The position numbers were made by a program, and so were the translations under genes. The notes below the pieces were generated by a model, which saw nothing but the letters and a program-made list of their open reading frames with translations, did no database searches and had not been told where the DNA came from. Source: an uncultured Aurantimonas sp. (GTDB lineage: Bacteria; Pseudomonadota; Alphaproteobacteria; Rhizobiales; Rhizobiaceae). Taken from it: a stretch of DNA of 64,000 nucleotides. Below, piece by piece: positions 1 to 64,000 of this stretch (the first letter of the stretch is position 1; each line of letters opens with the position of its first letter). Where the stretch lies: assembly GCA_947488615.1 (NCBI GenBank), contig CANKZU010000011.1, positions 6,471-70,470 of the forward strand. The letters are read 5' to 3'.

Positions 1-1
1 C

Positions 2-1432
2 GGGCTGAACGCGATCGGCAAGAAGGCGGCGGTGTGTATCCGCGAGGCTTCGCTCGGTCCGTGCTTCGGCATGAAGGGCGGTGCGGCCGGCGGCGGCTAT
101 GCCCAGGTCGTGCCGATGGAGGAGATGAACCTCCATTTCACCGGCGACTTCCACGCCATTACCAGCGCCCACAATCTTTTGTCGGCGCTGATCGACAACC
201 ATATCTACTGGGGAAATTCGCTCGATATCGACAGCCGCCGCGTGGTCTGGAAACGGGTCATGGACATGAACGACCGGGCGCTGCGCGACATCGTGACCTC
301 GCTCGGAGGCGTGGCCAACGGCTATCCGCGCCAGGCCGGCTTCGACATCACCGTCGCCTCGGAAGTGATGGCGATCCTGTGTCTGTCGAACGATCTGGAG
401 GATCTGCAGGAGCGGCTTGGGCGGATCATCGTGGCCTATACGCGTGATCGCAAGCCGGTGACCTGCAAGGACATCAAGGCCGACGGCGCGATGACGGTGC
501 TGCTCAAGGACGCCATGCAGCCGAACCTAGTGCAGACGCTGGAGAACAACCCGGCCTTCGTGCATGGTGGCCCATTCGCCAACATCGCCCATGGTTGCAA
601 CTCGGTGGTCGCCACCAAGACGGCCCTGAAGCTGAACGACTACGTGGTGACGGAAGCCGGCTTCGGGGCCGATCTCGGCGCCGAGAAGTTCATGAACATC
701 AAGTGTCGCAAGGCGGGTCTTGCCCCGGCTGCGATCGTCATCGTCGCGACTATCCGGGCGATGAAGATGAATGGCGGCGTCAAGAAGCAGGATCTGGGCG
801 CGGAGAACGTACAGGCGGTCAAGGACGGCTGCGCCAATCTCGGCCGGCATATCGAGAACATCAAAGGCTTCGGCGTTCCCGCGGTGGTGGCGATCAACCA
901 CTTCGCCGGCGACACCGAGGCGGAGATTCAGGCCTGCAAGGACTATGTGGCGAGCCAGGGCTCGGAGGCGATCCTGTGCAAGCACTGGGCCGAGGGCTCG
1001 AAGGGGATCGAGGCGCTGGCCACCCGCATCGCCGAGATCGCCGACAGCGACGAGGCGAAGTTCCAGATGCTGTATCCCGACGACATGTCCTTGATGAAGA
1101 AGATCGAGACGATCGCCAAACGGATCTACCGGGCCGACGAGGTTCTGGCCGACAAGAAGATCCGCGATCAGCTCGCGCAATGGGAAGAGCAGGGGTTCCG
1201 CGATCTGCCGATCTGCATGGCCAAGACGCAATATTCCTTCTCCACCGACGCCAATCTGCGCGGCGCGCCGACCGGGCATTCGGTGCCGATCCGCGAAGTC
1301 CGGCTGTCTGCCGGCGCCGGCTTCGTCGTCGTCGTCTGCGGCGAGATCATGACCATGCCGGGCCTGCCGCGCGTGCCCTCGTCGGAATCCATCAGGCTCA
1401 ACGACGAAGGCCTCATCGAAGGCCTGTTCTAG
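2..1432 (+). CDS. fhs: Formate--tetrahydrofolate ligase (5'-partial; the frame is open from the window edge)
   Basis: Frame from base 2 reads [25 protein letters not shown] motifs [62 protein letters not shown] and IMTMPGLP. Confidence 0.97.
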
Positions 1433-1447
1433 AAGGGATATGCTGCC

Positions 1448-2302
1448 GTGATCCGCGAGATTCTCGTTCCGGTACGTGGCGACGGCAAGGGCGACAACGT
1501 CCTTGCCCATGCCTCCGCCTTGGCCAGACGGTTCAAATCACACGTCGTGGTGACCCATTGCCGTCCGAGGCCACAGGACCTGCTGCCCTATGGGGTCCCG
1601 GTTCCAACGTTCCTCAAGGATCAGCTGCAAAAGCAGGCGATCGAATTAGCTGACCAGGTCGAAAAGAGCCTGAAAAGCGAATTCGACATGCTGGTTCAAA
1701 AATTCGATCTGACGGTCTCCGCGGAGCCGATCGCGGGAACGGCGACGGCGACCTGGGTGGAGGAAGAAGGACGCCAGGTCGAAGTGATCAAGCGCCATGG
1801 CCGGCTGGTCGATCTGATCGCGGTGGCGCAGCCCGATCGAGCCGGGATGCTTGGCGTCAACAGCCTCAAGGCGGCGCTGTTCCATACGGGTCGGCCCGTT
1901 CTCTTGTGTCCGCCGAGCGATACGCCGCCGGTGCAGATCGGCACGCACATCGTCGTAGCCTGGAACGGCTCGACCGAGGCAGCGCGAGCGGTCGCGCTGA
2001 ATATCGGTCTTTTGGAAGACGCGAACACCGTCACGATCCTCACCGGCGGTGAGGAGGCGTACGGAACAACGTCTGAAGATCTTGTCAGCTATCTCAAGAA
2101 CCGTGGGATCACGGCCGAGATCGAGCGGTTTTCGGCCCACCACAATGTTGGCAAGGAGTTGCTGGAGCGCTGCCGGAAGCTCGGGGCAGACCTGATGGTC
2201 ATGGGTGCCTATGGCGACAGCCATGAGAAGGAGATCATGTTCGGAGGCAACACGCAGACGATCATCGAGTCGACACCGATACCGGTGGTTCTGGGTCATT
2301 AG
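1448..2302 (+). CDS. Universal stress protein (tandem UspA domains)
   Basis: GTG start after aaggga. N-terminal ILVPV, ALFHTGRPVLL, IVVAWNGSTEAARAV, C-terminal ADLMVMGAYGDS...FGGNT...PIPVVLGH. Confidence 0.9.
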   Translation: MIREILVPVRGDGKGDNVLAHASALARRFKSHVVVTHCRPRPQDLLPYGVPVPTFLKDQLQKQAIELADQVEKSLKSEFDMLVQKFDLTVSAEPIAGTATATWVEEEGRQVEVIKRHGRLVDLIAVAQPDRAGMLGVNSLKAALFHTGRPVLLCPPSDTPPVQIGTHIVVAWNGSTEAARAVALNIGLLEDANTVTILTGGEEAYGTTSEDLVSYLKNRGITAEIERFSAHHNVGKELLERCRKLGADLMVMGAYGDSHEKEIMFGGNTQTIIESTPIPVVLGH

Positions 2303-2347
2303 GGGAGGCTCAGCACGGCTTGAAAAATCCGGGCCGATTGCCATCGA

Positions 2348-2378
2348 TTGACGAAGTCCCTAGAGCCTGATCTACAAT
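2348..2378 (+). promoter_or_regulatory. Possible sigma70-type promoter for tctCBA
   Basis: TTGACG (2348-2353) and TACAAT (2373-2378) in an AT-rich gap. The spacer is 19 bp, longer than optimal, so the call is tentative. Confidence 0.3.
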
Positions 2379-2414
2379 AAGAACAGCCGTGTTAAGCGGC
2401 GAATGTGAGTATGG

Positions 2415-2432
2415 TACTTGTTAATACAAGTA
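2415..2432. promoter_or_regulatory. Palindromic operator-like site upstream of tctC
   Basis: TACTTGT-TAAT-ACAAGTA has perfect 7-bp arms, lies 24 bp upstream of the ATG, and has a GT...AC core as in GntR-family sites. Confidence 0.55.
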
Positions 2433-2456
2433 AAATTGAAACGGGAGGAAGATAAA

Positions 2457-3428
2457 ATGAATATCAATAGAAGAGTTCTCATGAGCGTTGTCGGTGCGAC
2501 CGCATTGGCTTCGACGCTGTTCACCAGTGTTGCCCATGCATGGGAGCCGACCAAGCCGGTCGATTTCGTGATCATGGCCGGTGCCGGCGGTGGCGCGGAC
2601 CAGATCGCGCGTTTCATCCAATCGGTGGCTGAAAAGAAGAACCTGACGGTCCGTCCGCTGGTGCCGAACAACAAGGGCGGCGGCTCTGGCGCCGAGGCGC
2701 TGATTGCCCTGAAGGGTACGAGCGATCCTGATCACACCATTCTGGTGACGCTGAACTCGTTCTTCACGACGCCGCTGCGCCAGGAAAATCTCGGCGTCGA
2801 CATCAGCACCTTTACGCCGATTGCCATGATGGGCGTCGATCCATTCGTTCTCTGGGTGCACAAGGATTCGGGCATCACGAGTTTCGAGCAGTGGGTGGAG
2901 AAGGTGAAGGCCGAGGACGGCAATTACGTGATGGGCGGCACCGGTAAGGGACAGGAAGATTCCCTGGTCATCGCCTGGATGGAGAAGAACTACGATGTGA
3001 ACATCAAGTATATCCCCTATAAGGGTGGTGGTGAGGTTGCCAAGGAGCTCGCGGGCCAGCAGATCCTGGCAAGCGTGAACAATCCCGCCGAGGCCAGAGG
3101 CTTCTTCCAGTCGGGCGACGTCGTGCCCCTGGTCGCCTTCTCGGACGAGCGTCTGCCGGCGCTACCGGATGTGCCGACTGTGAAGGAACTCGGCAAGGAC
3201 TTCAGCTACTACAACCAGCGGGCTGTCGTCGGCGCGCCCGGCATGTCGGACGAGGCGGCGGAGTACTATCGCGATCTGTTCCAGAAGATCTACGATTCGG
3301 AGGAATGGCAGGAGTACATGAAATCCGAAAGCCTGGAAGGGCTGCCGATGAACGCGGACGAGCAGAAGCAGTACTGGACCCAGCAGGTCGAGCGGCACAA
3401 GGAACTGCTGGCAGAAATGGGTGAGTAA
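2457..3428 (+). CDS. tctC: Tripartite tricarboxylate transporter substrate-binding protein (TctC/Bug family)
   Basis: SD gggagg precedes ATG 2457. Signal peptide MNINRR...VAHA, AGAGGGADQIAR, NKGGGSGAEA, YIPYKGGGE and DERLPALPDVPTVKELG. Confidence 0.92.
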   Translation: MNINRRVLMSVVGATALASTLFTSVAHAWEPTKPVDFVIMAGAGGGADQIARFIQSVAEKKNLTVRPLVPNNKGGGSGAEALIALKGTSDPDHTILVTLNSFFTTPLRQENLGVDISTFTPIAMMGVDPFVLWVHKDSGITSFEQWVEKVKAEDGNYVMGGTGKGQEDSLVIAWMEKNYDVNIKYIPYKGGGEVAKELAGQQILASVNNPAEARGFFQSGDVVPLVAFSDERLPALPDVPTVKELGKDFSYYNQRAVVGAPGMSDEAAEYYRDLFQKIYDSEEWQEYMKSESLEGLPMNADEQKQYWTQQVERHKELLAEMGE

Positions 3429-3474
3429 ACCCAACAGGTTCGACTGTTGATCTGACAATATAGGGAGGGCCGGC

Positions 3475-3978
3475 ATGCGCCGCGCAGAAATCGTAACCGC
3501 GGGCGTGCTGGCCCTTCTCTCCATCTATCTGATGTGGAAGAGTTCTGAACTCGAGATCGGCTATATCCGGGGGGAGGGTCCCGGCGGCGGCTTCTGGCCG
3601 TTCTGGTTGGCCGCCATCATGTTGATCTGTACCGGCCTGATCGCATTTAATTGGTACAGGCGGACTTCGCCCCCTTCGCAATCCACCGAGCCGCTGCTGG
3701 ACCCTTACGGTCAGAAGATGCTCGTGCTCGTGGGGGGCGGCATCGTCGGCTTCGTCGCACTGGTCGGCATCCTGTCGATGTATGGCGCGATGTTCGTCTT
3801 CCTGATCTACTATCTGCGCTTTCTCGGGCGACATAGTTGGCTGATGACGATGACGATCGCTACGACGATTCCGATCGCTTTCTTCTTCTTTTTCGAAGCG
3901 CTTATGCGCATCACCTTGCCGAAGGGCATGGCGTTTCTCGAGCCGGTGTTCAATGCGCTGAACACGATCATCTACTGA
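3475..3978 (+). CDS. tctB: Tripartite tricarboxylate transporter small membrane subunit (TctB)
   Basis: About four TM segments, GPGGGFWPFW motif, C-terminal LRITLPKG-like motif, located between tctC and tctA. Confidence 0.88.
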   Translation: MRRAEIVTAGVLALLSIYLMWKSSELEIGYIRGEGPGGGFWPFWLAAIMLICTGLIAFNWYRRTSPPSQSTEPLLDPYGQKMLVLVGGGIVGFVALVGILSMYGAMFVFLIYYLRFLGRHSWLMTMTIATTIPIAFFFFFEALMRITLPKGMAFLEPVFNALNTIIY

Positions 3979-4024
3979 TGCAAACGGCTCTGGCAATTAT
4001 CGAGCCCGCGGGGAGGCGGCAGTC

Positions 4025-5548
4025 ATGATGGAAATTCTGGGACTACTCGGGGACGGCTTCTGGCTGGCCATCCAGCCCGTCAATCTGATGCTGATCATCA
4101 TCGGCGTGACCCTTGGGCTATTCATCGGCGCGATGCCGGGCTTGGGATCGGTCAACGGCGTCGCCATCCTGCTTCCCATCACCTTTCTCGTTCCGCCCGC
4201 CTCCGCCATTATCTTCCTCGCCGCGATCTATTACGGAGCGATGTATGGCGGCGCCATCAGCTCCATCACGCTGGGCATTCCGGGGGCTTCGACGGCGGTG
4301 GCGACGACCTTCGATGGTCGTCCCTTGGCACTGCAAGGTCGAGCGAGTCTAGCATTGGTGACAGCCGCGATCGCGTCTTTCATCGGTGGCACAGTGGCCA
4401 ATGTTTTGTTCACAGCCTTCGCACCGCCGCTGGCGACCGTCGCATTGAGCTTCGGCCCGCCGGAAATCTTCGCACTGATGCTGCTGGCTTTCGCCACCTT
4501 CGTCGGGCTGGGTGGCGACGACATCCCGAAGACGATCTTCTCCATCTGCATCGGTCTGGTATTCGCTGCTGTGGGCTATGACGAAATTTCCGGCGCCCCG
4601 CGCCTCGTCTTCTTCGACATTCCAGGCTTTCTTCACGGTGTGAACTTCCTGGTGCTGGCTATTGGCGTCTACGGTATCGGCGAGATGTTGTGGACCATCG
4701 ATTCCACACGCGGCAAAATCACATCGACCATGGCCAAGATGTCGTTCCGTGGTGCCCTCGATGACACCAAGGAGGGCATGCGACGGGGTTGGAAGGGCAT
4801 GGGGATCGGCTCGTTCCTCGGCTTCTTCGTCGGCATTCTGCCGGCGGCCGGCGCAACGCCTGGGTCACTGATGTCCTACGGTGTCACCAAGATGTTGTCG
4901 CGCAACCCGAAGGAATTCGGCCGTGGCCATCCGGGGGGCGTCGCCGCGCCGGAGGCGGCGAACAACTCCGCCTCGACCGGCGCCATGCTGCCGATGCTGA
5001 CGCTCGGCATTCCCGGATCTCCGACCACCGCGATCCTTCTGGGCGGCATGGTCATCTGGGGCCTGACGCCGGGGCCGCGCCTGTTTACCGACCAGCCGGA
5101 ATTCGTCTGGGGTCTCATCGGTTCGTTCTATGTGTCCAACTTCTTTGCCGTGGTCATCAACATCGCCTTCATTCCGCTGTTCATCTGGATGTTGCGGATG
5201 CCTTTCACGGTTCTGGCGCCGATGATCTTTGTGCTGTCCATCGTAGGCGGCTACGCGGCGACTTTGGACATGCACGATGTCTGGCTCATGCTGGTCTTTG
5301 GCTTCGGGGCCTTTTTCCTGCGCAAGCTCGACTATCCCCTTGCGCCCGCGGTGCTGGCGATCGTCCTCGGGCCGATCGCCGAGCCGACCTTGCGGCAATC
5401 GCTGCTGTTCTCCTCGGGCGATCCGACGATTTTCTTCACGCGGCCGATCGCCGGGCCGATCACGGTCATTGCCTTGATCTTGATCTTCCTGCCGCTGTTC
5501 AAGCTGATTTGGGACAAGACGCGGCGTCCGACGTCGAAGCCTGCCTGA
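4025..5548 (+). CDS. tctA: Tripartite tricarboxylate transporter large permease (TctA)
   Basis: TctA signatures GAMPGLG, YYGAMYGGAISSITLGIPG, PEAANNSA and PMLTLGIPGSPTTAILLG. Confidence 0.95.
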   Translation: MMEILGLLGDGFWLAIQPVNLMLIIIGVTLGLFIGAMPGLGSVNGVAILLPITFLVPPASAIIFLAAIYYGAMYGGAISSITLGIPGASTAVATTFDGRPLALQGRASLALVTAAIASFIGGTVANVLFTAFAPPLATVALSFGPPEIFALMLLAFATFVGLGGDDIPKTIFSICIGLVFAAVGYDEISGAPRLVFFDIPGFLHGVNFLVLAIGVYGIGEMLWTIDSTRGKITSTMAKMSFRGALDDTKEGMRRGWKGMGIGSFLGFFVGILPAAGATPGSLMSYGVTKMLSRNPKEFGRGHPGGVAAPEAANNSASTGAMLPMLTLGIPGSPTTAILLGGMVIWGLTPGPRLFTDQPEFVWGLIGSFYVSNFFAVVINIAFIPLFIWMLRMPFTVLAPMIFVLSIVGGYAATLDMHDVWLMLVFGFGAFFLRKLDYPLAPAVLAIVLGPIAEPTLRQSLLFSSGDPTIFFTRPIAGPITVIALILIFLPLFKLIWDKTRRPTSKPA

Positions 5549-5551
5549 TCG

Positions 5552-7333
5552 ATGTCGGTCACCAACAGCCCGGGGAACACGGGGGGCGAATTCGGCCCCT
5601 GGAACCCCGGGCTGAGTTCGACGATACCCCAGCGTCTTTTGCCGCTGTCTACCATGTTCCGCCCGGAAAATGTCGAGACCGGCTTTAGCGAGGCTCGCGA
5701 ACTTGCCGACTTCAGCGGGCTCGACCCCAAGGACACGATTGCCTTTCGCGCCGAACGCTTGATCGTCCACGAACTGCTGATCCGGGTAACGGCGGACCTA
5801 TCGGTACCGGATGGGCCGGAATACGAGGAACTGGGCATCAACATGCGCGGAATGACCGCGCGGATCTACGACGCGCATGTCAGGCCGCGGCTCGGCGATT
5901 TGAAGACAGAGCACGAGCGGCTTGCCATTCGGGCTCGCGAATTCATCACCGCCGAATTGCAGCGACTGGATGCGCGGGACGCCTCGCATAGGCCGGCGTC
6001 GCCCGCGAAAAAAGGGTTGCTGGAACGGATTCTGGGAAGCAGACCAAAGACGACGCCGCCGCCCAACCCCTCACCCAACCAAAACACCGCGCTCGAAGCC
6101 GCCACCGTCCGCTGGGCAGGGATGCAAGATCCGTTCGAGGCGGCCTGCGCCAATGCCCTTGCCACGGTCACCAGCGCCGTTGTCCGCACCCATGGCCGAC
6201 TGCCTTTCGACAAGACGATGATCATCGACCTGGCGGCCAATTTTTTCGTCAACGACTATGGCAGCGCGCGACTGGGCTCCGCGCTGGATCCGATTATCGA
6301 AATGGCGTCGAAGGCCGAAGGCTATCGGTATCTTCCGACCCAGACGAAGCCGTTCGTCATGAACGTGAAGGGGGCCTCGGCCGCCGGAAAGAGCACGATC
6401 AGACCACATCAACGCGCCCTGGCCAAGAAACTCGGTGTGCCGTGGGAGGACTTCGCCCTCGTCAGTCCGGACTACTGGCGCAAACACCTCCTCGACTACG
6501 GTTCGCTGGGCGCTGATTATAAATATGGCGCCATGCTCACTGGTCACGAATTGGAGATCATCGACCGAAAGCTCGACCGTTACATGGCCGAGAAAGCCGA
6601 CCGGGGAACGATGCCGCATCTTCTCATCGACCGGTTCCGCTTCGACAGTTTCAGAACCGGCGACAATCAGGATCGCGGCAGCAATCTGCTGACCCGGTTC
6701 GGCCACACCGTCTTCATGTTCTTTATGGTCACCCCGCCGCCGCTCACCGTGGAACGGGCGTGGAAACGCGGGCTGACGACTGGACGGTACAAGGCCGTCG
6801 ACGACCTTCTCCACCACAATATCGAGGCCTATACCGGCATGCCGGCGCTGTTCTTTTCCTGGGCGTTGTCGGACAAGAAGGTTCACTACGAATTCCTCGA
6901 CAACGATGTGCCGAAAGGCGAGCGCCCTCGAACGATAGCCAGCGGCTGGAACCGCCGGATGAACGTCTATGATGTCGAAGGCCTGCTGAACATCGAGCGG
7001 TTCAAGAAAGTAGATGTTCGCGCGTCGGGCCCCGGCGAGGTCTACCTGGAGGGTGCCGATATCCCCGCGGAAAACCTGGAATTCCTGCGGCAATGTAGCG
7101 AGCGCCTCGATGAGGTGCGGTTCGTCAATCCCAAGACCGGCGACCGATACGGTCTCATCGGGACGGATAGCGGGGCGTGGTGGGACCGCAGCTTGTCATC
7201 ATGTCGGGATGAAATCTCTGACCTTCTGGAAGGGGTCGTTGCGGACGCCGAGGCGCATCCTCGAAGCGATACCGCAACCGGCGGCTCGGATCTTGAGGAC
7301 GAAATGAACTGCATCATCGGTCGGCTGCATTAG
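5552..7333 (+). CDS. Uncharacterised P-loop NTPase/kinase-like protein (zeta-toxin-like C-terminal half)
   Basis: 593 aa, starting 4 nt after the tctA stop. Walker A GASAAGKS (6371-6394) followed by LVSPDYWRK and LLIDRFRFD, as in zeta-toxin/kinase-fold P-loop proteins. The N-terminal half is unrecognised. Confidence 0.7.
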   Translation: MSVTNSPGNTGGEFGPWNPGLSSTIPQRLLPLSTMFRPENVETGFSEARELADFSGLDPKDTIAFRAERLIVHELLIRVTADLSVPDGPEYEELGINMRGMTARIYDAHVRPRLGDLKTEHERLAIRAREFITAELQRLDARDASHRPASPAKKGLLERILGSRPKTTPPPNPSPNQNTALEAATVRWAGMQDPFEAACANALATVTSAVVRTHGRLPFDKTMIIDLAANFFVNDYGSARLGSALDPIIEMASKAEGYRYLPTQTKPFVMNVKGASAAGKSTIRPHQRALAKKLGVPWEDFALVSPDYWRKHLLDYGSLGADYKYGAMLTGHELEIIDRKLDRYMAEKADRGTMPHLLIDRFRFDSFRTGDNQDRGSNLLTRFGHTVFMFFMVTPPPLTVERAWKRGLTTGRYKAVDDLLHHNIEAYTGMPALFFSWALSDKKVHYEFLDNDVPKGERPRTIASGWNRRMNVYDVEGLLNIERFKKVDVRASGPGEVYLEGADIPAENLEFLRQCSERLDEVRFVNPKTGDRYGLIGTDSGAWWDRSLSSCRDEISDLLEGVVADAEAHPRSDTATGGSDLEDEMNCIIGRLH

Positions 7334-7389
7334 ACGCGCAGGCAGGTCTGGTGTCCTGCAAGGCGCCGAGTCACCTTGCAGGAGCGATG

Positions 7390-8442
7390 TCAGGCCGCCT
7401 TCACGCAATTCGCCGCCAGTTTCCGGTCGACCGTGTCGACCGCCGCATTGAGGGCAGGGTGCTCCATGCCGAGCGACAGTCCGATCCGCTGCACCAACTT
7501 GTCCACGCGTTCGATGGTCGTCGCGCCGTCGGCAATTGCCCGCGCCGCCGAAGATGGCTTCAACAGATTTTCAGCGGCTTTGGCATATTTCTCGAACGGC
7601 ACCGGATCCTCCGGCGACGCCCCGAGACGGCTGACGATCTCGTTGACGAAGGCGTAGATCTCTCGCGATAAATCGATGTCGCCATGGACCGCATCGCGGA
7701 TGGAGATGGGGTCCCCTGCAGTGATGCAGCGATAGTTTCCCGTCGCCAGCATGCTCCATTTGGCAAGCGGAACATAAAGCGAGTCATGCACGCGGAGTTT
7801 GACGGGAACTTCGCGGCCGTCGATCCGCACGGCGTCAATGTCGGCCGCCAACTCGGTCAGGAGCCGGTCATGATCGGGATTGTCGAACCGAGCAACCTTG
7901 AAGTTGGTCGGAAGGCCGACATGCAGGACGTTGGCCTTGTCTTCGGGCGGGCGGAAGGCTTGCGGGTCCGGCGAGCACAGCGTCATCAACGCGGGGTCGA
8001 ACGGGTCCCAGATGCGGGCATCGGTGTAAGCGTCCTCGAGCTTGCTACAGTCCAGCCCCGGCAGGCGCTTGAGGTAGGGCAGGGGCGGCATGTTCATGAT
8101 CGACATGCATGGGACCGCCGCTTTGGCTGTCCGGTTCAGCAAATTCCTGAGGGCCGGATCTCCATATTGCGGCTCCTGCATGGCAAGACAGACAAGGTTG
8201 TAGTCCGCGGGATCGACCGTGTCCGGCGTGCTCGCATCGACTCGTCCAGGCAAATTGCGGGAGAACACGCTCCGATGCGTGTCTTCGCCCTTGAGGCAAA
8301 TGCGCACTTCGGTTCCCTCTTCATTGATCAGCGCCGCCGTGGCAGCCCGGCAGAGCAGGGTGACGTCATGGCCGGCCATCGCCAATTTCGTGCCCAGCAA
8401 TGAGCCATATGAAGCGCCGAGTATGAGAACCTTATGGGGCAT
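7390..8442 (-). CDS. Ketopantoate-reductase-like (ApbA/PanE-fold) NAD(P)-binding oxidoreductase
   Basis: Likely start MPHKVLILGASYGSLLGTKLAMAGHDVTLLCR (Rossmann-like N-terminus), with SD aaaggag upstream on the minus strand. 350 aa. Confidence 0.7.
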   Translation of the reverse strand: MPHKVLILGASYGSLLGTKLAMAGHDVTLLCRAATAALINEEGTEVRICLKGEDTHRSVFSRNLPGRVDASTPDTVDPADYNLVCLAMQEPQYGDPALRNLLNRTAKAAVPCMSIMNMPPLPYLKRLPGLDCSKLEDAYTDARIWDPFDPALMTLCSPDPQAFRPPEDKANVLHVGLPTNFKVARFDNPDHDRLLTELAADIDAVRIDGREVPVKLRVHDSLYVPLAKWSMLATGNYRCITAGDPISIRDAVHGDIDLSREIYAFVNEIVSRLGASPEDPVPFEKYAKAAENLLKPSSAARAIADGATTIERVDKLVQRIGLSLGMEHPALNAAVDTVDRKLAANCVKAA

Positions 8443-8485
8443 TGAGTCTGCTCCTTTGCTGCGGTCTGGAGTGTCAACCACCTTA

Positions 8486-8506
8486 TCTGGTATACCTAAC
8501 ACCAGA
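8486..8506. promoter_or_regulatory. Palindromic operator-like site upstream of the KPR-like gene
   Basis: TCTGGT-N9-ACCAGA overlapping a perfect GGTATACC palindrome (8489-8496), 44-64 bp upstream of the start at 8442. Confidence 0.45.
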
Positions 8507-8757
8507 ACGCGGCTTCTTCCAGCCTGCTCATCCGAATAATTGTGCGGCGCATGAGGTTGGCAGGGAAAGCCGAGGTTCGGCTCCAGCTGAGCCAAAGCTC
8601 CGCTACCCTATCCAGCCAGTATGCGAGGATGATGGACGGCAGCGCGGGATAAGTAAAATTCGGAAAATTTATCCATCACATAAATTAAATTATGGGTGTA
8701 GCCGGCGTTCCGCCCGGTGCATCTGCACCCAAGCGGCCCGCGTCGCGGGTGCCATGG

Positions 8758-9738
8758 TCAAGGTGATGGCAGCGATCTGATCCAACCGGTGATCTGGTCG
8801 GCAAGGGCGTCGGTCGTCCCCTGAGACAGAATTTCGCCGGCAATGACGTGGTTCTCCGGATCGCCGCTGGACGGCACCAGAACGGTCTTCGTCGGGCTGC
8901 CCCAGCGCGCCATCACCTCCGCGGTAGCGGTTGGATCGACGATCCGGTCCTGCGGCGAGAATAGCGCGAGCGCCGGGATCATGATGGTCGACAGGTCTAC
9001 CGCCAGGGTGGCGCGGATGAGCGCGGCCACCGGCACCAGCGCGCCGACCGGGTAACGTGTCGTCCAGTTCTCGGATTGCGCCTGATTGACCGGGGTAAAG
9101 CCCTGCATGGCGCCGTCGATCCGCGGCAGGATTTTTCGCGCAAAGGGTAAATCCAGAAGGAACGCGCGGCGGTTCTGAAGGCCGAAATTCGGCGAAACCA
9201 GAACCAGTCCTTCGACGCCGTCCATCAAGCCGGGAACGGTGGCGCCGAGCGTCGCCAGCGTGCCTCCGGTCGATGTCCCGATGACGACGACGCGTTTGCC
9301 GATCATTCGGCCGATGGCGATGGCCTCGGCGAGATCGTTGACCCAGTCGTTGACCCGCGTCTGTTCCATCGCGGCCGGATCGCGGCCGTGGCCAGTCAGG
9401 CGCGTGTAGAAAAGGTTGGCATGTAGCGCTTCCGCGACGTCGTCGGCGAGCGGGCGCGTTTCGGCCTTCGTCGCCGAGAAGCCATGGACGTAGATGATGG
9501 CGAGCGGCGTCCTGGCGCGCGAGGCGGGGAACGCCCAGACAATCTCCTTCTGGGCATTAGGCCGCAGGTTGGGAATGTCCGCCTCGCTGCGCAGGAGGTA
9601 GGCGTCGGGGTCTCGGCCGATCGCCGCCGGATTGAAATGAACTGTCGTGTCGACCGGTTCGCGCGGGGCAAGGAACCAGAAGCCGGCTGCTGCCAGCAGC
9701 AGGAGGAAACCGAGAGCGAGAGAGATGCGCAGAATCAC
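8758..9738 (-). CDS. Alpha/beta hydrolase (esterase/lysophospholipase-like) with N-terminal membrane anchor
   Basis: IIYVHGFSA oxyanion motif, RLTGHG, nucleophile elbow GTSTGG, candidate Asp (QDRIV) and His (NHVIAG). Confidence 0.85.
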   Translation of the reverse strand: MILRISLALGFLLLLAAAGFWFLAPREPVDTTVHFNPAAIGRDPDAYLLRSEADIPNLRPNAQKEIVWAFPASRARTPLAIIYVHGFSATKAETRPLADDVAEALHANLFYTRLTGHGRDPAAMEQTRVNDWVNDLAEAIAIGRMIGKRVVVIGTSTGGTLATLGATVPGLMDGVEGLVLVSPNFGLQNRRAFLLDLPFARKILPRIDGAMQGFTPVNQAQSENWTTRYPVGALVPVAALIRATLAVDLSTIMIPALALFSPQDRIVDPTATAEVMARWGSPTKTVLVPSSGDPENHVIAGEILSQGTTDALADQITGWIRSLPSP

Positions 9739-9827
9739 GAGAACCGTCCATTCGCGGCGGAAGATGAGCCTGCTCTACCGCGTCTGTCGGCGTCGGAAAA
9801 CCATTGGTCGCGAATCCGCTTCGCGCC

Positions 9828-10766
9828 TCAGCCTGCGGCCTCGACGACACGGCGGATGAGGGCACCGACCATCAGGTCGAGATGCGCGCCGCCGCCATTC
9901 TTGAAGACAGTGATGGCGTGAGGGCCGCTGCGACCTGCCTTGCCGGTGCACAGATCAGCGAGGTCGCCGCGGACGGTTTCGCGCGTGATTGTCCCGGCGT
10001 CGAGCGGGATTTGAATCTCGCCGATATGGCCGAATGTGGTGCGGCGCGAATCGACGAACAGCTCCGAGCGCGTCAGCACAGCGTCGTCGGCCTCGCGCAT
10101 GTCGGGGCGGAACGCGCCGATGAGGTCGACATGCGTGCCCGGCTTCAGCCATTTGCCCTTGAGGAACGGCTCCGTGGCCATTGTCGCGGTCGAGACGATG
10201 TCTGCCTCTCCGACGGTCGTCGCGAGATCGGTGGCGGTCGCGACTGGGATGCGGGCGCCGGAGAATTCGGTCGCGAGACGCTCGGCTTTGTCGCAGGTGC
10301 GGTTCCAGACGGTGATCTGTTCAAGGTCGGGAAAGATCTCGCAATAGGCATCGATCAGCGAATGGGCGACGGTGCCGGCGCCGCAAATCAGCAACCGGCC
10401 CGAATTCGGGCGCGCCAGCAGCCGGGCGCCGAGAACCGAGTCCCCCGCCGTCTTCCATTTGGTGACGAGGATGCCGTCGATGAGGGCGACCGGCGCGCCG
10501 GTTGCGTCGTCGAACAGGAGCATTCCACCCTGGATCGACGGAAGCGGCGGGGCCTTGTTTTGGTTCTGTGGGTAGATCGTGACGGATTTCAGCGCGATGC
10601 CGAGCCCTTCGATCCAAGCCCCGCGGTTGAGCAGGCTGCGGCCTGACTGCGACAACAAAAGGTCGCCGATCTCGGCCTCGGGCAGACGGTGGCCCTCGGC
10701 GATCGCGTCGGCGACGGCCGTCCAATCGAGCAGCGGATCGGCCTCGTCGAAACCGATGAACCTCAT
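9828..10766 (-). CDS. Ornithine cyclodeaminase / mu-crystallin family protein
   Basis: Start MRFIGFDEA overlaps the upstream stop. Motifs KWKTAGDS, LLICGAGTVA, GTHVDLIGAFRPDMREADD and FKNGGGAHLDL. Confidence 0.88.
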   Translation of the reverse strand: MRFIGFDEADPLLDWTAVADAIAEGHRLPEAEIGDLLLSQSGRSLLNRGAWIEGLGIALKSVTIYPQNQNKAPPLPSIQGGMLLFDDATGAPVALIDGILVTKWKTAGDSVLGARLLARPNSGRLLICGAGTVAHSLIDAYCEIFPDLEQITVWNRTCDKAERLATEFSGARIPVATATDLATTVGEADIVSTATMATEPFLKGKWLKPGTHVDLIGAFRPDMREADDAVLTRSELFVDSRRTTFGHIGEIQIPLDAGTITRETVRGDLADLCTGKAGRSGPHAITVFKNGGGAHLDLMVGALIRRVVEAAG

Positions 10767-11314
10767 GTGGTTTCCTTCTCCGCAGCCTGCGTTTTCGCCT
10801 CGATCGCCGGCGTCTGGACCCGCCGCGTCGCATAGGGACGAAATCCATGCCTGCGATAGAGCGGCAGGGCCGCCGGATGGTCGAGCGTGTTGGTCTCCAG
10901 CGTCAAACGACCGGCACCCTCGGCGAACCCGACCGCGATCGCCTTGCTCAACAGGTAGTCGGCAAAGCCGCGGCCGCGAAACGCCGGCAGGATGCCGAAA
11001 TGCACGATCCGCGCTTCGCGGAGCGCGGGACGCATCTCGATTTCGAACCAGCCGGCGACGATCTCGTCGCATAAGAGCACAAAGATGCGCGTCGTCTCGT
11101 TGTGGATTTCCCGGCTCAGCTGGTCGTCGGGCAGCAGTCGCGAGGTCCAGTGATGGGCATCGCCGAGCGCGCGGTACAGCATCCGGTAGCTGTCAAGCCG
11201 GATGTCGCGAACGCGCGTCACGGCGAGCAGTTCGTCGCAGGGCGGTTCCGGCACGTCGGTTTGCCGAGGCTCGCGTAGTTCCAGGCTGGTGACCTGTGTC
11301 GTCAGCAGGCGCAT
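10763..11314 (-). CDS. GNAT family N-acetyltransferase
   Basis: Acetyl-CoA motif FGILPAFRGRGFADYLL, LETNTLDHPAALPLYRRHGF. Confidence 0.85.
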   Translation of the reverse strand: MRLLTTQVTSLELREPRQTDVPEPPCDELLAVTRVRDIRLDSYRMLYRALGDAHHWTSRLLPDDQLSREIHNETTRIFVLLCDEIVAGWFEIEMRPALREARIVHFGILPAFRGRGFADYLLSKAIAVGFAEGAGRLTLETNTLDHPAALPLYRRHGFRPYATRRVQTPAIEAKTQAAEKETT

Positions 11315-11318
11315 CGTA

Positions 11319-12164
11319 TCAGCGACCGGTTTCGACCGGCGTATCGGCGGCCGAGCCCCACTCGGTCCAGGAGCCGTCGTAAAGTGCGGATTGGCGGTTG
11401 CCGAGCGATTCCAGCGCCAGGTTGATGACGGCGGCGGTCACGCCCGAGCCGCAGCTGGTGACCACCGGCGCCTCGGGATCGAGCCCGGCCTCGGCGAAGG
11501 CGGCCCGCAAGGCGGCGTCCGATTTCAGTCGGCCATTTTCGGAGAGCGCCATGAACGGCAGGTTGAAGGCGCCCGGCATGTGACCGGCGCGCACCCCGGC
11601 GCGCGGTTCCGGCGCCTCACCGGCGAAACGGGTGGCGGGACGGGCATCGGCGATCTGCGGGCGGCCGCCCACCACTGCGGCCTTGACCTCGTCGAGCGAG
11701 GCGATGGCGCTGCGATCGAAGGATACGGCGAAGGTGACGGCTTCGGGTGACCCGGTTCCGGTCTCGACCGGCAGTCCCGCCTCTTGCCAGGCCGGAAAGC
11801 CGCCGTCGAGGACGCGCACGTCTTTCGCCCCGAAAGTGCGCAGCAGCCACCAGACGCGCGGCGCGGTGAACAATCCGACGCCATCATAGACGACGATCGT
11901 ATCGGTCTCCGAAATGCCGAGATCACTGACTGCTGCGGCGAAGACCTCCGGCGAGGGCAACGTGTGCGGTAAATTCGAATCGGGGTCGACGATTTCGTCC
12001 TGATCGAAGAAGACGGCGCCGGGAATGTGTGCGGCGTCGAACTCGGGCCGGCCGAGACGGTTCTGCGCCGGCAGGTACCAGGAGGCGTCGATGATCGACA
12101 GACCCGGCTGGCCGAGATGCTCGGCAAGGTCGGCAGGCGCGATGAGAAACGGGTTCTGGCTCAT
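11319..12164 (-). CDS. sseA: 3-mercaptopyruvate sulfurtransferase (tandem rhodanese)
   Basis: IIDASWYLP, HIPGAVFFD, active-site CGSGVTA, LYDGSWTEWG. Confidence 0.93.
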   Translation of the reverse strand: MSQNPFLIAPADLAEHLGQPGLSIIDASWYLPAQNRLGRPEFDAAHIPGAVFFDQDEIVDPDSNLPHTLPSPEVFAAAVSDLGISETDTIVVYDGVGLFTAPRVWWLLRTFGAKDVRVLDGGFPAWQEAGLPVETGTGSPEAVTFAVSFDRSAIASLDEVKAAVVGGRPQIADARPATRFAGEAPEPRAGVRAGHMPGAFNLPFMALSENGRLKSDAALRAAFAEAGLDPEAPVVTSCGSGVTAAVINLALESLGNRQSALYDGSWTEWGSAADTPVETGR

Positions 12165-12266
12165 GGGAGGCCTCGGGGCAGGGCGGGCCGCGACGATAAG
12201 GTAGGCGGCCAGTAAGGATAGTCCAGTGACGCGCGCACCGGCAAGGCCGCGGGCTAGGCGAGAGGG

Positions 12267-13007
12267 TCAGCCGGGCAGAGGGCCGAAGCGAATGCGAAAG
12301 CGGCGGTTCAACTTGCCCTTCTTTTCGATCTTGCCGATGTGGATCTCGCCGACCTCGCCGGTTTCCTGCACATGGGTTCCGCCACAGGGTTGGGTATCGA
12401 GCATCCCTTCATCGCCGATGCACACCAATCGGATCCGGCCCGAACCGCGCGGCGGCTTGACGTTGGCGGATTTCACCAGTCCGGGATTGGCATCGAGTTC
12501 GGCCTCGGTGATCCAACGGGTGAAGACCGGATGGTTCGCGGCAACCAGGTCCATCAATTGCGCAGTGACGCCGGCCTTGTCGGCGGAGGCGTCGGGGATG
12601 TCGAAATCGATGCGGCTTTCCTCCTCGCCCACGGCGGCGCCGGTGATCGGAAACGGGCAGACGACAGTGAGAAGATGGCAGGCGGTGTGCATCCGCATCA
12701 GCTTGTAGCGCCGCTTCCAGTCGACATGCAGCACCAGGGTCTCGCCGGCCGTGGGGAGGGTCGCGCCCTCCTCGGCGAGCATCACCACCGTTGCCTTGTC
12801 CGATGCATACACCGTGTCGACGATCTTGATCTGATGCCCGTCCGCGGTCTCCACGAAGCCGGTATCGCCGGGCTGGCCGCCGCCGGCCGCGAAGAAATTG
12901 GTTCGCTCAAAAACCAGGCCGCGCTCGCCCTCGATGCGTGTCAGCGACGCTTCCATGGTCGAAAGATAGGCGTCGTCCTGATAGACGCGCTCGGTCGCCG
13001 CGCTCAT
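12267..13007 (-). CDS. alaX: Alanyl-tRNA editing protein (AlaX-M type)
   Basis: Likely start MSAATERVYQDDAY, overlapping the cysK stop. RTNFFAAGGGQPGD, Zn motifs MRMHTACHLL and QPCGGTH. Confidence 0.9.
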   Translation of the reverse strand: MSAATERVYQDDAYLSTMEASLTRIEGERGLVFERTNFFAAGGGQPGDTGFVETADGHQIKIVDTVYASDKATVVMLAEEGATLPTAGETLVLHVDWKRRYKLMRMHTACHLLTVVCPFPITGAAVGEEESRIDFDIPDASADKAGVTAQLMDLVAANHPVFTRWITEAELDANPGLVKSANVKPPRGSGRIRLVCIGDEGMLDTQPCGGTHVQETGEVGEIHIGKIEKKGKLNRRFRIRFGPLPG

Positions 13008-14044
13008 CCGACCGGCTCGAACGGAATGTCGAAGGTGGGCGTCTTCTCGATCCATTCGGGCACCGGCAGGTCCTTGGAGCGCAGGAAGTCCGGGTTGAAC
13101 ATCTTCGACTGATACCGATTGCCGTAGTCGCACAGGATGGTCACGATGGTGTGGCCGGGACCCATCTCCCTGGCCATGCGAATGGCGCCGGCGATGTTGA
13201 TTCCGGACGAGCCGCCGAGGCACAATCCTTCCTGCATCACCAGATCGAAGACGATCCTCAGAGCCTCGTCATCGGGGACCTGAAAGGCGAAATCCGGCGT
13301 GTAGCCTTCCAGATTGGCGGTGACGCGGCCCTGGCCGATGCCCTCGGTGATCGAGGAGCCTTCCGACTTCAACTCGCCATGGGCGTACCAATTGTAGAGC
13401 GCGGCGCCCATCGGGTCGGCGATGGCGGTCTTGATCTGTCCCGAGCGACGCTTGAGCCCCTTGGCGACACCGGCCAGCGTGCCGCCGGTGCCGACCGCAC
13501 AGACGAAGCCATCGACCTCGCCGGCCGTCTGGTGCCAGATCTCCTCGGCGGTGGTCACCACATGGCCTTCGCGGTTGGCGACATTGTCGAACTGGTTCGC
13601 CCAGATCGCGCCGGCCGGATGACTTTTCGCCAGCTGCTCGGCGAGGCGGCCCGACAGTTTCACGTAGTTGTTCGGATTCTTGTAGGGAACCGCCGGCACC
13701 TCGACCAACTCGGCGCCCATCAGGCGCAGCGCGTCCTTCTTTTCCTCGCTCTGGGTTTCGGGAATGACGATCACGGTGTGATATCCGAGCGCGTCGGCAA
13801 CCAGCGAAAGGCCGATGCCGGTGTTGCCCGCCGTGCCCTCGACGATGATGCCGCCGGGCTTCAACAGGCCTTTTTCCTCGGCGTCGCGGACGATGAACAG
13901 GCCGGCGCGGTCCTTGACCGACTGTCCGGGGTTCAGAAATTCCGCCTTGCCGTAGATTTCGCATCCGGTCGTCTCGGATGCCTTGTGAAGCCGGATCAGC
14001 GGCGTGTTGCCGATGGCATCGAGAACGGAATTGTATCGGGACAT
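13004..14044 (-). CDS. cysK: Cysteine synthase (O-acetylserine sulfhydrylase)
   Basis: IGNTPLIRL, PLP lysine motif EFLNPGQSVKDR, EGTAGNTGIGL, VGTGGTLAG, TEGIGQG and LGGSSGIN. Confidence 0.93.
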   Translation of the reverse strand: MSRYNSVLDAIGNTPLIRLHKASETTGCEIYGKAEFLNPGQSVKDRAGLFIVRDAEEKGLLKPGGIIVEGTAGNTGIGLSLVADALGYHTVIVIPETQSEEKKDALRLMGAELVEVPAVPYKNPNNYVKLSGRLAEQLAKSHPAGAIWANQFDNVANREGHVVTTAEEIWHQTAGEVDGFVCAVGTGGTLAGVAKGLKRRSGQIKTAIADPMGAALYNWYAHGELKSEGSSITEGIGQGRVTANLEGYTPDFAFQVPDDEALRIVFDLVMQEGLCLGGSSGINIAGAIRMAREMGPGHTIVTILCDYGNRYQSKMFNPDFLRSKDLPVPEWIEKTPTFDIPFEPVG

Positions 14045-14457
14045 GAGGCGAAGGACTCGAAAAGCGCGTGGGACAGGGTTCGAGCGAACCTATGGCCGCC
14101 GGGCGGGGGAGGCAAGGATGCCGTGCGTCTCGCGTGACACGCCTCGCGAGATCATCACATCGGGCGGCAGGCATGTCCAGCGGGCGCGATCGGAGCGGTC
14201 TGACGGGATCGGAGGCGGTCGGAGCCACCCGGTCTCGGCCGCACGGCGAATCCCGACCGTCTCCTGAAATACGGTCGACGAAGCCGGCGACATTAGGCTT
14301 TAGTCGTATTCGGATCGCCCCGTCGCTCCTTGCCAACCAGGCGGGTGTCCATGATAGTAGCCGAGGCCGCCGGGAGGGATCGGTTCGCCACAATGCATCG
14401 GCTTGTGTGTGAACCAGGTTCCGCAAGACCGGGCGCGAATTTTAAGGGAGGAATTAC

Positions 14458-15597
14458 GTGACAGACATTCAATCCAAGGCCGTCAACCGCCGCTCGTTTC
14501 TGAAGAAGAGCGTCATCGGCGGTGGAGCGGCAGCCGCAGCGACCGCGCTCGCGACACCGGCCGTGCTGGCCCAGTCGCCGCTCGTCGTGAAGATGCAGAC
14601 GTCCTGGCCGGCATCCGACATCTGGATGGACATGGCCAAGCAGTATGTCGACCGGGTGGAGGCGATGTCCGGCGGCCGGATCAAGATCGACCTTCTGCCG
14701 GCCGGCGCCGTCGTCGCGGCCTTCCAGGTCATGGACGCGGTCAATGACGGCGTGCTGGACGCGGCTCATTCGGTGTCCGCCTACTGGTACGGCAAGAACA
14801 AGGCGGCTTCGCTGTTCGGCACCGGCCCGGTGTTCGGCGGTAATCCGACCACCATGATGTCCTGGTTCTATCAGGGTGGCGGTCGCGAGCTTTATCGCGA
14901 ACTGACCCAGGACACGATGGGCCTCAACGTGGTCGGCCTGCTCGGCTTCCCGATGCCGGCGCAGCCGTTCGGCTGGTTCAAGGAGCCGGTCAACAGCGTC
15001 GCCGATATCAAGGGCTTCAAATATCGGACCGTCGGCCTTGCGGCGGACCTGATGCAGTCCATGGGAATGAGCGTGGCGCAGCTTCCGGGCGGCGAGATCG
15101 TGCCGGCTATGGAGCGCGGCGTGATCGACGCGTTCGAGTTCAACAACCCGTCGTCCGATATGCGTTTCGGCGCGCAGGACGTGGCCAAGAACTACTATCT
15201 CGGTTCCTACCATCAGGCGAGTGAGGCCTTCGAATTCCTCTTCAACAAGGACTTCATGGACGATCTCGACGACGATCTGCGGGCGATCATGGAATATAGC
15301 GTCGAGGCGGCATCGACGGCCAACACGGCTTATGCGCTCGACAATTATTCCTCCGATCTACAGAAGCTGCAGGACGAGAATGGTGTGACCGTGCGCCAGA
15401 CGCCGCAGGAAATCCTGCAGGCGGAGCTGGAGGCCTGGAGCACCATGATCGTTGATCTGGAGAGCGATCCCTTCATCAAGAAGGTGCTCGACAGTCAGCG
15501 CGCCTGGGTCGAGCGGGTGACCTATTACGAGCTCCTGAATTCGCCGGACTACCGCCTGGCCTACGAGCATTTCTTCCCCGGCAAACTGCCGAGCTGA
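14458..15597 (+). CDS. TRAP transporter substrate-binding protein (DctP/TakP-like), Tat-type signal
   Basis: GTG after aagggagg. NRRSFLKK twin-arginine signal, KMQTSWP, LPGGEIVPAMERGVIDAFEF. Confidence 0.92.
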   Translation: MTDIQSKAVNRRSFLKKSVIGGGAAAAATALATPAVLAQSPLVVKMQTSWPASDIWMDMAKQYVDRVEAMSGGRIKIDLLPAGAVVAAFQVMDAVNDGVLDAAHSVSAYWYGKNKAASLFGTGPVFGGNPTTMMSWFYQGGGRELYRELTQDTMGLNVVGLLGFPMPAQPFGWFKEPVNSVADIKGFKYRTVGLAADLMQSMGMSVAQLPGGEIVPAMERGVIDAFEFNNPSSDMRFGAQDVAKNYYLGSYHQASEAFEFLFNKDFMDDLDDDLRAIMEYSVEAASTANTAYALDNYSSDLQKLQDENGVTVRQTPQEILQAELEAWSTMIVDLESDPFIKKVLDSQRAWVERVTYYELLNSPDYRLAYEHFFPGKLPS

Positions 15598-15620
15598 TTA
15601 TCCGACGCAGAACAATCTAA

Positions 15621-15654
15621 TGCCCGGCGGCCATTTCCGCCGGGCAGCCTTTCT
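15621..15654 (+). terminator. Stem-loop between TRAP SBP and small permease genes (terminator or mRNA-stabilising hairpin)
   Basis: TGCCCGGCGG/CCGCCGGGCA perfect 10-bp stem followed by a short T run. Confidence 0.55.
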
Positions 15655-15673
15655 GCACTAGGATCGGGAAGTC

Positions 15674-16258
15674 ATGGTCGCTTTCATTCGTTTTGCCGAT
15701 TCTCTATCGGCGGCCTTCGGCAAGGCCTTCGCCTGGCTGATCATTCTGATGACGTTCGGCACGAGCTACGAGGTCTTCGTCCGCTACGTGCTAGGCAATC
15801 CGACGGCATGGGCGCTGGACGTCTCCTTCATCATGTACGGCACACTCTTCATGATGGGTGGGGCCTACACCCTCTCGCGCGGCGGCCACGTCCGCGGCGA
15901 TTTCCTTTATCGGCTGTGGAAACCGCGAACGCAGGCGACGGTCGACCTCGTGCTCTACGTCTTCTTCTTTTTTCCGGGTGTGACGGCGCTGATCTTCGCC
16001 GGATGGAAATACGCGGCTCGCTCCTGGCAATACGGTGAGGTCAGCGTCAATAGCCCGGCCGGCATCCCGATCTTTCAGTTCAAGACCGTGATCGTTGCCG
16101 CAGGTATCCTGCTCTTCATTCAGGGCATCGCCGAGATGTTCCGGTGCGTTCAATGCATTCGCACCGGTACCTGGCTGCGCGCGGACGAGGACGTGGAGGA
16201 AACCGAGGACGCCATTCTCAACAAGGCAACCAAAGCCGAAAGCGACGCCCACCCATGA
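15674..16258 (+). CDS. TRAP transporter small permease (DctQ)
   Basis: Four TM segments, YEVFVRYVLGNPTAWA and HVRGDFLY. Confidence 0.9.
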   Translation: MVAFIRFADSLSAAFGKAFAWLIILMTFGTSYEVFVRYVLGNPTAWALDVSFIMYGTLFMMGGAYTLSRGGHVRGDFLYRLWKPRTQATVDLVLYVFFFFPGVTALIFAGWKYAARSWQYGEVSVNSPAGIPIFQFKTVIVAAGILLFIQGIAEMFRCVQCIRTGTWLRADEDVEETEDAILNKATKAESDAHP

Positions 16259-17673
16259 CGGATCCCCAACTCGCCCTGACCATGCTGGGGTTGTTTATTT
16301 TTCTCGTCTTCCTCGGCTTTCCGATCGCATTCACGCTGATGGCGATGGGCATCGGTTTCGGCTATTATGCCTATTTCGACGATATACGCATGTGGCGCGG
16401 CTACAATCGCCTCGATGAGACGGCGAGCAACTGGGACAGTTTTTCGCTCTGGGTCGACGGCTTTTTCAGTAACAACGTCTTCGACTTGTTCATCAACCAG
16501 ACCTACACGGTGATGTCGAATGAGGTGCTGACGGCGGTCCCGTTGTTCCTGTTCATGGGTTACATCGTCGAGCGGGCGAATATCGTCGACCGTCTGTTCA
16601 CCACCCTCAACATCGCTTCAAAAAACGTACCTGGTTCGATGGGGGTCGCGGCACTGATTACCTGCGCTCTGTTCGCGACCGCGACAGGCATCGTTGGGGC
16701 GGTCGTGACACTGATGGGCTTGCTCGCTCTGCCCGCAATGCTGAATGCGCGCTACGATAAATCATTCGCGGCCGGAATCATCTGTGCCGGTGGCACGCTC
16801 GGGATCCTGATTCCGCCGTCGATCATGCTGATCGTCTATGCGGCGGCGTCCGGCGTTTCGATCGTTCGGCTTTATGCGGGCGCCTTGTTGCCCGGCCTGA
16901 TGCTGGTCAGCCTTTATCTGGTCTATGTCGTCGGACGATCGATCCTCCAGCCCTCCGTCGCGCCACGTCCAACCTCCGACGAGGTTCCCGACGTCCCGTT
17001 CGTGCGTATGACGGTGATGATCCTGACGTCCTTCCTGCCGCTCGCTTTTTTGATTTTTGCAGTGCTCGGCTCGATCCTGCTCGGCCTGGCCACTCCGACG
17101 GAAGCAGCGGCCATCGGAGCTTTGGGCGGTATGCTCCTGGCGCTTGGCTATCGCGCACTGACGTTCCAGCGCTTGCGCGAGTCGGTCTATCTGACCGTTC
17201 GGACGACGGCGATGGTCTGCTGGCTTTTCGTTGGCTCCTACATTTTCTCGTCGGTGTTTTCGTATCTCGGCGGTGAGCAGTTGATTTCCAACTTCGTCGA
17301 AGGCCTCGACATCACGCCGCTGCAGTTCCTGCTACTGGCACAGCTGATCATCTTCCTGCTTGGCTGGCCGTTGGAATGGTCGGAAATCATCATCATCTTC
17401 GTGCCGATCTTCCTGCCGCTGCTGGCCATTTTCGATATCGATCCGCTGTTCTTCGGCATTCTCGTCGCGCTCAACCTGCAGACGTCGTTCCTGACGCCGC
17501 CAATGGCGATGTCGGCCTATTATCTGAAGGGCATCGCGCCGCCGGAGGTGAAGCTGACCGATATCTTTGCGGGCATTATGCCATTCCTGCTGATGGTCTT
17601 CATCGCGATGGCGATGATCTACATCTTCCCGCAGACGGTCTACTACCTGCCGCAAGCCTTCTATGGCCGGTGA
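16255..17673 (+). CDS. TRAP transporter large permease (DctM)
   Basis: ATGA overlap with dctQ. LGFPIAFTL, AVPLFLFMG, GGTLGILIPPSIMLIVY and SFLTPP. Confidence 0.92.
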   Translation: MTDPQLALTMLGLFIFLVFLGFPIAFTLMAMGIGFGYYAYFDDIRMWRGYNRLDETASNWDSFSLWVDGFFSNNVFDLFINQTYTVMSNEVLTAVPLFLFMGYIVERANIVDRLFTTLNIASKNVPGSMGVAALITCALFATATGIVGAVVTLMGLLALPAMLNARYDKSFAAGIICAGGTLGILIPPSIMLIVYAAASGVSIVRLYAGALLPGLMLVSLYLVYVVGRSILQPSVAPRPTSDEVPDVPFVRMTVMILTSFLPLAFLIFAVLGSILLGLATPTEAAAIGALGGMLLALGYRALTFQRLRESVYLTVRTTAMVCWLFVGSYIFSSVFSYLGGEQLISNFVEGLDITPLQFLLLAQLIIFLLGWPLEWSEIIIIFVPIFLPLLAIFDIDPLFFGILVALNLQTSFLTPPMAMSAYYLKGIAPPEVKLTDIFAGIMPFLLMVFIAMAMIYIFPQTVYYLPQAFYGR

Positions 17674-19012
17674 TCGGAGCGCGTTGAACTTGCCGATATC
17701 GGTGTTGCGCGGCAGGTTGGCCAGCGGTGCGACGCGGGCCGTCGAAGTCGCCGAGGCGACGATCGCCCGTGTGGAGGCCCGTAACGACGAGGTTTCGGCA
17801 TTTGCCTGGTTCGACGCCGATTTCGCACGACGTCAGGCGGCGGGAATCGACGCCTATCGTGGGCGGGGTGGTTCGTTGGGGCCGCTTCACGGCCTGCCGG
17901 TCGCGATCGACGATACCATCGATACGGCCCGGATTCCCACTGAAGCAGGCTTTGCACCCTACAAGGGCCATGTACCGGAGCACGACTCCGCCATTGCCGA
18001 GCGGCTGCGCGCCGCCGGTGCCCTGATCGCCGGTAAGACCGCAACCGGGGAACTGGGCATTGGAACCCCGCGCGGGTCCCGCCGCGAAAATGACAAAGGC
18101 GCCGGCGGCTTCACGGAGGGAGCGGCCATCGCGGTGGCGGAAGGAATGGTCCCGCTTGCTGTTGGAATGGGCAGCGACGGCGCGGTGGTCCGTTCGGCCG
18201 CCTATGGCGGCGTTACCGGTTTCACGCCGAGCTTCGGGTCGATCTCGCGCAGAGGTGTTCTCGATCTGGCGCCGAGCATTGACGCGCCCGGGGTCTTCGC
18301 GCCTACGGTGACCGGCGTGGCGCTGCTCGCGGAGGTCTTGTTCGGGCATGACGCGGCCGACCGGGCGAGTGGACCGGCAGCGCCGCATCCGCGGCTGCTC
18401 GATCACGCTTGTTCGACCCCCCCGGTTCGGCCGACCCTTGCCTTCGTCCGGACCCCGTGGTGGGATCGGGCCGATGACGATATGCAGGCGGCGTTCGGCG
18501 AACTGGTAAGCGTGCTGGGAGAGAGTTGCTTTGAGGCGGAACTGCCGGACATCTTCGCCGACAGTGCCATTTTCGCTGAGCGCGTCGCACTGGCGGAAAC
18601 GGCAAAATGCCTATTCGGGGTTCGGGAGCGCCACCCTGAAGGACTCTCGGAGGCGCTGACACACGCGCTCGATCGCGGAGAAGCCATTTCCGCCCGCGAC
18701 TATTTGTCGGCGCACGACTGGCGCTCGGTTCTCTATGCGGGGCTGGAGGCGGTCTTGTCACGCTGCGACGCGATCATCACGCTGGCCGCGATCGGGCCGG
18801 TCGGCAGGGGAACGACCATGGAAGGCGAAACGCTCTTCAATACGCTGTGGACCTTCCTCGGCGTGCCGAGTGTGAGCCTGCCGCTTTTGCAGGCCGCCGA
18901 CGGCAGCCCGATGGGTGTCCAACTCGTCGGTCGCCGGGGGGAGGACGGGCGACTGCTGCGTACCGCCCGTTGGTTGGAGACCCATTTATCGAACGGGGAG
19001 GAACTCGGATGA
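17663..19012 (+). CDS. Amidase-signature-fold protein lacking the catalytic triad (putative pseudo-amidase)
   Basis: Amidase scaffold (GPLHGLPVAI, AGALIAGKT, VPLAVG, LGVPSVSLP, PMGVQLVG). Asp83, Phe150 and Ala174 occupy the Lys / cis-Ser / Ser positions. Confidence 0.85.
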   Translation: MAGDRSALNLPISVLRGRLASGATRAVEVAEATIARVEARNDEVSAFAWFDADFARRQAAGIDAYRGRGGSLGPLHGLPVAIDDTIDTARIPTEAGFAPYKGHVPEHDSAIAERLRAAGALIAGKTATGELGIGTPRGSRRENDKGAGGFTEGAAIAVAEGMVPLAVGMGSDGAVVRSAAYGGVTGFTPSFGSISRRGVLDLAPSIDAPGVFAPTVTGVALLAEVLFGHDAADRASGPAAPHPRLLDHACSTPPVRPTLAFVRTPWWDRADDDMQAAFGELVSVLGESCFEAELPDIFADSAIFAERVALAETAKCLFGVRERHPEGLSEALTHALDRGEAISARDYLSAHDWRSVLYAGLEAVLSRCDAIITLAAIGPVGRGTTMEGETLFNTLWTFLGVPSVSLPLLQAADGSPMGVQLVGRRGEDGRLLRTARWLETHLSNGEELG

Positions 19013-19179
19013 CACTAGAGCGTATCCTGTCGGTTATCGCCTACGCGGTTTTGTGCGGCTTTCTGCTGATCCTGTTCCTGTACGTTCCGAGCCTGGATCT
19101 CGGTCTGGTCCTTTTGATCACCACGCTGCTGTGCGGATACGACCTGATCTTTCATCGCGTTCCGCAGCACAAGGAGTGA
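19009..19179 (+). CDS. Small two-TM membrane protein (56 aa) at the end of the TRAP operon
   Basis: ATGA overlap with the amidase-like stop, SD gaggaa. MTLERILSVIAYAVLCGFLLILFLYVPSLDLGLVLLITTLLCGYDLIFHRVPQHKE. Confidence 0.7.
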   Translation: MTLERILSVIAYAVLCGFLLILFLYVPSLDLGLVLLITTLLCGYDLIFHRVPQHKE

Positions 19180-19216
19180 GCGGCGCAGACGCGACGCTAG
19201 GTCCGCGGGCCGCGCT

Positions 19217-20677
19217 TTACCCCTTTACCTCGCCATAGGCCGCCAGGGCGCGTTCGCGCGCCGCCTTGTGGTCGACAATCGGCTTGGGATAGGTTTCGCC
19301 GAGTTTTATTCCGGCCTTTGCCAGTGTCTCGGCAGTCGCGCTCCAAGGCGCGTGGATCGCCTTGTCCGGCAGTTTGGCGAGTTCCGGCACGAACCGGCGG
19401 ATATAGGTGCCGTCGGGATCGAACTTCTCGCTCTGCGTGACGGGATTGAAAACGCGGAAGAACGGCTGTGCGTCGGCGCCGGAGCCGGCCACCCACTGCC
19501 ATTGCGCGGGGTTTGAGGCCGCATCCCCGTCGACCAGCGTATCCCAGAACCAGCGCTCGCCGTCGCGCCAGTCGATCAAGAGGTCCTTGGTCAGAAACGA
19601 GCCGACGATCATCCGCACCCGATTGTGCATCCAGCCCGTCTGCCAGAGCTGACGCATACCGGCATCGACGATGGGGTAGCCTGACAGGCCCCGTTGCCAC
19701 GCCCGAAGATCGGCTTGTGAGTGCCGCCATGGGAACGCATCGAAGCGCTTGTTGATGTTCGTCGTGGCGAGGTTTTCGCCGTGATGGAGCAGGTGGGCAT
19801 TGAAGTCGCGCCAGACCAACTCCTTCTTGAACGTGCGGATCGCATCGTCCGGGATCGATTTGCGGCGTGACGCATAGGTCTGAGCCGTGTGCCAGATCCG
19901 GTAGGGGGATATCTCCCCCCAGCGCAGATGTGGCGACAGACCGGATGTGCGATCCGCGGAGGGATTGTCGCGGGCGCTATCATAGCCGGCGAGATCGTCG
20001 TCGCAGAACGTCTCCAGGCGTTCCAGCGCGGCTCTCTCGCCCGGCGCCCAAGCGTTCGCGATGCCCCCCGACCAGTCGGGCTTTGTCGGCAGAAGCGCCC
20101 AGTCGGCGAGATCGTCGGATTTCGGAAAGTCGTCCGGCTGCTCGAAACCGGCCGGCGCGTCGATCGGATCGCGTGGTTCGGTTGCGGAAAGCTTCTTCCA
20201 GAATGGCGTATAGACCTTGTAATAGCCGCCGGTGGTCGTCTGGACCTGTTCCGGCTCGTGCAGGATGTTGGCGGTGAAGCGTCGGACGTCGAAAGCTTCG
20301 CCCAAAGCCTCCGCGATCATGTCGTCGGCGGCGCGGCCGGCCGGATCGTAGCGTCGGTTGAAATAAAGCGCCGTGGCGCCGACGGCTGCGATGATCTCGA
20401 GGATCTCCCGCTTTGCCGCGCCGCGCCGGAGCGTCAGGCGGGAGCCCTTGCGGCGCAGGCCGCAGGCGAAGGCGTCGAGGCTGTGATGCAGCCACCATTG
20501 GTGAGCGCCACCGAGCGCGCGGATGCCGTCCGATGTCTCGTCGAGCACGTAAAGCGGCACCACGGGCCGACCTGTGTCGGCTGCCGCGGCGAGCGCCGGA
20601 TTGTCGTCGAGGCGCAAATCGTCGCGCAACCAGACGACGATCGGATCTCTGGGGGTTTTTGCCGTGCTGTCGTTCAT
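19217..20677 (-). CDS. phr: Deoxyribodipyrimidine (CPD) photolyase
   Basis: Likely start MNDSTAK. VWLRDDLRLDDNPAL, TSGLSPHLRWGEIS, ELVWRDF, GYPIVDAGMRQLWQTGWMHNRVRM and RVFNP. Confidence 0.95.
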   Translation of the reverse strand: MNDSTAKTPRDPIVVWLRDDLRLDDNPALAAAADTGRPVVPLYVLDETSDGIRALGGAHQWWLHHSLDAFACGLRRKGSRLTLRRGAAKREILEIIAAVGATALYFNRRYDPAGRAADDMIAEALGEAFDVRRFTANILHEPEQVQTTTGGYYKVYTPFWKKLSATEPRDPIDAPAGFEQPDDFPKSDDLADWALLPTKPDWSGGIANAWAPGERAALERLETFCDDDLAGYDSARDNPSADRTSGLSPHLRWGEISPYRIWHTAQTYASRRKSIPDDAIRTFKKELVWRDFNAHLLHHGENLATTNINKRFDAFPWRHSQADLRAWQRGLSGYPIVDAGMRQLWQTGWMHNRVRMIVGSFLTKDLLIDWRDGERWFWDTLVDGDAASNPAQWQWVAGSGADAQPFFRVFNPVTQSEKFDPDGTYIRRFVPELAKLPDKAIHAPWSATAETLAKAGIKLGETYPKPIVDHKAARERALAAYGEVKG

Positions 20678-20781
20678 GCAGGCGTCCCTTCGTTGCCGAG
20701 GGCCGATAGCTGGCGCAGCATAGCCTTGCGGCGAGGCGGTGCGACGAAATCGCAAGGGGCCTGGCAGATCATACGGTGCCG

Positions 20782-20820
20782 AAAAAAGAAGGCCGCCGGC
20801 GTGACACCGGCGACCTTCTT
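20782..20820 (-). terminator. Intrinsic terminator after tRNA-Asn
   Basis: Minus strand AAGAAGGTCGCCGG-TGTCACG-CCGGCGGCCTTCTTTTTT. Confidence 0.8.
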
Positions 20821-20826
20821 GAAAAC

Positions 20827-20902
20827 TGGCTCCCCGAGCAGGGCTCGAACCTGCGACAATTCGATTAACAGTCGAACGCTCTACCAACTGAGCTATCGGG
20901 GA
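20827..20902 (-). tRNA. tRNA-Asn(GTT)
   Basis: 76 nt TCCCCGATAGCTCAGTTGGTAGAGC...CT-GTT-AA...GGTTCGAGCC...TCGGGGAGCCA, with a paired acceptor stem and encoded CCA. Confidence 0.97.
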
Positions 20903-21078
20903 ATGACGCGTCAGGCGCGTTGGCGTGCCTATAGCAAAACGATGACACTCTTGCCAAGCCGCGACTTGAGGAAAAATCCCCGATCCCGGTGCGAATGGCG
21001 AAAAAGCCTTTGTTCGGACCGACCGCGCTCCCATTTCAAGGTCCGGGACGATGGCTATCGGTAAACCATGGCGGCAGG

Positions 21079-21420
21079 ATGAGTGATCAAGAAGCGGGGC
21101 ACGACGAAAGCGAGGACGCGCGCAAGCCGACGGGTCGAGGGATCGAGATATTCGGTCGCAGGCTTCCGCTTCCGGCGAACCGCGGATGGCGGATCGCGCT
21201 GGGAAGCAGTCTGGTCGTCGGCGGCCTTCTGGGTTTCCTGCCGATTCTCGGCTTCTGGATGATACCGTTAGGTCTTCTCGTCCTGTCGGTCGATTTGATC
21301 TTCGTGCGCCGCTGGCGCCGGCGGACAACGGTGAAGTGGGGACGCGCCCGCTCGGCCCGTGACGGAAACGGCGCTGCCGGCAAGCCGGTGCGGGCGCCAT
21401 CCTCAAGCGAGCCGTCATAG
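21079..21420 (+). CDS. Small hypothetical membrane protein
   Basis: Two hydrophobic segments (IALGSSLVVGGLLGFLPILGFWMIPLGLLVLSVDL) followed by an Arg-rich stretch. Start chosen by inspection. Confidence 0.7.
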   Translation: MSDQEAGHDESEDARKPTGRGIEIFGRRLPLPANRGWRIALGSSLVVGGLLGFLPILGFWMIPLGLLVLSVDLIFVRRWRRRTTVKWGRARSARDGNGAAGKPVRAPSSSEPS

Positions 21421-21618
21421 GGCACCCGTCGCGATGCGCCTCCGGGAGGCGCGGCGAAACTTGTCCCGGAGGCCCGTATCCGAGCACCGTTCCCGGGAGA
21501 GCGGAGGCGAACAGATGCTCCGCGTTGCCGTTTGATTCACGATAATTGTGAGGTCCAGGGAACCAGAATGTCGCGCCGAGCCTTGTGCCCAAAAGAAAAC
21601 ACATTGCAGGTGGCGCAC

Positions 21619-21909
21619 ATGCTTACGAAGACCGGAATGACGATCCTGGCCCTGACCTTCGGCTCGCTGAGCCTCCCCGCTTATGCTCAGGATGTCGTTG
21701 GCTCGGCCCAGTTCGAGGCGCCGGTCGAAATGGCGTCGCTCGACATCGCACCGAGACAGCGTGGCGAGACGGCTTCGATCCCGGTTCCGATGCCGCGGCC
21801 CGACATCACCCAGGCGGCGCAACCGCTGCAGGCGCAACCGCAGCAGGAAATCCGCCGGACCGCCAGCGGCATTCGCATTGTCGGTCCTCGCTTCTTTCCC
21901 TCCGAATAG
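21619..21909 (+). CDS. Small secreted Pro/Gln-rich hypothetical protein
   Basis: Sec signal ending AYA-Q, PVPMPRP motif, C-terminal IRIVGPRFFP. Confidence 0.6.
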   Translation: MLTKTGMTILALTFGSLSLPAYAQDVVGSAQFEAPVEMASLDIAPRQRGETASIPVPMPRPDITQAAQPLQAQPQQEIRRTASGIRIVGPRFFPSE

Positions 21910-21983
21910 GACACATCATCGGTTGTCGCCGGCGCGCGTCGGCCAAAGCCGATAGGGAAGCGATTATATACCAGGGATAGGAA

Positions 21984-22057
21984 TGGAGGCCTCGGAGGGA
22001 ATCGAACCCCCGTACAAGGATTTGCAGTCCTCTGCGTAACCACTCCGCCACGAGGCC
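21984..22057 (-). tRNA. tRNA-Cys(GCA)
   Basis: 74 nt GGCCTCGTGGCGGAGTGGTTACGC...CT-GCA-AA...GGTTCGATTCC...GAGGCCTCCA. Confidence 0.97.
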
Positions 22058-22472
22058 TCACCGGCGCCGTACGTACTGATTCAAGGGGATCGCCGCAAGG
22101 GGGATCTTGCGAGGAGGCATCGGGTCCGCAGTGAAAACCGGTTACGGCGATTGAATGATGGCGAGCGGCGTCGGATTTTCGGATCCGACGCCGTTTCCGT
22201 TCGCGGGCCTCCATAGGCCACTGCATAGACGAGATTTTGGACCGGTCGTCTTCCCGCGGCGTCGCAAGCACAGCATCACGGAGCGGTGAGGTTATGAATC
22301 CGCTCGGGCCGGGCGGCGTGTTGGTCCAACAGAGCGCCGGGCAAATTGATCCGGGGTCGATTTGTGCCGCAGCGGTCAACCCTCGGGTCCGCCTTGCGCG
22401 CGGCAAGAGCCGCGACTATGGAAACGGGGCGGCCGCAAGCCGACGATGCGGCGAGACACGAGGATTTCGGCC

Positions 22473-23126
22473 ATGGATTTCGAGACCGCCCGCACGAAGA
22501 TGGTGGACAACCAGATCCGCACCACGGACGTCACCCGTCACGACATTCTGAGGGCGTTTCTGCAGGTGCCGCGGGAAGAGTTCGTTCCCGCCTCGCGCAA
22601 GCCGCTGGCCTATATCGATGAGGATCTGCCGATCGGCAACGGCCGATACGTCATGGAAGCGTCGCCCTTCGCCAAACTCCTGCAACTCGCCGCAGTCACG
22701 CCCGACGACGTCGTCCTCGATGTCGGGTGTGGTTCCGGCTACTCCTCGGCGGTCCTGTCGCATCTCGCAGGTTCGGTGGTGGCCCTGGAAGAGGATGCCG
22801 ACCTCGCCGCGCTTGCCAGCGACAATTTGGCGCGTCTCGATTACGTCACCTGCGTCGTGGTCGAGGGAAAGCTGGAGGAAGGCTACCCGTCCGAGGCTCC
22901 GTACGACGTCATCTTCTTCGAGGGCGCCGTCGGCCGCTTGCCGGCCACCTTCTTCGAGCAGTTGCGTGAAGGGGGACGTTTGGTTGTCGTTGAAGGCGTT
23001 GGCAACGCGGCCTCCGCCAAGCTCTATTTCAAGGACGAGAACGGCATCGTCTCGGACCGCTTCGGCTTCAACTGCAGCGTGAAGCCGCTGCCCGGATTCG
23101 ACAAGGCGAGAGAGTTCGTCTTCTGA
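22473..23126 (+). CDS. pcm: Protein-L-isoaspartate O-methyltransferase family (paralog upstream of tolC)
   Basis: MDFETARTKMVDNQIRT, VPREEFVP, SAM motif VLDVGCGSGY, APYDVIF and QLREGGRLV. Confidence 0.88.
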   Translation: MDFETARTKMVDNQIRTTDVTRHDILRAFLQVPREEFVPASRKPLAYIDEDLPIGNGRYVMEASPFAKLLQLAAVTPDDVVLDVGCGSGYSSAVLSHLAGSVVALEEDADLAALASDNLARLDYVTCVVVEGKLEEGYPSEAPYDVIFFEGAVGRLPATFFEQLREGGRLVVVEGVGNAASAKLYFKDENGIVSDRFGFNCSVKPLPGFDKAREFVF

Positions 23127-23313
23127 GCGCAACGTCGTGGCAGATATGTTTCGTCACACGATAAAGCCGTCGGAAATCGAGGCCCGCACTTGATCGGACC
23201 ATTACAATACTGATCAAATACCATCGGTATGGAAATCGCTTACGCCAGACGCCTGCGCGGTGCCTGGCATAGGCATGCTTTGCCGGCCTTATCCGTGGTT
23301 TGGAGTCATCGGG

Positions 23314-24741
23314 TTGCGTAGTAAAATCTGGATTGCCGCCGCTTTTGTTGCCGGTACGTTCTTGTCAGTCCCCGCCATGGCCGAGACCCTCACCGGGGCA
23401 TTGGCCAAGGCCTATGCCAACAGCCAGGGTCTGAATTCGGCGCGGGCGCAATTGCGTGCCACCGACGAGAATGTTCCACAGGCGCGGGCTGGGCTCCGGC
23501 CGTTCGTCAGCGGGATAGGTTCAGCCAACGCGACCCGGAGCCGGACGACCTTCGGCGACGATATCTCATCCCAGACCGCACGGACGGAGTCGATCGGTTT
23601 CGGCATCCAGCTCAACCAGACGCTGTTCGACGGATTTCAGACGCCCAATAATGTCTCCGCCGCGCAGGCACAGGTCCGCGCCTCGCGGGAAAACCTCGCC
23701 AACACCGAGCAGAACACCCTGTTCGACGCGGCCACCGCCTATATGGACGTGCTGCGCGATCGGCAGATCGCCGCGCTGCGCCGGCAGAATCTTGGCTTCC
23801 TGCAGGAGCAGGTGCGGGCGTCGCGGGCGCGCTTCGAGGTGGGCGAGGGAACGCGGACCGACGTGGCGCAGGCCGAATCCCAGCAGGCCCTTGCGACGGC
23901 GCTGCTCAACAGCGCTCTGGCGCAGGTGGCCTCCAGCGAGGCGACCTATTTCGATGTGGTGGGCAATCCGCCGACGAATCTCAAGCCCGGCAGAACCCCG
24001 GCAGGTCACATTCCGAAGTCGCTCGATTCGGCCGTCGCCATTTCCCAGCGCGAGCACCCGGCCATTCTGGCAACGCTCGCCGCCGTCGACGCGGCGGCCT
24101 TCCAGGTCAAGTCGGCCGAAGGCGCGCTGCTGCCGACACTGAGCCTGACCGGTCGTGTCGACGATACCTATGCGCTGAGCGAAACCCGTGGCGGCAACCT
24201 ACCCGGCGTCAATACGTCGCTCGGCCGGCCGAACGTCAACACGCAGAACCAGGTGTCGGCGACGGTGGGCGCGCAGTTGACGATACCGATCTACCAGGGC
24301 GGTCGTGCGAGTTCGCAGGTGCGGCAGTCAAAGGAAGTGCTCGGCCAGCGCCGGATCGAGGTCGACGGAACACGCGATCAGGTGAGGACCGCGGTGGCCA
24401 GTGCCTGGGCGCAATTGCAGGCCGCGCGTGCCAACATTGCCGGCTTTCAGGCGCAGGCGCGTGCCGCTCGCCTGGCACTTGATGGTGTTATCGAGGAGCG
24501 CAATGTCGGCCAGCGGACCACGCTCGACGTGCTGGATGCTCAAGCCGAGGTGATCTCGGCGCAGATCCTGCTCGTCGGCTCGCAACGCGACGAGGTGGTG
24601 GCCGGCTATGCCGTGGTCTCGGCCTCCGGCCGGCTCTCGGCCGAGCGGCTCGGGTTGGCCGGCAAGACCTACAAGCCGGAAGAGCATTACGAGCAGGTCC
24701 ACGACAAATGGTATGGTCTGAGGACGCCGGACGGGCGCTAA
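23314..24741 (+). CDS. tolC: TolC family outer membrane efflux/secretion channel
   Basis: Likely TTG start after ggag. Signal peptide ...AMA-ETL, QTLFDGF, RFEVGEGTRTDVAQAE, TIPIYQGG and VGQRTTLDVLDAQ. Confidence 0.92.
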   Translation: MRSKIWIAAAFVAGTFLSVPAMAETLTGALAKAYANSQGLNSARAQLRATDENVPQARAGLRPFVSGIGSANATRSRTTFGDDISSQTARTESIGFGIQLNQTLFDGFQTPNNVSAAQAQVRASRENLANTEQNTLFDAATAYMDVLRDRQIAALRRQNLGFLQEQVRASRARFEVGEGTRTDVAQAESQQALATALLNSALAQVASSEATYFDVVGNPPTNLKPGRTPAGHIPKSLDSAVAISQREHPAILATLAAVDAAAFQVKSAEGALLPTLSLTGRVDDTYALSETRGGNLPGVNTSLGRPNVNTQNQVSATVGAQLTIPIYQGGRASSQVRQSKEVLGQRRIEVDGTRDQVRTAVASAWAQLQAARANIAGFQAQARAARLALDGVIEERNVGQRTTLDVLDAQAEVISAQILLVGSQRDEVVAGYAVVSASGRLSAERLGLAGKTYKPEEHYEQVHDKWYGLRTPDGR

Positions 24742-24918
24742 GCGCCCCGCTTGAGGGTCGCGGACGAGGCGGCCGTCACAACAGCCTCGGCCAAGAAGCT
24801 GGTGATAGTTTCCGCCAAAGAGCTTGGGGGATTCACGCCAGCGCTCTTTCCATTTAGGCTTCGCGCATGATTCGATCGATAGGGTCGGCCCTTGTCGCGG
24901 AATTTGCGGGAGCGTCCC

Positions 24919-26109
24919 ATGAGTAATGCCCTTTCGGCCCGTGAGCCGTCGATGGACGAAATCCTGGCCTCGATCAGGCGAATCATCGAGAGCGGCGACG
25001 AGACCGTCATCGCGACAAAAGCGCCCGACCTCGAGCCTTTGCACGGCGAGCCGGCAAACACCGCCGGCAATGCCGCGGAACTGGCGGCCGACGCGGTGGT
25101 CTGGAGAGCCGAAACGCCGTCCCACTACGAAGATGCGTCTGTCGGTTCGGGTGCGGCTGGAGACGTGACGGCCGAGCTGCCGAGGGCCGGTTCCGCGAAA
25201 CCCGCTGCCGATGGCGCAACTGCGCCGGGGCGCCCCCGACTGGGGATCGTGCCACCTGTCAGGCCGGCGGATTCCATGTTTGCCGAGCAGCCCGGCGACG
25301 CAAACGACGAACGGCAGACCCTGGGCCTGGAGGTCGATCCTCTTGCCGAGGTGGGCAGCTTGCCGGATCGGCAGGCGGCTGAGGGTGAGGACAATCTCCT
25401 TGATTCCGGCGAGGATTCGTCGCTGTCGACCGCGCGACTGCGCGCAGTCTCGTTGGCGTCCGTATCCGAGCGCCGTATCGAGGCGGTGCGCGCCGGCGCC
25501 GTCCCGTCCGAGGCTTCGGAGCCGATCGCAGAGGGCGATGACGATCTTCTCGGCGCGCTGTCAAACGCGATCGACGCGGATGGCGCCGAGGACGAGACCG
25601 TGGACCTGCTGCCGGATGGCGACCAGACGGTTGTCGCGGGCGATGACGAAGACGCGGTGGGCGAATTCGACGAGGAGGAATTCGCGTCCGAACTGATCGA
25701 GAACGCCACCCAGATCGCGTCCGAGTCGCAGATGGAAAGCCAGCCGGATGCGGTCGAGGCTGAGGCCGCGCTGTCGCCGGCCGCCGTAGCCACCATGGAG
25801 GGGGCCGAAGACGACCAACCGGCAGGTTCTAAAGATGCGGCTCCGGCGAGCGGTCCGGGCGTTCATGAAAGCGCGGCCAGCGCCCCGATCCACGAATTGA
25901 TCTCACAGGAGACGAGCAGCCGCGTCGCCGCGTCTTTCGACAATCTCGCGCGCGTCATTCGCGAGGAACATTTGGATTCCATCGACGAGACGGTCGGCGA
26001 AATCCTGCGGCCGATGCTGCAGGAGTGGCTGGACGACAATCTGCCGAGTCTGGTCGAGAGGCTGGTCCGCGAGGAAATCGAGCGGGTCGCGCGCGGCGGC
26101 CGCCGCTGA
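24919..26109 (+). CDS. popZ: Pole-organizing protein PopZ (DUF2497), long acidic linker
   Basis: N-terminal helix EPSMDEILASIRRII and C-terminal LRPMLQEWLDDNLPSLVERLVREEIERVAR. Located between tolC and valS. Confidence 0.92.
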   Translation: MSNALSAREPSMDEILASIRRIIESGDETVIATKAPDLEPLHGEPANTAGNAAELAADAVVWRAETPSHYEDASVGSGAAGDVTAELPRAGSAKPAADGATAPGRPRLGIVPPVRPADSMFAEQPGDANDERQTLGLEVDPLAEVGSLPDRQAAEGEDNLLDSGEDSSLSTARLRAVSLASVSERRIEAVRAGAVPSEASEPIAEGDDDLLGALSNAIDADGAEDETVDLLPDGDQTVVAGDDEDAVGEFDEEEFASELIENATQIASESQMESQPDAVEAEAALSPAAVATMEGAEDDQPAGSKDAAPASGPGVHESAASAPIHELISQETSSRVAASFDNLARVIREEHLDSIDETVGEILRPMLQEWLDDNLPSLVERLVREEIERVARGGRR

Positions 26110-26252
26110 TCGCATCGACGAAGGTTGTTTTGCGGCTCCGGGCGGCTGTCGCGAGCCGCTCTTCGTTGACAGCCGCGAAAGCGAGGCTGTAACCGGAAGG
26201 CACGCTTCAACGCCTTCGGGCAATGCCCCGTGCCGGGGCCACCGGACATGTC

Positions 26253-29093
26253 ATGATCGAAAAGACCTACGACGCCGCGGCGATCGAGCCGCGCATTGCC
26301 GAACGCTGGGAGAAGGCCGACGCCTTTCGAGCCGGGGCGGGAGCGGCCGAAGGCGCCGAAGCCTATTCGATCGTGATACCGCCGCCGAACGTGACCGGCT
26401 CGCTCCATATGGGGCATGCCCTCAACGATACGCTGCAGGACATCCTGATCCGCTTCGAGCGGATGCGCGGTAAGAACGTCCTGTGGCAACCGGGCCTCGA
26501 TCACGCCGGCATCGCCACGCAGATGGTCGTCGAGCGGCAATTGGCCGAACGCAAAGAGCCGGGCCGCCGCGACATGGGGCGCGACGCCTTCATCGATCGG
26601 GTTTGGCAATGGAAGGGCGAATCCGGCGGCACGATCCTCGACCAGCTGCGCCGGCTCGGTGCGTCCTGTGACTGGTCGCGCGAGCGCTTCACCATGGATG
26701 AGGGGCTGTCGAAGGCGGTTCTCCATGTGTTTGTGGAGCTCTATCGCAAAGGGCTGATCTATAAGGACAAGCGGCTGGTCAACTGGGACCCGAAGCTGCT
26801 GACGGCGATCTCGGATCTCGAGGTCGAGCAGAAAGAGGTGGCGGGCCACCTCTGGCATTTCCGCTATCCGCTGGCGGACGGTGCTACCTACGAACATCCC
26901 TACAATCTGGACGACGAGGGCAATCGCACCGCCTGGAAACCCTCGGACGGCGAGCCGGCGGGACACGAGACGCGCGACTATCTGGTGGTCGCGACGACGC
27001 GGCCCGAGACCATGCTGGGCGATACCGGCGTCGCCGTTCACCCGGACGACCCGCGCTACAAGGGCCTCGTCGGCAAGCATGTCATCCTGCCGCTGGTCGG
27101 CCGCCGTCTCCCCATCGTCGCCGATGACTATCCGGACCCGGAGGCCGGCACCGGCGCGGTGAAGATGACGCCGGCCCATGACTTCAACGATTTCGAGGTC
27201 GGCAAGCGTCACGATCTGCCGCAGATCAATATCCTGACAGTCGCCGCGGCAGTGATTCTGGCCGAGAATCCGGACTTTCTCGATGGCGTCGAGCCGTCGG
27301 ACGACCTCGACCGCACGATCGCCGAACTCGACGGCAAGGACCGTTTTGCCGCGCGGGACAGTATCGTGGCGATGATGGAGGAGCGAGGCTATCTCGACCG
27401 GGTCGAGAACCACGCGCATACGGTGCCGCATGGCGACCGTGGCGGCGTGCCGATCGAGCCCTTCCTGACCGACCAGTGGTATGTCGACGCCAAGACTCTG
27501 GCCGAGCCGGCGATCGCCAGCGTGCGCGAAGGCCGCACCAAATTCGTTCCGAAGAACTGGGAAAAGACCTATTTCGACTGGATGGAGAACATCCAGCCCT
27601 GGTGCATCTCGCGCCAGCTCTGGTGGGGCCACCAGATCCCGGCGTGGTACGGGCCGGACGGCGACATCTTCGTTGAAAAGAGCGAGGAGGAAGCGGTCGC
27701 CGCCGCGCTTGCCCACTACGTCATGAACGGCACGATCTCCGATGACGAAGCCAAGGCGATGGCGGCCGATCCGGCCCGCCGCGACGGCTTCCTGCATCGC
27801 GACGAGGACGTTCTCGACACCTGGTTCTCGTCGGCGCTGTGGCCGTTCTCGACGCTGGGCTGGCCGGACAAGACGCCGGAGCTCGCCACCTACTACCCGA
27901 CCAGCGTGCTGGTCACCGGCTTCGACATCATCTTCTTCTGGGTCGCCCGGATGATGATGATGGGGCTGGAATTCATGGACGAGGAGCCGTTCCACACGGT
28001 CTATGTGCATGCGCTGGTCCGCGACAAGACCGGCGCCAAGATGTCGAAGTCGAAGGGCAACGTCGTCGACCCGCTCGATCTGATCGACGAATACGGCGCC
28101 GACGCGCTGCGCTTTACGCTGGCGATCATGGCCGCCCAGGGCCGCGACGTTAAGCTCGATCCGCAGCGCATTGCCGGCTACCGCAATTTCGGCACCAAGC
28201 TCTGGAACGCCACTCGTTTTGCGGAGATGAACGGCGCGCTCCACGGCGCCGCGCTCAACCCGGCGCCGCTGACGCTGCCGCTGAACCGCTGGATCGTCAC
28301 CGAACTTGGCCGCACCATCGCCGAGACCGAAGCGGCGATCGGCGCCTACCGCTTCAACGACGCGGCGGCGACACTCTATCGCTTCGTCTGGAACCTGTTC
28401 TGCGACTGGTACGTGGAGCTCGCCAAGCCGACCCTTGGCGGAAGCGATGAGGCGGCGGCGAACGAAACCCGGATCGTCATGGGATCGGTGCTCGATCGCA
28501 TCTACGCGCTGTTGCACCCCTTCATGCCGTTCATGACAGAGGAATTGTGGGCGACGACGGCTGAGACGCGGCCGTCGTTGCTGTGTCATGCGGCCTGGCC
28601 ATCGCTCGATTTCGCCGATTCAAACGCCGCCGACGACATCAACTGGCTGATCGCCGTGGTGTCCGAGATCCGTTCGGTTCGCGCCGAAATGAACGTGCCG
28701 CCGGGGGCGCAAGCGGCGCTGTTGGCGGTTGCGCCCGACGCGGCGACTTCCGCGCGGCTCGACAGGCACGGCATGGCGCTGAAACGACTGGCCCGGCTTG
28801 CCTCGATCGGGACGAGCGATGCCGCACCCGACCAGTCCGCTCAGATCATCGTGGGCGCTGCCACATTCGCCCTGCCGCTGGCTGGCATGATCGACATAGC
28901 GTCGGAGAGGAGCCGGTTGGAGAAGGCCGAGGCCAAGGCATTGGCCGAAATCGAGCGGATCGATCGCAAGCTGTCGAACCAGAAATTCGTGGCGAATGCG
29001 CCTGAAGAGGTCGTCGAGCAAGAGCGGGAGAAACGCGAGGCCTATCGGCTCGAAGCCGAAAAGCTCGCCGCCGGACTGGAGCGGCTGCGGTAG
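26253..29093 (+). CDS. valS: Valine--tRNA ligase
   Basis: PPPNVTGSLHMGHA (HIGH), ATTRPETMLGD, WCISRQLWWGH, DVLDTWFSS and KMSKS. Confidence 0.98.
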   Translation: MIEKTYDAAAIEPRIAERWEKADAFRAGAGAAEGAEAYSIVIPPPNVTGSLHMGHALNDTLQDILIRFERMRGKNVLWQPGLDHAGIATQMVVERQLAERKEPGRRDMGRDAFIDRVWQWKGESGGTILDQLRRLGASCDWSRERFTMDEGLSKAVLHVFVELYRKGLIYKDKRLVNWDPKLLTAISDLEVEQKEVAGHLWHFRYPLADGATYEHPYNLDDEGNRTAWKPSDGEPAGHETRDYLVVATTRPETMLGDTGVAVHPDDPRYKGLVGKHVILPLVGRRLPIVADDYPDPEAGTGAVKMTPAHDFNDFEVGKRHDLPQINILTVAAAVILAENPDFLDGVEPSDDLDRTIAELDGKDRFAARDSIVAMMEERGYLDRVENHAHTVPHGDRGGVPIEPFLTDQWYVDAKTLAEPAIASVREGRTKFVPKNWEKTYFDWMENIQPWCISRQLWWGHQIPAWYGPDGDIFVEKSEEEAVAAALAHYVMNGTISDDEAKAMAADPARRDGFLHRDEDVLDTWFSSALWPFSTLGWPDKTPELATYYPTSVLVTGFDIIFFWVARMMMMGLEFMDEEPFHTVYVHALVRDKTGAKMSKSKGNVVDPLDLIDEYGADALRFTLAIMAAQGRDVKLDPQRIAGYRNFGTKLWNATRFAEMNGALHGAALNPAPLTLPLNRWIVTELGRTIAETEAAIGAYRFNDAAATLYRFVWNLFCDWYVELAKPTLGGSDEAAANETRIVMGSVLDRIYALLHPFMPFMTEELWATTAETRPSLLCHAAWPSLDFADSNAADDINWLIAVVSEIRSVRAEMNVPPGAQAALLAVAPDAATSARLDRHGMALKRLARLASIGTSDAAPDQSAQIIVGAATFALPLAGMIDIASERSRLEKAEAKALAEIERIDRKLSNQKFVANAPEEVVEQEREKREAYRLEAEKLAAGLERLR

Positions 29094-29470
29094 CCGCTGC
29101 GCGGCGAAGTTCCATTGCCCCCGATGACGGCGAATCACCTTCGCGGTCGACAGAAGCCGGGCCACGAGCCTTGTCACATTTTTGGCACGCTTTCGGTCTG
29201 AAATCTTGCCGCCTGCGGACCGAGTCGATGGTGCGCGTCGCGTCATGTCGAATCGAGTCTGCCGTGGATCAGCGGAATTTGCAGGAAATCCAACGCGTCC
29301 ACGACGATTTCTAAAGTCATGAATGACCTTCCGTTATCCTGTTGCGCGACTGCCGCAAGTTGCGCCCAGGTCTCATCAGGGCCGTTCCGTCGCTCAAATT
29401 TCTCGTTTACGTTTGCGTCAACTCCCTGGGCATAAGCTCTTTGGATACGGGAGCTTGAAACGGGGGGGCC

Positions 29471-30880
29471 ATGACGAATTTCCGAGACCTGATTGCCTGC
29501 GCATCGATCGCGAGCGTCGCACTGACGACGACGGCGATGGCCGGCGGCTTTCAGCGCGGTACGGCCGACACGGACATCCTGTATGAGTCAGGACAGTTCT
29601 CCATGCGTACGGGCGTGATCTATGTGAATCCGATGCGCGGCTTCGACTCGATCAACGGCCAGAGCGGCGATTTCGACGATTATACCGGCGACTACAATAT
29701 TCCGTCTTATGCGGTCGGATTCGGTGGCGAAGCCTTTGGATGTGCCGGCACCTATACGGAATCGTTCGCCGCGGATGGAGATTACCGAGGTTCGCCAGGA
29801 GGCGCGCTGCCTCTACAGGCGGCCGATACCCAGAGCACGTCCAACGTTGACAGGCTCGCCCTTGGGACGGCGACGGTCACGTCGCGCACGGTGGGAATCA
29901 GTTTCGACTCCGACGAATTCGGCATGACCTGCCGCGCGAGTTACGCCTCGGACTACGGACGGTTCTCCCTCTTGGGCGGTCTCTTCGTCGAGAACTTCGA
30001 GTTTCAAGGTCAAAGTCTCGGCCAGCGCAGGCTCGATTCCGCCTTCGCCGGCACTCCCGTGGGCGCGGCACTCGCGGCCACCGGCTCGTCGCTGTTCCTG
30101 CCGACCTTTGCCGACGTGGATGTCCGTGGCGAGTTTCAGACCGGTTTCCGGGTCGGCGCCGCCTACGAAAAGCCGGAAATCGCTTTGCGGGTTCAGGTGC
30201 TATACCGCTCCGAGGTGGAGCACGATGCTGTCAGCGGCACCGGCACGGTGACCATCACCGACACGGCGTTCGTCCAGCTTGCCAACGGCACGACCGCGTC
30301 GGTTCCGACGGTCTTCGGGCCGGCCGCTCCGCTTATCACCGGCGCCTTACCGCCGGCCGGGACGGTGCTCCCGGCGACCTCAACCCTAAGCTCGGTGACC
30401 AGCCCGCAAAGCCTCTACATCAACGCTCAGACCGGCATCGCGGAGGGTACGCTGCTGCTCGCGGCGTTCCGCTGGACCGACTGGAGCACCAACGAGGCGG
30501 TCGTCAGCACGTTCACGACGCCCAATCCGCGCGGCGGTCCGCCGACCGTTTCCTCCAGCTACGCGCCCTACAATTGGCGCGACGGTTACACCGCCTCGAT
30601 CGGCATCGGCCGCGCCTTCAACGAGCAGATCGCCGGCGCGATTTCGATCGGCTATGACAGGGGTGTTTCGACCGGCTCGGAAACGACCTACACCGACCTT
30701 TATACGGTGTCGGGCGGCGTTTCGTTCAAGGCCAACAAGTGGAGCGAGATCCGTGTTGGCGGACTGGTTGGCTACTGGACCGACGGCGCGCAGTCGATCA
30801 GCGACGGCGCCTATTTCAACGGCACTGTCGGCGACGACGTCGTGCTGGCTGGAAATGCTTCGATCAAGCTGAATTTCTGA
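29471..30880 (+). CDS. OmpP1/FadL family outer membrane transporter
   Basis: Signal peptide ending AMA-GGF, beta-strand-rich, WTDWS and YNWRDG motifs, terminal Phe (IKLNF). Confidence 0.8.
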   Translation: MTNFRDLIACASIASVALTTTAMAGGFQRGTADTDILYESGQFSMRTGVIYVNPMRGFDSINGQSGDFDDYTGDYNIPSYAVGFGGEAFGCAGTYTESFAADGDYRGSPGGALPLQAADTQSTSNVDRLALGTATVTSRTVGISFDSDEFGMTCRASYASDYGRFSLLGGLFVENFEFQGQSLGQRRLDSAFAGTPVGAALAATGSSLFLPTFADVDVRGEFQTGFRVGAAYEKPEIALRVQVLYRSEVEHDAVSGTGTVTITDTAFVQLANGTTASVPTVFGPAAPLITGALPPAGTVLPATSTLSSVTSPQSLYINAQTGIAEGTLLLAAFRWTDWSTNEAVVSTFTTPNPRGGPPTVSSSYAPYNWRDGYTASIGIGRAFNEQIAGAISIGYDRGVSTGSETTYTDLYTVSGGVSFKANKWSEIRVGGLVGYWTDGAQSISDGAYFNGTVGDDVVLAGNASIKLNF

Positions 30881-30932
30881 CCTCGGGCCGGAGCTTTCCA
30901 TAGGGCTCCAAGGCAAGAGCAAACTGGATGAA

Positions 30933-30958
30933 GGGCGCGTCCGATGGGCGCGCCTTTT
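30933..30958 (+). terminator. Intrinsic terminator after the OmpP1/FadL gene
   Basis: GGCGCGTCC-GAT-GGGCGCGCC-TTTT. Confidence 0.6.
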
Positions 30959-31144
30959 CGCGCTGGGCGGTCGTCATCCGCTGCGCGAAATCGGCGCTGT
31001 GGGATCGCGGCAACACTATTGCAGGAGTGCATCGATTATAGTCGCCGGCGACACACAACGCCCCGTTGCCGCCACAAAACGCCGTCACCTCCACGGGTGC
31101 GGCCTGGGTCCGGCCGCGCGGCGGGTAAAGAGTACGAGGGGACG

Positions 31145-32869
31145 ATGGACGCGCACGCAATCAACAAGAACAAGCTGCCCAGCCGGCATGTGACGGAGGG
31201 TCCGTCGCGGGCACCGCACCGCTCGTATCTTTACGCCATGGGCCTGACCAAAGAGGAAATCCATCAGCCGCTGGTCGGCGTCGCCTCTTGCTGGAATGAA
31301 GCCGCGCCGTGCAACATCTCGCTGATGCGCCAGGCGCAAGTGGTCAAGAAGGGCGTCACGGCCGCAAAGGGAACGCCGCGCGAATTCTGTACCATCACCG
31401 TCACCGACGGCATCGCCATGGGCCATCAGGGCATGAAGGCATCGCTGGTCTCGCGCGACCTGATCGCCGACTCGGTCGAGCTGACCATGCGCGGTCACGC
31501 CTATGACGCGCTGGTCGGTCTGGCCGGTTGCGACAAGTCGCTGCCGGGGATGATGATGTCGATGGTGCGTCTGAACGTGCCCTCCGTGTTCATCTATGGC
31601 GGCTCGATCCTGCCTGGAACGTTCCGGGGCCAGCAGGTGACGGTGCAGGACATGTTCGAGGCGGTGGGCAAGCATTCCGTCGGCGAGATGTCCGACGCCG
31701 ACCTCGACGAAATCGAGCAGGTCGCCTGTCCATCGGCCGGTTCCTGCGGCGCGCAGTTCACCGCCAACACCATGGCGACCGTGGCCGAGGCGATCGGCCT
31801 GGCGCTGCCCTATTCCTGCGGCGCCCCGGCGCCTTACGAAATTCGCGACAAGTTCTGCTATGCCTCCGGCGAGATCGTCATGGAACTCCTCGCCCGCAAC
31901 ATCCGGCCGCGCGACATCGTAACGAGAAAGGCGCTGGAGAACGCCGCGGCGGTGGTCGCGGCCTCGGGCGGCTCCACCAACGCGGCGCTGCATCTGCCGG
32001 CGATCGCCCACGAATGCGGCATCGAATTCGATTTGTTCGACGTCGCCGAGATCTTCAAGAAGACCCCCTATGTGGCCGATCTGAAACCGGGCGGCCGCTA
32101 CGTCGCCAAGGACATGTTCGAGGCCGGCGGTATTCCGCTGTTGATGAAGACGCTGCTCGAGCACGGCTATCTGCACGGCGATTGCCTGACCGTCACTGGC
32201 CGCACCATCGCCGAGAACATGGCGAAGGTCGCCTGGAATCCGAACCAGGACGTCGTCCGTCCGGCCGACAAGCCGATCACGGTGACCGGCGGCGTGGTGG
32301 GCCTCAAGGGCAATCTCGCACCCGATGGCGCGATCGTGAAGGTCGCCGGCATGAAGAACCTGAAGTTCTCCGGCCCGGCGCGCTGCTTCGATTCTGAGGA
32401 ACTCGCTTTCGAGGCCGTCTCCAAGCGCCAATACAAGGAAGGCGAGGTTCTCGTCATCCGCTACGAAGGGCCGAAGGGTGGTCCGGGTATGCGCGAGATG
32501 CTGTCGACGACGGCGGCCTTGTACGGGCAGGGCATGGGCGACAAGGTCGCGCTGATCACCGACGGTCGGTTTTCCGGCGCAACGCGCGGCTTCTGCGTCG
32601 GCCATGTCGGCCCGGAAGCGGCCGTCTGTGGCCCGATCGCCCTACTGCGGGACGGCGACATCATCACCATCGACGCGGTCGACGGCACACTGGACGTGGG
32701 CCTGTCGGATGACGATATGAAACAGCGGGCAGAGGGCTGGCAATCACGGGAGACCGACTTCCAGTCCGGCGCCATCTGGAAATATGCGGAGCTGGTAGGA
32801 ACGGCGCGCCACGGCGCGGTGACCCATCCCGGCGGAGCCGCCGAAAAACAGTGCTATGCGGACGTCTAG
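31145..32869 (+). CDS. ilvD: Dihydroxy-acid dehydratase
   Basis: [57 protein letters not shown] and ITDGRFSG. Confidence 0.96.
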
Positions 32870-33689
32870 ACTGATCCTTTCGGTTGCGCTTGTCGCCACG
32901 GCTCTGGCCGGAGGCGGCGGGCGGAGCCTTGCTCTCGATCCGGCGGCGAAGGTCGATCCTGACGCCGGCTCGCTGGAGCTGTTCTCCTTCGGCTTCAAGG
33001 CCTATCAGCGCGGCGAGAAGCTGGAGGCGTTCGAGGCATTGCGCTTCGCCGCCGACAAGGGACATCCGGGCGCGCGCTGGAAGCTCGGCAAGATGTATGC
33101 CGACGGCGACGGTGTTCCGGAGAACGATTACGAGGCCTACAAGATCTTCGAGCAGATCGTCCGCGAACAGGACGAGGATGGCGGGAGCTTCTCCAACGCC
33201 GCTTATGTCTCGAGCGCCGTCGTGGCGCTGGCCGACTACCTTCGACGAGGGATCGTCAACAGTCCGGTCGCGGTCGATCTGCCGCGCGCCCGCCAGTTCT
33301 ATTTTCACGCCGCCTCGTTCTTTGGCGACGCCAGGGCGCAGTTCGAACTCGGTCGCATGACCCTTCACGGCGAGGGCGGCAAGGCCAATCCGCGTCAGGC
33401 GGCACGTTGGCTGAAGCTCTCGGCCGACAAAGGACATGTCGGGGCGCAGGCATTGCTGGGCTATTTGCTCTTCGACGGGCAGAAGATTTCGCTCGCCGCC
33501 GCGCCGGTGCGCGGGTTGGCGATGCTGACCATCGCGCTGAGACGGGCATCACCACCGGATCAGGAATGGATTCGCGGGCTCCAGGAAGAGGCGTTCTCCC
33601 TGGCTTCGGAAGCCGACAGGCGTACGGCGCTGGCCTATGCCGAGCAGCAGATGGCATCTGCCGCCGAGGTTGTCAGCACCAAGAACTGA
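32856..33689 (+). CDS. exoR: Sel1-repeat periplasmic regulator ExoR
   Basis: Signal peptide. [54 protein letters not shown] and QEEAFSLA. Sits next to xth, as rhizobial exoR does. Confidence 0.82.
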
Positions 33690-33725
33690 GCGTTTCCGCG
33701 CGACCGCATGGAATCGCTGGCGCTT

Positions 33726-34520
33726 TTACGATCCAGCCTGATCGGCGAGTTCGATGACGACCGGGACGTGGTCGGACGGCCTTTCCCAAGCCCGAACATG
33801 CTTGTCGACGCCGACGGAGACGAGTCGCTCCTGTGCCTCCGGCGACAGCAGCAGATGGTCGATGCGGATGCCGTTTTTCTTCTGCCAGGCACCGGCCTGA
33901 TAGTCCCAGAACGTGTAGGTGCCGTCCGCGTCGGTCGAGGCGCGCAGGGCATCGGTCAGGCCGAGATTCATCAGGCGCCGGAAGGCGGCGCGGCTTTCCG
34001 GCTGAAACAGCGCGTCGCCGACCCAGTTGTCCGGAAACGCCGCGTCGGCGCGCTGGGGAATGACGTTGTAGTCGCCGGCGAGCACAAGCGGCTCCTCGCG
34101 CTCCAGCGCGGCCCGTGCGTGAGCGATCAATCGCTCCATCCAGGCAAGCTTGTAGGCGAATTTCGGCGTGTCGATCGGGTTGCCGTTCGGCAGGTAGAGC
34201 GAGGCGACACGGAACGGGCCGCTGTCAGTCTCCCAAATGCCTTCGATGTAACGCGCATGTTCGTCGGTATCGTCTCCCGGCAGGCCGCGATCAACCGCGG
34301 TCGGCGCCGTCTTCGAGAGCAGGGCGACGCCGTTGAAACCCTTTTGACCGTGGGTTTCGACGTGGTAGCCGCGCTCCTCGATGGCCTGGCGCGGGAAATT
34401 CTCGTCGACGCTCTTGATCTCCTGCAGGCAGGCAATGTCCGGCGAACGCTCGTTGAGCCAGGCGAGGAGGGCGTCGAGGCGGGCCTTGACGCCGTTGATG
34501 TTCCAGGTGGCGATCAGCAT
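33726..34520 (-). CDS. xth: Exodeoxyribonuclease III
   Basis: IATWNINGV, CLQEIK, YLPNGNP, LAGDYN, GIRIDHLLLS and PSDHVPV. Confidence 0.95.
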   Translation of the reverse strand: MLIATWNINGVKARLDALLAWLNERSPDIACLQEIKSVDENFPRQAIEERGYHVETHGQKGFNGVALLSKTAPTAVDRGLPGDDTDEHARYIEGIWETDSGPFRVASLYLPNGNPIDTPKFAYKLAWMERLIAHARAALEREEPLVLAGDYNVIPQRADAAFPDNWVGDALFQPESRAAFRRLMNLGLTDALRASTDADGTYTFWDYQAGAWQKKNGIRIDHLLLSPEAQERLVSVGVDKHVRAWERPSDHVPVVIELADQAGS

Positions 34521-34529
34521 CCCAGGTGG

Positions 34530-34871
34530 TCAGACGGTGAAGCTGGTGCCGCAGCCGCATGACGCGACGGCGTTGGGGTTGCGGATCTGGAAGGACTGAC
34601 CCATCAGATCATCGACGAAATCGACGACCGCGCCTTCCATATAGGCGAGCGAGACCTGATCGATCAGAACGCGCGCGCCGTCCCGCTCCAGAACCAGATC
34701 GTCGTCCTCGCGCCCGCTGGTGAGGTCGTATTTGTAGGAAAAGCCCGAGCAGCCGCCGCCTTCCACAGAAATTCGCAAGGAGTCGGCGTCATCGGTCTTC
34801 GAGAGGATCGCCGCGATGCGCCGGGCGGCGGCATCGGAGACGGTGACGGTATGGGGCGCTGTTTGGCTCAT
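34530..34871 (-). CDS. erpA: A-type iron-sulfur cluster carrier (ErpA/IscA/HesB)
   Basis: [29 protein letters not shown]. Confidence 0.92.
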
Positions 34872-34977
34872 CTTGGCGTCCGGCGCGGGTCAATTGGCCG
34901 CGCCGCTCCTTGTTCGAGAACTGCCACTTAAGTATGGACCGGGACGAAGCCGGTCAATCGGGACGGATCGTTTCCGC

Positions 34978-36192
34978 ATGGATGAGACAGATTTCGCGCG
35001 GATTGGAATGGGGGGCTTGGGTCGCGCCGCCTATGCCGTACGGCCGGAACGCTCTCGCGGCCGGCTCTTCACCGAGCCCTCAAGCCCGACCCGCACGCCC
35101 TACCAGCGCGACCGCGATCGGATCGTCCACTCCACGGCGTTTCGCCGGCTGAGCCACAAGACGCAGGTTTTCGTCGCCGACGAAGGGGATCATTTCCGCA
35201 CGCGGCTGACCCATACGATCGAGGTGTCGCAGATCGCCCGCGCCTTTGCCCGCGCGCTCCGGCTCGATGAGGATTTGACCGAGGCGATCGCGCTGGTTCA
35301 CGATTTCGGTCACACGCCCTTTGGCCATGCCGGCGAGCGGGCGCTCGATCGTCGGATGCGGGACTTTGGCGGCTTCGACCACAACGCCCAGTCGCTCAGG
35401 ATCGTCACGGCGCTCGAACGCCGTTATGCCGAATTCGACGGGCTGAACCTTGCATGGGAAACGCTCGAAGGGTTGGTCAAGCATAACGGCCCGCTGGTTG
35501 GTCCGAATGCTCCCAAGCAAGCCCCGGTGCCGAAGCCGATCGCCGATTTCGACGCGCTGTTTCCGCTCGATCTCGGCGGCTTCGCGAGCCTCGAGGCGCA
35601 GGCGGCGGCGATCTCCGACGACATCGCCTATAATACCCACGATCTGGACGATGGATTGCGGGCCGGTCTCATCGACATCGCCGATCTCGGTGAACTGGAA
35701 TTGGCGGGATCGATCCTCGACGATGTCCGGGCGATCTATCCCGGACTCGACCATGGCCGAATGGCTCACGAAATCCTGCGCCGCCACATCACCCGGATGG
35801 TCGAGGACGTGATCGGGACCGCGCTCGCGGGCCTTGAGGGGCTGGCGCCGTCCTGCGCGCAAGCGGTGCGCGTGGCCGAGCGACCGTTCGTCACCTTTTC
35901 GCCGCCGATGGACCGGGCGGTGAAGCAGACCAGGGAGTTCCTGTTTCAGCGCGTCTATCGGAACGATCACGTCATGCGCGTCATGCAGACCGCCGAGGGG
36001 ATCGTCGAGGATCTGTTCGCGCGTCTGTTCGAACGACCTGACCTGATGCCGGGTGAGTGGAGCCGAAATGTTGATCGTCTGCCGGAGGAGAAGCGGGCGC
36101 GCCGGGTCGCGGATTATTTGTCCGGGATGACCGACACATACGCCTTGAGCGCGCATCGGCGCCTGTTTGACGCGACGCCGCAATTGCGTTAG
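34978..36192 (+). CDS. dgt: Deoxyguanosinetriphosphate triphosphohydrolase (HD domain)
   Basis: [57 protein letters not shown] and DYLSGMTD. The start is uncertain (34978 or 35008). Confidence 0.92.
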
Positions 36193-36296
36193 CCGGCCAT
36201 TCCTCTTTACACAGCAGACGGTAAGACGCCCGGGCCGCGAACGCAGTCACCGGGCGCGCGGCCATTTCGGCCCGCCGGAACCAGTCGAGGCCAAGC

Positions 36297-38048
36297 ATGA
36301 ACATTTTCGCCGATTTCGAAGATCGGGTGAGAAAAGCGGTCGAAGCGATTCTGTCGGAACGCGAAACCGCCTTACCCGATCTGTCGCGGGTAACGGTGGA
36401 GCCGCCGCGCGACGCGAGCCATGGCGATCTTGCCACCAACGCGGCGATGGTCCTGGCCAAGCCGCTCGGCGTCAAACCGCGCGAACTGGCGACCGAGATC
36501 GCGGCGCGCCTCGCCCGTGACCCGGACGTCGCGACCGCCGAGGTCGCCGGGCCAGGCTTTATCAATCTCAGACTCGATCCGGGATTTTGGACCGGGCATC
36601 TCGCGGCCATTTTGAAAGCCGGCGGCGATTACGGCCGGGGGCCGCGGACTGGCCGCAAGGTGAACGTCGAATATGTCTCGGCCAACCCGACCGGTCCGAT
36701 GCATGTCGGCCATTGCCGCGGCGCTGTGGTTGGCGACACCATCGCCAACATCATGGCTTTTGCCGGCGACACGGTCACACGCGAATACTACATCAACGAT
36801 GCCGGCGAGCAGGTGAACGTGCTCGCCCGTTCGGCCTTTTTGCGTTACCGTGAGGCGCTGGGCGAGACAATCGGCGACATCCCGCCGGGACTATATCCCG
36901 GCGACTATCTCAAGCCGGTCGGCGAAGCGTTGAAGGCGGAATTCTCAGATCGGTTGCTGACGATGGACGAGATCGAGTGGCTGCCGCTCGTCCGCGATCG
37001 CGCGATCGACGCGATGATGGCGATGATCCGGGCCGATCTCAAACTGCTCGGCATCGAACACGAGGAGTTCTTTTCCGAACGAACTCTGCACGCCGACAAT
37101 GGTGGAAAGATCGCCTCGGCGATCGAAGATCTGCGGGCCAAGGGCTACATCTACCAAGGCACGTTGCCGCCGCCCAAGGGCCAGGCGCCGGAGGATTGGG
37201 AGGACCGCGAGCAGACCTTGCTTCGTTCCACCGAGGTCGGCGACGATCAGGACCGGCCGCTGGTGAAGTCTGATGGCCGCTACACCTATTTCGCCGCCGA
37301 TGTCGCCTATTTCCGCGAAAAGTTCGAGCGTGGCTTCGAGGAGATGGTCTACATCCTCGGCGCCGACCACGGCGGCTACGTCAAGCGGCTCGAAGCGGTC
37401 GCGAAGGCGATTTCCGGCGGAGCGGCTGAGATCGACGTCGTGCTGTGCCAGCTCGTGAAGCTGTTCCGCGACGGTGAGCCGGTGCGCATGTCGAAGCGCT
37501 CGGGCGACTTCGTGACGCTCGCCGAAGTGGTCGAGGAGGTCGGCCGCGACCCGGTTCGTTTCATGATGCTGTTTAGAAAGAGCGACGCGCCGCTCGACTT
37601 CGACTTCCAGAAGGTGACCGAGCAGTCCAAGGACAACCCCGTCTTTTACGTGCAGTATGCCCACGCCCGCTCGGCGGCGATCTTTCGCCAGTCAGCGGAG
37701 GTCGGCGTGCAACTGCCCGAATTCCGGACACTCGATGCCAGCGTTCTCGCAGGGCTTTCGGATGAGGGTGAACTGGCGCTGATTCGCAAGCTCGCCGAGT
37801 TCCCACGGCTCGTCAAAGCCGCGGCTGAGGCCAAGGAACCACACCGCCTGGCCTTTTATCTCTACGACCTCGCCTCGGCCTTCCACAGCCAGTACAATCG
37901 CGGCAAGGACTTTCCGGCCTTACGCTTTGTTAACTCTGACGACGGCATGATAACGCAAGCGCGACTGGCGCTGGTCAAGGCTGTAGCGGTCGTTCTCGAA
38001 ACCGGACTCGGCTTGATCGGTGCCGACGCACCGGAAGAAATGCGCTGA
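36297..38048 (+). CDS. argS: Arginine--tRNA ligase
   Basis: [39 protein letters not shown] and YVQYAHAR. Confidence 0.98.
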
Positions 38049-38132
38049 TTCATCACGCTTTGGTCAAGTTCCTCTCCTAGCGGTTGATGACAGGGGCCGG
38101 CAGCCTCCGGAATGAGGGGAAGGGCAGGGGAT

Positions 38133-40037
38133 ATGTCGATGGCGGATACGACGAGTTCCAATCAATGGAGCGATCAGCAGGTCGACAATATCGAGGATGA
38201 TCCTTTCGCCGAACTGTCACGGCTGATCGGTGAGCCATGGGACGCGGAGCCGGTCAGTGACCGGCCGGACTTGTTGGAAGCCGCGCCGCTAGGGCGTGAG
38301 AATCGCCTGTTCGAAGGCGAGCAGAGTGGCTTCTCCGCGCCCGAGGCGCTGAGCCGTCCGGCCGACGAGGCGACGAATTCGCTCGAGCTCGACGTGGAGG
38401 ACCTGGTCGGCGCGCTCGATGCGGAATTGAATGCATCGTTCCTGGAGGAGGACGCAGGCGAATCGACGCAGCACTCCGGCCAGCCCGCTGCCGAAATTGC
38501 CAATCCGCAAGTGATCGCGCCGCAGGTCGCGAATCGAGATGCGGGTTTCAGCGTCGGCGCCGCTGCGATGCAGCCAGTCGAGGCGGTGCCGGTCAGCGAC
38601 CTGGAGGTTGCGCTGCGCGGTCTGTCGGCGCCGGTCAATCCGCGCGGAATCGGTTTGCAGCACAGTGAAGCCTTTGCACCGGCGCGCCAAGACGCGTCGC
38701 CGTTGCCAGACGTCGCCGACAAGCCCTTCGACGATTTCGACGAATTGATCGCCAGTGAACTCGCCGCGATGAATCCGTCGCCTCGGGCGGTCGCGGCGAG
38801 GCCTGCCACCGTCGATGGAGCAGACGCGGACACTGTCGCGCCTCAAGGCCACGCAGCTGCAACGGTCCGACATGCGCAGGCAGCTGAGGATGCTCCCGCC
38901 GCCAAGGTGGCAGGCCGGCCTGCCGTCGCGGATACGATTTCGCCCGCATTCGCCCCGGCTACGGCTAGCCGGGTTCGCTTTTCGCCCCGTATGTCCAGCC
39001 TCGCCGCCAGCGTTCTGGCGATCACCGTCGTTGGCGCCGCCGCAGCCTATTGGGTCTCTGGCGATGTTACCAGTGGCTCAGGCGATCTGCTGATCGTTCG
39101 GGCCGACACCGATCCGGTCAAAGTGGCCCCGAAGGATCCCGGCGGCCGGGCGATTCCGAACCAGAACAAGGCGGTCTACGAACGCGTGCAGAGCGCCGAC
39201 GCCGCCATCGTTCCGGCGCAGCAGACCCTCGTCACGGCCGCCGAGGAGCCGGTCGATCTTCCAGGGGTCGATCTGAACCCGATCAGCAGTGCGCGCGCCG
39301 CGGAGCCGGTGCGCGTCGCCGATGCCGCGAATGACGGCTCGCCGATCGCGGTGCTGACGCCCCGCCGCGTGCGCACCATGACGGTTCGACCCGATGGAAC
39401 GCTCGTCATGGCGAATACGGTTCCCGAGACCTCCATGGACGATATGCGCGGCAATGGGGCGGCACTGATCGAAGCGTCATCCCGGTCGGTGGTTCCTGCC
39501 GAAGGTGCCACGCCGCTGTCTGCCGAGGATGCCGCGCCATCGGCTGCCGATGCGAACGCCAGTGTCCTCGGTCAGTCGTCGCCGGGCGTGCCGGTGCCGG
39601 CCTTGCGACCGGGACTCGACAATGCCGCCCCGATCAGGGTTGCCGCGGTAGCCACGCCGGAACCGATGTCGGACGCGGGGGGCTCGACCGCCGTTGCCGC
39701 CGTGGCGACGACCGCTCCTGAGACAGTTGGGTCGATCGCAGCCGCTCCGGCTGCGACGCCGGCCCCTGTCTCCGCGGCCCAGATGCCGGTCGCCGACGGC
39801 TATTTCGTGCAGATCTCGTCGCAGCCAAACGAAGCCGCCGCCAAGCAGACGTCGCAGACGCTCGGGCAGCGCTATGCCGAGGTTATCGGCCAGCGCGATC
39901 TCGTGATCCAGTCGGCGGACATCCCCGGTAAGGGGACCTACTATCGCGTGCGGATCGCCACCGGCTCGAAGTCCGAGGCGTCGACCCTATGCACCGAGTT
40001 GAAATCAGCCGGCGGCAGCTGCTTCGTGGCGCGCTGA
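38133..40037 (+). CDS. SPOR-domain cell-division/envelope protein (FtsN/RgsS-like)
   Basis: Long acidic cytoplasmic N-terminus, single TM (LAASVLAITVVGAAAAYWV), LIVRADTDPVKVAP, NKAVYERV, PRRVRTMTVRPDGT, C-terminal SPOR (YFVQISS...YYRVR...CTELKSAGGSCFV). Confidence 0.88.
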   Translation: MSMADTTSSNQWSDQQVDNIEDDPFAELSRLIGEPWDAEPVSDRPDLLEAAPLGRENRLFEGEQSGFSAPEALSRPADEATNSLELDVEDLVGALDAELNASFLEEDAGESTQHSGQPAAEIANPQVIAPQVANRDAGFSVGAAAMQPVEAVPVSDLEVALRGLSAPVNPRGIGLQHSEAFAPARQDASPLPDVADKPFDDFDELIASELAAMNPSPRAVAARPATVDGADADTVAPQGHAAATVRHAQAAEDAPAAKVAGRPAVADTISPAFAPATASRVRFSPRMSSLAASVLAITVVGAAAAYWVSGDVTSGSGDLLIVRADTDPVKVAPKDPGGRAIPNQNKAVYERVQSADAAIVPAQQTLVTAAEEPVDLPGVDLNPISSARAAEPVRVADAANDGSPIAVLTPRRVRTMTVRPDGTLVMANTVPETSMDDMRGNGAALIEASSRSVVPAEGATPLSAEDAAPSAADANASVLGQSSPGVPVPALRPGLDNAAPIRVAAVATPEPMSDAGGSTAVAAVATTAPETVGSIAAAPAATPAPVSAAQMPVADGYFVQISSQPNEAAAKQTSQTLGQRYAEVIGQRDLVIQSADIPGKGTYYRVRIATGSKSEASTLCTELKSAGGSCFVAR

Positions 40038-40156
40038 GCGCCAGCGCTGTCACGCTCGTCGGCGGGGCGTCCCGCCCGGTCGCATTTACCCATGACCATA
40101 TCGAAGGACGGCCCGGCCGCACCGCCGCGCCGTCCTCTCTTGCATCGGAGATACGG

Positions 40157-41179
40157 ATGAGCGGATCGAAGGCCTGGATCGCCGCACCCGAGGCGCCTCG
40201 ACTGAGCGCGGACGAGCGCAGGTTCTTCGCCGACGAATGCCCGTGGGGGTTTATCCTCTTTGCGCGAAACGTCTCGGAGGCATCCCAGATTGAGGATCTC
40301 GTCGCGGAACTGATCGATTTGGGCGGCCGTGCTACGACGCCGATCTTCATTGATCAGGAGGGCGGCCGGATTCAGCGTTTGAGGCCGCCGCTCGCGCCAC
40401 AATATCCGCCGGCGGCCACGATCGGACAGGTCTATGCGTCCGACCCGGCGGCCGGGCAGCGGGCGGCCTGGCTGCAAGGCCGTCTGCTTGCCGATGATCT
40501 GATGGCCTACGGGATCAATGCCGATTGCATTCCATGCATCGATGTGCCGACGGCGGAGGCGCACTCGGTGATTGGCGACCGCGCCTATGCGACGGACCCG
40601 GAAGCGGTGGCGACGCTTGGCGGAGCCGCCGCGGACGGCCTTCTGGCCGGTGGCGTGTTGCCGGTGATGAAACATATTCCCGGCCACGGCCGTGGCAATG
40701 CCGACAGCCATCTCGCGCTGCCAGTTGTCGCGACGTCGCGCGATGAGCTGTCACGCACCGATTTCGCCCCATTCCACGCCCTTCAGAGGCTGCCGGCGGC
40801 GATGACCGCCCACATCCTCTACAGCGCCATCGATCCGGTTCATCCGGCGACCTTGTCGTCGACGGTCATCGAAAGCGTTATCCGCGAGGAAATCGGGTTC
40901 GACGGTCTGTTGATGAGCGATGACATCTCGATGAAGGCGCTCGCGGGCGATCTCGACGAACTCAGCCGCAGGGCGCTCGAAGCAGGCTGTGACGTGGTCC
41001 TGCACTGCAATGGCGATTTCGACGAAATGCGAAAAGTCGCGGGTGCGGCGCGGCCGTTGTCCGGCGACGCGGAGCGGCGTGCCGAAGCGGCGGAATCGGC
41101 TATTTCAGCAAGCGCGACGAGCGACGATATGCCCGCGCTGCGAGCCGAATACGACGAATTGGTGGGCGCGTCTGTCTGA
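40157..41179 (+). CDS. nagZ: Beta-N-acetylhexosaminidase (GH3)
   Basis: GFILFARNV, IDQEGGRIQR, catalytic KHIPGHG and MSDDISM. Confidence 0.95.
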   Translation: MSGSKAWIAAPEAPRLSADERRFFADECPWGFILFARNVSEASQIEDLVAELIDLGGRATTPIFIDQEGGRIQRLRPPLAPQYPPAATIGQVYASDPAAGQRAAWLQGRLLADDLMAYGINADCIPCIDVPTAEAHSVIGDRAYATDPEAVATLGGAAADGLLAGGVLPVMKHIPGHGRGNADSHLALPVVATSRDELSRTDFAPFHALQRLPAAMTAHILYSAIDPVHPATLSSTVIESVIREEIGFDGLLMSDDISMKALAGDLDELSRRALEAGCDVVLHCNGDFDEMRKVAGAARPLSGDAERRAEAAESAISASATSDDMPALRAEYDELVGASV

Positions 41180-41419
41180 CGGAAACGCCGCTGCCGAGCT
41201 GCGGCTGTCGGTCCGGACCCCTCTCCCACGAAAGAAATCGGTCACGCATAGGAAATCGGATCGGATCGATCCTATTTCATCGGGATATGGGCGGTAGACG
41301 TCGCAAGCGTGTCGGGTCGGCCGTCGAACGCGGTTGCCGTTCCAGTGCCGACCGGTTACCGAGGTCGCGAATTGGCAGGCCTCAAGGCTTCGCTGACGAA
41401 CCGACGGACAGGCCGAAGC

Positions 41420-42544
41420 GTGCAGGACCACCAGAGCACAGCCATCGCTCCATCGACAAAGGGCTCCGGCCGTACCAGTGCCGGCGTCAGCTTCGCCGCG
41501 CGCCTGGCATTCGAGGACGTTGTCCACACCGTTGGGTCGACCACCATCCTGTCGGGGATCAGCCTGACGGCCGAGCCTGGCGAAATTCTCTGTCTGCTCG
41601 GGCCGTCCGGCTCCGGCAAGACGACTATGCTGCGAATCGCCGCTGGAATCGAGCGCCAGAGTTCCGGTCGTCTGGTGCTCAACGGCCAGGAGATCGCTGG
41701 TCCCGATGCGTTCGTGCCGCCGGAAAAGCGCGGTATCGGCCTGATGTTTCAGGATTTCGCTCTGTTCCCACACATGAGCATAGCCGAAAATGTCCGCTTC
41801 GGCCTGACGGCGCTTTCGGGCGCGGCGGCCAAGAGGGAGGCGATGGTGGCGCTCGAGCGGGTCGGGCTCGCCGATGTCGCCCGCCAATATCCGCACACTC
41901 TGTCCGGCGGCGAGCAGCAGCGGGTGGCGCTGGCGAGAGCGCTGAGCCCGCGGCCGACGGTCCTGTTGATGGACGAGCCGTTTTCCGGCCTCGACAGCCG
42001 TCTCAAGGATGTGGTGCGGACCGATACGCTGCAGATCCTGCGTGAGAGCCGCGCGACAGCGATCATCGTAACGCACGATGCCGAAGAGGCGATGCGAATG
42101 GGCGACCGAATCGCGCTTCTGCGCGACGGCCGGCTCGTGCAGGTGGGGACCGCCGCGGAACTCTACAGTCGCCCGGCCGATCTTTTCACGGCCGGCTTTT
42201 TTTCCGAGCTCAACGTCATCGACGGGGAAGTCCGCGGGGGCCGCGTCGTCACCGCGCTCGGCCCGGTCGCGGATTCGCCTTTGTCCGACGGTACGCCGGT
42301 GACGGTGGCGTTGCGCCTCATGGGCTTGCGCCTGGAGGAACAGCCGAGCGGCGTCCTCGGGCGTATCGTCGCCCGCCGTTTCCTCGGCGGTGTCGACCTC
42401 ATGACCGTCGCGATCGAGGGGCTCGATTATCCGCTCCGATCGCGCATGCGCGCCGGAATCGTACCAGACGGTAAACGCGATGTCGTTGTTTCCGTTGATT
42501 TGCAAGACGTTATCGTGTTTGAAAAGACCCCAGATCATCGTTAG
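41420..42544 (+). CDS. ABC transporter ATP-binding subunit (FbpC/PotA-like), no adjacent permease
   Basis: Walker [41 protein letters not shown] and VTHD. The start is uncertain. Confidence 0.9.
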
Positions 42545-42588
42545 CTTTGCGAGAGCGAACGGCTCACGCGTTCCATGGAGAATTTGTT

Positions 42589-42831
42589 ATGGGTAGCTTC
42601 AGCATTTGGCATTGGCTCATCGTCCTTGCGGTCGTGCTGCTCCTGTTCGGTCGCGGCAAGATTCCCGAGTTGATGGGCGACGTCGCCAAGGGCATCAAGA
42701 GCTTCAAGAAGGGCATGTCGGACGAGGACGCGGAAAAGGCTGAGACAACCGCGCAGGAGCGCCGCACACTCGATCACAACGAGGCCGACGTGGTACGGCA
42801 CGACGTGGCGACGAAGAAGACGGTCAACTGA
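42589..42831 (+). CDS. tatA: Twin-arginine translocase TatA
   Basis: [42 protein letters not shown]. Confidence 0.96.
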
Positions 42832-42917
42832 TCGTCTGATCGTCCTACCGTCTGGCGACCGGGCCGTGTTCGCGCCCGCTCGCCATTTTTCCTGGTTGTC
42901 GCTCTCGAGGCCTTGCG

Positions 42918-43487
42918 ATGTTTGATATTGGTTGGGCCGAACTGATGATGGTCGCCGTGATCCTTGTGGTCGTGGTTGGCCCCAAGGATCTGCCACGCAT
43001 GCTGCGCACCTTCGGGCGCACGACCAAGCAGTTGCGCTCGATGGCCGGGGATTTTCGCCGGCAGTTCGACGACGCGTTGCGCGAAGCCGATCTCGATGAC
43101 GTACGTTCGACGGTCAGCGATATCCGCAAGCTCGATCCGACCAAGGACGTGCGCGCGGCGATGAACCCGATGAAGGCGGTCGGGGATGAGATTCGGTCGT
43201 CGCTCAAGGCGGCGGCCAGCGCGCCGGAACCGGAGGTCCCGAGCCCCACGGCTCCCGCGACAGCGGAAAAACCCGACAAGGCAGGCGCAACCGCAAAAAC
43301 CGACAGCTCCCCTAGGACGCCTGCGTCCGGCGCAAAGCCGACTGCCACCTCCGGTGACGCAAAGAATACCCCGGTCAAGCGAGCGACCAAAGCCAAGCCT
43401 GCTGCCAAGGCTAAGCCTGCCGGCAAGGCCAAAGCTCCCGCCAAAGCCAAGCCGACCGCGAAAAAGACAACCGAGGACGTCGCGTGA
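42918..43487 (+). CDS. tatB: Twin-arginine translocase TatB
   Basis: MFDIGWAELMMVAVILVVVVGPKDLPRMLR, followed by a Lys/Ala/Pro-rich tail. Confidence 0.95.
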   Translation: MFDIGWAELMMVAVILVVVVGPKDLPRMLRTFGRTTKQLRSMAGDFRRQFDDALREADLDDVRSTVSDIRKLDPTKDVRAAMNPMKAVGDEIRSSLKAAASAPEPEVPSPTAPATAEKPDKAGATAKTDSSPRTPASGAKPTATSGDAKNTPVKRATKAKPAAKAKPAGKAKAPAKAKPTAKKTTEDVA

Positions 43488-44290
43488 CACGCACTGACAG
43501 CGATATCGAGGCCTCTTCGGCGCCATTGATCGACCACCTCATCGAATTGCGAACCCGGCTGATCTGGAGCATCGCCGGATTCCTCGTGGCGTTCATTTTC
43601 TGCTTCTTTTTTGCCAAGCAGATCTTCAATTTCCTCGTCGTGCCGTATCAGACGGCGACGATCTGGGCCGGGATCGATGACCGCCAGGTCGAACTGATCT
43701 ACACCGCGCCGCAGGAATTCTTTTTTACCCAGGTCAAGATCGCGGCCTTCGGCGGCTTCTTCATCGCCTTCCCGCTGATCGCCGCGCAGATCTACAAATT
43801 CGTGGCGCCCGGTCTTTATCGGGAGGAAAGGGGCGCTTTCCTGCCGTTTCTGGTGGCCACACCGCTCCTGTTCCTGCTTGGCGCTGCGCTGGTCTATTAC
43901 TTCTTCACCCCGATGGTGATGTGGTTCTTCCTGTCGATGGAGCAGTCCGGCACCGAGGAGGGGCAGGCGGCCATTCAGCTCCTGCCGCGCGTGTCGGAAT
44001 ATCTGTCACTGATCATGACGCTGATATTCGCGTTCGGATTGGTGTTCCAGCTTCCGGTCGTCGCGACCTTGCTCGTCAGAGCCGGGATCACCTCTGCCGA
44101 CGGCCTCGCCTCGAAGCGCAAATATGCGATCGTGCTGGCATTCATCGCCGCCGCGATCTTGACCCCGCCAGATCCGATGTCGCAGATCGGTCTTGCCCTG
44201 CCGACGATCCTTCTCTACGAGGTGTCGATCTTTGCGGCGCGGATAATCGAGAAAAAGCGGGCCGAAAAACTCGGTGAGAGCGAGACGTAA
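43484..44290 (+). CDS. tatC: Twin-arginine translocase TatC
   Basis: PLIDHLIELRTRL, FVAPGLYREE, AAILTPPDPMSQ and LYEVSI. Confidence 0.96.
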   Translation: MTRTDSDIEASSAPLIDHLIELRTRLIWSIAGFLVAFIFCFFFAKQIFNFLVVPYQTATIWAGIDDRQVELIYTAPQEFFFTQVKIAAFGGFFIAFPLIAAQIYKFVAPGLYREERGAFLPFLVATPLLFLLGAALVYYFFTPMVMWFFLSMEQSGTEEGQAAIQLLPRVSEYLSLIMTLIFAFGLVFQLPVVATLLVRAGITSADGLASKRKYAIVLAFIAAAILTPPDPMSQIGLALPTILLYEVSIFAARIIEKKRAEKLGESET

Positions 44291-44350
44291 GGCCGACCTC
44301 GACGTCTTGGAACCGGGTCCCGTCGCTTACCGATCGGGAACGGGGATTGC

Positions 44351-45634
44351 ATGCTCGACATCAGATGGATACGCGAGAATCCGGAAAAACTGGATGAAGC
44401 GCTCGCGCGCCGTGGCGCCGCGCCCGCTTCGGCCGAACTTATCAAACTTGATGAGGCCCGTCGCGAGCATCTGACGCGGCTTCAACAGCTTCAGGGCCGG
44501 CGCAACGACGCCTCGAAGGCGATTGGCAAAGCCAAGGGCTCGGGCGATTCCGGCAAGGCCGACGAACTCATCCGCGAGGTCGCCGAGATCAAGGCGGAGA
44601 TCCAGGAGGGCGAGGAAACCGAGCGGCGTATCGACCAATCCCTCGAGGACGCGCTGGCGCGCATTCCGAACCTGCCGACCGACGATGTTCCGGCCGGGCT
44701 GGACGAGAGCGCCAATGTCGAGATTCGCCGCTTTGGCGACAAGCCGGACTTCGACTTCGAGCCGAAAGAGCATGACGAACTCGGCGAAGCGCTGGGCCTG
44801 ATGGATTTCGAACAGGCGGCGAAGATTTCCGGCGCACGCTTCACCATCCTGCGAGGCGGCCTGGCGCGTCTTGAGCGGGCGCTCGGACAGTTCATGCTCG
44901 ATCTGCATACCGGCGAGCACGGCTACGTGGAGGTCGCGACGCCGCTATTGGTGCGCGACGAGGCGCTGTACGGTACCGGCCAACTACCGAAATTTTCCGA
45001 GGACCTCTTCCATACGACCGCCGGGCGGTGGCTGATCCCGACCGCCGAGGTGCCGTTGACCAATCTCGTGCGGGAACAGATTCTCGACCCGGCCGACCTT
45101 CCGGTGCGGGTGACGGCGCTGACGCCATGCTTCCGCTCTGAAGCGGGCTCGGCAGGCCGGGACACGCGCGGCATGTTGCGCCAGCACCAGTTTTACAAGG
45201 TCGAGCTGGTATCGATCACCGCTGCCGAGACATCCGTCGAGGAGCACGAGCGTATGACGGCCTCGGCCGAGGAGGTGCTGAAACGCCTCGGCCTGTCATA
45301 CCGCGTTGTGACACTGTGCGCGGGCGATATGGGATTCTCCGCGCGCAAGACCTACGACATCGAGGTCTGGCTGCCGGGGCAGGGCGCCTATCGGGAGATT
45401 TCCAGCTGCTCCGTGTGCGGCGACTTCCAGGCGCGGCGCATGGGGACGCGCTACCGTCCGGACGGCGAAAAATCGCCGCGCTTCGTCCACACGTTGAACG
45501 GCTCCGGCGTCGCTCTCGGGCGCGCGCTGATCGCCGTGATGGAAAATTATCAGAACGCCGACGGAAGCATCACCGTGCCCGAGGTGATCCGACCGTATAT
45601 GGGCGGGATCGAACGGATCGAGAGGCCGGCCTGA
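44351..45634 (+). CDS. serS: Serine--tRNA ligase
   Basis: [47 protein letters not shown] and HTLNGSG. Confidence 0.98.
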
Positions 45635-46389
45635 TGCGTCTCCTGCTCACCAATGACGACGGCATTCACGCCGAGGGTCTCCAGGTCCTGGAACGGATCG
45701 CCCGGACGATGAGTGACGATGTCTGGGTCGTCGCGCCCGAGACCGACCAGAGCGGCCTGTCGCACTCGCTGACCCTTTCCTCACCTCTGCGTTTGCGCAA
45801 AATTTCGGAAAAGCGGTTCGCGCTGTCGGGCACGCCGACCGACTGCGTCATCATGGCGGTCAAGCGGCTGATGGATTCGCCGCCAGACATGGTGCTGTCG
45901 GGTGTCAATGCCGGCCAGAACATCTGCGACGACGTGACCTATTCGGGCACGGTGGCCGGCGCCATGGAAGGCACGATGCTCGGGCTGAAGTCGGTGGCGC
46001 TGAGCCAGCAATTCACCCGGGGCGGCGACCGGGAGACATTGTGGGAGACGGCCGAGCAACACGCCCCCGCTGTCCTCGATTTGCTTGCGAACTATCAGAT
46101 TCCACCCGGCCATCTCGTCAACGTCAACTTTCCGGCTGTTCCTGCCGATGCGGTTTCCGGTGTGGCGGTCACCCGCCAGGGCAAGCTCGACTATTCCCTC
46201 GGCATGGAAGAGCGGCGCGACGGCCGTGGCTTTCCGTATTTCTGGCTGACCTTCGGCCGCCAGGCCGGGGAGGAAGTCGAGAGTTCCGATATCGCGGCTT
46301 TGTCGGCCGGGAAAATCTCGGTGACGCCTCTGCATCTCGATCTGACCGCGCACGCGCTGCGCGAAGGCCTGGGAAGCCTGTTCCGGTGA
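45634..46389 (+). CDS. surE: 5'/3'-nucleotidase SurE
   Basis: [36 protein letters not shown] and [11 protein letters not shown]. Overlaps the serS stop (TGATG). Confidence 0.96.
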
Positions 46390-47036
46390 GGCCGGAAGGC
46401 CGGGACCGCGAGGACCTCGCGGCATTTCTCCTGAGCCTGCGCACCCGGCGGATCGCCGATCCCAAGCTGCTCGATGCGATCGAGACGGTGCCCCGTCGTT
46501 TCTTCCTGCCTGACGGCATCGACAACGCTTATGAGGCTCGCTCCGCGCCGATCGATTGCGGGGAGACCATGCCCGGCGCGCTGTTCGCGGTCCGGCTGGT
46601 GTCGGCCCTGGAGATCGAGGCGGACCATCGGATTCTCGAGATCGGCGCCGGCAGCGGCTACGTCACGGCGCTGATGGCGCGTCTTTGTGCCCATGTCACT
46701 TCGTTCGATCGCTATCGGCGCCTGGTGGAGGCGGCGAGCCGGCGATTGAAACTGGTCGGTGTGAGCAACGTCTCCCTGTTCCTGGAAGATGGCAGCGACG
46801 GCTTCGCCGCCGGGGCGCCCTTCGATCGGGTGATCGTTCACGCTGCCTTTCCGGCAGTGCCGCGGCTGTTTCTCGACCAGATCCGTCCGCACGGAGTACT
46901 GATCTGCGCGGTCGGGGAAGCAGGCGGAGAACAGGCGCTGGTGCGTCTGCGCAAAGTCGGCAGCCGCTTCGAGCGCGAGGATCTCGGCCCGGTCCGCTAT
47001 CAGCCACTGGCGTTCGGAACGGCTGAGGTACTGTAG
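46386..47036 (+). CDS. pcm: Protein-L-isoaspartate O-methyltransferase (surE-pcm-nlpD copy)
   Basis: GTGA overlap with sur[28 protein letters not shown]. Confidence 0.88.
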
Positions 47037-47105
47037 CCGGTTCAGGCCGTTCCAAGCCACTCGCATGGGCTGCTCCACAAGAAATAACGTCGGCCGCGCG
47101 GTGAT

Positions 47106-47127
47106 TTAACCCGGCAGTAAGATTAAC
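47106..47127. promoter_or_regulatory. CtrA-like binding site upstream of nlpD
   Basis: TTAA-CCCGGCA-GTAA (one mismatch to TTAA-N7-TTAA), followed by a TTAAC half-site at 47123-47127. Confidence 0.45.
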
Positions 47128-47174
47128 GCGCTTCAATGGTCTCGAGAGTAATCCCGCGTGCTCAAGGGACGACG

Positions 47175-48359
47175 ATGCGAATCAATGTGCTGAAATCTTT
47201 GCGACTCAATATGGCTCCCACCGTTGCGGTGGTCGGCCTGATAGGGTTTGCCGCTGGATGTAGCTCCGACGTCGCGCGTTTCGATGACGGCTTCTACACC
47301 GGTGCCGTCCCGCAGCCGCCGTCCCGCACGGCGGCTGTCAGCCAGCCCTATCCGGGTGATGTCGATCGGATGAATACGGCCGGTATCAACCGCTCATCGG
47401 GATATGCGCGGTCGTCCGGTCGCGCACCCACTGCTTCCGTGCAGCGCAACACGCTGCCGCCTCCGCCGCCGCCCAGCTATCAGTCCTCCAATCCCGCCTC
47501 CGTGGCGCCCTCTGCGTCTCAGCCGGCGGCACGAGGCGCGCCAGCATCGACACTGGGAGACCAGGCGGCGCGAATTGCCAAGCCCGCGCCACGCCAGTCC
47601 GAGAGCGGCGCGAAAGTAACGGTCGAAAGCGGCGACACGCTGTTGTCGATCGCCCGGCGAACCGGAGCGTCGGTTTCCGACATCAAGCGTGCGAACGGTC
47701 TCGACGACAGTACCATCCGCATTGGTCAGACGCTCACCGTCCCCGGCGGAAAAGTCGCTGCGACGAAGGTCGCCAGCGTGGAAGCCAAAGCGGCAGCGCC
47801 AACAAAACAGGCCGCCAAGCCGCGTACTGAGAGCGCCGCGCCAGAGCCCTACACGCCGCCGGCAACAGCCGAAAAGGCTGGCCGCCCGTCTACCGAGACC
47901 GCCTCGAGGCAATCGCGGCCAACGACCACCGTCAGCAAGGAAGTCGAGGCCAAGGTCGCGGCCGTCGCGCCCGACGCTACCGGCATCAGCCAGTTTCGTT
48001 GGCCGGTGCAGGGACGGGTGATCAGTCGTTTCGGCGAAAAGGTGGGATCGCGGCGCAACGATGGCCTCAACATCTCGGTGCCGCGCGGAACCCCGGTCAA
48101 GGCGGCCGAGAATGGGGTGGTGATCTATGCCGGCGACGGCCTCAAGGAATTCGGTAACACCGTTCTCGTGAAGCACGACGACGGACTCGTTACCGTCTAT
48201 GGCCATGCCGATTCGATTTCCGTCGAACGTGGCGCGAAGGTGCGCCGTGGCCAGGAAGTCGCGAAGTCCGGCATGAGCGGTGAAACGGAGGTTCCGGTCC
48301 TGCATTTCGAAGTGCGCAAGAACTCCGCGCCAGTCGATCCGACGAAGTTTTTGCAATAA
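47175..48359 (+). CDS. nlpD: LysM + M23 peptidase-domain lipoprotein (NlpD/DipM-like)
   Basis: Lipobox AAGC, LysM VESGDTLLSIARR, FRWPVQGRVI, NDGLNI (His replaced by Asn, as in non-catalytic NlpD-type activators), YGHA and LHFEVR. Confidence 0.9.
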   Translation: MRINVLKSLRLNMAPTVAVVGLIGFAAGCSSDVARFDDGFYTGAVPQPPSRTAAVSQPYPGDVDRMNTAGINRSSGYARSSGRAPTASVQRNTLPPPPPPSYQSSNPASVAPSASQPAARGAPASTLGDQAARIAKPAPRQSESGAKVTVESGDTLLSIARRTGASVSDIKRANGLDDSTIRIGQTLTVPGGKVAATKVASVEAKAAAPTKQAAKPRTESAAPEPYTPPATAEKAGRPSTETASRQSRPTTTVSKEVEAKVAAVAPDATGISQFRWPVQGRVISRFGEKVGSRRNDGLNISVPRGTPVKAAENGVVIYAGDGLKEFGNTVLVKHDDGLVTVYGHADSISVERGAKVRRGQEVAKSGMSGETEVPVLHFEVRKNSAPVDPTKFLQ

Positions 48360-48382
48360 GCGCCGGCCTCCAGGCGTTTGAC

Positions 48383-48420
48383 GGCCTGGCCCTGCGTCTC
48401 GGCGCGGGGCCAGGCCTTTT
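48383..48420 (+). terminator. Intrinsic terminator after nlpD
   Basis: GGCCTGGCCCTGCG-TCTCGG-CGCGGGGCCAGGCC-TTTT. Confidence 0.75.
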
Positions 48421-48716
48421 CCGTTTCCTATCGCCTGGGCCCTTGCGCGGCCAAGGACCGGTGCGCTCAAAACATCCCGGTCATAGCGGTATCGTGGGCG
48501 GGAAATCGCGGCCGTGCTGGGGCGTCGATGCGGATTGGCTATGAAGTCATGCTGGAGGGCCAGGCCCAACAAGCCCGATTGCGCGCAGACAGGACGCTCG
48601 GTTTGCCTTTCGCCGTCCCGAATCATCTCGGCTGTCGATCGTGAACATGATCGATTCCAGTCTGTGAGCGCGGAATACGGGCGCGAACTCGACTCTCGCT
48701 TTTTCCCCGTTCCGCT

Positions 48717-50012
48717 TCAGCTCTTGGCGGAGACGACCTTGTTGCGGCCCGAGCGCTTTGCCTCGTAGAGGGCGGCGTCAGCCTCCGCGATCAATTCATC
48801 AGCGCTCTTGCCGGCTTCAGCGCCGGTTACGCCGGCGCTGAAGGTGACGTGAAACGGTCCGTCCGGACCGCGCATCGGGATGTCCGCGAAATGCCCGCGA
48901 ATTCTGTTCATCACGGCATTCGAGGCTTCGATCGGCGTATCCAGCAGGATCACGCCAAACTCCTCGCCTCCATAGCGCGCGACGACGTCGATATGGCGAA
49001 GCCCTCCGACCAGCGAGTGAGATAACGTCTGGATAACGCGATCGCCAACCTGATGGCCTTTCGTGTCGTTGACTTGCTTGAAATGATCGATGTCGAGCAG
49101 ACACACGCTGAACCGCGAACCGGTGCGCCGACAGCGCTCCAACTCCACCGCGACGCGATCCTTGAATCGCGCATGGTTCAAGAGCCCGGTGAGACTGTCG
49201 CGCTCGCCGATCTGGCGCAGGGCGACAGCCCGTTCAGCGCGCATCCGCACGAGCGATGCAAGGAGCTCGAAGCCGACGGACTTGTTGATGAAGTCGTCAC
49301 CGCCGAGTTTGCGGGCCTGGCGTTGCCGCTCAACATCCTGCTCGGCGGACAGGAAGATGATCGGAAGCGACAGGTTCCGGCGCGATTGGCGTATGATCTG
49401 CGCGACCTCCATCCCGTCCGCGACGGGCATATGCATGTCGAGAAGTATGAGATCTGGCGTGTTGCTGCTGATCTCTTCCAGCACGCGGCCCGGGTCGGTC
49501 AAGATCCGAGCGCTCATATCTGCCGCCTCCAAGGCGAAGGCGAAAGCTTCGGCCGCGATCTCGTCGTCGTCGACGATCAGGATGGAAAGCGGCTCGGCCT
49601 CGCCAGTATCGTAGTCGTCGAGCCATGCGCCGAGTTCGACGGTGTCGAGAGGCGTCGACAAGATCGCTTCGACGCCGGCGCGTGCCGCCGCCAGCTTGAA
49701 TTCGAAGCTGGTCTCGTCAGCGAGCAGGATGACACGGTGGCGGGCTGATTGCTCGCGCGCCAGCGTCAAGTCGGGATCGACCTGCGTGTTGATGAGAACC
49801 GCGACGCACGCGTCTTCCGTCTGCTCACCTCGTCCGTCGACCGGTCGATAGCCCAAGCCGGAGATCATCGAGGCGCATTGCTCGATACGGGCATCCTCCT
49901 CAAAGAACCTGACGCTTTTTCGAATGACCGCCCCCTCGGGGGACATTCCGCCACAGTCCTGGCCCTGCTTGTCGAGTCGCGCCACGTCGATGGGTTTAAT
50001 ATCCAAGAACAT
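48717..50012 (-). CDS. Diguanylate cyclase: pseudo-REC + REC + GGDEF (GGEEF)
   Basis: SD GAGGT before ATG 50012. Second REC intact (IVDDD, LLDMHMP, FLS, INK). DSLTGLLN, DIDHFKQVNDTKGH, I-site RHID, active site YGGEEF, YEAKRSGRN. Confidence 0.92.
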   Translation of the reverse strand: MFLDIKPIDVARLDKQGQDCGGMSPEGAVIRKSVRFFEEDARIEQCASMISGLGYRPVDGRGEQTEDACVAVLINTQVDPDLTLAREQSARHRVILLADETSFEFKLAAARAGVEAILSTPLDTVELGAWLDDYDTGEAEPLSILIVDDDEIAAEAFAFALEAADMSARILTDPGRVLEEISSNTPDLILLDMHMPVADGMEVAQIIRQSRRNLSLPIIFLSAEQDVERQRQARKLGGDDFINKSVGFELLASLVRMRAERAVALRQIGERDSLTGLLNHARFKDRVAVELERCRRTGSRFSVCLLDIDHFKQVNDTKGHQVGDRVIQTLSHSLVGGLRHIDVVARYGGEEFGVILLDTPIEASNAVMNRIRGHFADIPMRGPDGPFHVTFSAGVTGAEAGKSADELIAEADAALYEAKRSGRNKVVSAKS

Positions 50013-50024
50013 CAGCCGAGCACC

Positions 50025-50414
50025 TCAAGAACCGTCGGATCCCGGGCCATGGTCCGGCCCTTCGGGTGCGTGGCATCCGGCTTCATCGCCAAGAATCACG
50101 CGTCTTATTTCGGGGACGATTGTTTCAGTCAGGCCCCTAAGATCCGCATCGCTGCGATGCGAAAGAACAAAATGTTCCAGCTCGGCCGCCTGCGGCGTCA
50201 GCGCACTGAAGTCGAATATGCCAGCTCTGCCCGCCAAGCGATGCGCGATCTGCCCGATCGCTTGGCGCACTTCGTCCTTGTCTCCGGGCTCGGCCAGGCG
50301 ATCGGCCAGGCTTTCCAGTTCGGACGTCTGAAGGAGCGTATCCTCGATGAACCGCACCTTCAGCGCAGCCATTCTGGCTTCCATCGATGTGACCTGACCA
50401 GTCGATGCGTTCAT
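50025..50414 (-). CDS. Stand-alone Hpt (histidine phosphotransfer) domain protein
   Basis: About 129 aa, helical, Hpt-like motif IAHRLAGRAGIFDFSALTPQAAELE. ATGA overlap with the upstream gene. Confidence 0.75.
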   Translation of the reverse strand: MNASTGQVTSMEARMAALKVRFIEDTLLQTSELESLADRLAEPGDKDEVRQAIGQIAHRLAGRAGIFDFSALTPQAAELEHFVLSHRSDADLRGLTETIVPEIRRVILGDEAGCHAPEGPDHGPGSDGS

Positions 50415-51673
50415 TCCGAACCCTCCAGGAATTGGACGCCGATATCGTTTCCGCTCTGCCATTTCGTTTCGACGGCGCGCTTGCTGCCCGATCCGACGAC
50501 GAGGAGGTCGAATCTGTCGGGGGCAGCGAAATAAGTGTCGACCCGCAATAGGGCGCCCGAAGCGGAGATATTGCGAACGGTGCAGTCGATGACCGCGTCG
50601 CCTTTGCGCAGAAACATCGTTCCCCGTTTGAAAACCCGCTGTCGGCGTTCGGCGCGTCGCTCGTCTCGTTCCTTGATGAGCGAGGGCTCTGTGCGATTGC
50701 GCTCGGGCGATCCGGATGCATCCAGCTGGCTGGAGGCCTCCACCGACGATGCCGTCTCGGCGAATGCGGTACCAAATGGTTCTTCATTCGCTGCGGCTTT
50801 ATCGAGCGCCTGCTGCGCCGCCTGGATGAGGGTGCCAGGATCCGTGCCATTAGCGGGAGACATCGCCGCGCCAATTGCCGGAATGAACTGGACGACGCTT
50901 CGATCCAGATTCACTTGGTGGGTGAGTTCTCGTACCAATTGATGGCAGCGCTCGGAAATCGATCGCGCATCAACGTCCCGATCGACGAGATAAAGAAATC
51001 CATCATCGCCGAACGATCCGCAGAGGTCGCCGGCGCTCGTGACCAGATTGAGCCGTTTAGCGAAGTCGCGCAGCAGCCGATCACCGGCAACATGCCCCAG
51101 GCTGGCCCGAATTTTCGCCAGGTTGCGAAGCTTGATGAGAAGCACGCCGAACGTAGAAGGCGGGCTTCTACTGGTGAATTCGCCCAAGCGTTCCTGCATG
51201 AATTGCGCACTGTAGAGGCCGGTGACGTTGTCGAACTGCAGGCTCTTTTTGATGCGCTCCGCTTCGATGGTTTCGGACTGCGCCTTTTTACGTGTGCCGA
51301 CCGCCGCGCGGATCGCCGTCACCAATTCGTGCTTGTTCAGGTCGCGTTTCGAAACATAGTCGCTGAATCCGCTGCGAAACGCCTTGACCGCCGTTCGCTC
51401 GCTTCCTCCACCTGTCAACATCACGATCGGCGGGGCATTGGGGATTGTCGCTCTTATCGTCTCCGCGATATTCAGCCCGTTCTCGGCGCCAAGATTATAG
51501 TCGACAACGACACAATCGATCGGGTCCGCCATCAGGGCACGCAACAATTGCGGGCCATCGGACGCCTGGGTGACTTCCATATCTCCGTCATGACCCAACA
51601 TGGCGGAAATATACTCCAGGAAAATCGGATCGTCGTCCAAAACGGCTAGCCGTATCGAACTTGCGCTTTCCAT
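50411..51673 (-). CDS. REC + degenerate GGDEF + PilZ domain protein
   Basis: REC intact (VLDDD, VVDYNLG, MLT, VSK). GGDEF scaffold (DNVTGLYS, LGHVAGDRLL) with FGDDG in place of GGDEF. PilZ motifs RAERR and NISASG. Confidence 0.85.
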   Translation of the reverse strand: MESASSIRLAVLDDDPIFLEYISAMLGHDGDMEVTQASDGPQLLRALMADPIDCVVVDYNLGAENGLNIAETIRATIPNAPPIVMLTGGGSERTAVKAFRSGFSDYVSKRDLNKHELVTAIRAAVGTRKKAQSETIEAERIKKSLQFDNVTGLYSAQFMQERLGEFTSRSPPSTFGVLLIKLRNLAKIRASLGHVAGDRLLRDFAKRLNLVTSAGDLCGSFGDDGFLYLVDRDVDARSISERCHQLVRELTHQVNLDRSVVQFIPAIGAAMSPANGTDPGTLIQAAQQALDKAAANEEPFGTAFAETASSVEASSQLDASGSPERNRTEPSLIKERDERRAERRQRVFKRGTMFLRKGDAVIDCTVRNISASGALLRVDTYFAAPDRFDLLVVGSGSKRAVETKWQSGNDIGVQFLEGSE

Positions 51674-51798
51674 TGGTCAGCAATCCTTAAATAAAGTAAG
51701 CCGGACGAATTGGCTTTGACTTCATTATGCGGGTGGAGACCTTTTGTAGGGGTTAACGACAACCACCTTGGTTCTGACAGTTTGGTGAACTCCAGCGC

Positions 51799-52686
51799 TC
51801 ACGCGCCATCGAGGCCGGCCAGGGGCCGCCCCAGCCGTCCGGCCAGATCCTGCACGAACTGGTAAGCAACGCGCCCCGATCGACTGCCGCGGGTTGTCGC
51901 CCATTCGAGTGCCTCGCGCCGAACCATTCCGGGATCGGCCGCAATGTCATACGCGGCGAGATAACCGTCGATCATCGCCAGATACTCGTCCTGATTGCAG
52001 CGATGGAAGCCGAGCCAGAGGCCGAATCGATCCGATAGCGAGACCTTCTCCTCGACGGCTTCACCGGGATTGATTGCGGTCGAACGCTCGTTTTCGATCA
52101 TGTCGCGGGGTAGAAGATGGCGGCGGTTCGATGTCGCATAGAACAGCACATTGGGTGGCCGACCCTCCACACCGCCCTCCAGCGCCGCTTTCAGCGATTT
52201 ATAGGCGCTATCACCCATGTCGAAGGAAAGATCGTCGCAATAGAGAAGAAACGGGCAGGGTACTTCCCGCACCAGACTCATCAGCAGCGGCAGATGATCG
52301 ATATCCTCACGGTGAATCTCGATAAGTTTGAGACGGGGTGTTCCGGCGGGAAGGGCCGCGTTCACCGCGGCATGTGCGGCCTTGACCAGGGACGACTTGC
52401 CCATGCCGCGCGCGCCCCACAAAAGCGCGTTGTTGGCGGGAAGCCCGCGGGCGAAGCGCTCGGTGTTTTCCAGGAGAATGTCGCGCGAGCCGTCGATGCC
52501 CCTGAGCAGTTCGATGGGGACGCGGTTCACGATTCGCACCGGCGCGAGGGCGGCTGGCGGCTCGAAGACGAAGCAATCGGCGGCGGTAAAATCCGGCGCG
52601 GGAGGTGGTGGCGGCGCAAGCCGTTCGAGACCTTGCGCGATCCGTTCCATGGTCTGCAGCAAGCGGGTGAACTCAGCGGAATCCAT
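51799..52686 (-). CDS. DUF815-type AAA+ ATP-binding protein
   Basis: NNALLWGARGMGKSSLVK, YCDDLSF, YATSNRRHLLPR and EEKVSLSDRFGLWLGF. Confidence 0.88.
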   Translation of the reverse strand: MDSAEFTRLLQTMERIAQGLERLAPPPPPAPDFTAADCFVFEPPAALAPVRIVNRVPIELLRGIDGSRDILLENTERFARGLPANNALLWGARGMGKSSLVKAAHAAVNAALPAGTPRLKLIEIHREDIDHLPLLMSLVREVPCPFLLYCDDLSFDMGDSAYKSLKAALEGGVEGRPPNVLFYATSNRRHLLPRDMIENERSTAINPGEAVEEKVSLSDRFGLWLGFHRCNQDEYLAMIDGYLAAYDIAADPGMVRREALEWATTRGSRSGRVAYQFVQDLAGRLGRPLAGLDGA

Positions 52687-52816
52687 AGGAAAATCTCGTC
52701 TCTCTCCCGGCTGTCGGCCAGGTCTGGTGCCGGCTTGTTGCATTCAGGGCGACCGATCGTATATTCCGCGCTGATCGTAAAGGCCCTGTGCCGTCCCATT
52801 TCCTGAGAGGTTCCTG

Positions 52817-53158
52817 ATGTTCGTGTCCGAGGCTTTCGCCCAGACAGCTGCGCCCGCTGCCGGTGGAAGCGATCTCCTGATCAGCGTGCTGCCGTTCGTG
52901 GCGGTCTTTGCGATCATGTATTTCCTGATCATCCGCCCCCAGCGCACGACGATGAAGAAACGCCAGGAGATGCTGAGCAACATTCGCCGCGGCGATACGG
53001 TCGTGACCGGCGGCGGCATCGTTGCCAAGGTGACCAAGGTACTGGATAGCGGCGAACTCGAGGTGCAGATTTCCGAACAGGTGCGCGTGCGGGTGGTGCA
53101 GGCGATGGTCGCCGAAGTGCGCGTCAAGGGCGAACCGGCTGCGGCGAACACCAAATAG
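52817..53158 (+). CDS. yajC: Preprotein translocase subunit YajC
   Basis: IMYFLIIRPQ, RRGDTVVTGGGIVAKV. Confidence 0.95.
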   Translation: MFVSEAFAQTAAPAAGGSDLLISVLPFVAVFAIMYFLIIRPQRTTMKKRQEMLSNIRRGDTVVTGGGIVAKVTKVLDSGELEVQISEQVRVRVVQAMVAEVRVKGEPAAANTK

Positions 53159-53296
53159 CCGCTTTGCTTGAGCAAACGAGGCCACTGCCTTAAAATCGTC
53201 CGCGACACGACACTCACGTGTCGCCGGCTGCGTAGATCGAACGCTGAATACGGATTGCGCCCCCCTGGAGCGACCGTCGACCCTTTCGGGACCCAC

Positions 53297-55876
53297 ATGC
53301 TCTATTTTTCGCGCTGGAAGACGTTCCTAATCTGGCTAACGGTCGCTCTGGGGGTCGTCTACGCCGCCCCTAACCTGTTTTCCTCCCAGACGCTGGACGA
53401 AATGCCGTCCTTCGTGCCTGACGACAAGATCACGCTTGGGCTCGATCTGCAGGGCGGGTCCTACATCCTGCTCGAGATCGACGGGCCGTCGCTGACTGAC
53501 GAGCGTCTACAGACCTTGCGAGACGACGCCCGCCAGATATTGCGCACCGAGCGCGTCGGCTATTCGGGTCTCAGTGATTCCGGCACGACGGTGACGGTGC
53601 GGCTCCGCGATCCCGCGCAGGCCGATGCCGCACGCCAAGCATTGCAGCCGCTGACCCAGCCGCTGTCAAGCGGATTGCTGAGCGGCGGTACGGTCACGGA
53701 AGTGGCGATCGCCGAACCCCAACCCGGCGTCCTGACCCTTTCGCTGACCGACCAGGGAATCGCGTACCGAACATCGACCGCCGTCGCGCAATCGATCGAG
53801 GTCGTGCGTCGTCGCGTCGACGAACTCGGCACGACGGAACCGCTGATTCAACGCCAGGGCGATGACCGAATCATGGTGCAGGTTCCCGGCTTGCAGGATC
53901 CGCAGCGGCTGAAGGCGTTGCTCAATCAGACCGCCAAGCTGACCTTCCGTCTCGTCGACGAGACGGCCTCCGCTGACGAGGTCGCCAGGGGCGCCCGTGC
54001 CCCTGCCGGCTCCGAACTGCGTTACACCAACGACCAGCCGCCACAACCGATCCTGGTCCAGCGCCAGGTGATGGTCTCCGGCGAGAATCTCACCGACGCG
54101 CAAGCCGGCTTCGACAGCCAGACCAACGAAGCCGTCGTCAATATTCGCTTCGATACGCAGGGTGCGCAGCGCTTCGGCACGGTGACCCAGCAGAATGTCG
54201 GCCGTCCCTTTGCCATCGTACTCGATGACGAAGTGCTGTCGGCGCCGAATATCCGCGAACCGATCCTTGGCGGTCAGGCTCAGATCAGCGGCAATTTCAC
54301 CGTCGACAGCGCCAACGACCTCGCGGTTCTGCTGCGCGCCGGCGCGCTGCCGGCGACGCTCAACATCATCGAGGAGCGGACGGTCGGACCCGGCCTCGGG
54401 GCCGATTCGATCGCCGCGGGTGAGATCGCCGGCATCATCGGATCGATCCTCGTCGTCGCCTTCATGTTGGCGGCCTACGGCTTCCTCGGCATCATCGCCA
54501 ATATCGCGCTCGTCGCCAACATCGTCATGATCGTCGCGCTTTTGTCGGTGTTCGGTTCGACCCTGACGCTTCCCGGCATCGCGGGCATCGTGCTGACCGT
54601 CGGCATGGCGGTCGATTCGAACGTGCTGATCTACGAACGCATCCGGGAGGAACGTCGCGGCGGGCGATCCGTGGTGCAGGCGATCGACGTCGGATTCCAG
54701 AAGGCGTTGGCGACGATCATCGACGCCAACATCACCACGCTGATCGCCGCGGTCGTCTTGTTTTCTCTGGGCTCCGGACCGGTCCGCGGTTTCGCCGTGA
54801 CGCTTGCCTTCGGTATCGTCACGACCGTCTTCACAGCCTTCACCCTGACCCGCTGGCTGATGGCCGAGTGGGTTCGTCGCAAGCGACCGAAAGAGCTTCC
54901 GAAAGGCTTTCTCCATCTCGTGCCTGAAGTGACGAAGATCCCGTTCATGGCGATCCGCAAATGGACCTTCGCGGCCAGCATCGCGGCTTCGATCGCAGCG
55001 TTGGTCGGCTTTGCGACACTCAGCATGAATTACGGCATCGATTTCACCGGCGGAACGCTGATCGAGGTGCAGGCAAAGGGCGAGGCCGCCGATATCGGCG
55101 GTATCCGCTCGGCCTTGACCGCGCGCCCGATCGGCGACGTCTCGGTTCAGGAATTCGGCTCGCCGAAAGAGGCGTTGATTCGTATCGGCTCGCTGAGCGT
55201 CGAGGGACAAAGCGGCGACGCCGCTCAGCAGACGACAGTCAACGAGGTGCGCGACGCGCTCTCCGCGGACTATGATTTCCGCCGGGTGGAGGTGGTCGGA
55301 CCGACGATTTCAAGCGAGTTGGCGCTCGCCGGCACGATCGCTGTTATCGCGGCGATGCTGGCGATTCTTGTCTATGTCTGGATTCGTTTCGAATGGCAGT
55401 TCGCGATCGGCGCAATCGTCGCCACCTTGCACGATGTCATCATGACCATCGGCTTTTTGGTCGTCACTCAAATCGAGTTCAACCTGTCGAGTATCGCCGC
55501 GATTTTGACAATCGTCGGCTATTCGCTGAACGATACCGTGGTCGTCTATGACCGCGTGCGGGAAAATTTGCGTCGCTACAAGAAGTTGTCACTGGTCGAA
55601 TTGCTCGACAAATCGGTCAACGACACGCTGTCGCGGACCGCTTTGACGTCGGTGACGACGCTGCTCGCCCTGACCGCGCTGGCGGTCTTCGGGGGCGAGG
55701 TCATCCGGTCCTTCGTGCTGGCGATGCTGTTCGGCGTGGTGATCGGCACCTATTCGTCGATTTTCGTGGCGGGTCCGATTCTCATCCTGTTCAAGCTGCG
55801 TCCCTCGGACTTCCAGGCCGACCGCGAGGCGAACGCAGCCGCGCGGACAGGCATCCCGGCACCGCGCGAAAGCTGA
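53297..55876 (+). CDS. secDF: Fused SecD-SecF translocase subunit
   Basis: LGLDLQGGSY, RRRVDELGTTEP, LRAGALPA, GMAVDSNVLIYERIREE, then NYGIDFTGG and GYSLNDTVVVYDRVRE in the same ORF. Confidence 0.96.
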   Translation: MLYFSRWKTFLIWLTVALGVVYAAPNLFSSQTLDEMPSFVPDDKITLGLDLQGGSYILLEIDGPSLTDERLQTLRDDARQILRTERVGYSGLSDSGTTVTVRLRDPAQADAARQALQPLTQPLSSGLLSGGTVTEVAIAEPQPGVLTLSLTDQGIAYRTSTAVAQSIEVVRRRVDELGTTEPLIQRQGDDRIMVQVPGLQDPQRLKALLNQTAKLTFRLVDETASADEVARGARAPAGSELRYTNDQPPQPILVQRQVMVSGENLTDAQAGFDSQTNEAVVNIRFDTQGAQRFGTVTQQNVGRPFAIVLDDEVLSAPNIREPILGGQAQISGNFTVDSANDLAVLLRAGALPATLNIIEERTVGPGLGADSIAAGEIAGIIGSILVVAFMLAAYGFLGIIANIALVANIVMIVALLSVFGSTLTLPGIAGIVLTVGMAVDSNVLIYERIREERRGGRSVVQAIDVGFQKALATIIDANITTLIAAVVLFSLGSGPVRGFAVTLAFGIVTTVFTAFTLTRWLMAEWVRRKRPKELPKGFLHLVPEVTKIPFMAIRKWTFAASIAASIAALVGFATLSMNYGIDFTGGTLIEVQAKGEAADIGGIRSALTARPIGDVSVQEFGSPKEALIRIGSLSVEGQSGDAAQQTTVNEVRDALSADYDFRRVEVVGPTISSELALAGTIAVIAAMLAILVYVWIRFEWQFAIGAIVATLHDVIMTIGFLVVTQIEFNLSSIAAILTIVGYSLNDTVVVYDRVRENLRRYKKLSLVELLDKSVNDTLSRTALTSVTTLLALTALAVFGGEVIRSFVLAMLFGVVIGTYSSIFVAGPILILFKLRPSDFQADREANAAARTGIPAPRES

Positions 55877-55883
55877 CCGGGAT

Positions 55884-56273
55884 ATGGCGAAGGGCATCGA
55901 AATCCGCGCGGCGCATTTTCCCGGGCGAGCGCCGATCGAGGCCTACGGCAATGGCGGGTTTCGCTTCGCGGAGATGTCGCATCGCGGCTCGATCCTGTGT
56001 CTTCCATCCGGTATCTACGGTTGGGACGCGACCGTGGTAACGCCATTCGCGGGAGACCGGCTGGCCAAGGTCTTCGACGAGGCGAACGATATCCGCTTTC
56101 TCCTGTTTGGAACCGGCCCCGAGATTCGTCGTCTGCCGCCAGCGCTGGCCGACCGGATGAGACAGGCCGGAATTTCCTGCGATCCGATGTCGACGGGCGC
56201 TGCGGTGCGGACATTCAACGTGATGTTGGCTGAAGGCCGCCCGGTGGCCGCGGCGCTTGTCGCGGTCGACTGA
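55884..56273 (+). CDS. Mth938-like (DUF498/NDUFAF3-like) protein
   Basis: IEAYGNGGF, FLLFGTG, MSTGAAVRTFNVMLAEGRPVAAAL. Confidence 0.88.
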   Translation: MAKGIEIRAAHFPGRAPIEAYGNGGFRFAEMSHRGSILCLPSGIYGWDATVVTPFAGDRLAKVFDEANDIRFLLFGTGPEIRRLPPALADRMRQAGISCDPMSTGAAVRTFNVMLAEGRPVAAALVAVD

Positions 56274-56278
56274 CCCCC

Positions 56279-57109
56279 ATGAACGAAAACGCGAAGGCAT
56301 GCGTCCGTCTCGTCGAGGCGGAGGATCGCGACCGGGCGATCTCGCTGGCCTTTGCTCCGGCGGACAGGCGACCGGACCTCGCGGCGCTCTATGCCTTCGA
56401 TGGCGAGACCGCGCGGATCCGCGAAAAGGTCAGTCAGCCGATGCCGGGCGAGATTCGGCTGCAATGGTGGCGCGATGTTCTGTCGGGAGACGGCGAGGGC
56501 GCGGCCGCACACCCGGTCGCGGCGGCCCTGTCGGAGACGATCGAACGCCACCAGTTGCCCCGTTCCGCCTTCGATCGCCTGCTCGAGGCCCGGATTTTCG
56601 ATCTCTATGATGACCCGATGCCGTCGCGCGAGGCATTTGAGGCCTATGCGGGCGAAACCGCGTCGACGCTGATCATGCTGGCGGCCATGATCCTGTCGCG
56701 TGACGAGGCCGAGCGCATGAGCGAGGCTGCTGGCCATGCCGGCGTCACCCAGATGGTCGCGGGCGTCTTGCGGTCGCTGCCGATGCATCGTGCGCGCGGA
56801 CAGGTTTATCTTCCGGCTGATCTGCTGGCGGCGGCGGGATGCACGGCCGACGAACTCGCCAAGGGCGAGGACGAGCCATCGGGCCGCGCCCTGGCCGCGA
56901 TGGTCGCCTTTGGCCGTGATCACGATCGGGCCTGGCGGCGGAATCTGACGGACATCCCGCGGGCACTCCGCCCTGCGTTCCTGCCGGCGGCGCTGGCGGC
57001 CTCGTATCTCGATCGGATCGAGCAGGCAGGAATTGCGACGCTCGACGAATCCGTCGAGATCGGACCGCTCAGGAAAACCGTCGTCAATTGGCGAACCATG
57101 CGGGCCTAA
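56279..57109 (+). CDS. Phytoene/squalene synthase-like protein (NDUFAF6-like)
   Basis: ALYAF...IREKVSQPMPGEIRLQWWRD, RIFDLYDDP, GQVYLPADLL. Confidence 0.82.
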   Translation: MNENAKACVRLVEAEDRDRAISLAFAPADRRPDLAALYAFDGETARIREKVSQPMPGEIRLQWWRDVLSGDGEGAAAHPVAAALSETIERHQLPRSAFDRLLEARIFDLYDDPMPSREAFEAYAGETASTLIMLAAMILSRDEAERMSEAAGHAGVTQMVAGVLRSLPMHRARGQVYLPADLLAAAGCTADELAKGEDEPSGRALAAMVAFGRDHDRAWRRNLTDIPRALRPAFLPAALAASYLDRIEQAGIATLDESVEIGPLRKTVVNWRTMRA

Positions 57110-57144
57110 GTCAACAGCTGTCGCCTTCCGGCAACATGGATGCC

Positions 57145-58566
57145 TCACTCGGCGGCGATGGCGACGGCCTCGAGCCCGAGCCACGCGGCGTAGTCGGCGA
57201 GGGCGCGCGCTGACATCGCCTTCTTCTTGGCGATTGCCTTTTCCTTGCCGCGAAACCGCTTCTGCCCTTCCGGCTTCTGGATCGTGCCGGGGGCGAGCGG
57301 CGGGAACAGGCCGAAATTGACGTTCATCGGCTGGAACGAGCGCTTGCCGCTGTCTTCCTCATGGGCGAGATGACCGCCGGTGATGTGAGCGACGAGAGCG
57401 CCCATCGCCGTTGTCTGTGGCGGCGGGCTCAATGCCTCGCCGAGCCGTTCGGCGGCCGCGAAACGCCCGGTCATCAGGCCGACGGCCGCGGATTCGACGT
57501 AGCCCTCGCAGCCGGTGATCTGGCCGGCGAAGCGCACATGCGGCAATGCCTTAAGCCGCAGCGTCGCGTCCAGCAGCACTGGCGAGTTGAGATAGGTATT
57601 GCGGTGCAGGCCGCCGAGCCGGGCGAACTCGGCGTTTTCGAGCCCCGGAATCATCCGGAAGATATCGCCCTGGGCGCCGTATTTCAGTTTCGTCTGGAAA
57701 CCGACGATGTTGTAGAGCGTGCCGAGGGCGTTGTCCTGGCGCAATTGCACGACCGCGTACGCCTTGATGTCGGGCTGGTGGGCATTGGTCAGACCCATCG
57801 GCTTCATCGGACCGTGGCGAAGCGTCTCGGGGCCACGCTCCGCCATCACCTCGATCGGCAGACAGCCGTCGAAATAGGGCGTGCCTTCCCATTCCTTGAA
57901 CTCGGCGCGGTCGCCTTCGACGAGCGCCGCGACGAAGCGCTCGTAGGTTTCCTTGTCGAGCGGGCAGTTGATGTAGTCCTTGCCGGTGCCGCCGGGGCCG
58001 ACCTTGTCGTAGCGCGACTGGAACCAGGCCTTGTCCATGTCGATCGAATCGAAATGGACGATCGGCGCGATTGCGTCGAAGAAGGCCAGGGCATCCGACC
58101 CCGTCGCGGCACGAATGGACTCGGCCAAGGCGGGCGCCGTCAGCGGACCGGTGGCGACGATGCTTGGGCCCCATTCCTCGGGCGGCAAACCTTCGACCTC
58201 GCCGCGTTCGATCCGGATCAGCGGATGATCGTCGATCGTTGCGGTGACGGCTTGCGCGAACCCTTCACGGTCGACGGCGAGCGCGCTGCCGGCCGGCACC
58301 TGATGCGCGTCCGCCGCGCGCATGATCAGCGAGTTGGCCAGCCGCATTTCCGCGTGCAGGACGCCGACGGCGTTGGTTTCGCTATCGTCCGATCGAAACG
58401 AGTTCGAGCACACCAGTTCCGCCAGCGAATCGGTCTGGTGCGCGTCGGTCCCGCGCACGGGCCGCATTTCGTGGAGCACAACCGGGATACCGCGCTCGGC
58501 GATCTGCCACGCGGCCTCGGAGCCGGCGAGCCCGCCGCCGACGACATGAATGGGTTTGTTCGACAT
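57145..58566 (-). CDS. trmFO: Folate/FAD-dependent tRNA (uracil-5-)-methyltransferase TrmFO (Gid)
   Basis: [52 protein letters not shown] and QPMNVNFGL. Confidence 0.96.
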
Positions 58567-58626
58567 GGAGAAGATTTAGCAGCCGCTGCGCCGTCCCGAA
58601 AGGGCCGGATGCGCCCGCCATGCCCG

Positions 58627-58750
58627 GAAACGACGAAACCCGCCGGGGGGAGGACCCGACGGGTTTCAAACGTACCTGCGCTGGGAGGAGGATGCGCAGG
58701 CTACAATCCGCATCCGGTCCGGGAGGAGGTGGACCGTCAGCGAAACTTTT
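58627..58750 (-). ncRNA. Cuckoo-type (alpha-r14/CcsR-like) sRNA, unit 3 (promoter-distal)
   Basis: Three hairpins with loops CCTCCTCCC, CCTCCTCCC and TCCTCCCCCC on the minus strand. The last is followed by TTTCGTCGTTT (terminator-like). Ends approximate. Confidence 0.85.
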
Positions 58751-58754
58751 TACC

Positions 58755-58875
58755 TCTCATCGGCCGCCGGGGGGAGGACCCGACGGCCGACCGAGAGATG
58801 CCCGCGCTGGGAGGAGGATGCGCAGGCACTTGTCCGCCTCGGGTTCTGGGAGGAGGTGAACCCGTGGCGAAACTT
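58755..58875 (-). ncRNA. Cuckoo-type sRNA, unit 2
   Basis: Same three-hairpin layout, begins AAGTTTCGC. Plus-strand motifs at 58769, 58809 and 58848. Ends approximate. Confidence 0.85.
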
Positions 58876-58884
58876 TGATCTTTT

Positions 58885-59006
58885 TGGCGCCCGCCGGGGG
58901 GAGGACCCGGCGGGCGTCTTCAAGAGGTCCACCCCTTTCTGGGAGGAAGATGGGCAGACCTTGATCCGCTCGGGCCCTGGGAGGAGGATGGGCCGTCGCG
59001 AAACCG
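58885..59006 (-). ncRNA. Cuckoo-type sRNA, unit 1 (immediately after the DUF1127 gene)
   Basis: Loops CCTCCTCCC, CTTCCTCCC and TCCTCCCCCC. Plus-strand motifs at 58979, 58941 and 58896. Ends approximate. Confidence 0.85.
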
Positions 59007-59024
59007 AATGGTTTAGGTGGCCGT

Positions 59025-59168
59025 TCAGCCGACCGCGCGGCGGGCGATCGCGCTGATGTCGCCGCGGGCGATGCCGAGGTCGGACAGTTCGCGCTGCGAG
59101 AGGCGGCTCAGCTCGTTGACCGTGTCACGGTAACGGCGCCAGTTGTTGTAAGAGCGGACGATGTTCAT
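59025..59168 (-). CDS. DUF1127 small Arg-rich protein (47 aa; not in the ORF track)
   Basis: Translated by hand: MNIVRSYNNWRRYRDTVNELSRLSQRELSDLGIARGDISAIARRAVG*. It matches the DUF1127 pattern W-R-R-x-R-x-T...EL..LS.REL.DLGI.R.DI, with SD aggtga upstream. Confidence 0.93.
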   Translation of the reverse strand: MNIVRSYNNWRRYRDTVNELSRLSQRELSDLGIARGDISAIARRAVG

Positions 59169-59296
59169 TGTCTTCACCTGATTTGTCTAACTTTAATCGA
59201 CTGAAGCGGCCCGGCTGATCCGTCGGCGTCGCCTCGTTGACCAGGAAATTAGGGGGCCGGATCGAAGGTTGCCAGACGTGTAAACGCATGGCAGCT

Positions 59297-59311
59297 TTGC
59301 AATTTGTGCAA
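59297..59311. promoter_or_regulatory. LysR-type (T-N11-A) palindrome upstream of the DUF1127 gene
   Basis: TTGCA-ATTTG-TGCAA, about 130 bp upstream of the start codon in an AT-rich stretch. Confidence 0.45.
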
Positions 59312-59406
59312 TGCAACAAAATATTGGCGAAAAAGTAGAAATATCAATGAGTTGATAAGGCGTTCCTTGGGGTCGAACTCGGTGAGTGTGGCGGGAAACC
59401 GTGGCG

Positions 59407-59421
59407 TTAAGCTGCGGTTAA
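59407..59421. promoter_or_regulatory. Perfect CtrA consensus box
   Basis: TTAA-GCTGCGG-TTAA (TTAA-N7-TTAA) between the divergent DUF1127 and tRNA-Leu/tig units. Confidence 0.6.
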
Positions 59422-59590
59422 GCATCTTGTGAGGCCGTCGGCTGGTTCGGCGGCGACCAATGTCGACCAGCGCTGGCCTTCGTCCTGCAAGTCCAGCACG
59501 GCGAATTCAGGCCAAATTTGCCCTTTCGTGGCTGGAATGCCGGTGATATAGAGGCGCGCGCCTCGCGTCGCCCGTTGTTCGGCGCACCAT

Positions 59591-59675
59591 GCGGGTGTGG
59601 CGGAATTGGCAGACGCACTTGGTTTAGGTCCAAGCGCCGAGAGGCATGGGGGTTCAAGTCCCTCCACCCGCACCA
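59591..59675 (+). tRNA. tRNA-Leu(TAG)
   Basis: 85 nt GCGGGTGTGGCGGAATTGGCAGACGC-CTTGG-TT-TAG-GT-CCAAG, long variable arm, GGTTCAAGTCC...CACCCGCACCA. Confidence 0.97.
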
Positions 59676-59752
59676 TTCGGGCGCTTTCACGGAATTCATA
59701 ACGGGCTCGGTCGGCACAGGTCGGCCCTGGCAAGATCAAGAAGGTATCGAGA

Positions 59753-61117
59753 ATGCAGGTAACGGAAACCAAGGCCGAGGGGCTGAAGCGCGAGATCGAG
59801 ATCGTCGTGCCCGCCTCGGATCTTGAAGCGCGCCTCCAGACACGGCTCTATGAGGCCAAGGACCAGGTGCGGCTGAAGGGTTTCCGGCCGGGCAAGGTTC
59901 CCGTCGCACATCTTCGCAAGATGTACGGCAAGTCGATGATGGCCGAGATCGTCAACCAGATCCTCACGGACACGCCTCGCACTGTCATTGCCGAGCGTAA
60001 CGAGCGCTCCGCCATGCAGCCCGAGATCGGGATGACCGAGGACGAGGGCGAGGCCGAGAAGGTTCTTAGCGGCGAGTCGGACTTCAAGTTCACGCTCGCC
60101 TACGAGACGCTTCCGGCGATCGAGCTCAAGGAGACGACTGGCATCAAGATCGAGCGGCCGATCGTCGAGGTTTCCGACGAGGAGATCGACGAGCAGGTCA
60201 AGCGGATCGCCGAGAATGCGCGGACCTACGAGCCCAAGAAGGGCAAGGCCAAGGACGGCGATCGCGTCACCATGGACTTCGTCGGCAAGATTGAAGGCGA
60301 AGCGTTCGACGGCGGCACGGCCACCGATTCCAATCTGGTGCTCGGCTCCAACCAGTTCATTCCCGGCTTCGAGGAGCAGCTTGTCGGCGTCAAGGCAGGC
60401 GACGAGAAGACCGTCGAACTGACATTTCCCGAGGATTACGGCGCGGCCCATCTCGCGGGCAAGGCGGCCACCTTCGACGTGACCGTCAAGGAAGTCTCGG
60501 CGCCCGTCGAGACGGCGATCGACGATGACATGGCCAAGAAGCTGGGGGTCGAATCGCTCGAGCGGCTGCGGACGGTCGTGCGCGAGCAGATCGAAAGCCA
60601 GTACGGCCTCGCCACGCGCCAGAAGGTCAAGCGGCAGCTGCTCGATGCTCTCGACGAGACCTATGACTTCGCCCTGCCGGAAAAGCTCGTTGAAGCCGAG
60701 TTTACCAATATCTGGACCCAAGTCGAAAACGAGCTGAAGCAGAACGGCAAGAGCTTCGAGGACGAGGACACGACCGAGGAGGATGCCAAGGCCGAGTATC
60801 GTCGCTTGGCCGAGCGCCGCGTCCGGCTTGGCCTGGTCCTGTCGGAAATAGGCGAAAAGGCAGGCGTGCAGATCACCGACGAGGAGCTGCAACGCGCGAT
60901 GTTCGAGCAGGTTCGTCGCTATCCCGGGCAGGAGAAGGAGGTCTACGAGTACTTCCAGAAGAGCCCGGACGCGGTGGCGAGCCTCAGGGCGCCGCTTTAT
61001 GAGGAGAAGGTCGTCGATCACCTCCTCGCCGAAGTCGATGTCACAGACAAGACCGTCAGCAAGGAAGAGCTGATGGCCGAGGACGAGGACGACAAGGAAG
61101 CGGCGCTCGCCTCCTGA
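59753..61117 (+). CDS. tig: Trigger factor
   Basis: MQVTET...LKRE, ribosome-binding loop [13 protein letters not shown] region DGDRVTMDF...[22 protein letters not shown]. Confidence 0.97.
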
Positions 61118-61147
61118 TGCCTTCTCTTAGGTGGGGCGAAATGTCAC

Positions 61148-61175
61148 GGGGGCCGACAAAAGTCGGTCCCCTTTT
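61148..61175 (+). terminator. Intrinsic terminator after tig
   Basis: GGGGGCCGAC-AAAA-GTCGGTCCCC-TTTT. Confidence 0.75.
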
Positions 61176-61264
61176 GCGTGGCGCGGTCGGTTGCGGGCCC
61201 CAGTCTCGTCAAAGCCCCGGGTGATAGGCGGGTACCGAGATTGGAAGGCGTCGGCTGACGCCGA

Positions 61265-63682
61265 ATGATACAGGCTATTCCCTACATGCGACGATTCACG
61301 ACGGCCGGCATCATTGCGTTGTTCCTTGGCATGCTCGTTTGGGCGGGAACGTGCGCGGCTCAGATTCCTGGTCTTCCCAGCACGTCGTCAGCTGCCGAAA
61401 ATACCGACGGACAGGGCGGCGAAACCGCGAATCTCGATAATCTGATCAAGATCTTGGAGAACGACGAGACCCGCGCGAAACTCGTCGAATCACTGAAAGC
61501 CGCTGCCTACAAGGCGCCGGATGGCGAGGGCAAGGATGGCGGGGACGTGGCTGCCCTGCCGATCGGCTCGGCGGTCGTACGGACGCTGCCGGGCGAGATT
61601 GCCGACTCAACGCGCGCTTTGATCGGCGGCCTGTCGGAAACCTGGGGAACGCTGCGAACGAATACCGCCTCCGCGCTCGATATATTGGCCGGCGTCACGA
61701 GTATCGACCTGCCGAACGTCCTTGCGACGATTCTGCCCGTCGCTCTCGTCGCCATCGTGGTTTTCCTGGTCCTGGCCGCAAGTCGGCTTGTGAAGGCACC
61801 GATCTTCCGCCGGATGGCCGAGCGTGCCGAGCATTCAGGCCCGATTCGCAAGCTGATTCTGCTGGTCGTTTCGGCCATCGTCGACGCCGCATCGATCATT
61901 ATCTGCTGGGCGGGCGGCTATCTGGCCGCGACGATTTTCTTCGGCGGTCGGCCCGGCATCAATCAGGTTTTGTTCCTCAACGGATTTTTGCTGATCGAGA
62001 TGATCAAGGTCACCCTCGGGGCCTTCGTCGCGCCGACCTATCCCAAGCTTCGCCTGACCCCGTTCTCCGATCGTCAGGCGAGCTATTGGTATTTCTGGAT
62101 TTCACGGCTGATCTCGATTCTTGGTTACACCTTTCTCTTCGTCGCCCCGATCATGCAGCGTTCGTCCGGCGCCGCGGCGGCCGATGCGACGCGCCTTATC
62201 GGCGTGGTCCTGTCGCTGTTTCTGGCAGTCTGGCTCATCCTCAAGAACCGCGGCGTCGTTCGCGAGCGCCTGAAGCGCGCCAAGCACCAGGGCGACAAGA
62301 GCTTTGGCGCCGGCTTCAATGCGTTTGTCGGTCAAATCTGGTGGGCGCTCGCCATCGGCTTCGTGCTGGCGCTGTTCGCGGTATGGCTGCAGAGTCCCGA
62401 GACCGGCTTGACCTTCGTGGTCGTCGCGACGCTCAAGTCGATCGCGGCGATGGCCTTGGGCGGTCTGGTTGTCTCGATTCTATCCCGGGTGATCGCGAAA
62501 GGCGTTCCGATTCCCCAAGACTGGAAGGAGCGGATTCCGCTTCTGGAACGACGCGTGAACTCCTTCATCCCGAAGGTGTTAACGGTCGTTCGGATTGTCG
62601 TGATCCTGGTGGTGATCGCAGCGATCCTGCAAGCATGGAATCTATTCAGTTTCGGCGACGAGTTCGGTCGGCTGTTGGGGCAGCGCTTCGTCGGCAGCCT
62701 CATCGGTGCCGGCGTGATCCTTGCCGTTGGCGTGGCGATCTATATCGGCATCTCGTCCTGGATCGAATATCGGATGAACCCGAATTTCGGTACTGTTCCG
62801 ACGGCGCGTGAACGCACCCTCTTGTCGCTGTTTCGCAACGCCTTCACCATTACCATGGTGGTGATCGTGTCGATGCTGGTGCTGTCGCAGGTCGGCATCG
62901 ATATCGCGCCGCTGCTCGCCGGCGCCGGCGTCGTCGGCCTGGCCATCGGTTTCGGTGCCCAGAAATTCGTTCAGGACATCATCACCGGCGCCTTTATCCA
63001 GATTCAAAATGCCATGAACGAGGGCGATATCGTCGAACTCAACGGCATCTCCGGCGTCGTGGAACAATTGACCGTTCGTTCGGTCGGGCTCAGGACCGTC
63101 GACGGGACCTGGTATCTGATCCCGTTCTCGTCGGTCGATCAGGTCGCCAATTTCTCCAAGGACTTCGCCTATTACGTCGCTGATATCGGTGTCGCGTATC
63201 GGGAGAATGTCGAGGACGTGAAGCAGATGATGCACGACGCCTTTGACGAGCTGAAGGAGAGTTCGGTCGCAGCCAATCTGATCAGCGACCTCGATATGTG
63301 GGGCGTGCAGGAATTGGGCGATTCGGCCGTCGTGGTGCGGGCCCGTGTCATGACCAAGCCGAGCACCCAATGGGGTGTCGGCCGCGCCTATCGCGAGATC
63401 GTGAAGCGCCTTGCCGACGAACGCGGTATCGAAATTCCGTTCCCGCACATGACGGTCTGGTTCGGCGAGGACAGGGGCGGAAAGGCGCCACCTGTCCGTA
63501 TCGCGGGCGAGGAGCCGACGGTGCCGGGGGGCCGCGTGATCGACGAGGCCCCCAAGTCGAGCGATACGGCGCGGACGACGCGCGAAACAAGCGGCTCGGA
63601 TTACGGCTCCACCGATGCGACCGGGCGCCCAATTCCGCCGAGCGGCGGCGATATCGATAGCGCCGGCGGAGACCGCGGCTGA
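61265..63682 (+). CDS. Large MscS-family mechanosensitive channel (YbiO-like)
   Basis: Signal peptide, multiple TMs, MscS core LAGAGVVGLAIGFGAQKFVQD, GVVEQLTVRS and GIEIPFPH. Start may be 61286. Confidence 0.92.
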   Translation: MIQAIPYMRRFTTAGIIALFLGMLVWAGTCAAQIPGLPSTSSAAENTDGQGGETANLDNLIKILENDETRAKLVESLKAAAYKAPDGEGKDGGDVAALPIGSAVVRTLPGEIADSTRALIGGLSETWGTLRTNTASALDILAGVTSIDLPNVLATILPVALVAIVVFLVLAASRLVKAPIFRRMAERAEHSGPIRKLILLVVSAIVDAASIIICWAGGYLAATIFFGGRPGINQVLFLNGFLLIEMIKVTLGAFVAPTYPKLRLTPFSDRQASYWYFWISRLISILGYTFLFVAPIMQRSSGAAAADATRLIGVVLSLFLAVWLILKNRGVVRERLKRAKHQGDKSFGAGFNAFVGQIWWALAIGFVLALFAVWLQSPETGLTFVVVATLKSIAAMALGGLVVSILSRVIAKGVPIPQDWKERIPLLERRVNSFIPKVLTVVRIVVILVVIAAILQAWNLFSFGDEFGRLLGQRFVGSLIGAGVILAVGVAIYIGISSWIEYRMNPNFGTVPTARERTLLSLFRNAFTITMVVIVSMLVLSQVGIDIAPLLAGAGVVGLAIGFGAQKFVQDIITGAFIQIQNAMNEGDIVELNGISGVVEQLTVRSVGLRTVDGTWYLIPFSSVDQVANFSKDFAYYVADIGVAYRENVEDVKQMMHDAFDELKESSVAANLISDLDMWGVQELGDSAVVVRARVMTKPSTQWGVGRAYREIVKRLADERGIEIPFPHMTVWFGEDRGGKAPPVRIAGEEPTVPGGRVIDEAPKSSDTARTTRETSGSDYGSTDATGRPIPPSGGDIDSAGGDRG

Positions 63683-63767
63683 CACGGGCGAGGGTGGCGG
63701 CGAGGCGGAATTCGGTCATATCCGCAGCGTCGGCGAACCGAACTGCGATAATGCCACCGGCGGACGG

Positions 63768-63798
63768 CTTGCATCGGCCCTTTGCCAAGCCCTATCTA
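63768..63798 (+). promoter_or_regulatory. RpoH (sigma32)-like promoter for clpP
   Basis: CTTGCA-N17-CCTATCTA upstream of clpP, resembling the alphaproteobacterial heat-shock promoter consensus. Confidence 0.5.
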
Positions 63799-63880
63799 CG
63801 GCGTCAGACACGATTATCGATTCTCAAAGGCGGGGCCGTTCGGTGCCGCTCCACCCGAACAAGCAGCGAGACGACGACTG

Positions 63881-64000
63881 ATGAAGCACCCCTTGGAAAC
63901 CGCGATGAATCTCGTCCCGATGGTGGTCGAGCAGACCAATCGCGGCGAGCGCGCCTATGACATCTTCTCGCGTCTCCTCAAGGAACGGGTGATCTTCATC
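63881..64000 (+). CDS. clpP: ATP-dependent Clp protease proteolytic subunit (3'-partial)
   Basis: [40 protein letters not shown] runs off the window end. Confidence 0.95.

Follow-up and report, generated by a model that had tools for sequence, protein, structure and literature searches.

An RGP-Hpt-DGC gene cassette of an uncultured Aurantimonas sp. as the probable output half of a phosphorelay divided between two loci

The three-gene cassette RGP-Hpt-DGC of an uncultured Aurantimonas sp. is probably the output half of a His-Asp-His-Asp multistep phosphorelay divided between two loci. The basis of this reading is the gene and domain content, the conserved motifs, purifying selection, the linkage of six genes elsewhere and the co-variation of the two loci. 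It bears on specificity in c-di-GMP networks ("local signalling"), in which dozens of cyclases occur per genome; 25 GGDEF domains were counted in the genome studied here. A single operon is predicted to combine a phosphorylation-activated cyclase, a phosphodonor and a receptor that senses phosphorylation as well as c-di-GMP. With about 75 full-length clusters at 50% identity, the family is small and well conserved, and the module is compact and genetically tractable enough to serve in tests for coincidence detection or feedback that would join two-component to second-messenger signalling.

The cassette and its insertion site

The window, that is the whole 64-kb stretch of DNA analysed, contains the following features.

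47136..48359, plus strand: nlpD (LysM-M23 peptidase), flanking gene
48383..48416, plus strand: intrinsic terminator hairpin of nlpD, one edge of the inserted DNA
51673-48717, minus strand: RGP-Hpt-DGC cassette, three closely spaced ORFs
48717..50012, minus strand: DGC, pseudoREC-REC-GGEEF diguanylate cyclase, 431 aa, with RHID I-site (Pfam, alignment, AF2/Foldseek)
48738..49202, minus strand: catalytic GGDEF of DGC, aa 271-425, GGEEF and RxxD (Pfam, alignment)
49248..49583, minus strand: phosphorylatable receiver of DGC, aa 144-255 (Pfam, alignment)
49605..49916, minus strand: N-terminal pseudo-receiver of DGC, aa 33-136 (AF2 secondary structure, Foldseek)
50025..50414, minus strand: stand-alone Hpt phosphotransfer protein, 129 aa, His within AHRLAG (PF01627, alignment)
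50411..51673, minus strand: RGP, response regulator with REC, catalytically dead GGDEF and C-terminal PilZ, 420 aa (Pfam, AF2, family alignment)
50417..50659, minus strand: PilZ of RGP, aa 339-419, RRAERR (RxxxR) and NISASG (D/NxSxxG) (Pfam, alignment, AF2)
50768..51238, minus strand: degenerate GGDEF of RGP, aa 146-302 (alignment to PleD and family alignment)
51335..51655, minus strand: receiver of RGP, aa 7-113, acceptor Asp58 (Pfam, alignment, AF2)
51697..51762, no strand assigned: segment of about 66 nt between the DUF815 stop and the RGP start
51799..52743, minus strand: DUF815 AAA ATPase, flanking gene

The ORFs and domains assigned in an earlier sequence-only reading of this DNA were borne out by the ORF check and by Pfam, and both signs of coupling that it described were seen in the sequence. 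The RGP stop and the Hpt start share ATGA (50414-50411), an overlap of 4 nt that recurs in at least seven orthologous loci, and a GAGG that overlaps the Hpt stop lies some 10 nt 5' of the DGC ATG. The absence of a histidine kinase and a phosphodiesterase, stated earlier for the cassette, extends to the entire 64-kb window, in which no histidine kinase or EAL domain was found. A promoter and terminator scan detected neither a sigma-70-like promoter upstream of RGP nor a terminator after DGC, the Rfam scan of 48200-52000 gave no riboswitch and no sRNA, and an NCBIfam equivalog cut-off was reached by none of five proteins. None of the three ORFs is interrupted, and no key residue is missing. The dN/dS values against A. 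coralicida were 0.17 for RGP, 0.25 for Hpt and 0.14 for DGC, with dS similar to that of the flanking core genes; by this comparison the cassette genes are under purifying selection.

The adjacency of nlpD and the DUF815 gene had been taken as the rule, and this was confirmed in 16 relatives with a gap of 44-183 bp. The gap amounts to 3.4 kb only in the lineage of the window genome (G000 and G005), and to 115-393 bp in the nearest relatives, G002 and G008. As judged from these distances, the cassette is a 3.3-kb insertion at an otherwise tight nlpD|DUF815 junction. The nlpD terminator hairpin is also kept in relatives without the cassette. The segment at 51697..51762 is common to G002, itself without the cassette, so that it probably forms part of the 3' region of DUF815 and delimits the insertion on that side. 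Nothing but the nlpD terminator, a dispersed repeat of 60 nt and the segment next to DUF815 lies in the 393-bp gap of G002, the closest cassette-less relative; as no cassette relics were found in it, the scars read equally as insertion or deletion.

The excess of A/T-ending codons reported earlier holds for Hpt (GC3 0.64) and RGP (0.675) against 0.78-0.81 in most neighbours, but not for DGC, whose GC3 is typical (0.77, the genome median); the neighbouring DUF815 gene itself has 0.695. The RGP value lies at about the 26th percentile of the genome's ORFs. Composition was considered as a sign of foreign origin and set aside as weak, RGP and Hpt being unexceptional genome-wide and DGC lying at the median.

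Domain structure of RGP, Hpt and DGC

RGP gave Pfam matches to Response_reg (1.3e-19), GGDEF (3.9e-23) and PilZ (1.6e-6), the last, PF07238, with 28.8 bits over a cut-off of 22.5. The AF2 model (pLDDT 83) comprises the receiver (7-113), a stalk helix (114-145), the GGDEF domain (146-302), a disordered linker and a PilZ beta-barrel (345-415). Residues D13, D14, D58 and K109 of the receiver and R340, R344, S370 and G373 of the PilZ domain are invariant in the family alignment. The GGDEF domain carries GDDGF where GGEEF, or more generally GG[DE]EF, is expected, has Lys for the first of the metal-binding Asp residues, and shows SAGD instead of RxxD at the I-site, the Arg being changed to Ser. Degeneracy of the GGDEF motif extends to all 20 family members in the alignment, and the RGP domain scores lowest among the 25 GGDEF domains of the genome. 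The features by which an active cyclase is recognised (GG[DE]EF and metal-binding Asp) are therefore missing from RGP, as is the retained RxxD I-site of a PopA-type receptor, a position not conserved in the family. Those of a PilZ receptor, namely RxxxR, (D/N)xSxxG and the beta-barrel, are all present. From these motifs, RGP can be regarded as unable to make c-di-GMP and is predicted to bind it through PilZ.

In DGC, Pfam matched Response_reg (1.2e-23) and GGDEF (1.7e-41). The true receiver has the residues DDD, D192, S222 and K244. The domain preceding it adopts a REC-like (beta-alpha)5 fold in the AF2 model, has no Pfam match and lacks the acidic pocket of receivers; its profile gave only sub-threshold CheY matches among PDB sequences (E 0.5-0.9), so that the AF2 model and Foldseek are the basis for assigning the fold. 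GGEEF, DIDHFK and RHID are kept in 10/10 orthologues and, with GG[DE]EF, the metal-binding Asp and RxxD all in place, the GGDEF domain of DGC is predicted to be a competent cyclase. The structure models of the cassette proteins match PleD, WspR and DgcR. The three-domain fold of DGC is of the PleD type, its AF2 model aligning over about 450 columns with full-length PleD (2V0N/1W25, E 6e-31), the best match in both Foldseek and PDB searches. The PleD equivalog NF007135 is reached with only 184 bits against a cut-off of 474, and the PleD order of receivers (acceptor first, adaptor second) is reversed in DGC, where the pseudo-receiver is N-terminal and the second domain is the true receiver.

The stand-alone Hpt protein scored 31.2 bits with PF01627 (cut-off 24.6), and its His, within the AHxLAG motif, is kept in 10/10 orthologues. 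Only three Hpt domains occur in the whole genome, in CheA, in a second stand-alone protein on contig C3 and in the cassette.

Orthologous triads and the kinase locus on contig C1

The same three-gene architecture, for which the earlier reading had proposed a search in other genomes, was found in at least eight independent lineages, and the co-occurrence supports RGP-Hpt-DGC as one conserved functional unit. It had not been recognised as a described system, and this agrees with a full-text literature search, which gave no account of the triad or of any REC-GGDEF-PilZ protein, and with the curated families, among which none describing the module was found.

A MASE1-CHASE-PAS hybrid histidine kinase adjoins the triad in Devosia, Mariluticola, Mangrovibrevibacter, two other Aurantimonas and several metagenome contigs; a hybrid kinase is adjacent in six lineages other than that of the window genome. 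These kinase-linked triads also carry a single-domain REC and often a 5TMR-LYT hybrid kinase. All six genes, RGP-Hpt-DGC with REC1, HKA and HKB, adjoin in Aurantimonas L016 and L017 and in the metagenome contig L032, and HKA and REC1 directly follow the triad in Devosia (L026), Mariluticola (L027), L033 and Mangrovibrevibacter (L028), the HKA start overlapping the DGC stop in Mariluticola. A third family (L037-L040) is rearranged with its components unchanged: REC-EAL and Hpt are read in one direction, and DGC, RGP, a PAS hybrid kinase and REC1 in the other. In family f32, a REC-EAL gene and Hpt are co-transcribed, divergently from DGC-RGP. A fusion of Hpt to the f32 kinase was considered and not found: Hpt is encoded separately, on the opposite strand and downstream of REC-EAL.

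The kinases with the same architectures as the triad-linked versions are encoded in tandem with REC1 on another contig of the genome that holds the window (G000).

G000:C1, within about 489.7-496.8 kb: HKA, MASE1-CHASE-PAS-HisKA-HATPase-REC, 1307 aa
G000:C1, within about 489.7-496.8 kb: HKB, 5TMR-LYT-PAS-HisKA-HATPase-REC-REC, 821 aa
G000:C1, beside HKA and HKB: REC1, single-domain REC, 123 aa

HKA and HKB have an intact H-box (SHELRTP) and no PF01627 match. The sequences thus provide the elements of a phosphorelay: hybrid kinases with their own receiver and without an Hpt domain, unlinked in this genome, a conserved Hpt His, and receivers of RGP and DGC with acceptor Asp and Lys. HKA, HKB and REC1 form a second insertion, of 7.5 kb. 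The helicase|binding-protein gap that contains it measures 7.5 kb in G000 and G005 and 185-220 bp in G002 and G008, the nearest relatives without the cassette, which also lack the kinase-locus insertion. On this comparison of genomes, the cassette and kinase loci are clean indels that co-vary among close relatives. Within the genus, full-length HKA orthologues were found in 4/4 RGP-bearing genomes and 0/9 others. In an even order-wide sample of 401 genomes, all seven RGP-positive genomes fall among the 13 with an HKA-type match at E<=1e-100 (hypergeometric P about 5e-12, for genomes that are not phylogenetically independent). Comparative genomics can in this way assign an orphan cassette to its kinases by the co-variation of two separate loci.

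HKA-REC1 without the triad occurs in three sampled genomes with other Hpt-bearing partners nearby, which indicates that the kinase is not exclusive to the triad output, and the second stand-alone Hpt on C3 could be an alternative partner of HKA and HKB. The orthology of HKB is ambiguous: that of G012 is 62% identical to a third 5TMR-LYT kinase on C8 and 42% to the C1 copy. For RGP, DGC and HKA, the matrices of pairwise identities correlate with r=0.97, a value driven by two close pairs, for which reason the mirror-tree argument was treated as weak. Cellulose synthesis as the output is suggested by one Fulvimarina locus only and was rejected, no bcs genes being found in the window genome.

Proposed relay, alternative readings and known systems

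In the proposed relay, HKA and HKB would autophosphorylate, their own receiver domains would then take over the phosphoryl group, and the cassette Hpt would draw it from there. A hybrid kinase with its own D1 receiver and without Hpt is the usual type of partner of a stand-alone Hpt. Transfer is then predicted to proceed from Hpt to the receivers of DGC and RGP in parallel, REC1 probably acting as a competing acceptor or phosphate sink. Phosphorylated DGC would be switched on for c-di-GMP synthesis by dimerisation, as are PleD, WspR and DgcR, and would be subject to product inhibition through its RxxD I-site. RGP would sense both the relay, through phosphorylation of Asp58, and the c-di-GMP made by its operon partner, and may serve as a local dual-input effector or feedback element.

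The components of the circuit envisaged in the sequence-only reading are in place: an acceptor Asp in both receivers, an invariant Hpt His, complete PilZ motifs and a conserved GGEEF. Its self-contained character is not upheld, as a MASE1-CHASE-PAS hybrid kinase and a single REC adjoin most orthologous triads. Supply of phosphate by an unlinked kinase, which had also been foreseen, is favoured, with HKA and HKB at a separate locus that co-varies with the cassette. The earlier reading was to fall if orthologous cassettes always included a cognate kinase that had been lost here; such a kinase is usual elsewhere, though not universal, and in this genome it is not lost but unlinked on C1. Since the donors are likely to be hybrid kinases, both receivers of the cassette are more probably parallel acceptors from phosphorylated Hpt than the ends of a REC-Hpt-REC chain, in which Hpt had been thought to connect them.

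An autonomous, kinase-less circuit, charged by acetyl-phosphate or any unlinked kinase and with Hpt shuttling between the two receivers, would suit the lack of a kinase in the 64-kb window and the triads L034 and L041/G175, for which neither an adjacent hybrid kinase nor a full-length HKA orthologue in the genome was detected. It is nonetheless quite improbable, since a hybrid kinase directly adjoins most orthologous triads and the window genome retains the orthologous, co-varying kinases; moreover, direct charging of Hpt proteins by acetyl-phosphate is not known to us. A linear relay of the Spo0F/Spo0B type would run from a kinase through the RGP receiver (or REC1) and Hpt to DGC, with RGP upstream and gated by c-di-GMP. 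Consistent with it are the conserved RGP-Hpt-DGC order and RGP/Hpt translational coupling, the simple product-feedback valve that a PilZ domain on the upstream receiver would constitute, and a locus (L046) where a distant RGP relative immediately follows a hybrid kinase and no Hpt gene was called. The associated kinases, however, are of the hybrid type that usually serves a stand-alone Hpt, and the divergent position of Hpt in f32 argues that the RGP-Hpt order is not essential, so that this route is considered unlikely.

A horizontally acquired cassette, now orphaned and decaying in the window lineage with no physiological role, would agree with the absence of the insertion from the closest relatives and with the within-genus identities of the module (47-57%), which are as low as those between families and indicate horizontal transfer. 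It would also agree with the damaged cassettes of two close relatives, Aurantimonas sp. A3-2-R12, with a frame-shift in the PilZ linker, and strain C2-6-R+9, where the loss of about 1.4 kb has joined RGP and DGC into one fusion; the split arrangement may therefore be less constrained in some strains. Against the intact ORFs with their complete key residues, the low dN/dS at a dS resembling that of the flanking core genes and the equally intact partner kinase locus, decay in the window genome is most improbable.

Within the split relay, it may tentatively be speculated that RGP is a hitherto undescribed type of AND-gate or feedback element, responding only when phosphorylated and loaded with c-di-GMP, and that the triad is a portable output cartridge that works in trans without adjacent kinases. 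RGP might form inactive heterodimers with DGC via the REC-stalk-GGDEF scaffold, or it might gate the flow of phosphate via Hpt. Should this AND-gate exist, local signalling would be built in, with pulse-like or adaptive dynamics.

Among known systems, the Caulobacter PleC/DivJ-DivK-PleD pathway shares with the proposed relay a REC-REC-GGDEF cyclase that pairs a true with a pseudo receiver and carries GGEEF and the RxxD I-site, and a single-domain REC served by the same kinases. In contrast to PleD, the phosphate is proposed to arrive via a stand-alone Hpt from hybrid kinases and not directly. PopA is likewise a paralogous REC protein with a dead GGDEF that acts as a c-di-GMP receptor, the role predicted for RGP, but RGP has lost the I-site and would bind c-di-GMP via the fused PilZ. 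The REC-long helix-GGDEF arrangement of WspR and DgcR is found in the last two domains of DGC and the first two of RGP, and their phosphorylation-driven dimerisation is the mechanism expected for DGC activation; unlike them, DGC has an extra pseudo-receiver and RGP a dead active site and PilZ, and the cassette has no Wsp-type chemosensory input.

A phosphorylatable receiver and a c-di-GMP-binding PilZ are combined in Myxococcus xanthus PixA, which has no neighbouring kinase gene (PMC8316039). RGP, if it binds c-di-GMP as predicted, resembles PixA in both respects, but the order in PixA is PilZ-REC, with no GGDEF between and no Hpt or cyclase operon partner. The Cle proteins of Caulobacter are CheY-like receivers that also bind c-di-GMP (PMC5677366). 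As predicted for RGP, they integrate both signalling currencies in a receiver protein; they differ in binding c-di-GMP on a short arginine-rich C-terminal extension, in their flagellar motor target and in having no dead GGDEF.

In Pseudomonas aeruginosa, hybrid kinases without Hpt feed HptB-HsbR, which intersects with the cyclase HsbD (PMC5085249). The likeness lies in a stand-alone Hpt that is fed by hybrid kinases and tied to c-di-GMP production; the HptB module differs in having no PilZ receptor gene. The HptB acceptor is a REC-PP2C protein, and HsbD is a cyclase not known to contain a receiver. In Borrelia Hk1-Rrp1-PlzA, a hybrid kinase acts on a REC-GGDEF cyclase, and a PilZ receptor is dedicated to the pathway (PMC4013479). 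The cassette together with HKA and HKB likewise comprises hybrid kinases, a REC-GGDEF-type cyclase and a PilZ receptor. To our knowledge, Borrelia has no stand-alone Hpt gene, and PlzA is unlinked and devoid of a receiver domain.

Genes and residues of the cassette

Between nlpD and the gene of a DUF815 ATPase, ORF calling gave three close-packed minus-strand genes, which confirmed the three-gene cassette of the sequence-only reading; its domain calls for all three genes were borne out by Pfam.

47136-48359, plus strand: nlpD, flank of the cassette
52743-51799, minus strand: DUF815 ATPase, flank of the cassette
51673-50411, minus strand: RGP, 420 aa, Response_reg, GGDEF and PilZ (PilZ 28.8 bits, cut-off 22.5)
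Start in the ATGA at 50414-50411, minus strand: Hpt, small protein, PF01627 (31.2 bits, cut-off 24.6)
50012-48717, minus strand: DGC, 431 aa, Response_reg and GGDEF, preceded by about 140 N-terminal aa without Pfam assignment

In the ATGA at 50414-50411 the RGP stop overlaps the Hpt start, and a GAGG about 10 nt ahead of the DGC ATG overlaps the Hpt stop. The 4-nt RGP/Hpt overlap is present again in most orthologous loci, which argues that the translational coupling is conserved rather than a matter of chance. The DUF815 ORF (51799-52743) encodes 314 aa from its first ATG compared with 295 aa called in orthologues; the gene probably begins near 52686.

In an alignment of RGP with 19 family members, the receiver residues D13, D14, D58 and K109 and the PilZ motifs RxxxR (R340, R344) and D/NxSxxG (S370, G373) were invariant, and the GG[DE]EF position was degenerate in every member (GDDGF in the window RGP). 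Compared with PleD, a Lys replaces the first metal-binding Asp and the I-site RxxD is SAGD. The AlphaFold2 model (pLDDT 83) comprised a receiver (7-113), a long stalk helix (114-145) and a GGDEF domain (146-302), this part matching WspR, PleD and DgcR; a disordered linker then leads to the PilZ barrel (345-415). The motifs and the model together argue for a protein that can be phosphorylated, whose GGDEF domain is catalytically dead and whose predicted module for c-di-GMP binding is competent.

The acidic pocket of the DGC receiver, its GGEEF and its RxxD I-site (RHID) were kept in 10 of 10 orthologues, as was the His of the cassette Hpt (AHxLAG). The N-terminal domain of DGC was modelled as a (beta-alpha)5 fold and the full protein aligned to PleD over about 450 columns, so that the earlier description "pseudoREC-REC-GGEEF" holds; compared with PleD, the true and the pseudo receiver stand in swapped order.

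Kinase linkage of the triad

When 1.84 billion representatives were searched with a profile, the full-length RGP proteins fell into about 75 clusters (50% identity), most of them from metagenomes. RGP-Hpt-DGC triads were found at the following loci.

L016, L017: two further genomes of the genus (45-47% identity)
L026: Devosia
L027: Mariluticola
L028: Mangrovibrevibacter
L029: Fulvimarina
L032-L034: metagenome or run-assembly contigs
L041: genome G175

Three signalling genes flank the triad at L016, L017 and L032: a divergent single-domain receiver gene (REC1) and two hybrid kinase genes, HKA (about 1300 aa, MASE1-CHASE-PAS-HisKA-HATPase-REC) and HKB (5TMR-LYT-PAS-HisKA-HATPase-REC-REC). HKA directly follows DGC in Devosia, Mariluticola, where it overlaps the DGC stop, and L033; in Mangrovibrevibacter HKB, REC1 and HKA adjoin the triad. 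In another family, four genomes (L037-L040) have a rearranged version, in which Hpt follows a REC-EAL gene and is transcribed divergently from the series DGC-RGP-(PAS hybrid kinase)-REC1. At L046 a distant RGP relative has a dCache hybrid kinase gene on one side and a dCache-PAS-GGDEF gene on the other. Only L034 and L041 have a triad without an adjacent kinase. These arrangements indicate that the triad is conserved and normally kinase-linked. The L046 relative (2388-5901) also stands beside a SiaA/B/C/D-like module (SpoIIE phosphatase, GGDEF, SiaC, DUF6272).

The Fulvimarina triad adjoins bcsB, bcsZ and bcsN genes, the only hint at an output of the triad; no bcs genes were found in the window genome. 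On this Fulvimarina manganoxydans-type contig (L029, 125-7524) a cellulose synthesis cluster, bcsB-GH8-(646 aa)-BcsN-PilZ-like, directly precedes the triad on its upstream side.

Kinases of the window genome and the putative relay

HKA (1307 aa), HKB (821 aa) and REC1 (123 aa) stand in tandem on contig C1 of the window genome; both kinases have the architectures found beside triads elsewhere, an intact H-box and no Hpt domain. Full-length HKA orthologues (54-56% identity over residues 21-1293) occur in exactly the four RGP-carrying genomes of the genus, and the HKA search found none in its other nine. In the window genome and Aurantimonas sp. A3-2-R12, REC1-HKB-HKA separates a DEAD-box helicase gene from a periplasmic binding-protein gene by 7.5 kb; in G002 and G008, the nearest relatives, the distance between these two genes is 185-220 bp. 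By this comparison the kinase locus, too, is a clean indel. G002 and G008, whose flanking genes match those of the window genome at 87-98% identity, are also without the cassette at nlpD|DUF815. Since the same relatives are without both, the two separate loci have been gained or lost together, the strongest evidence here for one system. Among 401 evenly sampled genomes of the order, RGP occurred in seven, all among the 13 with an HKA-type hit at E<=1e-100 (hypergeometric P about 5e-12, the genomes not being phylogenetically independent); in G175 the match was limited to the kinase core.

The sequence-only reading had taken the cassette for a kinase-less phosphorelay. That interpretation is partly supported: the module is real, and no earlier description of it was found, but the hybrid kinases beside triads elsewhere and the orthologous kinases on C1 speak against kinase independence. 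Its components, motifs, linkage and co-variation are established, and it is most likely the detached output half of a hybrid-kinase phosphorelay. In the proposed relay, HKA and HKB would respond to cues from the membrane or periplasm and to PAS-borne cues by autophosphorylation, and each would hand the phosphate on by way of its own receiver to the stand-alone Hpt, which would charge DGC and RGP in parallel, REC1 competing as a phosphate sink. Charged DGC would become active, subject to product inhibition at the I-site, and RGP, its cyclase domain dead but its PilZ intact, would read the relay as well as the c-di-GMP that DGC produces, acting as a local effector or feedback element.

The window genome has three Hpt domains, those of CheA, the cassette Hpt and a second stand-alone Hpt of about 128 aa on contig C3 (52720-53110, outside the window; AHALKGTARNIG). 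The last adjoins ferredoxin and ferredoxin-reductase-like genes and might provide the hybrid kinases with an alternative phosphodonor. In three sampled genomes HKA-REC1 was found without RGP, beside other Hpt-bearing partners, so that HKA-REC1 looks like a sensory core and the triad like one of its output cartridges. The orthology of HKB is uncertain: a third kinase of its type, on contig C8, shares 62% identity with the G012 HKB and is more similar to it than is the copy beside HKA. This 679-aa 5TMR-LYT-PAS hybrid kinase stands in a row with a FecR-like gene and a CHASE2-adenylate/guanylate cyclase (52726-57428, outside the window).

The nearest analogues are PleD/DivK/PopA of Caulobacter, WspR/DgcR, the PilZ-REC protein PixA (PMC8316039), Cle proteins (PMC5677366), HptB-HsbD (PMC5085249) and Hk1-Rrp1-PlzA (PMC4013479), none of which combines a stand-alone Hpt with a pseudoREC-REC-GGEEF cyclase and a REC-deadGGDEF-PilZ receptor. 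Full-text searches turned up no account of a receptor of this kind or of the triad module, and no NCBIfam equivalog cut-off was reached.

Insertion and history of the cassette

The window organism is an Aurantimonas with A3-2-R12 as best genome match and A. coralicida proteins 85% identical. The convergent neighbours nlpD and DUF815 are 44-183 bp apart in 16 relatives from several genera, 393 bp in G002, and 3.4 kb only in the window genome and A3-2-R12 among the genomes compared; A. coralicida-type contigs have the cassette at the same site. The nlpD terminator (48383-48416) is also present in cassette-less relatives, as is a 66-nt segment on the DUF815 side (51697-51762); the two appear to bracket inserted DNA. 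The roughly 300 non-coding bp between terminator and DGC stop (48417-48716) are about 75% conserved with A3-2-R12 and absent in cassette-less relatives; neither an Rfam match nor a terminator was found there. Within the G002 gap (L035, about 1700-1770) is a dispersed repeat, about 60 nt long, that recurs in the window genome on C1 (two copies), C2, C3 and C29 and may be a small mobile or REP-like element.

The A/T-ending codon bias noted earlier stands for RGP and Hpt (GC3 0.675 and 0.64) against most neighbours (0.78-0.81), but DGC (0.77) is near the genome median (about 0.77), and with nlpD at 0.72 and DUF815 at 0.695 the signal is weak.

Against the A. coralicida-type locus L030, dN/dS was 0.17 (RGP), 0.25 (Hpt) and 0.14 (DGC), and the cassette dS (0.24-0.43) was similar to that of flanking core genes (0.27-0.30), which argues for vertical inheritance under purifying selection since the window and A. 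coralicida-type strains diverged. Between two Aurantimonas lineages the module proteins are 47-57% identical, about the same as to Devosiaceae, and this value, below that of core genes (70-82%), points to independent horizontal acquisitions.

In A3-2-R12 the RGP orthologue (L001, 8960-9070) has gained one nucleotide in a C-run (+1) and, 83 nt further downstream, lost one (-1); the frame is shifted across the PilZ RxxxR, destroying the motif, and an in-frame TGA is created, by either a real lesion or homopolymer sequencing errors. Aurantimonas sp. C2-6-R+9, like A3-2-R12 a close relative, has between DUF815 and nlpD a single 507-aa chimeric gene (L045, 6001-7524), RGP(1-249) fused to DGC(~172-431), a deletion of about 1.4 kb having removed PilZ, Hpt and the pseudo-receiver.
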